A DNA stretch of 62,827 bases, filler included, from 6 parts of 6 records of this genome joined end to end with filler, not necessarily neighbours in it, one strand, 5' to 3'; positions 1 through 62,827 are shown, counted from the whole stretch's first letter. Notes: generated from the letters alone by a model not told the origin. Translations and numbers: made by a program.

Positions 1-158
1 GTTGTTTTTGTTGTTGTTTTTGTTTTTGTTCGTGTCCTTTCTTTGGTGGAGAACTGCCTACCGCCCTGGTTTTTCACGCAACAGCTCCCCGTCCCCTCAA
101 GCTTCACTTTTTTTCAAAACCTGGCCCCTTCCCTGCCTTGCAGCAGTCGCAATCAAAC

Positions 159-1236
159 ATGGCCACTGCCACAGCAACGCAGAGCGTTATCACGCTCAAA
201 GGCTCCACAGCGATCGTCACGGAGTTTTTCGGGTAGGTTGGTTGGTTGGCACGGTGTTTTTGCCTTTTTCAAATACTTGGACTTTTTGATGAATGCTTGT
301 TCTTGGGACTGTTGCATCTGGTACGTACGTGTATTCATGCGATGTTGTTGTTTGTTGCACAAACTCGGTTGATACTGCAGGTACAGCATCAACTCCATCC
401 TCTTTCAACGAGGGATCTATCCTCCGGAGACTTTTCAGCACGTCAAGAAATACGGCCTGGGAATGTTGGTAACCTCCGACTCAGGACTTCGCGCGTACTT
501 GTCGCAGGTGCTTCAGCAGCTGTCGTCGTGGCTGATGGCAGGCCATGTGCAACGCCTTGTGCTTGTCATTGAGGGTGTGGAGAGCAAAGCACCATTGGAG
601 CGCTGGGTTTTCAACATCCAGCAAGACCAGACCGTGACTGAGGATGGTGCGTCGTCAGTTAGCACGCGTCTTTCTATTCGCCAGAGTGGCAGTTGGGAGC
701 CCTTGTTTAATGCGTAGCTGTTGGCTTGTATTTTGCGTCGACTTTTTTGCAGGGCCCGGGAAAGTCAAGTCCACAAAAGACATCCAGTCTGAAATCCAGG
801 CCGTCCTTCGGCAAATCACGGTTGGTTGGATTTCGAAGCCTCCAAACAGCGTTTCTTTCACCGTTCGAATTTCTGCTGCTCACCCATGAGTCATGCTTGT
901 GTTTTCCCAGGCCAGCGTAACTTTCCTCCCCATCTTGCAAGAGCCATGCACATTCGATCTGCTCGTGTACACTGACACTTCGGCGGATGTGCCGCAAACG
1001 TGGGAGAACTCGGATCCTAAATTCATATCAGATTCAACCGAGGTTTGTGCCCATGCATCGAGTGCCCGTTTTCGAGCAATGCAACGCTTCTCGTATCTTT
1101 GGCAACGTTTCCTTGTACCGTATTTTTGCTTATCAAACCACTCGTTGCGCAGGTCCGGCTGCGCTCATTCACAACTAAAGTGCACAAAGTGGACGCGATG
1201 GTCGCTTACAAATCGGTGGAGGATGACGATGTTTGA
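159..1236 (+). CDS. MAD2: Spindle assembly checkpoint protein MAD2 (HORMA domain), 5 exons: 159-232, 381-646, 753-820, 911-1042, 1153-1236
   Basis: Manual GT-AG splicing gives MATATATQSVITLKGSTAIVTEFFGYSINSILFQRGIYPPETF...LERWVFNI...IQSEIQAVLRQITASVTFLP...CTFDLLVYT...VRLRSFTTKVHKVDAMVAYK. These are MAD2 signature segments and the intron phases are consistent. Confidence 0.95.
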
Positions 1237-1532
1237 CCAACCTCGCCCTTCGCAGAGTCCACCAACGGATTGCAACGGGCCGAAATCCCTCCCAAAGTGT
1301 GATACTTTGGGCCGGATTGTTCGATGCTCCATGCTCTGGGCGTCGAAGCAGCTGGCAGCGATGAAACCATCATGCGCGTGGATAAAAAAGAGTGGCTTAA
1401 CAGAATAAATTAGAATGCTCGAGTGAAAAGCACAACGCTGCAATGACGACGTTGAGGTCTTACACGTATATCGCAGCGCAGTGTGTTTGGAGCCTGGACC
1501 AGATTGAACAGACCGAAAGTGTCACAGAACAC

Positions 1533-4500
1533 TCAGAGTTCCAGCTTTGGAAAGTACTTCAATAAACTGGGAGACGAAATTTCACGCGAGGTTGACTCGA
1601 TTGCCGACGCTGCAGCTGGGGACGACGGTGACTTCTGCACTTGCAGTTGTTTCAAATTTGACAGTCTGCGCGCTTGCGTATGGCTGGAAGCATGCGCGGC
1701 AGGTGGATGCGGTTGCTGCTGCTGGCGAATGCGACCAATCGAAAGGCGATTCCCATCTTGAAACAATTGATGGTGTCTCAGCGATGCTGCAGATGCTCTC
1801 AACGGAGAGGCGACCCGCAACCCATCACCAGCAGCACCCAGAAGTTCAAGCCCTAAAGCGCCAGTAACATTGAATTGCAGGGAGGAATGAACACTTCCGA
1901 TGCTCTGCGCAGCCCTCTCGATTGCAGATGGCGCGGAGCCGGGAGCTTCGTTGAATCGGGCTGATGCACTCAGAAGTGCTGCTGCCGAGGGCTTTACTCC
2001 TGTACGGCTCTCGAATGTGGAGAAAGACTTGGCAGCGTGGTGGCCAGCAGCTTGTGCCACTGTACGCGAGGCACCGCCAGCAGTGATGCTGGATTGTTGC
2101 TGGGCTTTGAAACTGAGTCCAGGTGCCTGGCTCTTCCGCAATAGCGCGAGAGTTCCAGGGCTCAGCATGGCTGTCAAAAAATCTGCGTCCACTCGCAAAG
2201 CCTCGGCATTCACCCCAGAAGTTCCTCGTTCGGGACCAACACTTGCCCGGCGGCGCGTGCGAGGCGAGGTCGAAGCTTGTGCCGCGCCTGGATTCTGCGG
2301 CGAATACTCTTGTGATGGATCTTCAACAGAAACACTGTCGCGGTTCGACTTAGCAGCAGCCGCAGCAAAACCAGAGCCCGCGGCCTGTCTTATCGATTTC
2401 GACCTTGGCGACTTCAGCAACGCCGAGGGTCGGGCTTGACCTTTGAACCGCGCCGCCGAAGCTGCAACGATGCAATTGACACAAACAACACAGCATGGCA
2501 AGGTCCATAAATCGAACAAGAACAACAGAAGACAAAAAAGTCGAAAAAACGCATACAGAGAGACTGCACAATTCGCGAGCCGAAGACGAACCAGCAGCTG
2601 CCTTGGCACGTGGGGTGATCGCTTTTTGCTGTCCACTTTGCTGCTGGCTGCCGCTGCTGCCACTACTTGCACTCCGCACACGCGTTTTGCCCGCCTTACC
2701 CCTGCCGGAGAGAGTTTTGCCCCTGCTCCCTCGACTGCCTTGGCTTCCAGACGACGACGCCCGCGTAGATCTTGTCTTTCGCCGTCCTTGGGTAGCACCA
2801 TTGCCATCACTGCGTCCGATGCGCGCCCTGCTGGACCCACTGGAGTTGATTCCACTGGGCGGCAATTGGGGTTTGGCGGAAAAACTCCCCGAGCTGTCTT
2901 CAACCATGAGGCGGTGCAGTGCAAAGCTCGAGTCCGATTTACGAATCGCTGCCGTCGCCTTGGAACGCAACCCAACGCTCGAGGACGACATCGCAAGCGC
3001 TGACCTGGCTTTTGCCAGCCGTTTTTTTCCTCCAGCATTGCGGGCTTTTTTGCGACCTTTGGTTTTGCCGCCCGCCTTTGTTCCTTTACGACGGTTGTTG
3101 GCCTTGCGTAGGAGTGCAGCGACGGAGGCTGGCGCGTTGGGTACGCCCGTGTCTGAATCCGAATCGGAGCCCGCGTCAAGCTCCAAATTGAGACCCTTAG
3201 GTATCACCGCGGCCTGCAAAGGCATTCGTCGCTGGTACGATACCAACAACAGTGAGTCATTCCAAATCGTGTGGGTCTGCGACTCAACGACAGGACAGAC
3301 AAGAAGGCGGAGACCTACTTCGATTTCCCGATAGGCAGCGTTTACTGCAGATTGGTCTGGATCACAATAGTCCAAAATCGTGTCGCAAAAGTGATGGCCG
3401 ACTTTCTGCAGAAGAAAAGTGTCGAAATGCATGGCTCGATATGGCCCAAAGTCTGCTCCGGCAAAAGATGCCTACAACAACACAACAACATTGAATCACA
3501 TCAATCAATGTGGGCACACATTGTCGATTGCTACAACATTCGGGGGCTTTGTTCGCATCGACATGGAATGGGGTGGTACTTACTTCGATTGTGAAGCTGT
3601 TGGCGATGCCGTGGTGTCGCCAATAAACAACTCGTGCTGTCGACGCTTTTGACTTTTGAACGGCAAAACTGCTGTGCTCAAACGAAAAAATATCAGCATT
3701 CTTCCACAGCATATGAGGGAAAATTTTGCCTGCAGGGTTCATGAGCGCGCTACGCGTCAATCGCCAAGTCGATTGGCAAACATAACGAGCACAGCCAAGT
3801 TGCTGAGCTGTGCCACTTACTTACCACGAATTTGACCAACCCGAGTGGGTTCTTTATCACAGCAGCCATACATGAACACGTTTTTCTTTCGGCTATGCCC
3901 ATGAAAGTCAACAGCCATGATGACATCGTGAGCAGCACTAAACTGCTTCACCATCTTGCGAAGGTGAAAAATTGTTGGATGCTCCGACTCTGACGGCGAC
4001 AGGTACCTGAGTCAAGGTGGTTCATCAACAACATGCTGAACTCAAACGCACAGACACAAACATGTGGTGCAGCGGTGTCTCGAGAACAAGCTAGAAACAC
4101 TCACTGCCGATTTAAATCAACGCCTGCCAGCGAGCATCGGTAGTTTCCGCACACAACCCCGTCTACGTTGAGCATTGGGACGATCTTGAAAACAAAATTG
4201 TCTCTAAGAATTCGCGCATCGACAGAGTCACCGCAAAGGTAGTCAATGACACCCTTCATCATCCAGCTCGCATTCGTCTCTCCCGGATGCACGCGGGCGG
4301 TCACAACGATGCCTTTGCGCATGCTAATGCGTTGGCGATCGCTATCCAAAGAGGTGATGGTCAAAAGTGGGCATTTGTTGCCTGCTAATGTCGTGCACAG
4401 CGATTCGAGACGAACAAACGAGTCGCGTTGACCATCTGCCGTGAGTCCATGCAGGTATCTGTGCGCGACATTGCAGTAAAGTACGGTTTACCATCATCAA

Positions 4501-6111
4501 CAGATCTCATGGAAAAACTGGGAACGCTGCACTCAGAGAGTTTCGACATGCATTCCTGCCTACACCCTCAACATTGAGCACCACGGACCGTTTCAGATCA
4601 CTGTATGTATAGGGGTAGCAGTATGCAAAGAAAATCGTGTCCGATGTTGAAGTGTCGGGCATGACCACGGAAAAAGTGGCAGTATAAAAGTGTCCAGAGT
4701 CGTGTTTGAGATCGTTGGCTGTATACCTACACAAAGTGAAAAAGAAGTACCATGAGGACAATGGCTGCGCGTTCATACTCAAAAGACGTGGATGTCGCAG
4801 ACAAAACGCACAAAATATCTTCACCGCAGCGAACCCAGCCTTCAGTTTCGTTTTCGATGTCAGGATCACTTTGGCCGAGCTCTGAAGCCACTCGATGCAG
4901 CTGCTGTGATTCTGTTGAAAACATCAACGGCTGCATTCCGTCGTTGAACAAACTGTCCGGTTTCAACATGTTAATGAAGTTGAAAATGTACCGGCGGTTG
5001 GGTTGTGCGTTGGTTACAGAAAAGAAGAACCATTGCGTGTGGCGCGAGGTATAAAGATCTGGTTTTGCAATCAAGTCATACCTGTCCAAGTCACGTTCAT
5101 AGAGGTGCATGAACCTAGCGCCTCAATTTGAACATCATCAGCAAAAAAAAAAAAAAAACCCAGCGACCCGCACGCACTCAAAATCGTTGATCTTGACTGC
5201 ACGGCGAAGGTTGCCGCTTTCAAATCGAGACTCAAACACCAACGTTCGGTCTGCCGCAATTCCCATACCGCTCTCCTCCGACTCCTCGCCTCCTGAGTCG
5301 CCCATGGCATTCTCTTGGCTACCCTCAACTTCGTCTCCTACTCCCGCCCATTCACCGGTGCCACTCTCGCTGAATTGCCGGCTACCTTTTCGCCGCCTTC
5401 GTCGTTGCTCCTGCATTTGCCGCTTCTTTTGCTGCTGCTGCTGCAATTTCTTTTTCTTTCCCCCACCACGCTGATGCCGTGGAACATACCATGGTCGTAG
5501 CTGGCCGAACTGTGGCTCCTGACTCTTCTGAGCCCCACCAGCGCCACTTTTATTGCTATTGCTGTTGCCATTGCTCCAATAAGGGCTCGGGTCTACCGAG
5601 TCGTACACGGTCTCGTCGCTGACGAGGTCTGGGTGTTTCTTACGCAGAACTTGCCGGGCCACGAACGCTTCCTGGACTGCCGGCCCTGGCGCCGGGAGCA
5701 GGGGCTCCAGCGAAGACTCGGGCTGGTCCGCCAACAGCAGCGACGGCATCGGCCACACCATTCGAAGCTGCTCCGGAATGCGCGGGGGTCCGAACACTTC
5801 ATCATCATCCATCTTGCTTGCTTGTTGGCTGGCTGACTGCTTCTGCTTATCAACAGAAACAACAACAGAGGCAGTAGCAACTGCGACTGCGACAAAGCTG
5901 CGCAGGTTTCACGGGACCCACCACGAAGGGGACCAACAACCATCTGCTCTGAATCCTTCAGCTGTTGCTGTTGTTGCTGCTGCTGTTGCAGCAGCAGCCA
6001 CCGCGCTCTCCATGTTTCTTGTCCAGCACAGGCAAGTGACCCAGTGTCTACGAGTATTTTCGTGCTTCCTGCAGCCTTTTTTTTCTCCTTCCCTTTTTGA
6101 GGAACTGCAAG
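1533..6111 (-). CDS. Cytosolic carboxypeptidase (M14D, CCP/AGBL tubulin deglutamylase family), multi-exon, probably 5'-truncated at the contig end
   Basis: Exons carry LVFESRFESGNL, HTQWFFFSV, FNFINMLKPDSLFNDGMQP, FAYCYPYTYSDL, TARVHPGETNASWMMKG (Zn ligands), FKIVPMLNVDGV..GNYRCSLAGVDLNRQ, DFHGHSRKKNVFMYGC, SFTIE (catalytic Glu) and GHHFCDTILDYCDPD, then a long Ser/Ala/Lys-rich tail. Outer exon boundaries are approximate. Confidence 0.9.
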
Positions 6112-6154
6112 CTGTCACTTTTCCAAAGCATGTCGACCTGGTTTCGATTTTGCC

Positions 6155-6202
6155 ACACACACACACTCATTCACACACGCACACACTCACTCACACACGC
6201 AC
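6155..6202. repeat. Imperfect CA/CTCA microsatellite at the contig end
   Basis: cacacacacactcattcacacacgcacacactcactcacacacgcac directly before the N spacer. Confidence 0.8.
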
Positions 6203-6302
6203 NNNNNNNNNNNNNNNNNNNNNNNNNNNNNNNNNNNNNNNNNNNNTTAATTAATTAANNNNNNNNNNNNNNNNNNNNNNNNNNNNNNNNNNNNNNNNNN
6301 NN
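6203..6302. other. Artificial contig-joining spacer
   Basis: N44-TTAATTAATTAA-N44, giving stops in all six frames; identical at all five junctions. Confidence 0.97.
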
Positions 6303-6548
6303 AAAAAAAAAAAAAAAAAAAAAAAATGCCCAAAAACCGCACTAAAAAAGCAATGTCACAAGAAAAGCCGCTCGCAAAAATAAATCATCCAACACTCGGA
6401 GTAGACAGACGGTTCAACAACATATTTATTTTAACAAAAGTCAATGCAAAGAACAGGGACTTCGTGTGTATGCACGTCCAAGTCCGTAGACACGTTCGGC
6501 GTTGGGCGTACTTGGGACACGCTGGAGAACGCACCAGGTGACATCCGC

Positions 6549-9500
6549 CTACCGGAACACGGCGTTCCCGCACAAGTTGTGCAATATTTCGGCGTTTTGC
6601 TGGTAATCTGGAGGTGCTGCTGCGCCATTGGTTTGAATCCGCGCTACGGCAGCCAACATCATCCCGACCCTTCCATAAAACCCACCGAGGTTAACCCAAA
6701 GTGACGCATCGCAAGCACAGAAAAGCACGTCAAGCACATACATTGGCAGGGTCGTGGACCGCAAGCGCGCACAGCTGCCCAACATGATAAAGCCACACCG
6801 TTTCTCAACTATCGGTCGAGGGACAGTTTGCATCAGTTCCGTAAACGCCCAAACAGCATTCGAAGCAACTCCAAACACTCGGGCCCGCACGTGGCGTGGC
6901 AGCACTCGAAGGATTGTGTCTGCATACGGCTCCAGCAGCAGGTCGTGGCAACCCTGCGGCGTAAAAGTGAAAAACACAATTGTTCGCATAGCCATCAGTC
7001 GAACACCACCCCCACCACCTCCAGCCATCATGATTAGCAAACTGCCTTGTGTGCAACACACAACACTGCCCCCGCCTGCACCACAGCAAAAAAGGATTCA
7101 CCTGCTCGGCCAGCGTGCCAAAGAGACAGCAAACTGTGTGGCTAAGAAATTCGGACTTGGCATCAAGAATCTGATTGCAATAGCGGTTCATGGGAATGAC
7201 GTTGTGATTGGGCGGCACGGCATCAAGCGAAAGTCCAGCGAACACAGGCTCATGTCAACCTGCGAACACCTGCCGTCGGCAACGCGCTGACCACACGTAC
7301 CTGCAACAAAGCGGGGACAAGCCGCTCGATGTGGGGAATGGCGCCCAGGGCTTCAGGCACACTGTCCCTGTCAAACGACTCGCAGAGGGTGTCCAGAAAC
7401 TGAAGTGCTGCAAAAAGAAGCATCGTCCGATGACGAGTCCCCGCCTCATCGGCGCGGAATTCCTGGCAGACACAGACCCGCGCGCACAATGATGTGCGAT
7501 GTTTGGGAGGAAATTACTGACCACAAACGTTTTATTGCGCGATGATGCATGTGCGCTCGCGCGCACAACCCAAACAGCTCATGAAAAACACTCGCAGGCG
7601 CACGACATCTTAAATGCAACGTTGTTGCTTTTCCCAACCTGCCGTAACGCGTCGATCTCAGAGCACTCCACGATCACGCTGCACAATTTACCCAATAGGT
7701 TTGGAGCCTAAAGGCGGGAGTTTGATCCCCGCGCCACACATCAAATGTCAACTGCATTGCATTCGCAACAAACCGAGGACCAAGTCGCCAAAGGCCTGCA
7801 ACGAACCAAACGAAACAAAGCTTCTGGGGCAAGCGCCTTCAGGCGAAGAAGTCGATCAAATGCGTCCGGGACCGCCGAGTACACTCGCTGGCCAAAAGCG
7901 CCCGCTTTCGACCAGGCATTGGCCAACGTTTCGACCACGGCATGCGAAACGCTAACGTCGCGAAGAAAAGGAACCAGCTCCTCTTGCTGAATATTGTATG
8001 CACGTCGTGAAGCCCAATGATGCGCGACACAATCAATCGGCGATGCACGCAAACAGCAGTGCAATGACATGTGACAATGCAGCCGCACTCAAAGCAACAT
8101 CAGCATCCGAAACCATCTTTTTTGAGCACGCACCGCAAGGCAAAATCCAATTGCCTGAACTCCCGATGAAAGGCTCTTGTCTTGGTACACATCACTACAA
8201 GATCAAAACATGGGAACGACATTCAAGGGTCACGAGCTATCGGCAATCAACCTGCGCATGGCACACTTTGCACGGCAAAATTTTATGGGTCAAGCGCTGA
8301 GCGATCTCCTGCAACGCACTCTCGCATGCCATCAGCCACGGCTTTGACCAACTTCAGGACGAAGGGCTCGAACGCAGCGCCAGCGCTTTCAGCCAAAGTT
8401 GAGATAGAATCGAAACTGATAACCACAAGCACCAAGTTGCAGGGACATTCCATGGCACATTCAACAACACAACACCCAGCCCAACCGCATCTCACATTTC
8501 TCGAAGCAAGGCAACTGCACACTCAATAGGTGACATGTCATCCACAACGTACGCCATCGTTTGAAGCCCCTTCCACTCACTTTTCGTCAGCAAAAGCAAC
8601 TGCTCCATCACAGCGCCAAATGCACCTGACGCAACCTGCCCCATCCAAGAGGCAATGGAAAAACCAAAAAAAAACACGATAGGCGTAAGCAACAAACGAA
8701 ACAGCTCGTCTTGTTGTTCTTCGGTCGCCTTGCGCGTGCAACATACTTTCGTACAGTACATGATCAAAACCACAAAACACGCACCTGCGCCTGTGCCGTC
8801 ACCCAAAATGCGAGCTGCGATATCGCCCAGCCCGATGTCTGTGCAACAATGGGCACGGGGCACGACAAGTTGCTCACCAGGAATTGCATGAAGCCCGGGA
8901 TCTCGTCAGCCAGGAGTTCAGAGCATTCCCCAGCAATCGCGCCAAAGCACAATACAGCTGCATCAACCTCGCGCCAGGCTCCTTCGCCAACGGCAGCCAA
9001 ATTGCTGTTCAATTTCGGAAGAATTGCCGGAAGCATCGCGTCTGGAGCGCCGTCGGCCAAAAAGATTAAGGCGCGACCAGCAAGATCACGAACAGTCACC
9101 GTTGCTTCGTCCTCCAAGTCAGCGGCCTGTGCATGGCAACGTCGACACGCAACATTCACGTGCATGCTGCAAGCAGAATCGCCACAGAAACGTAGTTTGC
9201 CGGACATGCAGGCGTACTTCATTCATGGTGCCTGCACGCTGCTCGATGACCTCATCGTCGCTGTCCATTTCACATTGCAGCAGCAATTCTTGTTGAATGG
9301 CTCCCATTTCTTCACCGGCAAAAAGGTCAGCGATGCGAACATCCAACGCAAGCTCTGCTGCTGCTTCATCTGCGTCTTCCAAGACGTGGAACCCGAGACC
9401 AAACGATTCCTGCACCTGTGGCAGAAACTCAGCCAGTTCGTGGCGTTGGAGCGTTGCGTACACACCGCAGCCTTCGTGGATTCCAAAAGTTTGCAAATCC

Positions 9501-12123
9501 AACCTAGCATTTGAATCCACGGATGTGCCGCAGCGGGAATAAATCAAAGAGCAGCCTGCCAGAATGTCACCGAGCATGCACGGATGCAGGCGACACGAAG
9601 GTATGCACAAAAACAACTTACTTCGCGGTAGCCGCGGAGTCTGGATCGTGCGCCGATTCGTTTGCCTCAATGAGAACCTGGCACACATGCCCATCCACCA
9701 CGAGGAACAAATCCACGGTCCGTGCGCCTTGGTCAATGCAAACCAAACCCACTGCTCCCAGCATGCAGATCAGACCACTCAAAAACAGTGTGAGACAAAT
9801 CTGGAACTTACCGGATCATCGGGTCCCACACGGCACACATCCACCAACAGCGGGGCCAGCACCGGAAGATGCTTGCGAAGCATTTCCTGCCCAAGCAGCA
9901 CCACCAGCACTTGTCGGTGGCAGCTGAAGGCATGGGCGCGCAACAAATGCCCGAAGCACAACCACACGCACACATGTGCTGTGCTGCTTGCACAAAACGA
10001 ACCACAAAGATGCCTTTATGTTCTTCATCGGACACAGCTTCTTCTCCACTCAGATGCCAAAAATAAATGCACGGTTCAAGAATCGGTTTACTTTGGCCTC
10101 CTGTTCTCAAGCCATGTATTGCCAACCCAGCGAAGGCATTCAGCAGGGGCTCTCCTGACAACGGAAAATGTCGATCGCGCACAAACTCGAGCAGTCAAGC
10201 ATCCACTTTTTGACTTCACAAGGCACTCCACACAATAAGCGTGATATTTCCCCCCCAACCCCAACCCAAACTTGCTCATGCTGCGGACGCATTCAGTCGC
10301 GGGATTATGCGGCTTGATCACTTACCAAAGCGTGACTTGCCCGGCAACGTGCAGTGCAAATACCTGGCAGGTGCGCGCCAACACGATGCAGTCAAATTCA
10401 AAAACATCCAGGAACCAAACGACACACGCTTTTGGCAGAGCGGGCACTCGCTAAAAACAGCCAATGAGCGCTCTCACGCAGGCACGCAGGAACGCAGGAA
10501 CGCTGCGCGCGCGCCTTCGTGCAGCCTGTGAGCGATCAAACCAAACGTACGACTCAAAAGCGGCCATGGAAGTCTCCAGCAGAGGCGCTTCAAGATCCTC
10601 AACCCCTGCGTACAGCCACCGAAATTTGGGGGTGGCGTTGTCAATGATACCTTCAAATGCGTCGCGTTCGGCGAAATGCTCGTGCTGTGCCACAGCAATT
10701 CGGACACCACGAACACGACCACATGCCGTGAGGTCAGGTGAGGTGAGTCACGCGCGCCGTTCAAAAAAACGCTTCACAAACTCGACCTGCACCGTTTTCA
10801 AAGCTAAAAACGCACCACGAGGACCGAACAAAAGTGAAGAAAGATCCGGACTGCGATGACCCGAATCGTGGCGCTGCTTGGGTGCACGAGAAAATAGTCG
10901 ACAACGGCACGCATCAGTAGGTGCAAAGGCCGACGCTCTTCATCGCCATCAACGCACTCCAATGCCGAAAGACAAAAGGCGACCACTTCTTGAATATCAT
11001 TTTCCAAATGCATGTACAAATCAATGAGAGCCAAGGTGGATATCTCTGCTTGCTCCACGTGCGGGCTCGGCTCCTCTTCCCTCATCTGTGCGTACCGCCC
11101 GAACTGTGCCAATGTTTCTAAGACCGCTGTGCGTGAATCTATCAGGTCATTGTGCTGTCGCGCGGATTTATGTTGAACATGACGAAGGCATTTGTGTACA
11201 TGTATGTCCAAAAACACGAGGACGCGCGTCGGAACAGACCACCATACAAATCCAATCCAATCGCAGGTTGCGCAAAAAATTGCAAAACTGTGTCACAAAA
11301 CGCCACGCATACATACACACGATGGGGCAGTTCAAAGAAAGCAGACGACGCACCGTCAGCTGCGCGCAGATTTCTGCAACCGCTTTCGCAACATCCGAGT
11401 CGGGGTCTGCCAGCATTCTCACCGCGTGACGGAACAAGAGCTCGGCAAACTCGGGCGGCAGCATTTCAAACAATAGCTCGAGCAGACACGCAGCCGCGAG
11501 GCGCAAATGGCGAGTGGCCTCGCCGTCCGACGTCAAGATGTACCCGACGCTGTTCAACGTGGCAGGATCGGTGAGATCCAAGCTTTCAAAATATAGTTGG
11601 AATAACCTTTGGAGCGAGCGCACCGAAGAAGAACGCCACACAGACAAAACAGCCGCAACAAAAAAATTGCAGCACAACCAGAACATTGCAGCAAGTCAAC
11701 AAGTGTCAAACGCCGCATCTTCAGTGCTCCGCGGCTAATGCAATGCATTCATGGGTGCCGCAAACGCGTAACAGCCGCAAGTGCCAGAAGCGGAGCCGTC
11801 GGCAGAATGAATTGTACGCACTGTGGTCGCTCGGGATCAAACTTGTCGAGAACCCCCGCGACATTTCCCAGCACTTCATTGTCTGCGACGATAAACTGGG
11901 GCGGGTCGGCCGTCAGCGCGATCAAGTCTTCCAGGGGCAAAGGCATCTTTGCCACTGGAGGTTCTCCGTGAACAGGGGGGAGGGCTGGCAACTCCTCAGC
12001 ATCAGGCGCAGGAAGCACCGGAGCACCGTCTGCGCCATCAACGAGCGGAACTTGAGGCTCCGCTGCAACTGCTCCTGCCCCTGCTGCTGCCGCTGTTGCT
12101 TCTTCTCCAGCTTGCGGATCCAT
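6549..12123 (-). CDS. Divergent transportin-1 / karyopherin-beta2-like HEAT-repeat protein, multi-exon
   Basis: Spliced exons give EPCIYFWHL...MLRKHLPVLAPLLVDVCRVGPDDPVLIEANESAHDPDS; TVRDLAGRALIFLA..APDAMLPAILPKL..WREVDAAVLCFGAIAGEC..IPGFMQFLVSNLS..PIVAQTSGWAISQLAFWV; FDSISTLAESAG; GVASNAVWAFTEL. These parallel transportin-1 segments (VRHLPKLIPVLV, LRKCSAAALDVLA, LGAIAEGC, CWTLSRYAHWV, VCNNATWAIGEI). Confidence 0.8.
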
Positions 12124-12224
12124 TCTTGTGGTGAATGCACGCGGTTGGCTGCACACGAATAGATTGGACGAAACGAGAGAAGGATTCCCGGCAGAGAGCG
12201 CGCGCGGGGGGGGGGGGGGGGGGG

Positions 12225-12324
12225 NNNNNNNNNNNNNNNNNNNNNNNNNNNNNNNNNNNNNNNNNNNNTTAATTAATTAANNNNNNNNNNNNNNNNNNNN
12301 NNNNNNNNNNNNNNNNNNNNNNNN
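12225..12324. other. Artificial contig-joining spacer
   Basis: N44-TTAATTAATTAA-N44; separates eukaryotic from bacterial sequence. Confidence 0.97.
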
Positions 12325-12367
12325 TTGCACCGAAACTAAAAACGATAGAAAACAGCGGAAGACAACG

Positions 12368-13183
12368 ATGACACAGCGAGTATTTATTACCGGCGGGGCC
12401 AGCGGCCTGGGCCGGGCTATTGCATTGCGGTATGCCAAAGAAGGCGCCAAGGTCTGTATTGGCGATATTAATCCCGAGCAGGGCATTGCCGTAGAGCAGG
12501 AGATCAACAACGCGGGTGGCGAAGGTTACTTTGTTGAGTGCGATGTGCGCCGGCTGACCGACTTTGAGAAGATCTGCGAGGACCTCACCGGCAAATGGGG
12601 CGGGGTAGACGTTGTGGTGAACAACGCTGGTGTCGCTTCCGCGGGCTCGATTGAAGACACCACCATGGCCGATTGGGAATGGATCATGGACATCAACGTG
12701 TTGGGTGTCGTTCGTGGCTGCAAGGCCTTTACCCCGCAGTTCAAGAAGCAGGGCTCCGGCGCGTTCGTGAACATCGCCTCCATGGCCGGGCTTATGCTCG
12801 CGCCGTTGATGGACAGCTACAATGTGTCCAAGGCCGGTGTGATTGCGCTCTCGGAAACCCTCAGCCAGGAGCTGCGAGACTCCGGTATACACGTTAGCTG
12901 CGTATGCCCGGCGTTTTTCCAGACCAATCTGACCAGCAGCATGCGGTCGGATATTCCGGGCATTCAGCAGAACGTCAACAAACTGATGAAACGCTCCACC
13001 ATCACTGCTGAAAACGTGGCCGAGGATATTGTCCGCTCGGTAGAGAAAGGCGATTTCTGGGTGCTGCCCCATGCCAAAGAGCGCCGCATGTGGATACTCA
13101 AACGCCACGCGCCCAAGGCGTTTGACTGGTTGATGTACCAGGAAAGCAAGCGCTGGATGAAGAAAATGGGCGGCAAGGCTTAA
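12368..13183 (+). CDS. Short-chain dehydrogenase/reductase (SDR)
   Basis: TGGASGLG Rossmann motif, VNNAG, NIASMAG, YNVSK catalytic YxxxK. Confidence 0.93.
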   Translation: MTQRVFITGGASGLGRAIALRYAKEGAKVCIGDINPEQGIAVEQEINNAGGEGYFVECDVRRLTDFEKICEDLTGKWGGVDVVVNNAGVASAGSIEDTTMADWEWIMDINVLGVVRGCKAFTPQFKKQGSGAFVNIASMAGLMLAPLMDSYNVSKAGVIALSETLSQELRDSGIHVSCVCPAFFQTNLTSSMRSDIPGIQQNVNKLMKRSTITAENVAEDIVRSVEKGDFWVLPHAKERRMWILKRHAPKAFDWLMYQESKRWMKKMGGKA

Positions 13184-13224
13184 GTCATCAATTAACACAG
13201 AATCAGGAAGTAAGGGAGAGCCGT

Positions 13225-14289
13225 ATGACCCAGATCGACCAGGCTGTTGATATCCGCGAAGGTGAAGAGCTGGATATTGCGGCCGTTGACCGCTTCATGA
13301 AGCAGGCCATCCCGGACCTGGAAGGCGCGCCTGCGATCAAACAGTATCCCGGTGGCGCATCCAATCTGACGTACCAGGTGGACTATGGCGATCGTTCTTA
13401 CGTGTTGCGCCGCCCGCCGTTTGGCCATATTGCTAAGTCTGCCCACGACATGTTGCGGGAAGCCAAGGTGATGCGGGCTCTCAAGCCCGAATTCCCGTAT
13501 GTTCCGAACATTGTCGCCATCTGCGACGACCACGACGTTCTGGGCTGCGATTTTTACATCATGGAGCGCCTGAAAGGCATCATCCTGCGCCAGGATTTCC
13601 CCAAGGACTTTGAGCTCAGTGAGGCGGATACCCGCAAGCTGTGCCTGAATGTGATCGACAAGCTGGTGGACCTGCACAATGTCGATGCCAAGGCCACGGG
13701 CCTCGATAAGCTGGGTAAGGGCGCCGGTTACGTGCAGCGCCAGATTGGCGGCTGGAGTGACCGTTTCCGCAAGGCGAAGACGGATGACGTGGGTGACTTT
13801 GAAGCAGTGATGGGCTGGCTGAACGACAAGATGCCGGACGACGTTGCCCAGGTGGTCATTCACAACGACTACCGCTTTGACAATGTGGTGCTCAATCAGG
13901 ACAACCCGTTCGAGGTGATTGGTGTGCTTGATTGGGAAATGGCGACCATCGGCGACCCGCTGATGGACCTCGGCAACAGCCTGGCCTACTGGATTGAGGC
14001 CGACGACGAGGGCCCGTTCCAGATGCTGCGGCGTCAGCCGACCCACCAGCCGGGCATGCTGACCCGCAAGGAAGTGGTCGCTTACTACGCGGAGAAATCC
14101 GGCCGCAAGATCGACAACTTCGATTTCTACGAGATCTATGGCCTGTTCCGGCTGGCGGTGATCGTCCAGCAGATCTATTACCGTTTTTACCACGGCCAGA
14201 CCAAAGACAAGCGATTCGCCGCCTTTGGCCATGCCGCGAACTACCTGGAAAAACGCTGTCAGCGACTTATCGAGGCGAGTGACCTGTAA
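13225..14289 (+). CDS. Phosphotransferase family protein (APH fold, ACAD10/11 N-terminal-like kinase)
   Basis: GGASNLTY, VLRRPPFG..AKSAHDMLRE, HNDYRFDN (Brenner-type motif), LDWEMATIGDPLMDLG; SD GGGAG upstream. Confidence 0.92.
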   Translation: MTQIDQAVDIREGEELDIAAVDRFMKQAIPDLEGAPAIKQYPGGASNLTYQVDYGDRSYVLRRPPFGHIAKSAHDMLREAKVMRALKPEFPYVPNIVAICDDHDVLGCDFYIMERLKGIILRQDFPKDFELSEADTRKLCLNVIDKLVDLHNVDAKATGLDKLGKGAGYVQRQIGGWSDRFRKAKTDDVGDFEAVMGWLNDKMPDDVAQVVIHNDYRFDNVVLNQDNPFEVIGVLDWEMATIGDPLMDLGNSLAYWIEADDEGPFQMLRRQPTHQPGMLTRKEVVAYYAEKSGRKIDNFDFYEIYGLFRLAVIVQQIYYRFYHGQTKDKRFAAFGHAANYLEKRCQRLIEASDL

Positions 14290-14978
14290 TGGCAACGATC
14301 TATCTGATTCGCCACGGGCAGGCCAGTTTCGGCAAGGAAAACTATGACCAGCTTTCTCCTCGTGGTTGGGAGCAGGGGCGTGTCCTCGGTCGGTGGCTTG
14401 CGGGCAAGGTGACGCCCAACGCTGTCTTTGGCGGCAACATGGAGCGCCACCGGGAAACGGTAGAGGCGATCGCCAGTGGTTACGGTGATGCACTGCCAGA
14501 CATGCAGGCGGTGGATGGCTTCAACGAGTTTGATCATACCCAGGTGGTGGAGCGTTTGCGCCCCGAGTGGCAAGACCGCGAACGCATGGCGCGTGATCTG
14601 GCCGCCTTCCCCAAGCCGGCAAGGGCGTTCCAGCAGGTGTTCGAGGAAGCCATGCAGCGCTGGGTCAGTGGCGGACACGATCACGAATACACCGAAAGTT
14701 GGCAAGCGTTCCGTCAACGGGTGATTACGTCGCTGGAGCAACTGATTGAGTATGCCGACGGTGGCGAGACCCTGGTATCCACATCCGGCGGCCCGATTGC
14801 CGTGATCGCCCAGCACCTGCTGGAACTGAGTGATCGCAAGGCCCTGGATATGAATTCCGTGATTGCCAATACCAGTGTTACCCGGGTTCTGCATTCCGGG
14901 GCCCGGCGCAGCCTGGCGGTGTTCAACAATTACAGTCACCTGGAAGCCGAAGATCCCTCCCTGGTGACCTTCCGATAA
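14289..14978 (+). CDS. Histidine phosphatase family protein
   Basis: N-terminal LIRHGQASFG (RHG motif); TAATG overlap with the upstream stop. Confidence 0.9.
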   Translation: MATIYLIRHGQASFGKENYDQLSPRGWEQGRVLGRWLAGKVTPNAVFGGNMERHRETVEAIASGYGDALPDMQAVDGFNEFDHTQVVERLRPEWQDRERMARDLAAFPKPARAFQQVFEEAMQRWVSGGHDHEYTESWQAFRQRVITSLEQLIEYADGGETLVSTSGGPIAVIAQHLLELSDRKALDMNSVIANTSVTRVLHSGARRSLAVFNNYSHLEAEDPSLVTFR

Positions 14979-14994
14979 CGAACTGAGGTGAAGA

Positions 14995-15765
14995 ATGAGT
15001 AAGCAAGACCTGTTTGATCTGAGTGGGAAAGTGGCCCTGATCACCGGCGCCAGCCGTGGCATCGGCGAGAGCATCGCCCGCACCCTGGCAAACTACGGCG
15101 CCCATGTGATTGTCAGCAGCCGCAAGATTGACGGTTGCGAGGCGGTTGCCAGTAGCATCCGCGAAGCCGGGGGCAGCGCCGAAGCCTATGCCTGCCACAT
15201 TGGCGAAATGGATCAGATTGAAGACATCTGGGAGCACATCGAATCGAAACACGGCAAGCTGGATGTTCTGGTGAACAACGCTGCAGCCAACCCCTATTTC
15301 GGTCCCATCGAAGACACGGATCTGGGCGCCTACCACAAGACGGTGGACGTGAACATTCGCGGCTATTTCTTCATGTGTGCCCGCGGCGCACAGATCATGA
15401 AGAAAAATGGCGGTGGGTCCATTATTAACGTGGCTTCTGTCAATGGCGTAAACCCTGGCCATTTTCAGGGTATCTATTCCGTCACCAAAGCAGCTGTGAT
15501 ATCCATGACAAAGTCCTTCGCCATGGAACTGGGGCAGCAGAAGGTTCGGGTAAACGCCCTGTTGCCGGGGCTGACCGACACCAAGTTCGCCAGTGCGCTG
15601 ACCAGCAACGAAGCCATCAAGAAGCAGGCGATGGCCCACATCCCTATGAAGCGGGTGGCAGACCCGGACGAAATGGCCGGCACGGTCCTTTACCTGGCGT
15701 CGGGTGCTTCCAGCTATACCACAGGCACCTGCATTAACGTGGACGGCGGTTACCTGACGATCTGA
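14995..15765 (+). CDS. SDR oxidoreductase (DHRS4-like)
   Basis: TGASRGIG, VNNAAANP, YSVTK, RVNALLPG, VDGG. Confidence 0.93.
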   Translation: MSKQDLFDLSGKVALITGASRGIGESIARTLANYGAHVIVSSRKIDGCEAVASSIREAGGSAEAYACHIGEMDQIEDIWEHIESKHGKLDVLVNNAAANPYFGPIEDTDLGAYHKTVDVNIRGYFFMCARGAQIMKKNGGGSIINVASVNGVNPGHFQGIYSVTKAAVISMTKSFAMELGQQKVRVNALLPGLTDTKFASALTSNEAIKKQAMAHIPMKRVADPDEMAGTVLYLASGASSYTTGTCINVDGGYLTI

Positions 15766-15781
15766 GCCGGGCGTCCTGACG

Positions 15782-16651
15782 TTAGCCGTTAAGGCTTCCG
15801 GTACCCTCGCTGGTGCAGGCGAGGGTATCGAAATCGCCCTGCATGGTTGCCGCCTGTTCCAGCAAGTGGTCAAGGTGGCGCTGGTCGGCCTGCTGCAGTA
15901 AATCGGTCATCAGGCCGGCCATGGCTGCCCGGCTTTTCGACATCATCCGCTGGTATCGTTCCCCCCGAACTTCTTCGTAGTTGCTCATTAGATAATGAAC
16001 TCGATCTGAAAAATCGTCGCTGTCTCGCGTTGCCAGGGCATCGATTAACGCCTGTTGCCAATTCCGACGCCCCTCCAGCCAGATTTCAGTCTGCTTGCCC
16101 CGGCCTTCCGACCAGGCGTTGACCGTGTCACGCTGTCGCTCGTTGAGGGACCCCAGCCAGCGTTCAACCCGTTCCATCGTGCGCTCGGCCCGGGCTTCCC
16201 GGGTTTGTTCCGGGTTGTCCGCCAGGAACTCGTCTTCCAGCTCTTTTTGGCTCTCTTCCATATTGCTGGCCAACTGTTGAACCTGTTCATCACTGAGGCT
16301 TGATAACAGGCGTGTGGCTGCCGGCCTTGCGCGCTCCATGAGTGGGGGGAAAAAGGAAAGCAGCTGTTCCTGGTGGTGGGTAACGGTGGATTGACTCAGG
16401 TTGCCAGAGCGAACATCGCTTTTTAACTGGGCAAGCCACTTGGAATAGCGTGGCAATTCAGTGGCGCAATGCCATTGGCGGAGGCCACGGATGTCCTGCT
16501 CAAGCCGGGATTCCTGTTCGGCGGTCATGGGTATGTAGTCGTCCACCCACCAGACGATGCCCCAGTCCGCATAGCGATACGCCATCTTGGTGGAGCTGCA
16601 GCCGGCCAGGAGTACGAGGCCCAGCAGCGCAATGGAAACAATCCGAATCAT
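15782..16651 (-). CDS. Lipoprotein, probably DUF6279 family
   Basis: Signal peptide with lipobox LLAGC, then SSTKMAYRYADW..WWVDDY and WHCATELPRY. Confidence 0.75.
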   Translation of the reverse strand: MIRIVSIALLGLVLLAGCSSTKMAYRYADWGIVWWVDDYIPMTAEQESRLEQDIRGLRQWHCATELPRYSKWLAQLKSDVRSGNLSQSTVTHHQEQLLSFFPPLMERARPAATRLLSSLSDEQVQQLASNMEESQKELEDEFLADNPEQTREARAERTMERVERWLGSLNERQRDTVNAWSEGRGKQTEIWLEGRRNWQQALIDALATRDSDDFSDRVHYLMSNYEEVRGERYQRMMSKSRAAMAGLMTDLLQQADQRHLDHLLEQAATMQGDFDTLACTSEGTGSLNG

Positions 16652-16750
16652 GATCGGTCCTCGGGAAAAGCGGGTAACCTGATCCAAAAACGATGAGTGA
16701 CGTATAACACCTTAGAATCAGGTGGAAGCGTTGATTCTTTGCATCTTTTG

Positions 16751-16784
16751 AAAAAACTTGCCCCGGTTGAACCGGGGCTTTTTT
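16751..16784. terminator. Rho-independent terminator downstream of the OmpA gene, possibly bidirectional
   Basis: GCCCCGGTT-G-AACCGGGGC inverted repeat flanked by an A-run and a T-run. Confidence 0.8.
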
Positions 16785-16807
16785 ATGGGTAAGTGGCAGC
16801 GGGGTGA

Positions 16808-17629
16808 TCAATTCTCCCGCGCTTTGATATTGCCCTCTTCGTCGGAGATGACAATCTCTACCCGGCGATTTTGCTGCCTTCCGCCAGAGGTGTCATTGCT
16901 GGCAACGGGGAACTGCTCACCGAACCCTTTTGTCTCAACGCGGCTTCTGCTGATGCCCATATCGACAAGGGTATCGCGAACGGCTTCCGCACGACGCTCG
17001 GACAGGCCCTGATTGTAGGAGGCCTCACCGGTGCTATCGGTGTAGCCTTCCACCCGCACACGCCGGTTCTCATACTCGGCCATGAACTCGGCCAGTCGCC
17101 TGACAGTGGCTTCACCGGAAGATTTCAGTTCGGCCTTGTCGAGGTCGAACAGCACATCTCCGAGGGTCAACACCATTCCCCGGTCGGTTTGCTCTGCCTG
17201 CATGGCTTCCATTTGCAGGCGAAGCTCTTTGGCTTCCCGCCTGGCCTGTGCGGCTTCGTCAGCGCGCATCTGCAGTTCCAGCTCCTTGCGACGCGCTTCC
17301 GCGGAATCAATCTGCTCCTGCAGCTCTGCGCGCTCTCCCTGCTCACCGGCTATTTGTGCATGCCGGTTGGCAAGATAAGCCGCGTGTTCAATCTCGGTAA
17401 CGTCCGCACCGTCCGCGAGCAGAGTTTCAGCACGGGACAATTGCTCCCTTGCGTTCCTCAACTGGCGATCACCACTGCGGGCTACGTTCGGGTCGTTGCG
17501 GATTTCCTCATAGGCGGCCCGTGCTTCATCGACCTTTGCGTTATCCTGGGGCGTGCTGGCGCAGCCTGCCACGAGGACAGAAACGCTTACTGCCATACCC
17601 AAAGTCATGTTGCGCTTGTTCATAACCAT
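16808..17629 (-). CDS. OmpA-family lipoprotein with N-terminal DUF4398-like coiled coil
   Basis: Lipobox LVAGC; C-terminal DVLFDLDKAEL..EGYTDSTG..YNQGLSERRA..NRRVEI. Confidence 0.92.
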   Translation of the reverse strand: MVMNKRNMTLGMAVSVSVLVAGCASTPQDNAKVDEARAAYEEIRNDPNVARSGDRQLRNAREQLSRAETLLADGADVTEIEHAAYLANRHAQIAGEQGERAELQEQIDSAEARRKELELQMRADEAAQARREAKELRLQMEAMQAEQTDRGMVLTLGDVLFDLDKAELKSSGEATVRRLAEFMAEYENRRVRVEGYTDSTGEASYNQGLSERRAEAVRDTLVDMGISRSRVETKGFGEQFPVASNDTSGGRQQNRRVEIVISDEEGNIKAREN

Positions 17630-17650
17630 CTCCCGTTTCCGATGAGGCCT

Positions 17651-18025
17651 TTACTGGCGTTCGTCGATTCGCTTGCGAAGAGACTCAATATTGCGATTGA
17701 CCTCATCAACCGCTTGTCTTGCTTTCGCGGTTTCCGAGCGAGCGCCGGCCAGTTGCGCATCCACGGCTGCCTTTTCGAGTAAGCGGCTTGCGTCAAGGTA
17801 TTGTTCGCGATTGATCAATTCCTCGGCATCCGCAACCCGGTTCTGAGCCTGATTCAAGAGTACGGGTTCAAAATCCCTGGCATCGGACGACACCGCCTGC
17901 TGAATGGCAGACTCGGCGGACCGGAGTTCACCATCCGGCCGCTCAACCGAACTGGCGCAGCCCCCGGCAATGACAGCGATGCTGATTACACCTGCAGCAC
18001 CTAACATCGAAGTATGCTTGCTCAT
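17651..18025 (-). CDS. DUF4398-family lipoprotein
   Basis: Lipobox AGGC, Ala-rich helical body ending AAVDAQLAGAR; in the usual position upstream of the OmpA gene; SD AAGGAG. Confidence 0.8.
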   Translation of the reverse strand: MSKHTSMLGAAGVISIAVIAGGCASSVERPDGELRSAESAIQQAVSSDARDFEPVLLNQAQNRVADAEELINREQYLDASRLLEKAAVDAQLAGARSETAKARQAVDEVNRNIESLRKRIDERQ

Positions 18026-18338
18026 GCACAATCTCCTTCCAGTGAGGAACGGGGCGATATAGCCCCGTCCAGACTCTTGTTGGTACTTGTCTTTGGCGAC
18101 ACCCCTGAAGGCTCCGCCAATTTAAGCACCTAGTGCTACTGCTACGCATAAGATTAGCAGCGGGATCTGATTACGGCATGAAGGTATGGAAATAAACTTG
18201 GTAGGGAGAGGCGTCGCTACAACGGATCTGTTGCCGAATGCGCCACAAAAGGTTGCGGGTGCGGGGGGTGGGCTTTGGGCCGGCAAATGACAGAACGGTA
18301 ACCACCGAAACCCGGCAGCTACCGCTTATTGGTGTGGT

Positions 18339-19916
18339 TCAGCGTATTTTTGTGCCGCCGGATTGAGCCCTGGAGAGGGTGGTTCCGGTGGGCGGACGGT
18401 AGTGAAGGGAGTAGATAATCCGGTCCAGCACGGCCTGACCATTCCAGGCAGGGTCGTTGTTGACCATGCCGACAATGGCCCAGGTGGTGTCGGTGTCGTC
18501 GCGGGTGAAGCCTGCAATGGAGCGCACGTTCTCAAGGTAACCTGTCTTGATGCGCCCTTTGCCGTCCAGGCCGGAATTCCGCAGCCGTCTGGCCATGGTG
18601 CCATCCATCGCAATCAACGGCATGGAGGCCATCAGGTCCGAAGCGAAAGGGCTGTTCCAGGCGTGCTGCAGAATCTGCGCACCCTGGCGCGCTGTAATAC
18701 GGCCGTCGCGTGTCAGACCCGCACCGTTTTCGATCACCAGGCCAGCGGTATTGACGCCTTTTTCCTGTAGCCACTCGTTAACGACGCGAATACCGGCCAC
18801 ACGATCGTCTTCTTCATCTTCCAGGCGATTCTCAGCACCGATGGTAAGAAGCAACTGGCGAGCCATCACGTTGCTGCTCCACTTGTTGATGTCCCTAACC
18901 ATCGTTACCAGATCCGGAGACGTGGTCCTCAGCAACAGGCGGGCGTCATCCGGCGTTTTGGCCAGCAGGCTCTTGCCGTTGATGTCGATACCCATGTCTG
19001 ACAGCAGTGAACGTATCATGGATGCGGTGTACTGTTCGTGAGGCAGAAGCGACAGATAGGCCGTGGTGCGGCAGCCCTGCGGTAATTCGCCTGACACCCG
19101 AACGGTGACCCGGTGATCCTCGTGGAAAAACGGCTCCCAGGTAAAATGACGGCGAGCGGGGCAGGGGGCTTCCGCAGTAGCGATCACTCGATTGTCGATC
19201 ACCACGTCGTTCAGTGAAGGCGCGCTCCAGGCCTGTGTTCCGCGTTCATCTGCGCGAACCTGAAAGTGAACGAGGTTGAGATTGCTCAGGTATGGCGACG
19301 GCTTTACCAGAAACGGAGCGTGGGGGTTGTCACCGTTGTCGTCGAAAACGGGTTGCTCGTCTGCGATGCGGAACACATCACCGTCCAGCACCAGGTTGCC
19401 GTTGATGGCACTGATACCCATCCCGCGAAGCTCGTTCAGGGTGCTCCAGAGCCGTTCAATGGTCAGCTTGGGATCACCCCCCATGTCAACGTAGAAATTG
19501 CCGTTGAGGGTATCGCCCACAAGCTCGCCATCGGTGTAGAAGCTGGTGTCCCAATGATGGGTTGGCCCCAGGATTTCCAGCGCCGCATAGGTGGTGACCA
19601 GCTTCATGATAGAACCGGGGCTCATCAAGGCATCTGCATTGATGTACTGCTCGATGCCCGGCCCGTTCATGGGGATGGCCGCGAGGCTCAGCGCCTGTTC
19701 GTCGTTCAGGGATTCGGTGGCGTAATCCCGCACCTGATTGCTCCAGGTCTTATTGGTGCCACCAGCCTCGGCTGACTCCGAAGCAAAGGCACCGGCAGAC
19801 CCGACTGCCAGGACTGCAGCCATGGTGGAGGCCACCATGCCACGGGCCACCCGACCATGCTGGCGGATAGTTCCATAACGGGACGTGTTCGGGTGGCGTC
19901 GTGCCTTCAGCAACAT
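18339..19916 (-). CDS. dacB: D-Ala-D-Ala carboxypeptidase/endopeptidase (PBP4, peptidase S13); start uncertain
   Basis: PGSIMK (SxxK), GGDPKL, WSSN (SxN), ENGAGL, IKTG motifs. Confidence 0.9.
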   Translation of the reverse strand: MLLKARRHPNTSRYGTIRQHGRVARGMVASTMAAVLAVGSAGAFASESAEAGGTNKTWSNQVRDYATESLNDEQALSLAAIPMNGPGIEQYINADALMSPGSIMKLVTTYAALEILGPTHHWDTSFYTDGELVGDTLNGNFYVDMGGDPKLTIERLWSTLNELRGMGISAINGNLVLDGDVFRIADEQPVFDDNGDNPHAPFLVKPSPYLSNLNLVHFQVRADERGTQAWSAPSLNDVVIDNRVIATAEAPCPARRHFTWEPFFHEDHRVTVRVSGELPQGCRTTAYLSLLPHEQYTASMIRSLLSDMGIDINGKSLLAKTPDDARLLLRTTSPDLVTMVRDINKWSSNVMARQLLLTIGAENRLEDEEDDRVAGIRVVNEWLQEKGVNTAGLVIENGAGLTRDGRITARQGAQILQHAWNSPFASDLMASMPLIAMDGTMARRLRNSGLDGKGRIKTGYLENVRSIAGFTRDDTDTTWAIVGMVNNDPAWNGQAVLDRIIYSLHYRPPTGTTLSRAQSGGTKIR

Positions 19917-20129
19917 GGTGTGGCGCTCATTGATTCCAAGTGCATTAACAATAGCCCATATTCTAAGCGTGTACTATGTGGAAAGGCTCTACATGACGTT
20001 AAAAAATGCCAGTAGGGGCGTTGTTTATATTGCGTTTTTGTTAACGGATGTAAGCGCCCATGCTAATCAACTGGTTAGCATTTGTACAACCTCTTGATTA
20101 GTATGATGGAAACAGAAAATGGAGTGAGT

Positions 20130-21053
20130 ATGGCGCACGAACTGACTCGACGGCGATTTCTGGCTGCCATGGCCGCGGCAGGTCTTTCATGTCGAATGCC
20201 TGCGCTGATGGCTGCTCCGAAGGGGGATGCGATGATGAATCCCATTCCTTCCTCCGGCGAACGGTTGCCTGCCGTTGGCATGGGCACCTGGCGTACCTTC
20301 AATGTCGGCGGTGACCAGTACCTGATTGATCAGCGTACCGAGGTACTGAAAACCTTTTTCGATCTCGGTGGCACCCTGGTGGACTGCTCACCCATGTACG
20401 GCTCGGCGGCAGAGGTGATGGGTGAGGCACTGGACACCCTCAATGCCCGTGAAAAACTGTTTTCCGCCACCAAGATCTGGACCGGAGACGGCGATGCAAC
20501 CCGGCAACAGGACCGGGAATCCCGCAGGAAGTGGGGCATAGAGCGTTTTGACCTGCAGCAGGTACACAACCTGGTGGCCTGGCAGCAACATTTGGCAACC
20601 TTACAGCAAATGAAGGCCGATGGTGACGTGCGCTATATCGGCATTACCACCTCCCATGGCCGCAGGCACGGAGACTTTGCACGCATCATGGAGACGGAAC
20701 CGCTGGACTTTGTGCAGCTGACCTACAACGTGCTGGACAGGGAGGCGGAAGACCGACTGCTGCCTTTGGCGAGGGAACGCGGGATCGCCGTGATTGCGAA
20801 CCGGCCCTTCCAGGGCGGGCGACTGTTCCGGCGCTTCCAGTCCGAAGCACTGCCGCCCTGGGCCGATGAGGTGGGCTGCCGCAACTGGGCGGAGTTTTTC
20901 CTGAAGTACATCCTTTCCCACCCGGCGGTTACCTGTGCCATTCCGGCCACCACCAGCGTTGAGCATATGAAGGAGAACATGGGCGCCCTATACGGTGCTT
21001 TGCCGGATGAGAAACAACGGCGCCGAATGGCGGCCTATGTCGCAGGGCTGTGA
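20130..21053 (+). CDS. Aldo/keto reductase with twin-arginine-like N-terminus
   Basis: TRRRFL leader; GMGTW, DCSPMYG, ATK, DLQQVHNL, RYIGIT, IPAT motifs. Confidence 0.88.
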   Translation: MAHELTRRRFLAAMAAAGLSCRMPALMAAPKGDAMMNPIPSSGERLPAVGMGTWRTFNVGGDQYLIDQRTEVLKTFFDLGGTLVDCSPMYGSAAEVMGEALDTLNAREKLFSATKIWTGDGDATRQQDRESRRKWGIERFDLQQVHNLVAWQQHLATLQQMKADGDVRYIGITTSHGRRHGDFARIMETEPLDFVQLTYNVLDREAEDRLLPLARERGIAVIANRPFQGGRLFRRFQSEALPPWADEVGCRNWAEFFLKYILSHPAVTCAIPATTSVEHMKENMGALYGALPDEKQRRRMAAYVAGL

Positions 21054-21736
21054 TGGGGACCACCTGGCTCAGCTATTCCCTGGCGGATTTCCTGATGTTC
21101 GGGCCGGAGGTGTTTCTTCGGCTCTTTGTTCGCATCAACCAGGACATCTGGCCATGGCAGGGTGTTGCGGTGGTGATGGTGATCGCGATTGGCGCCTTGC
21201 TGGTACGTGGGGACGCGATGGCGAGGCGCGGTACACTGTTGCTGGTGGCTGCGGCCTGGCTATGGAGCGGGGCTGGCTTCCTGATGCATTACTACGGGCC
21301 GATCAATCTGCCGGCGATCTGGTTCGGCTGGGCCTTTGTCCTGCAGGGTGCATTACTGACGGTGGCGGGGCTGTTCTGGCCCTGGAGCGCAACGAACCGT
21401 CCGATATGGTCTCGCTGGCTGATGGGCATTGGCTGGATCGCATTGATGGGGTTGTCGCCTCTCATCGCCGTCGCTCAAACCGGCAATGGTCAGGCAGCAG
21501 CGCTGTTCGCCGTTACACCGGACGTCACGGCGTTGGGCGCGATGCCCTGCATGCTGCTGTTTCCCCGCCGGGTGCGGTGGCTGTTTCTATTATTACCACT
21601 GATATGGTCACTGTTCAGCGTGGCGACCCTTTGGACATTAGGCACCTGGGTGCTGGCGGTCATTCCGGGTACCACGCTGGTATTGGCGGCGATGGCCTGC
21701 TTCGTCAGTCCCAGGCAGGCGCGAAATCCGGATTAG
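21050..21736 (+). CDS. Multi-pass membrane protein (DUF6064-like), overlapping the AKR stop
   Basis: WLSYSLADFLMFGPEVFLRLF N-terminus and about 7 hydrophobic segments. Confidence 0.7.
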   Translation: MMGTTWLSYSLADFLMFGPEVFLRLFVRINQDIWPWQGVAVVMVIAIGALLVRGDAMARRGTLLLVAAAWLWSGAGFLMHYYGPINLPAIWFGWAFVLQGALLTVAGLFWPWSATNRPIWSRWLMGIGWIALMGLSPLIAVAQTGNGQAAALFAVTPDVTALGAMPCMLLFPRRVRWLFLLLPLIWSLFSVATLWTLGTWVLAVIPGTTLVLAAMACFVSPRQARNPD

Positions 21737-22514
21737 CGATTCGCTCACCACGGTCCAGACTGTTAATTTCCGCAATTTCATCCTCGCTGAGCGTGATGTT
21801 CAGCGCGTCGAGGTTGGATTTCTGGTGCTTGGGCCGGGTTGACGACGGAATCGGTACAATCCCTCTAGAGGCTACCCAGGCAATGGCAATCTGCGCAGCA
21901 GACGCATTATGTTCGCGGCCAATGCGAGCCAGGGTTTCATCGTCCATTACCTTGCCCACCGCCAGCGGCATGTAACCGGTTACGGTTATGCCCAGCTTCT
22001 GGGCATGCTCCACCACCTTGCGGTTGGCCAGGAACGGATGCACTTCCACTTGGTTGGTGAAAATCGCCGTGTCACCCAGTATTTCCTTTGCCTTGTCCAT
22101 TTGCGCGCAGGTGAAGTTGGACAGCCCGATGTGGGTGGTTAGCCCTTCGCGTTGCGCGTCGCGCAGTGCGCCCAGGTATTCCTCCATGGGGATGGCGTCG
22201 CCCGGCGATGGCCAATGAATCAGTGTGAGGTCGACATGGTCGGTCTTCAGTCGCGACAGGCTGTCGTGCAGACTGTTGATCAGGTCGCTGTGCTGGAGCT
22301 GGTCGTGCCACACTTTTGTGGTCAGGAAAATCTCCCGTCGCGGAATACCGCTTGAGGTAATGCCATCGCCTACTTCAGCCTCATTCCCGTACATCTGGGC
22401 GGTATCGATATGCCGGTAGCCAAGGGAAAGGGCACTCTTCACGGCGTCTCTTGCATCGTTGCCCTTCAGGCGGAATGTACCCATACCGATGTTCGGAAGT
22501 GTGCTGAATGCCAT
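21705..22514 (-). CDS. dkgB: 2,5-didehydrogluconate reductase B-like aldo/keto reductase
   Basis: GMGTFRL, GYRHIDTAQMYGNE, DLTLIHWP, IGLSNF, NQVEVHPFL, C-terminal PDFAPAWD. Confidence 0.85.
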   Translation of the reverse strand: MAFSTLPNIGMGTFRLKGNDARDAVKSALSLGYRHIDTAQMYGNEAEVGDGITSSGIPRREIFLTTKVWHDQLQHSDLINSLHDSLSRLKTDHVDLTLIHWPSPGDAIPMEEYLGALRDAQREGLTTHIGLSNFTCAQMDKAKEILGDTAIFTNQVEVHPFLANRKVVEHAQKLGITVTGYMPLAVGKVMDDETLARIGREHNASAAQIAIAWVASRGIVPIPSSTRPKHQKSNLDALNITLSEDEIAEINSLDRGERIANPDFAPAWD

Positions 22515-22637
22515 AGTGTCCTCCTTCGTGAACGCTGTGACTTATATGTGGTGCCCACCCGCTGGTTCTTCAAGTGGCGGGTGGTTATCATACCGGCCTT
22601 CGGAACCCGCAAGCGAAACCATGGTTGAGGTCACGTT

Positions 22638-23051
22638 ATGCTGACAGGGCAATGCCTGTGCGGCGATATAAAACTTGAATACGACGGCCCTCTGGGGCCG
22701 ATTGCCCTGTGCCACTGTAGACAGTGCCGCCGGGCTCACGGCAGTGCATTTTCCGCCAGTTCGCCGATCCAGAAAATCCGTACCCGTTTTACAGCGGGTG
22801 AGGACCTGATCCGTGAATACGAATCCCGGCCGGGAAAGTACCGTGGGTTCTGCCCCAGGTGCGGTAGCCAGTTATACAGCCGCGTGGATGCCATCCCCGG
22901 TATACTGCGCCTGCGGGTGGGTGTGATCAATGAGCCCCTGGAAAAGGGGCCGGCATCACACGTTTATGTGGGCTCCAAGTCGGACTGGTTCACCATCACC
23001 GACGATACCCCGCAGTTTGAGAAAACCGAGAGAACCAACGATCCTCACTGA
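22638..23051 (+). CDS. GFA (glutathione-dependent formaldehyde-activating) family protein
   Basis: GQCLCG, CHCRQCRR, FCPRCGS zinc ligands. Confidence 0.9.
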   Translation: MLTGQCLCGDIKLEYDGPLGPIALCHCRQCRRAHGSAFSASSPIQKIRTRFTAGEDLIREYESRPGKYRGFCPRCGSQLYSRVDAIPGILRLRVGVINEPLEKGPASHVYVGSKSDWFTITDDTPQFEKTERTNDPH

Positions 23052-23075
23052 CGCGTCGTTGCTTTTTTCGTCGAA

Positions 23076-24203
23076 CTATTCTGCTGGAACTATCCGGTAG
23101 ACCTTGCCGTTGTCCGCGTCCGTCAACAGCCACAATGCACCGTCGGGCCCCATTCGCACATCACGGATGCGTTCGCCCAGGTCTTCCAGAAGATCTTCTT
23201 CTTCCCTGACCGTGCCGTTCTCAATGCTCAGGCGCACCAGCTTCTGCATTTTCAGGGCGCCCACAAACAGATCTCCCCGCCACTCCGGGAATTCGTCACC
23301 GGTATAGAATGCCATGCCCGAGGGGGCAATGGACGGGTCCCAATAGTGCAGCGGGTCGGTCACGCCCTCCATGGTGGTTTTGCTGGTGATGGGCACTCCG
23401 GAGTAGTCGATGCCATAGGTGACGTCTGGCCAGCCGTAGTTGTTACCCGCACGGATGATGTTGATCTCGTCGCCACCCCTGGGGCCGTGCTCATGGCTCC
23501 AGATGTCGCCTGTTTGCGGGTGAATGGTCATGCCCTGAATGTTGCGGTTGCCGTAGGTGAAGAAGGTGTCATTCACTGACGGGTCGTCGACAAACGGATT
23601 GCCCGGCGCGGGGGCGCCGTCAACGGTCAGGCGGTGAACGCCGCCAGCATCGTCATCGGTGGCCTGGGCACGGTCCATTTCACCCCGGTCGCCCACCGCG
23701 ACGTACAGATTGCCATCGCGATCAAACTCCATGCGGCCTGCGAAATGACGGCTGGTATTGCCTCGGGGGAGGGCCTCGAAAATCACTTCAACCTCTGACA
23801 GCCGGTCGCCGTCCAACGTTGCACGAGCCACTCTGGTCGTCAGCCCGTCGCGGCTGATCTTATGGGCGTAACTCAGGAACAGAGTGCGATTGTTTTCGAA
23901 GTCCGGATGCAGGATCACATCCAGCAGGCCACCCTGGCCGGAGACCACCAGCTCGGGAACACCGGCAATTGGCTTGTCCTGCAATTCACCATTCTCGATT
24001 CGGCGTAGCCGGCCTTCGCGCTCGGTCACCAACTGTGAGCCATTGGGGAGAAAGGCGAGGCTCCAGGGATGTTCCAGGCCTTCCGCGACCTTATCCAGAC
24101 GAAAGTCGGCTTTGTCTGAGCTGAACGTTTGCCCGAAGGCTGGCCCGGCCGCTGCCAGCCCAGCCAACGCCAGTAGAGTCGCGATGTTGCCGAGTCGGTT
24201 CAT
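23076..24203 (-). CDS. PQQ-dependent sugar dehydrogenase (YliI/Asd family)
   Basis: Signal peptide; GLEHPWSLAFLP, GQGGLLDV, YGNRNIQG, EHGPRGGDEIN, PSIAPSG. Confidence 0.92.
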   Translation of the reverse strand: MNRLGNIATLLALAGLAAAGPAFGQTFSSDKADFRLDKVAEGLEHPWSLAFLPNGSQLVTEREGRLRRIENGELQDKPIAGVPELVVSGQGGLLDVILHPDFENNRTLFLSYAHKISRDGLTTRVARATLDGDRLSEVEVIFEALPRGNTSRHFAGRMEFDRDGNLYVAVGDRGEMDRAQATDDDAGGVHRLTVDGAPAPGNPFVDDPSVNDTFFTYGNRNIQGMTIHPQTGDIWSHEHGPRGGDEINIIRAGNNYGWPDVTYGIDYSGVPITSKTTMEGVTDPLHYWDPSIAPSGMAFYTGDEFPEWRGDLFVGALKMQKLVRLSIENGTVREEEDLLEDLGERIRDVRMGPDGALWLLTDADNGKVYRIVPAE

Positions 24204-24333
24204 AGAATGATCTCCGTCCGCCAGGTTATTCCTGCATCGATAAAGTCTAGCATTTGATACGAACGGAATGGCCGGCAGTATCAGGCGATAACATTACGAC
24301 CAGGCATTACGACCCTGACGTTACCAAAACGGT

Positions 24334-24352
24334 AATGAGAACTATTAACATT
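24334..24352 (+). promoter_or_regulatory. Putative Fur box upstream of the 31-aa ORF
   Basis: AATGAGAACTATTAACATT resembles the AATGATAATNATTATCATT Fur consensus; a TATCAT -10-like hexamer follows at 24361. Confidence 0.55.
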
Positions 24353-24426
24353 TGGGCGAGTATCATGTACAGTTACTTCAATATCAACGGGAACCATCCA
24401 TACCCATGGACACAAGGAGACGTACA

Positions 24427-24522
24427 ATGACCCCGGAAGAGGAAGCGATTGAAGGGCTGAAACTGGCCGCCGGCGCCGGTGTGTTTGTTCTGATCATAGC
24501 CAGCCTCCTGGTGCTCTGGTGA
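24427..24522 (+). CDS. 31-aa single-pass membrane microprotein MTPEEEAIEGLKLAAGAGVFVLIIASLLVLW
   Basis: SD AAGGAG 7 nt upstream of the ATG, host-like codon usage, one hydrophobic helix. Too short for the supplied ORF track. Confidence 0.65.
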   Translation: MTPEEEAIEGLKLAAGAGVFVLIIASLLVLW

Positions 24523-24535
24523 CACGTCCCGTCGG

Positions 24536-26566
24536 TCACGCTTTGCCGTGCCGGCTTAGCCCCCACAAGAAGTAGACGCCACCAACCAGCGCAGCCAGCA
24601 AGCCCGCCGGTAACTGGTTGGGGAAGACCACAATGCGCGACAGGTAGTCCGCCAGGGCCAACAGAAGGCCACCCACCAACCCGGCCACGATCAATTGCCT
24701 TCCAACGGTTTGCTGCCCCAGTACCCGTGCCAGGTGCGGTGCAATGAGCCCTACGAAACTCAGAGGGCCAATCACCACCGTAGCCGATGCAGTCAGTACC
24801 GCGGCAAGCAGCAGCAATAGCAGGCGGGCTTTAGTGACGGGAAGCCCGAGGGACGATGCCGACGTATCTCCCAGAGGCAAGAGCGTCAGGGGTCTTACGA
24901 TCAGCGCCAAAACGCCGCAGATAAGAAGGATGAATCCCAGCAGCCCAAACGCTTCGGTTTCGGAAACCAGCCAGGTGGAACCGTACATCCAGTTCAGCAG
25001 TTGTGACGCGACGGTGCCGCCGGAGGCCATGACCAATCTCAGCCCCGCATCCATGAATACATACAGGGCCAGGCCGCCCAGCAGCAGTTGGTTACCGGCG
25101 AATCGATGTTTTCGGGCCAGGAGAATCAATAACCCGAGTGCGCCGGCCGCGCCGAGCGTCGCAGCGCCAAGCTGCCCGGCCCGGCCTACATCCGCGCCGG
25201 TGAGCACGATAAGAACCATGGCCAGCGCGGCGCCGCCGCTGATACCCAACATCTCCGGGCTCCCCATTGGATTACCCGTCATCCGCTGAATCAGCGTGCC
25301 GGCGAGACCCAATGCGACCCCTGCCAGCATGGCGGCCAACAGGCGCGGGCCGCGCCACACCCAGGCATTGTCCCATTGGGTGACAGGTGTCCAGTTCCAG
25401 CCATCCAGGCCCGGGGACCAACCCATGGAAACGACAACGGTCAGTGCGATCAGCCCGGTCACGATACCACTGACCAGCAACGGCGCGCGCCGCCTGGGCT
25501 GGAAGCCCGCAAGGTTGGATTCCTGCCCGGGCATGTGATGGGTGTTTCTGAAACCCTGTAACGCCAGCAGGATGATGGGGCCGCCAATGAGGGCCGTGGT
25601 GGTTCCCGTCGGCACCAGGGAGCCATCACCCCAGGTAGATGCCCAATGCGCCAGAGTATCCGCCAGCAGCAATAGCCCGCCGCCCATGAGCGTGCTCCAC
25701 AGGATGCGACTGGCTAATGTACGCGCGCCCAGCAGGCGTGCCAGTACCGGCGCTGCCAGCCCCACAAAGGCCACGACGCCCACCCGGCTAACAACCGTTG
25801 CCGTCATCAGTACCACCAGGAACAGAGCCAGTGCCCGAATAAGCCCGACCCTGGCACCCAGTGAACTGGCGGACGACTGCCCCAGTTGCAGCACCTGCAA
25901 CGGGCGCATCAGCAGCAATATCAGCACCGAGATGATCAGCACGCGGGGCCATAGCTCCATGAACGGCCCCCAATTGTTCTGTACCAGGGAGCCGGCGCCC
26001 CAGATGAAAAGATTGCCCAGCCACTCACCCTTGAGCAGCAGAAATGCCATGTTGAGGGCGCCCAGGAAGAAGGTGATGACAAGGCCGGCAAGGATCACCG
26101 TCACGGGTGAAAAACCAAGCCGCCACGTCAGGGCGATGACCATGCCGATGGCGATGAGGCCACCTGCAATGGCCACCAGATCCGGGCTGAAGGCCAGTAA
26201 CCCGGGCGCGAACAGCGTGGCAACGGTCACCCCGAATTGGCCACCCGCTTCCACACCGAGGGTGGTAGGCGAAGCCAGTGGGTTGCCCAGCACCTGTTGG
26301 GTAACCGCCCCGGCCAGACCCAGGCCGCAGCCAATCAGAATGGCGATGGATACACGTGGCGCCCAGCTGAAGTGAGCCAGAACCGATGAATAGTCGTCCG
26401 GATTGAAGGCCCAGAACGCTGACACCACAGCGCCGGCATCCAACTGGTTGAGCCAGGGAGCGGCACTGGCAAGTAACGCGCCCAGCCAGAGGAGTGTGGC
26501 GGCGATGGGCAGCCTGGCGGGCATATCAGGCCGGGAAGCAGGCATGCCGGAGGTGCTAGCGTACAT
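24536..26566 (-). CDS. fhuB: Fe3+-hydroxamate ABC transporter permease (two fused FecCD halves)
   Basis: NPLASPTTLGV and NPMGSPEMLGI repeats, VGVVAFVGL / IGPLSFVGL; about 676 aa. Confidence 0.9.
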   Translation of the reverse strand: MYASTSGMPASRPDMPARLPIAATLLWLGALLASAAPWLNQLDAGAVVSAFWAFNPDDYSSVLAHFSWAPRVSIAILIGCGLGLAGAVTQQVLGNPLASPTTLGVEAGGQFGVTVATLFAPGLLAFSPDLVAIAGGLIAIGMVIALTWRLGFSPVTVILAGLVITFFLGALNMAFLLLKGEWLGNLFIWGAGSLVQNNWGPFMELWPRVLIISVLILLLMRPLQVLQLGQSSASSLGARVGLIRALALFLVVLMTATVVSRVGVVAFVGLAAPVLARLLGARTLASRILWSTLMGGGLLLLADTLAHWASTWGDGSLVPTGTTTALIGGPIILLALQGFRNTHHMPGQESNLAGFQPRRRAPLLVSGIVTGLIALTVVVSMGWSPGLDGWNWTPVTQWDNAWVWRGPRLLAAMLAGVALGLAGTLIQRMTGNPMGSPEMLGISGGAALAMVLIVLTGADVGRAGQLGAATLGAAGALGLLILLARKHRFAGNQLLLGGLALYVFMDAGLRLVMASGGTVASQLLNWMYGSTWLVSETEAFGLLGFILLICGVLALIVRPLTLLPLGDTSASSLGLPVTKARLLLLLLAAVLTASATVVIGPLSFVGLIAPHLARVLGQQTVGRQLIVAGLVGGLLLALADYLSRIVVFPNQLPAGLLAALVGGVYFLWGLSRHGKA

Positions 26567-27488
26567 TGTCAGAGCCCCCGGCCAGCAGGCTGTCTGTCAG
26601 CATGGTGGCCAGCCGTTTCACCGGAAAAACCCCGCCAAACGGCCAGATGGCGTCGATCTCGTAAACCTGATGGCGGTTGACCGCTGGCAGGTACGTCCAG
26701 AACGGGCTGGCGGCCAGGGTGTCTGCAAGCCCGGGGGCGGTGGGCGCAATCACCACAATACGGCTGTCTTCATAAGGGGCTATGGATTCCAGGCCCACCA
26801 CCGAGAAGCCCCAGAAGTTGCCTTGCCGGGGCCAGGCGTTTTCCAGCCCGAGGGCATTCAGGGCACTCTGGTAAAGGCCGTTGGGGGCATAAATACGCAC
26901 GTGGCGGGCGTCCATGAAATTAACCAGTGCAACCGGCCGGTCTGTCAGTCCCGCCGCTTCCAGCCGGCGGCGTTGCGTTTCCAGAGTGGTGTCAATATCC
27001 GCCAGAATCGATTCGGCGCGAGCCTCGCGGCCCAGCATCTCGCCGAGGGTGGTCAGCATGTCACTGGCTTTCTCGAAGGGTTGACTGCCCTCTTTGTACA
27101 CACTGATAACGTAAGTGGGGGCGATACGCTCCAGCAGTTTTGCGGCGGGCGCCATTTCGGCACTGGTAACAATCAGATCCGGTTTGAGTTCGGCAATGGC
27201 TTCGAGGCTGGGGGCGACGCGGGTGCCGATGTTGGCAACCTCCTCTGGAAGCTGCGGCTCATTCACCCACACGTCATAGCCATCGCGGTCAGCGACGCCC
27301 ACGGGCGTCACGCCCAGCAACAGCAAGGCTTCTGTGGCGGCCCAGTTGAGGGCAACAATCCGCTCAGGTTGCTCGTCCAGGGTGAGGGTGCCGCCTTCAT
27401 GCTGCCAGGTGCCGGCGCTGGCGGGCAGCGACAGAGCACCAATGAACACCATGGCAATCAGGGTTTTAGCCACACGCTCAGTGGACAT
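26556..27488 (-). CDS. fhuD: Iron-siderophore ABC periplasmic binding protein
   Basis: PERIVALNW..EALLLLGVTPVGVAD, IGTRVAPSLEAIAELKPDLI, NFWGF, WPFGG. Confidence 0.85.
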   Translation of the reverse strand: MSTERVAKTLIAMVFIGALSLPASAGTWQHEGGTLTLDEQPERIVALNWAATEALLLLGVTPVGVADRDGYDVWVNEPQLPEEVANIGTRVAPSLEAIAELKPDLIVTSAEMAPAAKLLERIAPTYVISVYKEGSQPFEKASDMLTTLGEMLGREARAESILADIDTTLETQRRRLEAAGLTDRPVALVNFMDARHVRIYAPNGLYQSALNALGLENAWPRQGNFWGFSVVGLESIAPYEDSRIVVIAPTAPGLADTLAASPFWTYLPAVNRHQVYEIDAIWPFGGVFPVKRLATMLTDSLLAGGSDNVR

Positions 27489-28251
27489 ACGAGACCCACT
27501 GGCCCGGCGCCCGCTCCATCACCCCCATTGGTACGCCGTAAATGGATTCCAGGATTCCCGAGTCCATGATGTCGCGTGGGCTGCCATCTGCAATCAACCG
27601 GCCGCCTTTGAGGGCCACCAAGCGGTCGCAGAAGCGGGCGGCCAGGTCGACATCGTGCAGTACCACAATCACCGTCAGTTCCCGTTCTTCGGCCAGGCGG
27701 TGCACCAGGCGCAGGGTTTCCACCTGGTGTTTGACGTCCAGGGCGGAAATCGGCTCGTCCAGCAGCAGGCAGCGAGTTTGTTGCGCCAGCAGCATGGCAA
27801 TCCAGGCGCGCTGGCGTTCGCCGCCGGAGAGCGTGTCCACAGAGCGGTGCTGGAAGTGGTCGAGCCCGGTATCGTGTATGGCCTGGTCGATGAACTGGTG
27901 GTCTTCGCCGGTATAGCGGCCTAAAGGCCCGCGCCAGGGATAACGCCCCAGGGCAACCAGTTCCCGTACGGTGAGGCCGTCCGTGCCCGGTGGATGTTGG
28001 GGGAGGTAACCGACCGTACGGGCGAATTCCCGCGCGCCGGTGGTCCGGAATGAGCTGCCAAGAAGGCTTGCATTGCCCGAAGAAGGCGACATCTGGCGGG
28101 CCAGCACTTTCAATAACGTGGACTTGCCGGAGCCATTGTGACCGAGCAGGGCAGTGACCTCGCCTTCACGAAACTCGATGTTGATGTCGTCAAGGATCGC
28201 AGCGTCACCAATGTGCACGCCCAGGCTGGATACTTCAAAGAACGCAGACAT
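27478..28251 (-). CDS. fhuC: Iron-hydroxamate ABC ATP-binding protein
   Basis: GHNGSGKST, LSGGERQRAWIAMLLAQ, LLLDEP, VLHD. Confidence 0.88.
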   Translation of the reverse strand: MSAFFEVSSLGVHIGDAAILDDINIEFREGEVTALLGHNGSGKSTLLKVLARQMSPSSGNASLLGSSFRTTGAREFARTVGYLPQHPPGTDGLTVRELVALGRYPWRGPLGRYTGEDHQFIDQAIHDTGLDHFQHRSVDTLSGGERQRAWIAMLLAQQTRCLLLDEPISALDVKHQVETLRLVHRLAEERELTVIVVLHDVDLAARFCDRLVALKGGRLIADGSPRDIMDSGILESIYGVPMGVMERAPGQWVSYVH

Positions 28252-28290
28252 GCAGGCTCCCATGGATCTGAGGGCCTGCAGAATAATCTA

Positions 28291-28309
28291 AATGCGAATT
28301 ACTATCAAT
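28291..28309 (-). promoter_or_regulatory. Putative Fur box upstream of fhuC
   Basis: AATGCGAATTACTATCAAT, about 40 bp upstream of an iron-uptake operon. Confidence 0.7.
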
Positions 28310-28336
28310 GTGTGCCTGGCAATGTATGGCGTGCTG

Positions 28337-29687
28337 TCAGGCCTGACCGGTCTGCACGCGCCATTGTGCGGAATAGGGGCCGTTATTCTCCAGCAGTTCC
28401 TCATGGCGGCCGGACTCCAGAATGCGCCCACCGGCTACCACCGCAATGGTATCCGCATCCACTATGGTGGACAGCCGATGCGCGATCATGATCACCGTGC
28501 GATTGTGGCCGATCCGCTTGAGTGAACGCTGGATAGCCGCCTCGGTCTCGTTGTCCACGGCACTGGTGGCTTCGTCGAGCACCAGGATGGGCGGGTCTTT
28601 CAGCAGTGCACGGGCCAGTGACAGACGCTGGCGCTGGCCACCGGAAAGCCGCACCCCGCGTTCGCCCACGGCGGTGGCAAGCCCCTCGGGCAGCGCCTCA
28701 ATGAAGGACCAGGCCTCGGCCGTCTTGGCGGCTTCGATAATCTGTTCGTCACTGGCGCCGGGGGAGCCGTAGGCAAGATTCTCGCGGATGCTGCCCTCGA
28801 ACAGGTACACGTCCTGGCTGACCAGGCCGATGGCCTCCCGCAGGGACTTCAGGCTGACGGACTGGATGGGCTGGCCGTCGATGCGGATCTGGCCGCCCGT
28901 GGGGTCGTAGAAACGCAACAACAGCTTGATCAGTGTGGACTTACCGGAACCGGTCGCCCCGACCAGCGCCAGGGTGTTGCCGGCTGGTACCGCTACCGAA
29001 ATGTCGTCGATACCGGCACCGCTGGACGGGTAGTGGAAGCTCACGCCCTCGAAGGTGACTTCGCCCTTCACCGGCTGTTCCAGCGTTTTGCCGGATTCAT
29101 CCCGAACGTGAACCGGCTCAGCCAGCAGGTCCAGGATGCGGCGGGTGCTGGCCATGGCCCGTTCAAACAGGTCGATTACTTCCGCAAGGCCGGTCAGAGG
29201 CCACAGCAAACGTTGGGTCAGGAACACCAGCACGCCGTAAGCACCGACGTTCAGAGAGCCTTCCAGCGCCATCATGCCGCCCACGGTAAAGGTGGCCAGG
29301 AAACCTGCCAGGATCGCCATGCGGATCACCGGAATAAACGCGGAGCTGATGCGAATGGCCCGGCGGTTTGCGTCCACATAGGCTTCACTGCTGGCTTTCA
29401 GCCGCTCCGCTTCCCGGTTTTCGGCTGTGAAACTCTTGATGGTGGCAATGCCGCCCAGGTTGTTGGCCAACCGGCTCGACAGGTCACCGACCTTCTCGCG
29501 CACGTCGGCGTACAGCGGGCCAGCCTTGCGCTGGAAGTAGAACGCGCCCCAGATAATCAGCGGAATGGGAGTAAACGCCAGCAGGGCAATGAGTGGCGAC
29601 AACACGAAAAACACAGCGCCCACGGCAACGACCGTCACCACGACCTGAATCATGGCGTTGGCGCCGCCATCCAGGAAACGCTCCAGC
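28337..29687 (-). CDS. ABC exporter (fused TMD-NBD, MsbA/ABCB-like), 5'-truncated at the contig end
   Basis: TM helices, GATGSGKST, LSGGQRQRL, LVLDEATSAVD, IAHRLST. Confidence 0.9.
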
Positions 29688-29787
29688 NNNNNNNNNNNNN
29701 NNNNNNNNNNNNNNNNNNNNNNNNNNNNNNNTTAATTAATTAANNNNNNNNNNNNNNNNNNNNNNNNNNNNNNNNNNNNNNNNNNNN
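29688..29787. other. Artificial contig-joining spacer
   Basis: N44-TTAATTAATTAA-N44. Confidence 0.97.
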
Positions 29788-30657
29788 AAAAGAAAAACAA
29801 AAAAAAAACCAAAAAAAAAGAAAAAAGCAACAAGAGGCCACAAGAAAGGGGAGTATCAGTTTACAAAAGCAGTGTTCTATGTTCGATTTAATACCGTTGA
29901 ATCCACGTATTTAGCGAAAGCCGCATCGGTTGCGGGCCGTCAACCATCCCAGCCGTTCACACAACACAGTAGAAGCCTCTCAACCCCACTCAACCGGTAT
30001 TCAACTCCAACGACGCTACGCAACTGTGTGAGAGCTCAGCGTGTGTTTCGGACTTCCCATTGGTGCGTGCACTCCAGCTCTGCACCAGACAGTCGTTGAT
30101 TGGAATGTCGGAGGCCTCCTCCAACTCGCGACGGAGGATGGGATCGTGTCTCAGGACGTGCGGTGTCTGAAGTCCACGATTGACCCTGCTCCTGCTGCTG
30201 GAGCATTCGAGGTGCGGGTGCATTAGAGGTGCGGGGGCGGTGCTGCGGACGGCACAGTCGTGGGGGGCGGCCGAGGGCGGAGTGTGGGTGCTTGGTGGTT
30301 GGTGGGCGAAGGGACTGGATTGATTCGGCACTGGGCTGGCGGTTGTGATGTTGCGGCGGTTGGGATGTTTCAGACGAAGGGTGTGGGGACTCTGTGGAAG
30401 ATTGACGGTTCGCTTCAGGGCGACAGAGAAACGGATGCTCTTCGTTTGTCGAATGACTGGCGGGGAGGAAGTGATGTGTTGTTCGCTATGATGCTTGAAG
30501 ACAAGCAACAATGCTCCGCTGTTTCAAGTCCACGACGATGGAATACTTTCATACAACTCCATTTATTTTGGCTGGTCGAAAATTGAAACATTTTCGAATT
30601 GGGGCGCACAACAACCATTCCCGTTATCTTGCCCAGCAACTGCCACTGCAATTTCAG

Positions 30658-33600
30658 GGAGAAGCTGGCGCCGCTGGAGGAAGACGATGCCAGTTCAATT
30701 CAATGTCATCATCCATCAGGATATTGCTGAAGCCAGGAAGTTGCATCGATCGTTTCAAAGTGCAATAGGTGGGGAGGTACGTGTCGAATAGCGTCCAAGT
30801 ACGTACAGAAATGTAGCGATCTGTGTTTGCTTGTTTAACTTCAGCCTTGCAATCATTTCTTGCAACTGTCCTAGCAGTTCGAAGCTATCTACTTGGAAGT
30901 GCAGCACGCTCTAGGTAAGAAAGAGCTTTTGGATGTTTGTGAGGCATACGGCCGAGTTTGCACTTGCACAGCGCACTCAAATGCGGGCTGCCTGCGTTGA
31001 CAGCCTACGTATCGAACTCAGAGAACGTGACCCCCCCTGCGGTCGTTTTCGTGGACATCACGGAACACGATGCTGAAAAAAAAAATCGCATTGCAAACAG
31101 TGGGCTGCTTCGAAGTTTATTAGGTGCAGTTTTTATGGTTCCAGTTGCATACGTGCATGCTTGTCTCCTCGTGTTTGCTTGCCACGCCTTGGACGCTCAC
31201 CACCAAGTGCTTTGTTGGCAGGACCATCGCCCAAACTGGTGGTGTACTGGACCAATTCCACTTTCCCGGTGTTGCCGAATTTTAGGGAAGCAGGTGTCGA
31301 CGATTTTGTTGGACAACCCACATTCGAGCGGATGAGCGTGCTTTTGCAAACGCTTGGGGTGTGTAATGTGAGGCTGGCGGTTGGCTGTGGGCACATCAGT
31401 CGCAATGGTACGACGCGGTTGCTTGCTCATCCAATGATATCCACCTTGCGTTCGATTGCAACTCTGCCAGATGATAGAGCGAGAAGACATGTCTGCGCTG
31501 TCATCTGACATCAGTGCACCAAGCGATTTCATCTTGGACGAAGATTCAACCCTCGGGTACGCTGTACTTTGATTGTTAAATAATGCTTCCGGAAATGTTG
31601 GCGTTCGTTTGTCGCTTCAACTGCTTCATTGACATGCTTTCCACAGATTTATCGACGACGGATTTTGTGACAAGCCAGCGGTGAACAACGCTGAGCAAGT
31701 GTCGACGTTCAAAGTCACAGAAAATCATGCAGAAAAGCCTCGTCGCATGAGCATTCGTCAAAGCATCGCGTCTTACCAGCACAATGTGTTGGAATATGTT
31801 GAATGCGGTTTGTTGAAAACAAGTTTTGCTGTCTCTTGTATGAATGTATTTTCAACGCGTTTCTTTCGCGTCTTTCTGACGTTCTTGACGGCGTTACTTT
31901 GATTTGAAAGCGCATATTGTCACGGAGCGTAAGCCAGGCGAGGTTGTTGACTTTGGGCACGAAGGAAACTTGGACATGTACAGTGCGAGAAACATTGTCA
32001 AGCGCAAGCGGCTGCTCGAACATGCAGGCATCCGTGTGCGTCCATGTGCATATTGCTTCGATGAATATTGTAAAAAACAATACTTGCGCTTGGGCAATGT
32101 CCTCTTACTTTCCACCAACCGGATGCACAACATTGACAAGGTTCCCATCGACCTGCTATGGGGTGTCGTTGACATGGCCAAGGACGAGCGTGGGATGATC
32201 TCGCGCAGTCACTATTTGACTATGTAAGTAGGCCCCTTCACGCTTCGCGATTCTCGCAAACAAGTCAGTGTGATGTGATTCATGCATGCACCGTTAATCT
32301 TCCTCATGGATTGCAACTGAGCAGGAGTGTAAAAATGCACCGTTTACTCATTAGAGACTTTGATGAGAAAGAGGCTCGAGAAAACGCTGCTGGGGACTGG
32401 GACCGTGACGTTCAGGTTCGAAGACAGCTTCATTGAGATCACGCTTTGTACGTTGATTGACAGCGCTCATTGGGACGATGTAATGCCGATGTCGATTTGA
32501 TAGCGTGTACCAGACCTGCCAGATGGGGCAATGAATGAGGAGGCATTTTTCCGCTCGATGTTTGAGCTGGTTGATAATTGGCGAGTTTGCTCGCAATTTG
32601 ACTTTCATTAGTGGTATAGCTTGGCAGTTCCAAGGAATTGACGCACTCGTGCGGTCTTCGTCGTTTCGCAGGTGCAGCACGACGGACGTTAACGAGTACA
32701 TCATTTTTTTGTTCAGCCTGCTGGATGGAATCACTTGTGAAAGTGCGTCGCCTTTGATGACTTGGTTTGCACGGGCACTGAGGCGCTTACTTCGCCGCCT
32801 GTGTTGAAGTGACTGTTCTAATTTGTATTGCGCAGGTCCTCTCAGCGATGATTCGCCGGAAGCATCGCAGGTAAATAATGAGTAGTTGATTTGTTTTTCA
32901 AGTTCTTGCCTGAGGGTTGACGCACTTACGCTGTGGCTTTGTTGAGCAGAAGCTGCAATGGCGAGATGACAGCGACATCGCTTATCACGACCCGTCTTCA
33001 AGTGCCAAAAGTCGCTCAAGGATATTCATAGGTGGGGCTGCGTACAAGCATTCCCGAAGTAAGCATACTGCATCTGTGATATACATTGCGGCACCTGTTA
33101 CGCATTGACGCTCCAAAATGCTTTTTTCTGGAAATCCTCATGCTCTGGTTGTGAACCACGTTCATAGATATTCAAGACGTTCACGTTCATGGAACTGGCC
33201 AGTCTGCCCCAGGCGCGGGGTACGCACTCGAAGTTGCAATGCTGTTGGTTTTACCTCCTTGTGTGCTCTAGTCCATGACATAACGGGCTTTATTTTGGTG
33301 CTTCTGTTGGGCACCATTGTACTAGGACGCACGCGTATGTCATTCTCGCGTCAGGCCGCGAGTTTCGGTTTGGACGGCGAGGCAAGCAGGGCTATATCTT
33401 GAAACGTCAAAGTCACACCCACGCTGCCGATCCATCTGATTCCGCCCGCCAGCATCCACGCTTGTCTATGGACAAGACAGGGCGCAAGAAGTCACAGGTT
33501 TGAAAAACACAACGTGCATTTGCTCTGTATGAATGCAAAGCGCACCTGGAACGCCCTGAAATACGTGTTCACACAATACATGCAACGTAGAAAGAACCTT

Positions 33601-36600
33601 GCCTGCTGTTGGACACTGAGCAATGTCACGGAGTCGGCCACGATGATACCAACGAAATGCAGAGGCTAACGTAAGCACACCAACATGATGAAAGTTGCAA
33701 AAAATGTTGGACCTTCAGTATTCTCATTAACCTGGTTGGCATTTTGACGGTGCAGATGGGAAAAGGACAAACCAGCCTGGCGCGGCGGGGGACGAGCTGG
33801 TGTCGATAGCGGCGAGTGTTTTGCGTACGTGTCTGATGGGACGGGAGGCTTCTCACCTCAACGTGGCGATTCACAGGGTCCGTTCCAATACATTTCTCGA
33901 AAACACCCGTCTCGCAAAGCGGGGCGACAGGGAGACAATGAGCTTGACCAAGTCGTGTGGAATCACTCAACACTCGGGACACACAATCGCGAGGTACGGA
34001 ATCTCTTTGAGAGCTGGAACTTTGACATACCAAAACATCATTGCTAGTTTTTGGTGCGTCTCCTGGGTGTCATGACGGCACGTGCGCGAATGCGCGCATA
34101 TCGTTGCAATGAATTCAGCGTATCCACACCCCCGGAGCACGTCGCGATCGGGGTCACAAAAAGTCCATATCCATGTCAACTGTTGACGACCTCAAGCACA
34201 GTGCCGCCACTCAGCAACACCAGTCTGCCACACACTGGAACAGTGCGTGTGCTGACCCTTTTGAAATGCACCTTCCTTCTTGAAAGATACTGGTTGGGCA
34301 CCAAGATGTGGGTTGCACTGACTTGAAGGTAACCACACAAAACCAAGAAGTTTAAGCCGTCACTGCTCGTGGGACGCTCCAGACGCTGAGGTGAAGGAAG
34401 TCGTCGAACATGTGTACAAAGCACCACGTAGCAACGGCAAGCTCATCCAGAGGGCAACGCACTCAAGCCGCCATTCCCACGAAGATCCCAATTCCATGGA
34501 GCAGAAACAAAGCAACCCTGGCGGGGCAGCGCGCAAAGAAGCGAGACGCAGCAGCGCATGGCAACCGAACGCAAGCCTTGCGGGTACTTCGTCCACGCAA
34601 ACCAACGACGGTGCCGAAAGTGGACCCACAGACCATTCGGGAAGTAAATCCTCTCAAAGACATGACCGCCACGAGCATCAAAGCCACCACCATCGAAGTA
34701 ACTCTCACCATCACCACCACTACCACCACCGCCACCACCTCCGCCAGAGTCCTCACCGCTCAAGTCGTAGCGAGAGCTCAGGACCAATTGGAAACGAAAA
34801 GTGAGTTGCAATTTGGTGCTGCGAGTGTTGAGTTGTCGCAAGATTCATATTCCTCAAATGTGTTCGTTTCTGCCAATATCAAGTTCTGAAGCGATGCCAA
34901 AGTCTCAAGATCTCTCCAGTGATGGGTACGAAGTCACTGGTCAAAAGGAGTCCAATGTTGTTCAAGAGCACAACCAAATTGTATTAACGCATGATGACGA
35001 GGCGAAGCATGCCACTGGAGAGGCGAAGGGCGAGGCAGCTGCGGACAACGTGGATGCCAAAAAATGTGACAATGCGCATTCATCGAAACCTGCCAAGGCA
35101 ATGCAGCCGGCAGGATGTGCAACAGAACAGCCTGCTGTCGATGAATGCCGACGCACAGCAACAAACAGTTTGATGGACCAGACAGAGAGCTCAGCGTCTG
35201 CGTCCAAATCATTGATGCACATGAGCCGAGAGGATCTTCAACAGTGGCTCAGCAATTCTGCGGCAATGAAGCACATGTATGCAAACTGTTTCAGCTCAAA
35301 TCAGCATGATAGATAGCGGTTGCCTTTCATCTGCAACTGTGCATTTGTCTTACATGCATAATACGTCCGTTTTAGGAATGTGAATTTAACATCAAAACAG
35401 CGAGATCAAATGTTATCCCTGGATGGGAAGTCACTTCTTCAGCTTTTACGGCGGTACAGCGACATCGAGTGTTCAGCCCGGTACGACCATAAGCGGATGC
35501 CAAGATCATTCAGCTGTATGCACTCAGCAGTTGTGCTCAAGACTGATAGTGCGTTTTGCTGTTTGACTGTGATAGCCTCGGTTTCAATGGAGCAGACATG
35601 AACTTTACGGCATTTAAGTGCGCGGTTGGGCTTGGAACCGCTGCATCTCAGCGCATTCGCAATGTGCATTCAACCAACATCTCGGGTTGGGGTGCTGACT
35701 CAGTTCAACGGCTACTAAAGAAGGTATAGTATTTTGTTGCAGCCGTGAAAAGCGCGCGTTGCAGTTGGTTGTTGCGCGAAAGTCTTTGCAATTCAAGTCA
35801 GACACCATCACGTCGTGTTATGTGCAAAGGTCAACAACTCTAACTCTAATGATCCCATTCCCAAAGTGTAAGTCCACATTGTGGTGAGAACGGTGCCATC
35901 GTTTGGCCGTCTAGCATAAACACGTGTTCTGAGGGCATTGCTACATCATGTTTCAGGTACCGCGGACTCAATGGATCGAATATGCTGGCAACGCTTCGAT
36001 CTGTATTAACACTCACAGATAGGAACGCACTGGCTCGTGTTGGCAACGCAAATACAAGCAGCACCAATGAAACGAAGCGGAGTGTTCGTTTGACGACGGT
36101 AAGTGCGCCATATGACGGGTTGGAGTAATGGCAACAAGCAACTCAGAAAAAGGAAACCGTGTGGCTTCGACGCCATTGACTTTGTGTTTGCACGAAGGTA
36201 AACTTCTCTCTCCGGTTGTTCAACATGCTCTCGGATTTACCAAGCAAATTTATCGACATTGACACCCTGACAGAGCAGAATCACAACATGCCTTCTTTGT
36301 TGCCGCAACTATCGAGCACCCACAGCCCTTTGACACTGGTAAGTGAGCATCGTCTGCTGTTGCAATCCTCAGAAGTGGATTGTATTCTGATAGCGATGGA
36401 ATACTGAATCTAGAACTACTCCAAAAAGCTATGCCCGGGTTCCGCGTCACCATTGACACCCACCCTGCCGCCGTCGCCGAAGAAGACTGCAGTTTCAAAC
36501 ATTGAGTTTGTTAGCGAGCTGGAGCTTCCTCGCGAACGCCCCGCAAAAGGTTCGAATGAAACGTGTGTTTCTGCTGCAACGGTGTTTTTTCATCCGGCTT

Positions 36601-37048
36601 GCGTTTTTGGTGCAATAATTCCCATCGCCATGTCTGCGACTGCAGAACCTATGCGCAGTCCGCAGCTCTCTCCCCAAAAGACTGTACACACTGTTCGCGT
36701 CTACAGTGATGGGAATCCACTGGAAGAACTTCACGTGCGTTAATTAACAGCAAGTGCTCGGAGATTGTTCTGTCACGGTGCTAGTCGAAGTGTGCCGCAT
36801 GACTTCATCATTGCTGCTGTATGTCACAGCCAGATCTTGCAAAACGCTTGGGGATGACATCCTGTGAACAGGCTTTGCCTCGCCCCATCCCCAAGGCTTC
36901 CGTGCAACAGTACAGTTTCGATAGCCTCTCAAACGGACTGCGGCTGGTACGTGTTAGTATTTTGATATGCCAGCCTGCAAACACTTTGTGTACACAGGGA
37001 TGTGGCCGAGACGCAAAAAACATTATAAAGACAAATCAATCATGTTAG
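30658..37048 (+). CDS. Large multi-exon eukaryotic protein: atypical receiver (REC) domain, EF-hand-like FELxDxW domain, His-rich disordered region, SAM-like segment; both ends uncertain
   Basis: Phase-consistent exons 30658-30776, 30878-30914, 31004-31123 and 31222-31358 give a REC-like sequence (PPAVVFVDI, KLVVYWT, EAGVDDFVGQP). Exons 31911-32745 give GNLDMYS..KRKRL..W..DERGMISRSHY..DWDRD..FFRSMFELVDNW. Further upstream exons probably start near 30090. Confidence 0.65.
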
Positions 37049-37523
37049 GGCCCAAAGCAGGCATCGCTGAAACAGCGGCGTCTGCAAAAGCTGCGGGTTG
37101 AAACAAAGGTGTTGGGCTCACTTATATCGAGCAAGCGCCGTCTGCCGCATTCCTCGCGCCGCGACAAGCAAAAGACACCCCTTTCCAGCCCAATAAAGTC
37201 AAGCGCATTTTGGTAAGGTCGGCAAATGAGACCATCTGGGGCTACTTTTCTTGACTGAGTGGCCGGCTGACGGACAAAGCAAGGGAACTCTACGCCAATC
37301 TACGCAGACTGACCACCGCTAACAATAACAATTATCGAAAAGCAACAACGCACAAGACCAGAATATTTACATGAATTCAATCTGCACGTAGAAATTTCGA
37401 CGCGATTAACACCCGAATCCGAAAAACGCTCTGGGTCCTTCTTGGACGCTTGAAGGTTGAACCAAATACACACCAGCTGCAGGAATGCGCAAAGCCCCCT
37501 TTTGGCTCGAATACGAGGTCATG

Positions 37524-38846
37524 CTACGCGGCTGGTGTCGGGATCATGCAGAGAATTGCGCACAACGTCCAGAAAAAACAGCCAGATAATGAAAGCATTT
37601 TCGCTTCATAGCCGCCGTCCTTATGCAGAACACTGTCGGTCGAAGACCACAAGTCAAGGCATGAACCCACAAAGTACGAAGCTACTGTCTACGAGCAGTG
37701 TTAAGTACGCAACGTAAAACGACGCGCATGGTATCTATAGACACAAACATATAGTGGATGATGAGGAGCAGGATTACGCACCAGGACGCTCGTAGCATTT
37801 CCCGGGTAATTGGCTTCATTGGCTAAGTCCTCAATTGCAGGGGAGTTTTCGAATTTTCTCCTCAGCCTGCGGGCACCCCTAATTCGGTCCTGTCGCAAAA
37901 AGTGCCGGCCTTTACTGAAAGAGTCGCGCGTGAAGCACATGACCGCTTTCAGTTGCTCGCCAGCACTTGTCTTGCAGCGGCGCAGCTGACGCAGCGGCGA
38001 GCGAAACGCAGAAGCAGAGCATGCGACGCAGCTGGATACTGCCCCACAGAACATGATCAGGGAAGCTGCAAAATTTGTGAGGTTGACGAGGTCAGGATCG
38101 CAGAATCGATCTGTAATTTGTTGTGCCATCACCGCATTGTCTCCATGAACACCCGCATCACTGCGCGGTGTTTGGTCGTTCGAAGAGCAATATATCGGGA
38201 GCGCAACTGCAGCCATATACAGCAACGATGCCACAACAAAAGCAATCGGCATGCAAAGGTTGGTACCACCACACAACTGGCCACCTGACCGCATGGATGC
38301 TCCGTTGCCCTCGGGTTGAATTGCAGCTACCGAACCAGAGGATCCATTCGACAAATGCGACGTTGGTGGCTCCGAAGCAAACAAGGCGACGTTCTGCGCT
38401 ACGGTCTGCGTGCCTGCGATGTGAACGGTGTCGCTGCTTTCCCGCCCGCCCAATGGATTGCCACGCTGGTTGCTTTGCGGCGGTGCTTCCACAAGGTTTC
38501 GACGACTGCGAATGCGCATCGCAAAGAATAGGTCATATACTGGGTTAAGCACCCACAGGAAGTACGCGAGGAGGCTCATGGTTTGCGTCACTGCTGTCTG
38601 GTGCCCACCGTTAGAGTAGAAGACAACAACAACGTAGTTGTTGATCAGGCAACCGCACAGGAAGTAAAACTGCGAGGAGTGGTACAGCCAGAGCGACACT
38701 CGGTCTAGCGGCGGCGCAGCTACTTTTCTGGAGACGAGATGGCGCTGCTCTCGCTGCTCTGACTGCCGTTCAGGGAGCAGCGCCGTCGACTCGGTTGCTG
38801 AATCATGGCAGTCGCCCAGCTCGGCATCAGAACCTTCGCTGTTCAT
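37524..38846 (-). CDS. Uncharacterised ~409-aa 6-TM protein, 2 exons (38846-37782, 37688-37524)
   Basis: Long ORF plus a phase-0 GT-AG intron adding TVASYFVGSCLDLW..LSGCFFWTLCAILCMIPTPAA*; three helical-hairpin units; N-terminal ESTALL dileucine motif. Confidence 0.7.
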
Positions 38847-38883
38847 GCTAGCGCAACAACAACAACGACGACGACAACAACAA

Positions 38884-38983
38884 NNNNNNNNNNNNNNNNN
38901 NNNNNNNNNNNNNNNNNNNNNNNNNNNTTAATTAATTAANNNNNNNNNNNNNNNNNNNNNNNNNNNNNNNNNNNNNNNNNNNN
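38884..38983. other. Artificial contig-joining spacer
   Basis: N44-TTAATTAATTAA-N44. Confidence 0.97.
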
Positions 38984-39420
38984 TCACGAACTCACGAACT
39001 CACGAACTCACAATGTCACTCGCGAACTCACTCACTCACGAAGTCACAATGTCACTCGCGAACTCACTCACAGGCAGGCTCCGCGCTCACAGACTCTCCC
39101 ACTCACAACAACCTCACTCGCGCCCTCACTCATGAACTCACTAAGAACTCACTCATGAACTCCCTCCCTCGTGAACGAACTCACTCGCGTAGGAACCCTT
39201 TCACGCGCGCACTCAACACTCACAAACTCCCGAGCTCACGAACGCACTCACACACTCACTCACAGGCTCACTCACATTCTTATTCACTTCAACATGAAGT
39301 CCCGCGAAGACCCACGCTCGCTCACTGACGAAGTCACTTGCTCACGAAGTCACTGGCTCACTCACAAACGAACTCACTCGCTCGCTCACCGACAAATGCA
39401 CTCCCGAACTCGCTTCGCTT
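38984..39420. repeat. Degenerate CTCA/CTCACGAA satellite with an embedded 36-bp tandem duplication
   Basis: ctcacgaa repeated at the start, tcacaatgtcactcgcgaactcactcac twice, then dense ctca/ctcg units. Confidence 0.85.
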
Positions 39421-39778
39421 CTTATTAAAATAAAGAAGGAGACGAGAGACCGCTTTGTTCTCGTTCATTTCTTTCTGGGTGTGTGTGTGTGTGTGGTTGT
39501 CTGTGTGTGTGCGAGAGAGTTTGGAATCTTGGTGAATGCTTCACAAGTGCGTTCCCTGCTGGAGGGTGGGCGACGTACCGCCCGAGTTTAGCGCGGGGAA
39601 GGGAATGCCTGTTGTTTGATTTCCTCCGCTGTTACAGAGCTGTACCGGGTCACTTTTGAAATCCCACTTCTGCTTCGTCTTCTTCTTGTTCTTCGTCGTC
39701 ACTTTATCTTGTAGTCTGGTTTCTGCTGGGGGAGGGGAGGGATTAGGCGACGTTCATTTGCATTCGACGCATTTGATA

Positions 39779-42700
39779 ATGGATCGCACTGCGAGCGAGC
39801 GGACGTCGGGTGGGGCCTCTTCTGAGAAGAGCGGAGAAGTTGTTGGAGAGGAATCCAATTTCAAGAGGGTTGTCCAGACATCCAAGTCGATCCAGGAACC
39901 CCAGTTCAGTGCGCGGCACTCCACTCTGGGGGCAAACTCTGACGACAGTAGCGGCGATGAGTCGGAGGTCAACGTTGTGTTGGGAAGAGGTGGCAGTATT
40001 GCAGGCTCCGGCACTGGCGACCAGGACTTGCACACTCCGGGTGGAACCCTTGATGGACTCTCGGATTTGAATTTATTCGACGAACCTGGAGCTGACCGCG
40101 GCCCCAGAGCGTGCGTCAATACATGGTGGCTGTTGGCTGGCTGGCTGGCTGACGGTCACCACAAGCGATTTTGACGTGCATCATCGTCACATTTTTCTGC
40201 TGGCACCCTCCCTTTTCAGGTACGAAGGTATATTTCACACAGTGTCCGGCAGGCCACGACCGATGAAAAAGCGAGTAGAATGGGCGGCGAATGGAAAAGG
40301 CAGTTCTTGCAGCATCTGCCTCAAAAAATTCATGATGACTGGCGCGAGGAAGCGTACGTGTCAGCAGCCATGGTTTCCTGCAGGAAGTGTGCAATCCCTG
40401 TCATTGTTCCCTTTATTCGCGCATGCCCACTGACGCTTCATGTGGCTTTGCAGGTACTTTTTGCCGCAAATGTGGTCGAAGCGTGTGCTCTAGCGCTTCT
40501 TGTTCTTCGAAAAACTTTTGGGCGCTAATGGACCACGTGCCTCAACGCACTTGTGTCACTTGTGTTGCTGCAGCCTTCAAGGACCATGAGGTATAGTTAT
40601 GGATTCTCATCAAAGAGTTGTCGATGAAGGTGACATTCGACGGTGACTGAATATTCGGCGATGCTGTTACGTTGCACATGCAGGATCTCTGCTCAGGAAA
40701 TAGTCAGCGGCGACCAGTTCTGATCATTCCTGGATTTGCATCCAGTGTGTTGGAGGTGCACAAGTCAGAGTCGAAAAAGTCTTGGGAGGGTCACGCCGTG
40801 TGGGTAAGAATTGAGGAGCTTCTGCGGAAGGCACTTGACAAAGCAAACACCATTAAGCACAACAAATCGTCGAGGAAATCGCGCGCTGCTTCAATGGGGT
40901 TAATTGGCTCGTCAAGCTCTCAATCGTCGTCCTCCAGTTCGCTGCTTTCTCGTGGTGACAGCTCGGAGTCATTTTTAAATTTGTCGCCCCCGCCGTCCCC
41001 GACACGTCGCGTTGACTCGAGCCTTAACTTTGATCTCGACCATGTAATTCTTTTTGTTGCTGTTGCTTGATGTGCCCCCCTCATCGACAATTGAAGCTGC
41101 CCGACATTGTAATGGATTGGCTTGCACGTGTGGCACTTGAAAAACGTCTAGGTCTTGACGCCGGAAAGTCCAGAGGCTGCCAGCATTGAGAAGCAAAAGA
41201 TTGAAGCAGCTGCGACCACCCTCCAGCGACGATTTCGTCAAATCGCAACTGCCAAACGTGAAGCGGTACACTTTTCTGGAATTTTTTTTGTGCCTGTTGC
41301 GGGCGGTTCATTGGAACAATGTTGTTGAGATGCATTGCCTTGATTTGTAGATGCAAGAAGCAATTTTAAAGGCTCGCAAGGAGGCCGAGGCTGAAGGCAA
41401 TGTGCTGACAGGTGCGTCTTGCTTGCTGACCATTGCCATCGCACTGCCTCATTATTTCAGTTGGTGCTCAACAGATTGCTGTTCAATTTTATTTTTTCTA
41501 TACACCACAATCAAAGAGGAAACGGAGGCTGCAATTGCTGCTTCTGCTGTATTTGGCACGCCTACTTCCACCCCCAGTGCCCAAAGTTCTCGCGTGAAAA
41601 AGAAGCGTTTTCGTCGAAGCGGCGGAACGGCGGGAAGTCCAATTTCTTCTGGGACCGGTTCGTCCTGTGCTGTGGCTTCCACCGATGGAAACTACGGGAA
41701 TAATGTCGCTGCAATGTTCGCCTGCCTTGCTGTTTTCTTTATCATTTTTTTTGACGATTTTCTTTTTCATCGCTGATTGTTTTGCAGGCGCGACACGATC
41801 ACTTGGGGGCTCAAGGCACGCACGAGCCCGTGCTCCAACTATCAAGCGAAAGGAAACTTTCACTGTGGAGCGTGAATCCACCCAAGACTATTTGGCAACA
41901 GCTCATCCATTGGTGCGGCACTTGACGCTGGGGCGGGATGGAGTTTCTGATCCACCCGGCATCAAAGTTCGTGCACGGAAAGGTCTTGATGCAGTTATGT
42001 ACGTCCCAGCAAGCATTTCCGTGGTCTGGCAGTATGCATATGACGCACATGAATTTGATCCTTTTGACGTGTCTGGTTAGGTACCTTTCAAATGCTTCTG
42101 TGATGAAAAGTCGGACTTTTGTGTTCGGGAAGCTTGTGGAGCACCTGTTTGATCTTGGATATACTCCTTGGAATGGCTCCAATGTTGGTACGCACCCCGT
42201 GCTGTGTTGTGAATCACGGAATTGCTTTTTTGCTGTGACGATGAAAAACTGTCTTATTCATGAGTCGGAACTTTTCACCGCCAGCTCAATTGAAGAACGG
42301 GCCAAAATCTCCGCGTCGGAAGCGCGGTATTTTGTCAATCTCGCTGCACAAGCACCAGCATCATCATGCCAGTTCTGACAAATTGAATCCAGCTCCAGTC
42401 ATCACGGCTGCACCTTACGACTGGCGCATTTCGCCGCGGCATTTAGAGGCCCGAGACGGCTACTTCTCAGACTTGAAGCGGAAAATTGAATGCCTTTACA
42501 AGTCCGCGTTGATTTTATTATGCTTTCCGCTTTTCTGTGAGGGAACTCGAAATGTCGTCATCGTTGCTTTGAAAAACCCTCCCCAATTCATCTCTGTGGT
42601 TGCCGAATGGTATGATTCATTCCATTCCCACCCTACGCTGGGCATGTATTGCGTAGGTACCGCGGTCCTGTCGTTCTGTTGGCACACTCCATGGGCTGCA

Positions 42701-45700
42701 TGGTGACATATTACTTTTTACGGTGGGTTTTATGGCACGAACTGCGCAATATGGTCGTTCGGGCCATTTCCGGGCCAGAAATTAACCCTATCCACCCCGA
42801 GAGAACTGTGCCAACAGCAGCCGCTGATATTGCTACACCCGCTCCTGCACCTAAAGCTACAACTGAGCTACCTGGCGGAAGCAAACGAGCTCCAACACGC
42901 CAACTTAGCGGACTGGTGCTAGCCGCTCACAAAAAGCAACTTCAGGAAGCTGAAACACAGCTAACAATCTTGAAACAGGTACTCAGCTTGGGTTGGCTTG
43001 GCATGTTGGCTTTTTTTGGATGGAAACGCTCACTTCGGTTTGCCTGTGTACTTCGTCGCGCTGTTGGATTTGTAAATTCATGCCACAATGTCGCAAAAGT
43101 CACGACTTGCCGCTGAGCAAAAGGTACAAGCTGTGGAGGAGGCAATTGAAAAGTTTGAAGTCCGATGTTTGGGGTTTATCCCTGAAACTACGGCCGGTTC
43201 TGGTGATCGTCAAGGGTACATATTTCAAGCTGATGGACCGAAAGGCTCCGGCTTCTATCGCGACACATCTGATATGCTTCCGGCACTCAAAAAGGTGCCG
43301 AAGAGAGGGTTCCCACGATGATTCCGTTTGCAAGGACACCTCGAATTTTTTGCTGATAATTTTGTGTTTGCATGCTTGCGTTCGAAGGCGCAAAGAAAAT
43401 TGATGAGGGCACGTTCTTCTGAAGAGGATGCCAATAACGCAGTCACAAAGCTACGCGCTCTCGTGATGCAGGATGCGGTTGCAGTTGCTGTCCGCCGAAA
43501 GCACACTTCCAAGGCACAACTTATGAAAAAAACTAATCGTGGCCGTCGAGCGCTTCTCGCATTTCACCGCAAAGACATCCATCCATCGCACGTATTAGTT
43601 TGTGCCAACCCTTGATATTGACATTATAACCGCTGTGCATGTGTACTCGTCATTTGATGGTATGTGTCTGTGTCTGTGTGTGTATGAAACTAGCTACCAA
43701 CGTGTTCATTTGGAAAAAGCATTGAAATTAGCAGCAACAATTGGCGTGGAGCTCTCCCCTGACACTGTGGAAATGGTTCGGTTACAGGAGGATCCAGAGG
43801 CCCTCGAGGCACTGGTGAGTGGCGGAACACACTGCTTAGGGGACCTGGCTATGGTTCCGTGTTCTCGGTGGTAGATGGGTCGAGCACCTGAAACATCATT
43901 CTGACTGCAGCTATTTCAGTCTGTGTTTTTGTTGGTCGTTGAATGAAGGCGGATGTGCTTGACGAAGGGATCCGGAGTCCCGCCAAGGTGGTGTTGAGCA
44001 TGTTCAGGCGCAACATCAACCAAGTTGTCCGTGAGCTGTTGCCGAAAGTGGTGGAGCTACATGGCGGGATGTCCAGTCAGTGGGCACGGAAGCACATTGA
44101 AATCTTTACCTCACTCGGAGGACCTTTTACTGGCACAAGCAAGGTTTGTTGTTTGATGTGGATGTCATGCCATGTGGGTGATGCTCGTTCCGGTTTAACA
44201 GTATTATTTTTCGAGTTCGAGAAGCAAAACACAGGCTAACCCCGCGTTTTGAATGGGCCCTTTAATTCAGGCGCTGCGCATGTCTGTGGATGGTACTGGC
44301 ATGATCCTTGAAAACTTTTTCTCCCGAAAAGAATCCTCACAGATTGTCCACTCTCTATCTGTAGCGCCATCTCTGTTTGCTGTACCAAGGGCTCTTAATG
44401 CTGTGCACTCTTTTGGGGCTATCAAAGTTTGTTCATTGTAACTGGAATATGTGGTGACCCTTGTGTTTGATAGAGTTCTGCTGGTACGCTGCGGTTGTCG
44501 CGAAATTCTCATATGTGCATGCTCTGCTGTTCTGACGATCATGCTACGTTTGCTCAGACCCATCAACATTCTAGTATTGATGCAAGTTATGATCGCAGAA
44601 AGGACGAGGACATGCTTGCGAGGAAATTAGTCCCATGGTATGTCAGTTGGTCATTTGCAATCTTTGGTGGCGACAACACTTGGGCAGATTTTGTCGCTAA
44701 GTATTCCTCATTGTGGAAGGTATGAGCACAATGACGTCGAAGCTGGTAGCTGCACTGTGGAACGTGATTTTGTGATGGAAGAAGTATATCGAATGGTGTC
44801 AACACATCGTCTTATCGATGAGACTGAAGCTGTGTGCGTGTCGTGCGCGAAAATCTTACACCAGCATCCTATTAATTTGACCCAATCCATGATGTGCTGC
44901 GTGAATCCATGAAGTGCTCATGACTGGCGTCAATGTTCCATTCCCTGTCCAGGCTAAACTCCCAACAATCCTCTATGTCTTCATCCCTACGCAGTGCCGG
45001 GCAAGAGGACAAGCAAGACGACAGCTCAGCTGAATTGGACGCACAAGCTGAGCAAGAGGAAATGCAGCATTGTCCTGCATGTGGGTTATTGAACCGGCGT
45101 CCGGCCAACGGCAATCCAGTTGCAACTTGCAGTGGTGTTCGTGGCTGTCACAGTCGGTTCAATTGGAAGCATGGACATTCGCATGCGCTGGAGGATGGCA
45201 TCCCGCTTGAGGTTGATGATGTCGAAGCAGATGCTGGGGCCGAACACAGTAATGTGTTTTCAGAAGGAAGCCCTTCTGATACATTACTCACAAAGCCGGG
45301 GCTCTCCATACAACGCCTCTTTCGACACCTTCATCATATGTTTGGCCCTGCCTACCTAAATCGAAAAGCAAAGGTATGCACGGCATCACAAGCACTTGCA
45401 CTGGCCAAAATTTTGTCCGTCAACAAATGTCGTTTTCGAACGAATCTTTGAGTACTTTGACTCACTGAAGTTGCTATAAACGGCAGATTCGAACTCTCTT
45501 CGACGAGTATCTTAATCGAGCCAAGAAGCTTCCGTCGAGCCTGCCTGTATTTCTGGTGCGGGACACAAGCATAGTTCGTGTGGCGTTTTCAAACGTGTTC
45601 TTACACCATTCGTTCACAGAAGCACTCGACCCTGGCTTGTCCGAGGCCATGCGGCGCGGGCTTGATTGGTACGAACAAAAATATTGTGCTAGTGACGCGT

Positions 45701-48700
45701 TATGTTATTGGTTTCATCAACACGGAACTTCCTACACCAGTTTGTTCGACAGATTATGTTCGTATGGTATTGCTTTTATGAATGTACTGATGCTTCGTCT
45801 TGCAGGTATGTTGTAGTGCAAGTGCAATACAAACCAACGGTGCGAGATCGCAATGGGAAACGCCCAGCTCCGGCCCAAAAAGCAAAATCTATTGTAACCA
45901 GAGTACAGAATATGGACGAAGTGATGCGAAGTCGAATTTTGAACCGCGCACGTGAAGTGCTAAACAAGCACAATTGCGAAGGGATGGAAAGGCCGAGTTT
46001 TGAATCACTTGAAACAATCTTGTTGCAGAACTTTGAATCGAAGGATCTTGCACGCCATCGATACGCGCTTAGGACTTTTCTTGAGGGTCCGGAAGATGTG
46101 GGGGTCGGTCCCGAAGTACGTTTTTTTTGTTTGTTGTCATTTTCTTGGCTGCGTGCACCATCTCTTACCCGTATTGGATAAATGGTCGCTTTTGTTGTCG
46201 CAAGCTGCTGACTTGTGTTGCTTTATGTATATGTTCATAATTTGAAGTGCAATTCCAAAGAACCCCCGCGTCGTATCCGCTTGCCCCTTGCCCCGGTGGA
46301 CTTTTCGCTTGCTCCAGTGTCAGTTGCCTTGGAGGTTGACTCAGATTTGGACGACTTTTTCTTGTCCCGTGCTCGCTATGTGAACACGCCTCAATCGTTG
46401 TTTGAGATTCAGGTGCGCGCCTGCTTTGTGAATGGGTGTGGGGTTTCGATTGCATGTGTTTACTTCCTTTGTCAACTTAATACGTGAGTTGCAATGTTGG
46501 TGCATGTGGGCAGGTGGCCACAAAGTGGCACAACTTTTGGCGTGCCAAGCGCAGGCGTCCAGATGGAACGGTTGAACCTTTTTTGAAAGTTTCTGCTGAT
46601 GGCCAGTCTTATGATATTGCGTCCATGGACTTTGTTCAACTGCCAGCAGACTTTCAAGCGCTTACTTTTGCAACCACAAGTTTTGTATGTTGTTGCTTCT
46701 TGAGTGCTGTGATCTCGTCACTGCGTCTTTGGTTATCTATATTTGACCGTCTGAATTATGGGCTATCGATACGCTTTGCTTGGCGGTGTTCGCCCTCACC
46801 CAGTTAACTCATGGCGTTGCTCACCGCCCATTTCAAGGTTTGTCCAGCCATTGAGAAGCAAAGTGAAGATTTTTCCCGGAAGAAAGTGCACGCTCGTGAC
46901 CCGTTCGATCTTCCTCCTCGACGTGACGTGTCAAACCGACATGCCTCTGATTCGTCCTCAACGGGTCCAGGCTGGAGCGTGTACGATGTTGGAAAAGTGC
47001 GACGGGGATCTTTCCTTGATCGGGTGGCTGAAATGATCCATGTGGGCTACATGCGGCGCCGAAACTTCATTGGCTACAACAACGAGACGATTCCTGTTTG
47101 GAAGGATTTGACTGATCAGGTGCGTTTCTCTTGTTGGTTGCGCATCTAATACTCGTGCTCTTGCAGTCATGCTCGGTGCGTTAGAAAGAATGTTCACATG
47201 TTGTCTCGGTGGTTTTGCGTGCGATGGTTGGTCTCTTGACCGCAGGAACGGCAAAATGATCTTGGCTTCGTTCTGATGGCCGTGGAAGTGTTTCTAGACT
47301 CTGATATGGCAGCCAAGAGACGAAAAAGCGCCACAGCTTCACAAGCTGCGGCAGCTTACCGCCGCCTCTACAAAACGGAGCTGAACATCGGCATCTATGC
47401 CTTCGCAGAGCTTGATGATGCACAAGTTCGTATCCCGAGACCCTGTGGCCGGTTTTTTTGTTGCAGTTGTAGTTGCCGTTGCGTTTTTTGCTGGAATACA
47501 ATTTTGTTGTTTTTGTTTGTTTTTGTGATGAAGTGTTTTGTGGAATCAGACACAGTCAGCAACGGTGTCAAGCTTGCTGAAACTGGCGCATCGCTGGGGA
47601 AATTTATCGACATGCCGACGCTCGTGAAGCGGCGTGAACAGGTGCGGTGGTGTTGACGTGTTTGCCCGGATAACTGCTTAGCTCCACCCTCGAGACTTTT
47701 TGATGCGGGCGTGATTTTTTTTGCGCGCGGTCGCTGGATCACTGTAAGGTTCGCAAGTCAAGGCGGAAAAGATATTTGCGGAAGCAATCACAAAAGCAGC
47801 AATTGCTTTCTAGGGGAGAAACTACAGCTCCTCTCTTTGGATCTGATGTCTTTAACGTTGACACTTCCGGCGAGGTGGTTGACCTCTTTAATGGGTGGTT
47901 GGAGTGCCCTCATCATTTGAACATTCCGTCGGTTCGTGTGCAGCCCGCGCAGCCAACCACATGGCACCATTTTTGCCCGGGACTTCGGTAGGTTGACTAT
48001 CTCGGGTTTGCTAACGTGCTAGGTTCCAACAGAGGACCCTATAGAACTGATGGGCGACGACTTCAAAACAACCATCGTTGACCTGGACCTTCAAGTTGTC
48101 GCATGCGCTATGGATGTCGTTGCCGCTGTGGTATGTATGTCGTTTGCTCACCATTGTGTCCTTGCCTCCCGTTTGAGTGGCATAGGATGCAACGTGATGA
48201 CTTGCGTGCACTTTTTAATGTTGGGTTCTCTTCGGGCCTCATGGACAAGGTACGATTCCAGCGGCGCTTTCGACAAATCCTTGACTTGCGCGCTGCTGCC
48301 CGAGAACTCGGGGAACCATTTGGGGATGCACTCAGCCAACGAAGGGTACACTTACATCCGCGGCAAGATTTTGCTATTTATACACATGACGAAGACGTCA
48401 GTATCCAGAACGACAACGCTAACGACAAGAGCAAGGTCAGTGCTGTGGCAGGCGGCTTTGGTGTCTCGTCCCCCAACGCAGATGAGGAGCTTCAAGGAGA
48501 CGCCACAGTGAAGCCAGGGGCTGCACACGACACAACGCCTCCTCGGACAGTGTGTAGTGTCCATCTTCTCGTGCAATGGCGGCGCCATGCCTTTAAAGTA
48601 CCGTCAGCAGATCGTGTTGTTCCCGCGTTGGACTATGGAACAGCCGTCTCCATTCGCAACGACCCTTTAGCGCGCGTTGCTGGACTTCTTCAGGTTTGTA

Positions 48701-51700
48701 TGCTCGAGCTTCTGTCAGTACGGTGTGAATTTAAGCAGAAGACTTGTTTTCAGACCCGGTTTTCTGTTGGATATTGCACTTTAAAATACCAGGCCTTTGC
48801 CCGCTTTGATAAAGATAACGACAACAGCATTAGTGCAAAAGAAATGCTTGACGTGTTGGCGGCAGAGGGAATTCAAATGGATGACGTTCGTGCTCAAGAA
48901 ATTGTTGATAGCCTTGACCACGATGGCAGTGGTGCGTTCCTCAAGCCACCTTCTTGTCGCAACCTGTCCGACCTGTTGGTGCGGTTGTCGATGTAACAAA
49001 AACGTGGGATTCCGTGTTCTTGCGGGGAACATTCTAGGGACGATCGACATAGGAGAGTTCATGCGTTGGCGAGACAAAGAGGCTGGCGCGCCACTTGCAG
49101 GCGCTGTCGGTCACGAGCGGCTTGATGAGGTTGACGAAGAGGACAACGAAAGACAGGCCCTACTGAATGCTTTGGTGCCATTGCACATACTACGCAGTAG
49201 CTTTGGCCCCCACACGTTACGAAATGTCAAGAGTCCGCAGAGTGGTTTTTCCAAAAACCTGAAACGTGGATTCGACGACGCAAAACCGTTGGGTCCATCG
49301 CGGTCAAAGTCGACTGCATCCACGTCTCCGATTTCCTCTCAGCCTTCGTTGGCATCGCTTCGTCCTTCCAAGTCAGCTGCATCTTTGATAAGTTCAACTG
49401 CAGCCGCAGTAGCCGAAGCTGATGCGAGGGCACAAGCCGAAGTTGAAGCCAAACTTGCTGGGCAGCACAAGTACATCGGGGTACGCGGTTTCGGTTTTTG
49501 ATGCTTGCGTATTTGTGTGCACAAGCTTTTGTCGTTTTTTTTTTTTTCATGGCACATGTGTGGTATCCACAGGTTCCAGCGTCAGCAGTTCTTGAATTCC
49601 AAGGCGGGCATGACCAAGTGAAGTTCTTTGATTACTTCAAGCAAGACGAGAAGCTCTTTGACGAGGCGAGCCGAGTTGAAGGTATGATGGTCTCCGATGA
49701 CCGCGGAAGCTTAGGGTTGTGGTGCAACTGTTCTGTGCAAGTGGGAAAAACACTCCTGTCCGGGATCACACTCTGCTCAGTTTGTTCATCCCTGACATTC
49801 ATATTTGCGTTTTTCAACTGCCCGGCACCCATCATCAGGCACATGTTTTACGGTTCCTCCTGCTTGTGACCGGATGCTCAGTATCTTTGGCACGGGTAAG
49901 GTCCTTTGATTGAGACGTGTTGCGTTTGATCGTTTGTGGGGTTGCTTGTTTGCGGCTTGGACTCACACACACAAGAAATGGCGTCGTGGACGGTTTATTT
50001 AAGCTCACACGCACTGTGAATTGCAGGGCTACCAACTGAACGCCATGCCTTTTACAAGCGAAAGCCATGCATTTCTTCCACGGATGGCGACTATGTCGCC
50101 TTACAGCCTGACCGAGAGGCGCGCATGGATGGATTCATGCACCGAGGCGGTGTAGCCTACGAAACCGCCGACACTATGCAAGTGCGGTGCGATACCGGCG
50201 ATACGGTGCGCACTTGTGGCGATGGAACTGTTCCGTATTTGTCGTTGAGGTGGCCATCAACCTGGCAACGGAGCCGCACATGGCGTAAACAACGTCGACA
50301 CATGCTCAGCACTCACCTTGGCATGTTGTATGGCACCGATGCTGCCAGCGAGCCTGCTGGCCGTGGTTGTGACAAAAGTACATCAGGTTGCCTTCGTGCG
50401 GATAGCCAAACATCTTCTCATTCGGACAGCACGAATTCGTTTGAGAGCATTGCCAGAATGGAATCTGCGCAGCTGTCGCAAGCCGATTTTGAGGAAGCCT
50501 GCACAGTGGATACCATCGAGTTTCCAGGACTGGATCATAGAGAAATGTTGGGTTCGTGATTGCGCTTTGGGAATTTGCGAAGCGGAACGCATGGTCCCAC
50601 CCACTGGTAATCTGGCGCCAATATGCAGTAAACAACCAACCGCTCGAATCACTTTTGCGGTGCGTGTAGGCTCCAAGGTTCTCAAGCGCTCGCTGGCTGC
50701 TCTTGTCAATCCAACGTTGCAGATCCATGTTGGACGGCTGCACAGCTATTGGAACACTCTCACAAAAGCTATTGGGGGAGACTCAGGAATGCACCAGTAC
50801 GTGTCTGGCTACGACCGCGTACAGCTTATCATGCGCTTGTTTGGGTTGCGTGTGTGGAACGCCATTGAGCCGGGCTGATGCAGCTGACAATGCCTTTTGC
50901 TTCAGGCACAGAGGAACACGATTGAAGGACATGAAATGGTTTTGGGAACTTGAGTTGTTGCCAAAAGACGCAAGCGTATCGCTTGGCATTAGTGACAAGT
51001 CTGGAGCTGACTACAGCCCTCCACCAAATTATGTTCTTCGTACTGATGCTCGATACGTAATGGCTCAACCTGCCGCTGGATCAGTGCAGAATGATGGCCA
51101 GCAAGGCCATGAGTACGAGCAGTGCGATTCAGCATCCCCCACAAATCCAGGCAGTCCTCGGAATCGGCGTCAAAGTGTTTGGTCAGCCCTTGGCTCTGGA
51201 GTGAGTGGCGAAGGGTCAAACGATGCCGAGGCTGGCGTTCGCCGGTAAGTTCGGGTGACCGTAACTAAGTGTCCGTGCCGTTCCTGAACCACATTGATGT
51301 CCTGATCCCCGTTCACCGTTTTCATCAATATTTGTGTCCCCGTACCCTGCAGGTACACGAGCCTGGACGGCGATAACAAACAACTTTCTGAGTGTGATTT
51401 CGCGCATCTGTGCGCGTTTGACCCGAGCCTTCCTTTGTCCGACTTCGTGGGCGTGTGCGGAAAACTCAAACTGAAGCACTGCTCACATAAAGTCTACGCC
51501 ACATTCATCCTTTCATCAAAACAGGTAGCCTTCCTCAGCAATTGTAGGCGTGTGCTGTTGTGTCGCTTTCGAATTGTTGTTTCGTCCTTCATGTGAATAC
51601 TCCCGACTGTGTCGCCTTACGATAGTCGTCGAATGCGTATTTTTATTGCTCAGATCAATCAATTCGCCGGTTCGGCACTCCAACTACAGTTGAGTGGAGG

Positions 51701-52092
51701 CGCTGGATTGTTGCAGGTTGAATGCAACGTGCACTTTAGTGGCCAGTAAGTGTTTCCGCCAATCGGTGGCTGTCGTACATGCAATCGTATTTGTTCTAGC
51801 GTTTGGTTGCATTGCCAAATCAACCACATCCACTACAACCACATCGCGATTTCTTTATCGCGCGCTTTCCTCTTTGAATAGATACTCTAAAGAGAGAATG
51901 AGACTGATGGCAGACGATCCCCCAGAGCCACTTGATCAAGATTCCCATGGTTTTGGAGTTTTGGACGGGGAGATGACTTCAGAAGATGCACTGCAAGTCA
52001 TGCACGCTCTCGAGGGCAACCGTTCGGGCGCAGGGTTGAGTGGACGGCTCGAAGGTGTGGACGAAGATTCGGAGGATACGGAGGAAGACTGA
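39779..52092 (+). CDS. Giant multi-exon LCAT/PDAT-family phospholipid acyltransferase with FYVE-like, IQ, Zn-finger and EF-hand modules
   Basis: In order: CSICLKKF..CRKCGRSVC..CVTC; RPVLIIPGFASSVLE; DPPGIKVRARKGLDA; FGKLVEHLFDLGY; AAPYDWR..LEARDGYFSDLK; VVLLAHSMG (Ser 42688); WARKHIEIFTSLGGPFTG; an EF-hand pair; GDGTVPYLSL (Asp 50221); DHREML (His 50536). Same strand, with no clear intergenic break. Confidence 0.8.
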
Positions 52093-52323
52093 TTCCAATA
52101 CTAAATTCGCCAGACGTTTGTTTGGCTACTCCTGGCCTTTTCGATCCCAAGATTACTTTTGAAATTTTATTTTATTATCAAATCAAGTGAACACAAAAAA
52201 TAAAATCAATGTGTTTGGACCACTGGCAGCAACGCGCTTCTGCCGATCAATTGTGAATCGTATTATGGGGCGGAATAGGTGGAAGAACCTATGCATGTTC
52301 AAAACAAACCGGTTGAACATCGT

Positions 52324-53247
52324 CTACTTCCGTCGCTTTCGCTGCTGCTTGTTGACACTACCACTTGAGTGGCCGAAGTGCCGTGGGCCACGCTTCACGG
52401 GCACGGACCCTCCCCCAATGTGTGCATACCTTGCCACCATGTCTTCTGCAGACTCGACAGTGTCATCTTCCTCGCTTCCATTGACACCACCGGTACTTGT
52501 CCGCTGCTCTACAGTTGGGTTAAACCGACCAAAGCTTCGTCGAGCCAGACAAGGTTCACCCTCCTCGCACGCACCACGCTCTGTCGATTCCTCGCGGCCC
52601 ACCCGCTCGTCCACTGTGCATCGAATGACGACTGCACCCGTGGCCGACCCGGTGGCACCGTCCTGATTTGCAGCAGCAACTACTACCCCAGGTTGGAAAC
52701 GTGGTTTGGGAAGCCCTTCAACGACCCAATGCATCTCCTTCAACTTTTTCTGTTCCGCCCGGCGCAGCTCTTGCTGTTCCACGAGCGTGGCCTTTCGCGC
52801 CATGAACTTCAAGTTTCGCACCGACGAGCTGAGAGTCTTGGTCGCGGGCGACTTCGACTGCGCCTCCGCAAACGACCTCGCTGGTTTGGGCTCCGGCTCT
52901 GGCTCACGCTCAGTGCCAGCACTTTTCCGTTTCCTCCGTTGCTGGGCGAGCGTCCCTCCCTCGCCACGCAGTTTCCGGTTTTTTTCCAGCAAGGCCTGGG
53001 CCGCAGCCTCAAGATCGCCCTTCTTCAACTTGTGCAGCGACGACAAGTCCCGAGGGGCAGTCGTTGAGGAGATCCTCGGTGGCGCAGGCTCCCCGGGCTT
53101 CCACATACGGCCTCGAATGTCTTGACGGTGCCGCTGCTGCTGCTTCTGCTGCTGTTGCTGCTGCTGCTGCTTCTTCTTCTTCTGCTGCTGCTGCTTTTGT
53201 TGCTGCTTCTGCTTCAGTTTATGCTTGTTGTCCTTTTTGTCGCCCAT
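52324..53247 (-). CDS. MPP6: M-phase phosphoprotein 6 (nuclear exosome cofactor) with Q/K-rich N-terminal extension, single exon
   Basis: LSSSVRNLKFMARK, EMHWVV and ARRSFGRFNPTVE match the conserved MPP6 blocks (LS..L..MKFM, HW, GRxSFxxFNPxVE). Confidence 0.75.
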   Translation of the reverse strand: MGDKKDNKHKLKQKQQQKQQQQKKKKQQQQQQQQKQQQRHRQDIRGRMWKPGEPAPPRISSTTAPRDLSSLHKLKKGDLEAAAQALLEKNRKLRGEGGTLAQQRRKRKSAGTEREPEPEPKPARSFAEAQSKSPATKTLSSSVRNLKFMARKATLVEQQELRRAEQKKLKEMHWVVEGLPKPRFQPGVVVAAANQDGATGSATGAVVIRCTVDERVGREESTERGACEEGEPCLARRSFGRFNPTVEQRTSTGGVNGSEEDDTVESAEDMVARYAHIGGGSVPVKRGPRHFGHSSGSVNKQQRKRRK

Positions 53248-53324
53248 GTTTGAGCGAGCTTCTTTGGCGAATCGAGCAAGTCGAATGAATCTTTCTCCCG
53301 ACTTTCTTTTGAAGTTGCTTTCCG

Positions 53325-53424
53325 NNNNNNNNNNNNNNNNNNNNNNNNNNNNNNNNNNNNNNNNNNNNTTAATTAATTAANNNNNNNNNNNNNNNNNNNN
53401 NNNNNNNNNNNNNNNNNNNNNNNN
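53325..53424. other. Artificial contig-joining spacer
   Basis: N44-TTAATTAATTAA-N44. Confidence 0.97.
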
Positions 53425-56229
53425 TATGACATGCTGGGCGAAGCCGCCCGCACCAGCGCCGATGCCGCTCGCTATTTCGAAGCCTATGCCAATGCCATCG
53501 CCCGCCTGGCGCCCAATGCCAAACCCGGCGGCGTGCGCGACAATCCCGGCATATCGGTCAAGCTTTCGGCGCTGCACCCGCGCTATGAGTTCGCGCAACG
53601 CGAACGCGTCATGACCGAACTGGTTGATCTGACTCGTAAATTGGCTGTTGCTGCCAGGAACGCCAATATCGGTTTCAACATCGATGCCGAAGAAGCCGAC
53701 CGGCTCGATCTGTCGCTCGACATCATTGCTGAAGTCCTCGCTACACCCGAATTGGCGGGCTGGGATGGCTTTGGTGTGGTTGTGCAGGCCTATGGCAAGC
53801 GCGTCCTGCCGCTGATCGACTGGCTCGATGCCACCGCCAGGGCGCTAGATCGCCGCATCATGGTGCGACTGGTCAAGGGCGCCTATTGGGACGCCGAGAT
53901 CAAGCGCGCCCAGGTCCAGGGTCTGCCCGACTATCCGGTCTTTACCCGCAAGGCCTCAACCGACATCAGCTATATCGCTGCAGCGCGCAAGCTGTTTGCC
54001 GCCAAGAATATCTATCCCCAGTTCGCCACCCACAACGCCCATACCGCTGCCGCCGTGCTGCATCTGGCCGAGGAAATCGGGCAGGGCACCGATACCTTCG
54101 AATTCCAGCGTCTGCACGGCATGGGTGAACGGCTGCAGGATGTGCTGCGCACCACTGCGGGCACCCGCACCCGCATCTATGCCCCCGTCGGTGCCCACAA
54201 GGATTTGCTGGCCTATCTGGTTCGCCGCCTGCTTGAAAACGGCGCCAATGGCTCTTTTGTCTATCAGATTGCCGATGAGGACATTCCGGCCGCCGCCGTT
54301 GCCGAAGACCCCATTGCCAAGACACTGGCGCTGGGCGATGCCATCCCCAACCCCGTCATTCCCGCGCCATCGGCCATTTTTGGCGAGCGCGTCAATTCGG
54401 CTGGCCTTGATCTGACCGACCCCGTCGCCTTCCCGGCCATGCAGACCGCCCGCGATGCCTTCGCGACCACCAAATGGCACGCGACCCCGCTGACCGCGCC
54501 CCTGCGGAAAGAGGCCGGGACGCCTGTGAACATGATCAACCCGGCCAGACACACCGACACCATCGGCAGCGTCACCGATGCCAGCACCGATGACGTCGCC
54601 GCCGCCATCGTCGCTGCAGTCGCCGCCAACTGGTCCCAGACCCCTGTGGGCATCCGCACTGCCGCCCTGCGCACCGCGGCTGACCTCTACGAAACCCACA
54701 GCGCCGAATTGTTCGCCCTGCTGGCCCGCGAGGCCGGCAAGTCCTGGGCCGACGCGATTGCCGAGGTGCGCGAAGCCGTCGACTTCCTGCGTTACTATGC
54801 CGAACAGGCCGAACTGCTGCCGCTGGCCAGCGCCCGCGGCCCCATCGCTGCCATCTCACCCTGGAACTTCCCGTTGGCCATTTTCACCGGCCAGATCGCA
54901 GCTGCTTTGGTTGCCGGCAATCCTGTGCTGGCCAAGCCCGCCCCGCAAACCCCGCTAATCGCCTTCCGCGCGGTCCAGCTGCTGCATGAGGCCGGCATTC
55001 CGGCCGATGCGCTGCAATTGCTTCCCGGTGCGGGTGAGGTGGGCACCGCACTCACCTCCAACCCGGCCATTGCCGGCGTGGTCTTTACCGGCTCGCTGCC
55101 CACCGCGCGCCGTATTGATCGGGCCATGGCGACCCATCTGCCTGCCACCGCGCCGCTTGTGGCGGAAACGGGCGGCCTTAATGCCATGATCGTCGACTCC
55201 ACTGCACTGCCCGAACAGGCCGTGCGCGACATCATCGCATCGGCCTTCCAGTCGGCCGGCCAGCGCTGTTCGGCGCTGCGCATTCTCTACCTGCAGGAAG
55301 ATGCTGCCGAACGCACCATCGAGATGCTCAAGGGCGCCATGGACGAGCTGACGCTGGGCGATCCCTGGACGCTTGCCAACGATATAGGTCCCGTCATCGA
55401 CGAGCCCGCTCGGGCAAAAATCCAAGCGCACATCGACACTTACACCAAGGCGGGCAAGTTGATTCATCACTTGAAGGCACCGGTCGGCGGCACCTATGTC
55501 GCGCCTGCCGTGCTCAAGGTGAATGGCATTGCTGAGATCGCCGAGGAAATCTTCGGGCCGGTGCTGCATATCGCCACCTTTAAGGCCGACCAGATCGATG
55601 CAGTCATCGCCGACATCAACGCCTCGGGCTATGGCCTGACCTTCGGTATGCACACCCGCATCTCCTCGCGCGTCACGGCCGTGTCCCGTGCCGTCCGGGC
55701 CGGCAATATCTATATCAACCGCAATCAGATCGGTGCCGTGGTTGGCTCCCAGCCTTTCGGTGGCGAAGGGCTCTCGGGCACCGGGCCCAAGGCGGGCGGG
55801 CCGCACTATGTGCAGCGCTTCACCACGGCGCCGGGCCCCACCGATAGCGCCCCGGTGGTGCTGCCGGGCCCGACCGGAGAGAGCAACATCATGCATTCGG
55901 CTCCGCGCGGTCGCGTGCTTTGCCTGGGCCCCACTCCGGCCGATCAGCAGGCCCAGGCCGTCATCTGCGCCAGCCTGGGCAATACTGCCCTTCTGGCCAA
56001 GCTTGATCTTGAAGGCCTGCGTGACAGCGACAGCTTCGATGCCGTCGCCTATTTCGCTGAGGACCCCGATCTGGGCCGTATTCGCATCGCGCTGAGCGAA
56101 CGCGAGGGCGCCCTCATTCCGCTGCTGACTTCTCCTGACGATGCCAGCCGCCTGCTGCTCGAACGCCATGTGTGTATCGACACCACGGCCGCTGGCGGCA
56201 ATGCCTCACTCATGTCCCAGGCAGGCTGA
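53425..56229 (+). CDS. putA: Bifunctional proline dehydrogenase / P5C dehydrogenase, 5'-truncated
   Basis: YDMLGEAA, ISVKLSALHPRY, NIDAEE, VRLVKGAYWD, FATHN, FQRLHGMG, YLVRRLLENGAN, ETGG, SAGQRCSA, DTTAAGGNASL. Confidence 0.96.
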   Translation, partial: YDMLGEAARTSADAARYFEAYANAIARLAPNAKPGGVRDNPGISVKLSALHPRYEFAQRERVMTELVDLTRKLAVAARNANIGFNIDAEEADRLDLSLDIIAEVLATPELAGWDGFGVVVQAYGKRVLPLIDWLDATARALDRRIMVRLVKGAYWDAEIKRAQVQGLPDYPVFTRKASTDISYIAAARKLFAAKNIYPQFATHNAHTAAAVLHLAEEIGQGTDTFEFQRLHGMGERLQDVLRTTAGTRTRIYAPVGAHKDLLAYLVRRLLENGANGSFVYQIADEDIPAAAVAEDPIAKTLALGDAIPNPVIPAPSAIFGERVNSAGLDLTDPVAFPAMQTARDAFATTKWHATPLTAPLRKEAGTPVNMINPARHTDTIGSVTDASTDDVAAAIVAAVAANWSQTPVGIRTAALRTAADLYETHSAELFALLAREAGKSWADAIAEVREAVDFLRYYAEQAELLPLASARGPIAAISPWNFPLAIFTGQIAAALVAGNPVLAKPAPQTPLIAFRAVQLLHEAGIPADALQLLPGAGEVGTALTSNPAIAGVVFTGSLPTARRIDRAMATHLPATAPLVAETGGLNAMIVDSTALPEQAVRDIIASAFQSAGQRCSALRILYLQEDAAERTIEMLKGAMDELTLGDPWTLANDIGPVIDEPARAKIQAHIDTYTKAGKLIHHLKAPVGGTYVAPAVLKVNGIAEIAEEIFGPVLHIATFKADQIDAVIADINASGYGLTFGMHTRISSRVTAVSRAVRAGNIYINRNQIGAVVGSQPFGGEGLSGTGPKAGGPHYVQRFTTAPGPTDSAPVVLPGPTGESNIMHSAPRGRVLCLGPTPADQQAQAVICASLGNTALLAKLDLEGLRDSDSFDAVAYFAEDPDLGRIRIALSEREGALIPLLTSPDDASRLLLERHVCIDTTAAGGNASLMSQAG

Positions 56230-56241
56230 CGTCAATTCGAC

Positions 56242-56270
56242 CGCACCGCTCCCTGAAAGGGAGGGGTGCG
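56242..56270 (+). terminator. GC-rich hairpin after putA (possible terminator, no U-tract)
   Basis: CGCACCGCTCCCT-GAA-AGGGAGGGGTGCG. Confidence 0.5.
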
Positions 56271-56413
56271 CATGACGATTGTCAGGCCGCGTCCTCACAT
56301 TTTGGCGGCGGCGCGTGGAAGCACTTCAGTGCGCGAGCCCCTCTTTTATTGGCAAAATCTGGGGGTGCCAGCCCCATAGCGGCGCCTTGACGACTTTTTT
56401 GATATGACGAGGA

Positions 56414-56439
56414 TGAACTCGGCGCATATCAAATGCGTT
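56414..56439 (+). promoter_or_regulatory. Putative EcfG/sigmaT (general stress response) promoter
   Basis: TGAAC-N17-CGTT versus consensus GGAAC-N16/17-CGTT, about 50 bp upstream of the LOV kinase start. Confidence 0.55.
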
Positions 56440-56489
56440 GGTTGATTTGGCGATGCTGGGATTTCCCTGCTGCAGACAAAGGGAATTCC

Positions 56490-57974
56490 ATGACCAACAC
56501 CAATGAAGAGCGGCGGATTGAGTTCGAAATTCAGCGCGAGGGTCGCGGTGGAACGGACCCGTTCGCCGCTGCCGTGCGCGCCACGCGCATGCCCATGCTG
56601 ATCACCGATCCGCGCCAGCCAGACAACCCGATCGTGTTCGTGAATGACGCCTTCGCCAGACTGACGGGCTACTCACGCGAGGAGACACTGGGGCGCAATT
56701 GCCGGTTTCTGCAGGGGGCAGGCACCAATGCACAGGACGTCACGCGGATGCGTGAGGCAATCGCGCGTCGTGTGCCCATTGAGCTGGATCTGCTGAATTA
56801 CCGCAAGGACGGCACCACGTTCTGGAACCGGCTGCTGGTATCGCCCGTCTTCAATGAAGGCGAACTCAGCTTCTATTTCGCATCGCAGTTCGACATCACG
56901 CCAGAGCGTGAGAGGCTGGTCCGTGTTGCCCAGGACCGCGACGCTCTGGAGGGCGAGGTATCGCGCCGCGTCAGCGATCTGACCGCGTCCGAGGACCGGT
57001 TGAGATTCACGCTTGCAGCCGGCCGACTGGGGGCCTGGACCCTCGATCTAAGCGAGCAGAGGCTCGTCGCGTCAGGTCCATGCAAGGCCAATTTCGGCCG
57101 CGAGGCCTCGGACACCTTCACCTATCAGGACCTGCTGGCGGCCATTGTGCTCGAAGACATCGAACACTGGCGCCATGCCTTCCAGCAGGCTCTGGCAGGC
57201 AGTGGTGATCTGGAAGTCGATTATCGAATTCGTACCCCGTCTGGCGAACTGCGCTGGATCGAGGTTCGCGCCCAGACTCGCTTTGATGCTGACGGTAAAC
57301 CCATCTCGATGGCTGGCGTGTCGCAGGACATTACGGCCAGAAAGCAGGCGGAAAACCACCGAGACCTGCTCACCAAGGAAATGAGCCACCGCGTAAAGAA
57401 CACCTTGGCCACCGTTCAGTCCATTGTTGGACAGTCCCTGCGCAGTGCCGATGTCTCCCCCGACGTAGCCAGCACCATCACGCAGCGCCTCCAGGCACTC
57501 GCCGGCGCGCACGATGTGTTGACCGATCGCGGTTGGGCACAGGCGCGCCTCGCCGACATCGTTGCCTCGGCCACCGCGCCTTTCGATAGTGGTGGGTCCA
57601 CGCGCATCCATGCGGGCGGTGACGAAGTCGAAGTCTCTTCGCGTGCGGCAACAGCCATTGCGCTTGCCATGCATGAGCTGGCGACCAACGCGGTGAAATA
57701 CGGCGCACTGTCCAGCGATACCGGTGATGTCACCATCAACTGGACAATTGATGGCGGCAAGTTCGAGTTGGTCTGGACCGAGAGCGGCGGGCCACCCGTC
57801 GCCAGTCCCACGCGGCGCGGCTTCGGATCGCGCATGATCGAGCGCGTCCTGTCAGCAAGCATCGAAGGCAATGCCGAAATCGACTATCGCGCAGCTGGTA
57901 TCGTTGCGGTGCTTCGGACCGATCTGGAACACCTTATTGAGCCCACCAGCGCCGAAAGGGGCCGTGACTACTGA
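56490..57974 (+). CDS. Blue-light sensor LOV-PAS-HWE histidine kinase
   Basis: DNPIVFVNDAF..GRNCRFLQG with the photoactive Cys, LNYRKDG, ASQ; a second PAS; EMSHRVKN, HELATNAVKYGALS, WTESGGP. Confidence 0.93.
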   Translation: MTNTNEERRIEFEIQREGRGGTDPFAAAVRATRMPMLITDPRQPDNPIVFVNDAFARLTGYSREETLGRNCRFLQGAGTNAQDVTRMREAIARRVPIELDLLNYRKDGTTFWNRLLVSPVFNEGELSFYFASQFDITPERERLVRVAQDRDALEGEVSRRVSDLTASEDRLRFTLAAGRLGAWTLDLSEQRLVASGPCKANFGREASDTFTYQDLLAAIVLEDIEHWRHAFQQALAGSGDLEVDYRIRTPSGELRWIEVRAQTRFDADGKPISMAGVSQDITARKQAENHRDLLTKEMSHRVKNTLATVQSIVGQSLRSADVSPDVASTITQRLQALAGAHDVLTDRGWAQARLADIVASATAPFDSGGSTRIHAGGDEVEVSSRAATAIALAMHELATNAVKYGALSSDTGDVTINWTIDGGKFELVWTESGGPPVASPTRRGFGSRMIERVLSASIEGNAEIDYRAAGIVAVLRTDLEHLIEPTSAERGRDY

Positions 57975-58106
57975 TCCCGTGCGAGGCGCACTGGCTCTGC
58001 GCGCACTTTGGCTAATCACGGAATGTCTATCGGAAAAATCCTGACTACTGCCAAACGCACGATGCCCTAAACATGCCGGTCGGTTTCGAGCAGCGAAGCC
58101 ACCAGT

Positions 58107-58616
58107 TTGGAGCAGCACGTGTATTTTCCAGTTTCTAAGGCAGTCGCCGTTTTTCTGGTCGCCCTGGCCACCAGCGCTTGCGCGACAACATATGGGCCCA
58201 TGAGCGGCGATGGCGGCTACACTGATCTGCGCGTCTCCGAGTTTGTCCATCGCATCAACGTTCGGGGCAATGAAAACACCACGCGCGAAATGGTGCAGAA
58301 TTTCGCGCTGTTGCGCGCATCAGAACTGACACTTGCCAGCGGACGCGATCGCTTCGTGATTTTGGGCGAAGACATCGCAACGTCCTCCGCATTCAAGAGC
58401 TCCGGCGGCAGCGCGGCCACGAGTGACGGCTGGTTCGGTGGCACATCGACCAAATACGAGGCGCCCCAGATTGATACGATCACCAAGGCCGGCGGCACCA
58501 TGGTCATTGAAATTGTCGCCAAGGATGACCCGCGTCATGCATCCGCCTACGACGCCGGGCTGATCGACCGCCAGTTGCGCCCCGAACTCGAGCGGAACTG
58601 GTGGCAGTGGAACTAG
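58107..58616 (+). CDS. Lipoprotein, probably CC0125/CC1285 family; start uncertain
   Basis: Lipobox TSAC followed by ATTYGP..GGY, GN..T, FALLRASELTLASG..F. Confidence 0.7.
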   Translation: MEQHVYFPVSKAVAVFLVALATSACATTYGPMSGDGGYTDLRVSEFVHRINVRGNENTTREMVQNFALLRASELTLASGRDRFVILGEDIATSSAFKSSGGSAATSDGWFGGTSTKYEAPQIDTITKAGGTMVIEIVAKDDPRHASAYDAGLIDRQLRPELERNWWQWN

Positions 58617-58662
58617 CCACTTGACGCGCGTCCGGCGCTCCCCCGTCTTCATGCGCGCCCAG

Positions 58663-59388
58663 TCAGGCTTGGCACGGCTGATCGCGGACGGGAGACACGC
58701 CATCGTCAAAGGGCACAAATCGGCGCCGGAACGATGTCTCCGCGACAAATTCCGGGTTGCTGATCCGGTCCATGCGGAAATGCCGGAAGTCATCCCGCGC
58801 GGGATCCCACGCCACCAGATACCAAAGGGGTGGCAGGATCAGCATGGCTTGCGGCTCGACCATCCGGCTGGTGATCGCCCCTTTCGCATCGCGGTACTGA
58901 AACCGCAGGTGTAGTTGTTCCAGAAATGCAGTCTCGAATGCAGGCAACAGGTCCGGGTCCATCTCGCCCAGATCCGAAATGTTCACCTGTGGCGAGAGGG
59001 GCCCGACATACAGGCAACCAAGAAACCGCCGCAGGTCGCGCACCTTGTCGGGGGGCAGGGCCTTCTCGAGCTTGGCGAGCCCGGCATCTGCCAGTCCCAG
59101 AAACGGCAGGCCACCAGCGGCCCGCATTGACGCAACGCTGATGAGCAACGCAAAGACCTCGGCCACCGACAGGCGGGCTGTGGTCTGAACCGATTGCGCA
59201 TCAAGTTGCAGGCCGCCCCCACGACCGGGTTCGGAATGGATGACGAAGCCCTCATCACGCAGCGCGCTGATATCGCGCAAAACCGTGCGTCTGGATGCGC
59301 CGACCTGCGCCGCCAGTTCGCCGATTGTCGAGGTGCCGTTGCGGCGAAGGCTGCGCACGATGGCGTCTAATCGGTGACGTAAGTTCAT
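58663..59388 (-). CDS. HTH_11-WYL transcriptional regulator (YafY-like)
   Basis: ELAAQVGASRRTVLRDISALR, G.GGG, RMVEP..WYLVAWD..RDDFRHFRMDRI; no WCX domain. Confidence 0.92.
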   Translation of the reverse strand: MNLRHRLDAIVRSLRRNGTSTIGELAAQVGASRRTVLRDISALRDEGFVIHSEPGRGGGLQLDAQSVQTTARLSVAEVFALLISVASMRAAGGLPFLGLADAGLAKLEKALPPDKVRDLRRFLGCLYVGPLSPQVNISDLGEMDPDLLPAFETAFLEQLHLRFQYRDAKGAITSRMVEPQAMLILPPLWYLVAWDPARDDFRHFRMDRISNPEFVAETSFRRRFVPFDDGVSPVRDQPCQA

Positions 59389-59405
59389 ATCGCCAGGTTA
59401 CGCTT

Positions 59406-59432
59406 CAATGGTGCCAGAATTTGGCACCATTG
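59406..59432. promoter_or_regulatory. Perfect 11-bp inverted repeat, putative WYL-regulator operator
   Basis: CAATGGTGCCA-gaatt-TGGCACCATTG, 17 bp from the WYL start codon in the divergent region. Confidence 0.75.
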
Positions 59433-59476
59433 GATTTTAGGCAGGCGCTGTAAACCTCAGCAAGGAGATTTCGAAA

Positions 59477-59572
59477 TTGCAGCGCACATCCATAGCCCTC
59501 TGCAGCAGGCATCATCTCAGGCTCAGCGCGACCTCTGACCAATCCCGCAAAGGGCAGGGAGGCGCACAATGA
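59477..59572 (+). CDS. 31-codon uORF or gene remnant, translationally coupled to the hydrolase
   Basis: SD AAGGAG at 59462, TTG start, and a stop overlapping the next start as ATGA. Confidence 0.4.
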   Translation: MQRTSIALCSRHHLRLSATSDQSRKGQGGAQ

Positions 59573-60525
59573 TTAGTCAGAGCCAGTTCCCCACGCCCAC
59601 CCAGATTTCAGTCAACGGTGTTGAGCTCGAAGTCTTTGAAGCAGGGCGCGAAAATGCGGGCCGACCGATAGTGCTGTGTCACGGCTGGCCAGAGCATGCG
59701 TTTTCCTGGCGGCATCAGGTGCCCGCCCTCGTCGCGGCTGGCTACCATGTCATCGTCCCCAATCAGCGCGGCTACGGCAACTCATCGCGTCCAGGCGCCG
59801 TCACCGACTATGACATCGAACACCTGACCGCTGATCTCGTCGGGCTTCTCGATCACTACCGATATCAGGATGCCACCTTTGTCGGTCATGACTGGGGGTC
59901 AATGGTCGTCTGGGGGCTAGCCTTGTTGCATCCGGGCCGAGTGAAGCGGTTGATAAACCTCAGCGTCCCCTATCAGGAACGTTGGGAAAAGCCCTGGATC
60001 GAGATGATGGAAACCATCCTTGGCGGCGATTTCTATCTCGTTCATTTCAACCGGCAGCCGGGCGTTGCCGACGCCGTACTCGACCAGAACACCTCCCGGT
60101 TCCTGCGCAATCTCTACCGCAAGAACCAGCCGCCCATGGCGCCAGAACCCGGCATGATGATGATCAATCTCGCCCGACAGGAAACGCCCTCCGGCGAACC
60201 GGTCATGAGCGATAGCGAACTGGCCGTGTTTGTGTCCGCCTTTGAAGCGTCAGGGTTCACGGGCAGTATCAACTGGTACCGAAACCTTGATCGCAACTGG
60301 CACCTCTTGGCCGATGCGAACCCGATCATCCAGCAACCCGCGCTGATGATCTATGGCGATCAGGATCCGGTCGCGAAGTCGGAAAACTTGTCGGACTTCG
60401 TGCCCAATGTGGAGGTCGTCAATCTCGATTGCGGCCATTGGATCCAGCAGGAAAAGCCGCAGGAAACCAACCAGACCATACTGAACTGGCTGGAGCGGCA
60501 GGAAGCCAAGGCATCTTTGCAGTAG
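59569..60525 (+). CDS. Alpha/beta hydrolase, soluble epoxide hydrolase-like
   Basis: HGWPE oxyanion motif, QRGYG, GHDWG (Asp nucleophile), NWYRN, GHWIQQE (His). Confidence 0.92.
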   Translation: MISQSQFPTPTQISVNGVELEVFEAGRENAGRPIVLCHGWPEHAFSWRHQVPALVAAGYHVIVPNQRGYGNSSRPGAVTDYDIEHLTADLVGLLDHYRYQDATFVGHDWGSMVVWGLALLHPGRVKRLINLSVPYQERWEKPWIEMMETILGGDFYLVHFNRQPGVADAVLDQNTSRFLRNLYRKNQPPMAPEPGMMMINLARQETPSGEPVMSDSELAVFVSAFEASGFTGSINWYRNLDRNWHLLADANPIIQQPALMIYGDQDPVAKSENLSDFVPNVEVVNLDCGHWIQQEKPQETNQTILNWLERQEAKASLQ

Positions 60526-60544
60526 AGCCGAGCACAAACAAAGC

Positions 60545-60568
60545 AGCCCGCAGCATGTGCCGCGGGCT
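60545..60568. terminator. Hairpin between convergent genes
   Basis: AGCCCGC...GCGGGCT flanked by aaacaaag and tgttc. Confidence 0.55.
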
Positions 60569-60592
60569 TGTTCATTCCAGCCGCAGCAAGAC

Positions 60593-61084
60593 CTACCGGG
60601 CAGCGACCAGTGCTGCCAGCTTGGCGGGCACGGCCAGCACGTCGCGGATCAGCTGTACGCGCTCAGGGGTGTAATAGCCGTCTTCGTGCAACATGTTGAC
60701 CGTGCCAATCAGCTCGCCGCCGATCACGACTGGCATATTGATCACGCTCTGGCAGCCCAGCGAGTCGATCAGCTCGTAGTCAGGGAATACCTTGGCGATG
60801 TCGGCAATGGTATTGGCGACGAAATACCGCCGCTGCTTGTGCACGATGTCGAACCAGCTGTCATAACGGATAGGCTTGGTGCCGGAGCCGGGATAGTTCG
60901 TCGGATCGCTGGTATAGGCACGACGCGCCAGCTCGGCGGTCATGTCCACGGTCATGAAGGTGAACAGCTTGGTGCCCACAGTGGCCTCGGTCAGCGTCTG
61001 CAGGGCCTTGAACGCAGCCTCGGCACCCTTGGCTTCGGAAATCGCCGCATCAAACGTGGCAATGGCAGCAGAATAGTCAGTCAT
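60593..61084 (-). CDS. Stand-alone GAF-domain protein
   Basis: KLFTFM..RRAYTSDP..YPGSGTK, FPDYELIDSLGCQSVINMPV..GELIGTVNML. Confidence 0.8.
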   Translation of the reverse strand: MTDYSAAIATFDAAISEAKGAEAAFKALQTLTEATVGTKLFTFMTVDMTAELARRAYTSDPTNYPGSGTKPIRYDSWFDIVHKQRRYFVANTIADIAKVFPDYELIDSLGCQSVINMPVVIGGELIGTVNMLHEDGYYTPERVQLIRDVLAVPAKLAALVAAR

Positions 61085-61160
61085 CAATATCGTCCTTGGG
61101 TCCTAAAATTCGTGCCCCGCAGGTCGCGCTTATTGCTGGGGGCGGGGGAGGCGGGTGTCG

Positions 61161-61904
61161 TCAGGCGGTCACGCGCCCCTCTGTCGCCGCCAGCAATTCC
61201 CGCGAATAGGGCTCCACCAGCGCGCCGTGCTTGAGCTGGGCCACATCGGCCACCTCGACGATCCGGCCATGCCGCATCACCGCCAGGCGGTCGCACAGAA
61301 AACTCACCACCGGCAGATTATGAGTCACCACCAGATAGGTCAGGCCCTGTTCGGCCCGCAATCGCTTGAGCAGGTTGAGAATTTCTGCCTGCACGGACAC
61401 ATCCAGCGCCGAGGTGGGCTCGTCCAGCAGCAGCACCTTGGGCTCCAGCATCAGCGCCCGGGCAATCGCCACACGCTGCCGCTGCCCGCCCGAGAGCTGG
61501 TGCGGAAAGCGGAACCGGAAGCGCCGGTCCAGCCCCACCTGGGTCAGCACCTGTTCCACCCGCGCATCGCGATCGCCGATGCCGTGAATGGTCAGTGGCT
61601 CGCTCAGCGTGGCGTCAATGGTCTTGCGCGGATGCAGCGAGCCATAGGGGTCCTGAAACACCATCTGCACCTGCCGCGCCACAGTGCGATCCACGCCGTG
61701 GCTGCGCGGGGTACCCAGCACCTCGATCTGGCCGGTCCACTCGGGTGCCAGCCCGGCAATAGCCCGCAAAATGGTCGACTTGCCCGAGCCGCTCTCACCC
61801 ACCAGCGCGAAGCTCTCGCCCTCGGCAATGTCCATGCTCACCCCATGCACCACCTTGGTGTCGCCATAGGAAATATCGAGATTGTCCAGTCTGATCGCGC
61901 TCAT
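61161..61904 (-). CDS. Peptide/nickel ABC transporter ATP-binding subunit (DppF-like)
   Basis: GESGSGKST, QMVFQDPYGSLHP, LSGGQRQR, LDEPTSALD. Confidence 0.92.
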   Translation of the reverse strand: MSAIRLDNLDISYGDTKVVHGVSMDIAEGESFALVGESGSGKSTILRAIAGLAPEWTGQIEVLGTPRSHGVDRTVARQVQMVFQDPYGSLHPRKTIDATLSEPLTIHGIGDRDARVEQVLTQVGLDRRFRFRFPHQLSGGQRQRVAIARALMLEPKVLLLDEPTSALDVSVQAEILNLLKRLRAEQGLTYLVVTHNLPVVSFLCDRLAVMRHGRIVEVADVAQLKHGALVEPYSRELLAATEGRVTA

Positions 61905-62734
61905 GTGCCCGCCCATTGGCTGCGGTCGAGCACCGGTAGCTCGTCACGGTTCTCATTGATTGTCGGCATCGCTGCCAGCAGGCCGCGGGTATAGGGATGC
62001 TGCGCCTGATCGAGCTGCCCTGCCGCACATTCCTCCACGACCGTGCCCGCATTCATCACCAGAATGCGGTCGCAATAGCGGCTGACCAGATTGAGGTCGT
62101 GGCTGATCAGGATCAGGCCCATCCCCTTACGCGTCACAAGGTCGTCAATGATATCAAGTACCTGCGCCTGAACACTCACATCGAGCGCCGAGGTCGGCTC
62201 ATCGGCTATCAGCAGTTCGGGCTCTGGGATCAGCATCATGGCGATCATCACCCGCTGCCCCATGCCGCCCGAAACCTCATGCGGATACAGCCCCGCCACG
62301 CGCTTGGGATCATTGATCCGCACCGCCTCGAGCATGGCCAGAATGCGCTCGTCAACTTCGCGCCGGCTCAGTTTCTCATGCGTCACCAGCGCTTCGGCGA
62401 TCTGCTCGCCCACCGTCATCACCGGGTTCAGCGAGAATTTTGGGTCCTGCATCACCATCGAAATGCGCGCGCCGCGAATGGACCGCATCTGCTTTTCGCT
62501 CTGGGTGCGAATGTCGATCCCGTCAAATTCCAGTCGGTTGGCCGTCACCAGCCCCGGCTTGCGGATCAGTTTGAGGATCGCACGCCCGGTCATCGATTTG
62601 CCCGAGCCGCTTTCGCCCACAATGCCCAGCCGCTCGCGGCCCAGCTCAAACGAAATGCCCTTGACCACTTCGACCCGGCCGCGATGAGTGGGAAAGCTTA
62701 CCCGCAGGTTTTCAACGCTTAGCATCTGCGCCAT
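61901..62734 (-). CDS. Peptide/nickel ABC transporter ATP-binding subunit (DppD-like)
   Basis: GESGSGKS, QDPKFSLNP, SGGMGQR, ADEPTSALD, HPYTRGLL. Confidence 0.92.
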   Translation of the reverse strand: MAQMLSVENLRVSFPTHRGRVEVVKGISFELGRERLGIVGESGSGKSMTGRAILKLIRKPGLVTANRLEFDGIDIRTQSEKQMRSIRGARISMVMQDPKFSLNPVMTVGEQIAEALVTHEKLSRREVDERILAMLEAVRINDPKRVAGLYPHEVSGGMGQRVMIAMMLIPEPELLIADEPTSALDVSVQAQVLDIIDDLVTRKGMGLILISHDLNLVSRYCDRILVMNAGTVVEECAAGQLDQAQHPYTRGLLAAMPTINENRDELPVLDRSQWAGT

Positions 62735-62827
62735 CACTTGCCCTCATTCTTGGGATCGAGCACGTCACGCAACCCGTCGCCGAGGAAGCAGAAGCCCAGG
62801 CTGACAATGATGATGGCAAAGCCCGGC
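62734..62827 (-). CDS. C-terminus of peptide ABC permease (DppC-like), partial
   Basis: PGFAIIIVSLGFCFLGDGLRDVLDPK*. Confidence 0.88.
   Translation of the reverse strand, partial: PGFAIIIVSLGFCFLGDGLRDVLDPKNEGK

Follow-up and report, generated by a model that had tools for sequence, protein, structure and literature searches.

Enzymes of the LCAT family are known as compact proteins that are secreted, luminal or membrane-anchored. LPLA2 and LCAT are secreted or lysosomal with an N-terminal signal peptide, and the PDATs of yeast and plants have an N-terminal transmembrane anchor; the protein described here has neither a leader nor such an anchor. Cytosolic PLA2 is a different catalytic family with a Ser-Asp dyad, of which this protein is no member. 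LPLA2 (PLA2G15, 4x90) and human LCAT share with it the alpha/beta-hydrolase core, the AHSMG nucleophile, the GDGTV Asp, the His and PYDWR, but they comprise only about 380-420 aa, their Ser-Asp spacing is 162-164 aa rather than 1,616, and they have no C2, EF, FYVE or RyR modules. The salt-bridge pair of human LCAT is D145/R147 (PMC5343412), and the LCAT cap bears a lid gating the active site (bioRxiv 10.1101/422725). The "LCAT2 homologs" of SAR algae descend from an ancestor in common with PDAT (Bagnato et al. 2017, PMC5343412); trimmed cores of PDAT and the PSAT/LCAT2 homologs were used in that study, the available part of which describes no inserted domains. AuPDAT of Aurantiochytrium sp. 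SD116, a 783-aa thraustochytrid protein that restores TAG synthesis in yeast, is likewise an LCAT-family protein of a heterotrophic stramenopile with no signal peptide or transmembrane segment; however, it has LCAT and PGAP1 domains only and was placed in the ER lumen by its authors (PMC10523756). AuPDAT probably belongs to the same group as the present protein. In the working model proposed below, the protein would also resemble group IV cytosolic PLA2 (PLA2G4D, PMC11621493), a cytosolic lipase/transacylase with a C2 domain and Ca2+-dependent membrane contact. A combination of FYVE and class-3 lipase in T. cruzi was set aside as a different family.

The window analysed, a stretch of 62,827 nt, consists of contigs strung together with N linkers. 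The gene sits on a 14.3-kb eukaryotic contig (38984-53324). Other contigs in the window are bacterial-looking. Positions 39779-52092 hold one gene with one reading frame, encoding a protein of 2,654 aa (P0003; Table 1). No stop codon occurs across its 39 exons, and its introns, 82-157 nt long, are of the GT-AG type in 37 cases and GC-AG in one (43588-43693). When contigs of run X1, treated as RNA on the basis of their GT..AG joints, were aligned to 39600-52400, one of 8,315 nt was found spliced over the whole gene with no mismatch in the eight displayed pieces. It displays 15 joints, 14 of which are GT..AG joints within the gene; together with 22 more that are undisplayed and two dropped at repeats, these make up the 38 introns of the gene model. 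The model was completed by demanding an open frame and an exact fit to the coordinates of the contig record, and it reproduces all eight record-coordinate anchors, the record stopping about 52 nt past the stop codon. Alternative splice paths had lower scores and were dropped. The predicted protein equals, letter for letter, EukProt EP00750 Incisomonas marina P019895 (INCI3647.3), an entry that may rest on related reads. The single transcript expected by the sequence-only reading is thus borne out by one spliced X1 contig and an identical EukProt model.

Independent support for a single gene came from L001, a 10,154-nt contig of a seawater metagenome, which encodes an orthologue covering aa 85-2628 in the same order with every module kept. 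The L001 model has 2,333 aa, 1,302 identical positions and five of 13 introns at common positions, and its last 1,113 codons lie in one unspliced ORF. Both genes have a convergent MPP6-like neighbour. Identity between the two proteins is 69-83% in the core pieces, 48-79% in the folded inserts and 8-38% in the low-complexity inserts; the higher identity of the core over the low-complexity inserts points to selection on the catalytic core.

Table 1. Features of the gene, all on the plus strand (positions in the window; identities are with the L001 orthologue)
Feature	Position	Strand	Residues (aa)	Details	Basis
Whole CDS	39779..52092	+	2,654 in all	39 exons, 38 introns	Spliced contig; EukProt identity
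FYVE-like zinc finger	40278..40572	+	131-195	8 Cys, RKRTFCR	Pfam FYVE E 1.2e-7; 58% identity
LCAT core piece 1	40693..40845	+	205-255	PVLIIPGF strand/loop	Relatives' profile; 78% identity
Insert 1	40846..41888	+	256-460	Low-complexity and basic; IQ-like LQRRFR at 41221-41256	31% identity
LCAT core piece 2	41889..42762	+	461-640	PYDWR (D578, R580); AHSMG with Ser616 (42688-42690)	Profile; 81-83% identity outside 531-570 loop
Insert 2	42763..43981	+	641-895	After nucleophile helix; GYxF..G..G.G.Y at 43214-43261	Motif scan; orthologue comparison
LCAT core piece 3	43982..44831	+	896-1065	GGPFTG strand and cap start	Profile E 2.9e-11; 69-72% identity
Cys/His cluster	45071..45187	+	1106-1144	Possible zinc site; absent in P0009	75% identity
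Cap insert	45544..48600	+	1226-1886	Eight conserved strand-like blocks; IQ-like FQRRFR at 48256-48291	Same position as C2 insert of P0063
RyR-type repeat pair (predicted)	46380..47302	+	about 1415-1595	Nested in cap insert	Orthologue model; local profile
EF-hand pair	48685..49066	+	1915-1973	Loops at 1923 and 1959	Pfam; calmodulin matches; motif scan
LCAT core piece 4	49469..50716	+	2108-2357	PP..IFGTG; Asp2232 (50221-50223); 60-aa insert; His2337 (50536-50538)	Profile; 76% identity outside insert
C-terminal C2-fold domain (predicted)	50708..51882	+	about 2355-2585	Long loops	Orthologue model aligned to C2 domains

Judged by its sequence, the protein is an LCAT-family (PF02450) hydrolase. Pfam LCAT matched it in three stretches with 113.9 bits against a cut-off of 21, and a profile from 19 relatives, with the protein itself excluded, matched all four core pieces in order (aa 201-631, 911-1063, 2145-2252 and 2323-2357) with 282 bits. 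The triad residues Ser616, Asp2232 and His2337 occur in the family motifs and in the family order and were aligned with the Ser, Asp and His of LPLA2 through profile A4; the Asp-x-Arg salt-bridge motif is present as well. The LCAT-family core with an intact triad proposed earlier is therefore upheld by Pfam and by the profile alignment to LPLA2. Its motifs were found in the order first reported, with APYDWR at 42410, the Ser codon at 42688, GGPFTG at 44117, the Asp codon at 50221 and the His codon at 50536; PVLIIPG is also present but starts at 40714, one codon later than the 40711 given before. The distance between Ser and Asp, put at about 7.5 kb, was measured as 7,533 bp, made up of 4,848 coding and 2,685 intronic. 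The Ser-Asp spacing of the protein compares with 1,493 aa in the orthologue and 162 in LPLA2, while the six smaller relatives in which both motifs occur have 350-855 aa and the partial P0088 has 512.

Whether such distant pieces could form one core was addressed by excising the four core pieces, cutting the inserts away and folding the pieces as separate chains. The pieces reassembled in the prediction with a score of 0.85, the best of three controls scoring 0.26; 51 of 78 solved pairs attained the score mark, as did 2 of 108 mismatched ones (eukaryotes, 39 of 65 versus 2 of 126). Contact agreement in these runs was at least 49% and partner pLDDT at least 48. The predicted interface includes S616, D2232 and H2337, the output giving no distances between them. 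The strand at aa 936-941 is predicted to pair with aa 2159-2164, and core piece 3 as a whole with aa 2157-2164. The four-piece prediction supports reassembly of the core with the inserts removed, and since the pieces were folded in this way, it does not prove reassembly for the full protein. The pass may also stem from likeness to the solved LPLA2 and LCAT. For P0063, a smaller relative, AlphaFold2 gave a model (pLDDT 48, shallow alignment) in which the core was unassembled, with an rmsd of about 25 A to 4x90.

Judged by hydropathy only, the protein has no N-terminal signal peptide, the maximum 19-aa value over the first 45 windows being -0.48. No N-terminal transmembrane anchor was seen either; the highest window (1.84, at aa 1751) contains three Asp. 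The protein would therefore be soluble, which agrees with the earlier proposal of a cytosolic rather than a secreted or membrane-anchored enzyme. Pfam FYVE gave 32.2 bits (cut-off 27.8) for the N-terminal finger, and all eight zinc-binding Cys are present. PI3P-binding FYVE domains have the consensus WxxD plus R(R/K)HHCR, the His pair of which binds PI3P. These canonical motifs are replaced by WAAN and RKRTFCR here and by WRGT and RKRTFCR in the orthologue. Because RKRTFCR stands for R(R/K)HHCR in both orthologues, recruitment to PI3P through this finger is unlikely. The FYVE-like element first noticed is thus retained as a zinc finger with eight Cys, while the membrane recruitment ascribed to it is weakened by the degenerate basic motif.

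The EF-hand pair of the sequence-only reading matched EF-hand_7 with 41.7 bits (Pfam cut-off 30), and both of its 12-residue loops are canonical, in this protein as in the orthologue, although the two proteins are only about half identical overall. Calmodulins dominated the matches of a PDB search with the whole protein. An EF pair is missing at the equivalent place in all five more distant relatives aligned (P0008, P0009, P0010, P0012 and P0016), so that EF-based Ca2+ sensing would be lineage-restricted. The other modules first listed are also present, but the list was incomplete, having overlooked a C-terminal C2 fold and an RyR-type repeat pair. Both are predicted largely from the AlphaFold2 model of the orthologue, which has a mean pLDDT of 42.6 and gave middling Z values. 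The C-terminal domain is predicted to have a C2 beta-sandwich fold: the majority of the 50 VIA rows show a C2 domain aligned to model range about 843-1044, led by the C2 of CEP120 with Z 7.7 (108 aa at rmsd 3.2), and cPLA2 gave Z 7.4. Neither Pfam C2 nor a two-sequence profile of the relatives' C-terminal C2 matched the protein, the Atlas gave no usable match for this domain, and no Ca2+-type Asp cluster was seen in it by eye. An idea formed by eye, that the domain could be SPRY, was dropped since structure alignment favours C2. For the RyR-type pair, predicted to be nested in the cap insert, VIA gave Z 6.6 to RyR3 4erv (rmsd 5.3 over 132 aa) on residues 17-188 of a low-confidence orthologue model. 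A local RyR profile (seven repeat units from five proteins) matched both halves (E 7e-23 and 3e-6), its seed P0020 possibly belonging to the same family. Pfam RyR (PF02026) matches the relatives P0119 and P0062, two of the five proteins in that profile, and did not match P0003 directly. Foldseek with the orthologue model (P0002) returned nothing at E 0.001, its RyR rows being weak, and NCBIfam matched none of three proteins.

When exon pieces were searched singly against Pfam, 25 of 30 had no family at E 0.1. The GYxF..G..G.G.Y motif and the Cys cluster noted before are both real and conserved in the orthologue (67% and 75%, respectively); these two and the IQ-like motifs had no Pfam match. 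Three IQ-like [FILV]QRxFR motifs lie at aa 345, 1185 and 1772, the pattern having been chosen post hoc. The IQ-like motif reported earlier is thus present and conserved in the orthologue, but neither the strict consensus IQxxxRGxxxR nor Pfam IQ was found anywhere in the protein, and a loose IQ pattern was not enriched (six seen against 3.1 expected, 8% of shuffles). The site of insert 1 is occupied by a C2 domain in the relatives P0089 and P0142. Insert 2 is absent from the smaller relatives, in which 35-48 aa separate the Ser from the next strand, compared with 327 here. Because relatives carry a C2 domain at the site of the cap insert, we infer that its conserved blocks could represent a C2 domain split by nested inserts. 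A profile test with hhalign was unsupportive, giving E 0.8 for the first strand and 11.6 for the joined blocks against 12.1 and 10.4 for the controls.

A search of 1.84 billion representatives with P0002 recovered fragments of the family itself (P0008-P0012, P0016) and, further off, LCATs with several domains. The latter include P0063 of Ichthyophonus hoferi (C1-C1-LCAT, with C2 in the cap insert), P0161/P0142 of Picozoa (ankyrin, C2, LCAT and IQ, the last by Pfam in P0142), P0089 (C2, EF, LCAT, DEP) and the partial P0088 (LCAT, DEP). Among 2,686 candidates of 865-2,755 aa at least six match the LCAT core, in a search that was incomplete, since P0003 itself was not returned; their precomputed labels give PF02450 in six, C2 in four, DEP in two and EF-hands in two. 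No other full-length relative was found among 7,998 candidates of 1,459-4,645 aa in a word-limited search. The smaller relatives of Ichthyosporea and Picozoa thus have modules of the C2, DEP, C1, IQ or EF kind in corresponding positions. P0063, P0161 and P0172 (the last two from Picozoa) and P0089/P0171/P0173, which are database models of uncharacterised proteins, resemble P0003 in that they lack a leader, are interrupted at the same two sites and have C2 in the cap insert; in contrast to it, C1, ankyrin and DEP replace FYVE, the RyR pair and the Cys cluster, and the nucleophile helix is not followed by an insert. In the Atlas, P0063 falls beside an LCAT cluster of 62 members (741 aa, diatoms being the commonest) with 0.97, well above the 0.78 for LPLA2-type clusters. 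By eye, labyrinthulid and diatom rows beside PSAT/PDAT in the 2017 alignment resemble the motifs of the group (Aker009890, Sagg006007, Alim003652, Fcyl015188, Pmul010227, Tpse003308 and others), and of the two rows for Aurantiochytrium limacinum in it, one is of the group kind (PMC5343412). The labyrinthulid and diatom cores apparently belong to the same group.

Based on these results, the suggestion of an undescribed system does not hold: the protein is one enzyme with several domains, from a known family and within a wider protist group, the apparent group cores are already in a published tree, and the sequence is in EukProt with no functional name. The architecture, on the other hand, was rightly called unrecognised, as no description of an LCAT with inserted C2, EF, FYVE or RyR domains was found in the open-access literature. 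Among the cases that the analysis brought up from this little-described protist group, the gene is the most extreme.

The reading we moderately favour is a soluble, membrane-docking phospholipid transacylase of the PDAT/PSAT kind, probably Ca2+-tuned, whose core would be closed from four distant pieces. One soluble polypeptide would form a normal LCAT alpha/beta-hydrolase from these pieces, with the inserts looped out at surface sites. By family chemistry, Ser616 would attack a phospholipid ester to give an acyl-enzyme, and the acyl group would be taken over either by water or, as in PDAT/PSAT, by an alcohol (diacylglycerol or sterol). From the anatomy of the protein, the enzyme would be cytosolic and meet membranes through its C2-fold domain or domains and basic inserts, rather than through FYVE and PI3P. 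Acting through the EF pair and the IQ-like helices, which the cap insert holds next to the C-terminal catalytic piece, Ca2+ could modulate docking or entry to the active site.

A good deal less probable is that the enzyme is active but has inserts that serve as scaffolding or were acquired by accretion, with catalysis free of Ca2+ control; this reading overlaps that of a plain phospholipase, given below. It would fit the variation of modules among relatives, the low complexity and poor conservation of several inserts, the degenerate FYVE and IQ motifs and the want of a Ca2+-type Asp cluster in the C-terminal C2; however, both EF loops have stayed canonical in two orthologues about half identical overall, and distant relatives repeatedly have IQ-like or Ca2+-type modules in the same cap insert, as P0142 does with a Pfam IQ. 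LPLA2, the nearest solved structure, is also a phospholipase, so the acceptor could be either an alcohol or water. The 19-relative profile matched nine PDB sequences, LPLA2 4x90 (E 1.6e-24) ahead of LCAT (2.9e-15), but these include no PDAT or PSAT structure and the rank of LPLA2 therefore gives no placement. An active, mainly cytosolic phospholipase A/lysophospholipase using water as acceptor, more like cPLA2 than PDAT, would agree with that match, with the work of plant LCAT1/3/4 in phospholipid catabolism (PMC5343412) and with the PLA2 and acyltransferase activities of TgLCAT and PbPL (PMC10513453). We consider it rather unlikely, the group motifs resembling, by eye, rows beside PSAT/PDAT in the 2017 alignment.

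Two shorter EukProt ORFs of the same gene (1,668 and 495 aa) have no Ser half, the longer beginning in intron 16 at 44513, and TgLCAT is proteolytically processed (PMC5830472). These facts, and the docking of the core pieces in trans in the prediction, would suit an enzyme of two chains, produced by proteolysis in an insert or by shorter transcripts for the Asp/His half alone. The X1 contig is full-length, though, and intron retention or incomplete assembly would account for the short ORFs, which makes this improbable. An artefact, whether a false fusion of several genes in assembly or annotation or an enzyme that is dead, is very improbable and largely refuted: although short-read contigs cannot prove a single molecule, 24 of 38 joints are undisplayed and EukProt may derive from the same reads, the frame is open throughout, the triad is conserved, and a separate seawater contig keeps the same order with its long unspliced end.

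The transacylase reading, if true, would add to the LCAT family a soluble branch with Ca2+- and membrane-sensing modules, so that in marine phagotrophs signalling would be tied to the production of TAG, steryl esters and lysolipids by acyl-CoA-independent remodelling. This may perhaps also hold in oil-producing diatoms and thraustochytrids, where the apparent group cores are annotated merely as PDAT or LCAT2. Automated annotation hides the enzyme, because the 1,668-aa cluster representative bears EF-hand labels only. The protein also represents an extreme test of insertion tolerance in an alpha/beta-hydrolase. More tentatively, and with somewhat less than even confidence, it could be the most elaborate member, with domains nested in domains, of an undescribed, widespread protist subfamily of Ca2+- and lipid-switched cytosolic "signalling" transacylases, which would carry C2, IQ, EF, C1, DEP and RyR modules at fixed surface sites and be convergent with animal cPLA2.

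The single intron with GC-AG borders among the 38 introns of the acyltransferase gene was accepted because the open frame and the coordinates of the transcript record require it. The record of this gene in X1, a sequencing run taken as RNA, starts near 39481, and a low-complexity tract rich in CTCACT lies 5' of the gene (38984-39410). In the orthologue on the seawater-metagenome contig L001, the final 1,113 codons (5346-8687) are without introns and all 13 introns lie upstream of them; the matching part of the window gene holds 17. A similar MPP6-like ORF occurs at the same position in L001 (8837-9643) as the neighbouring gene in the window.

Features of the acyltransferase locus
Feature	Window position	Strand	Remark
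GC-AG intron	43588-43693		sole one among 38 introns
MPP6-like gene	52324-53324	minus	Pfam MPP6, E 2.3e-10; convergent with acyltransferase gene

Two EukProt isoform ORFs, INCI3647.1 (1,668 aa, starting at 44513 within intron 16) and INCI3647.4 (495 aa, at 49874), both lack the Ser half of the acyltransferase. Of the two, INCI3647.1 serves as representative of its cluster, where its labels are EF-hands only.

RyR-type repeat pairs, like the one predicted in the cap insert, were also present in the unrelated proteins P0062, P0064, P0108 and P0119. The pair was fused behind an Mlo-like region in P0064 (Pfam Mlo, E 6.7e-7) and occurred in tandem copies in P0108, a protein of bacterial appearance. 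Within the eukaryotic assembly itself, two contigs (12325-29687 and 53425-62827) are gene-dense, without introns and bacterial in appearance, encoding dehydrogenases, an iron-uptake transporter, a proline-utilisation enzyme and a sensor kinase, as named by eye; they probably come from co-cultured bacteria.

A second X1 record matched the window gene in short stretches only (42416, 42435-42670 and 48609), with a depth of 94.2 at the joint. At one loose end a differing sequence runs into YDWR of the core motif, and the other carries a variant of the conserved motif 3' of the cap insert, resembling that of P0012, a fragment of a more distant relative. Since this is a single record aligned only in part, it is read as probably an expressed paralogue of the window gene with the same split architecture.
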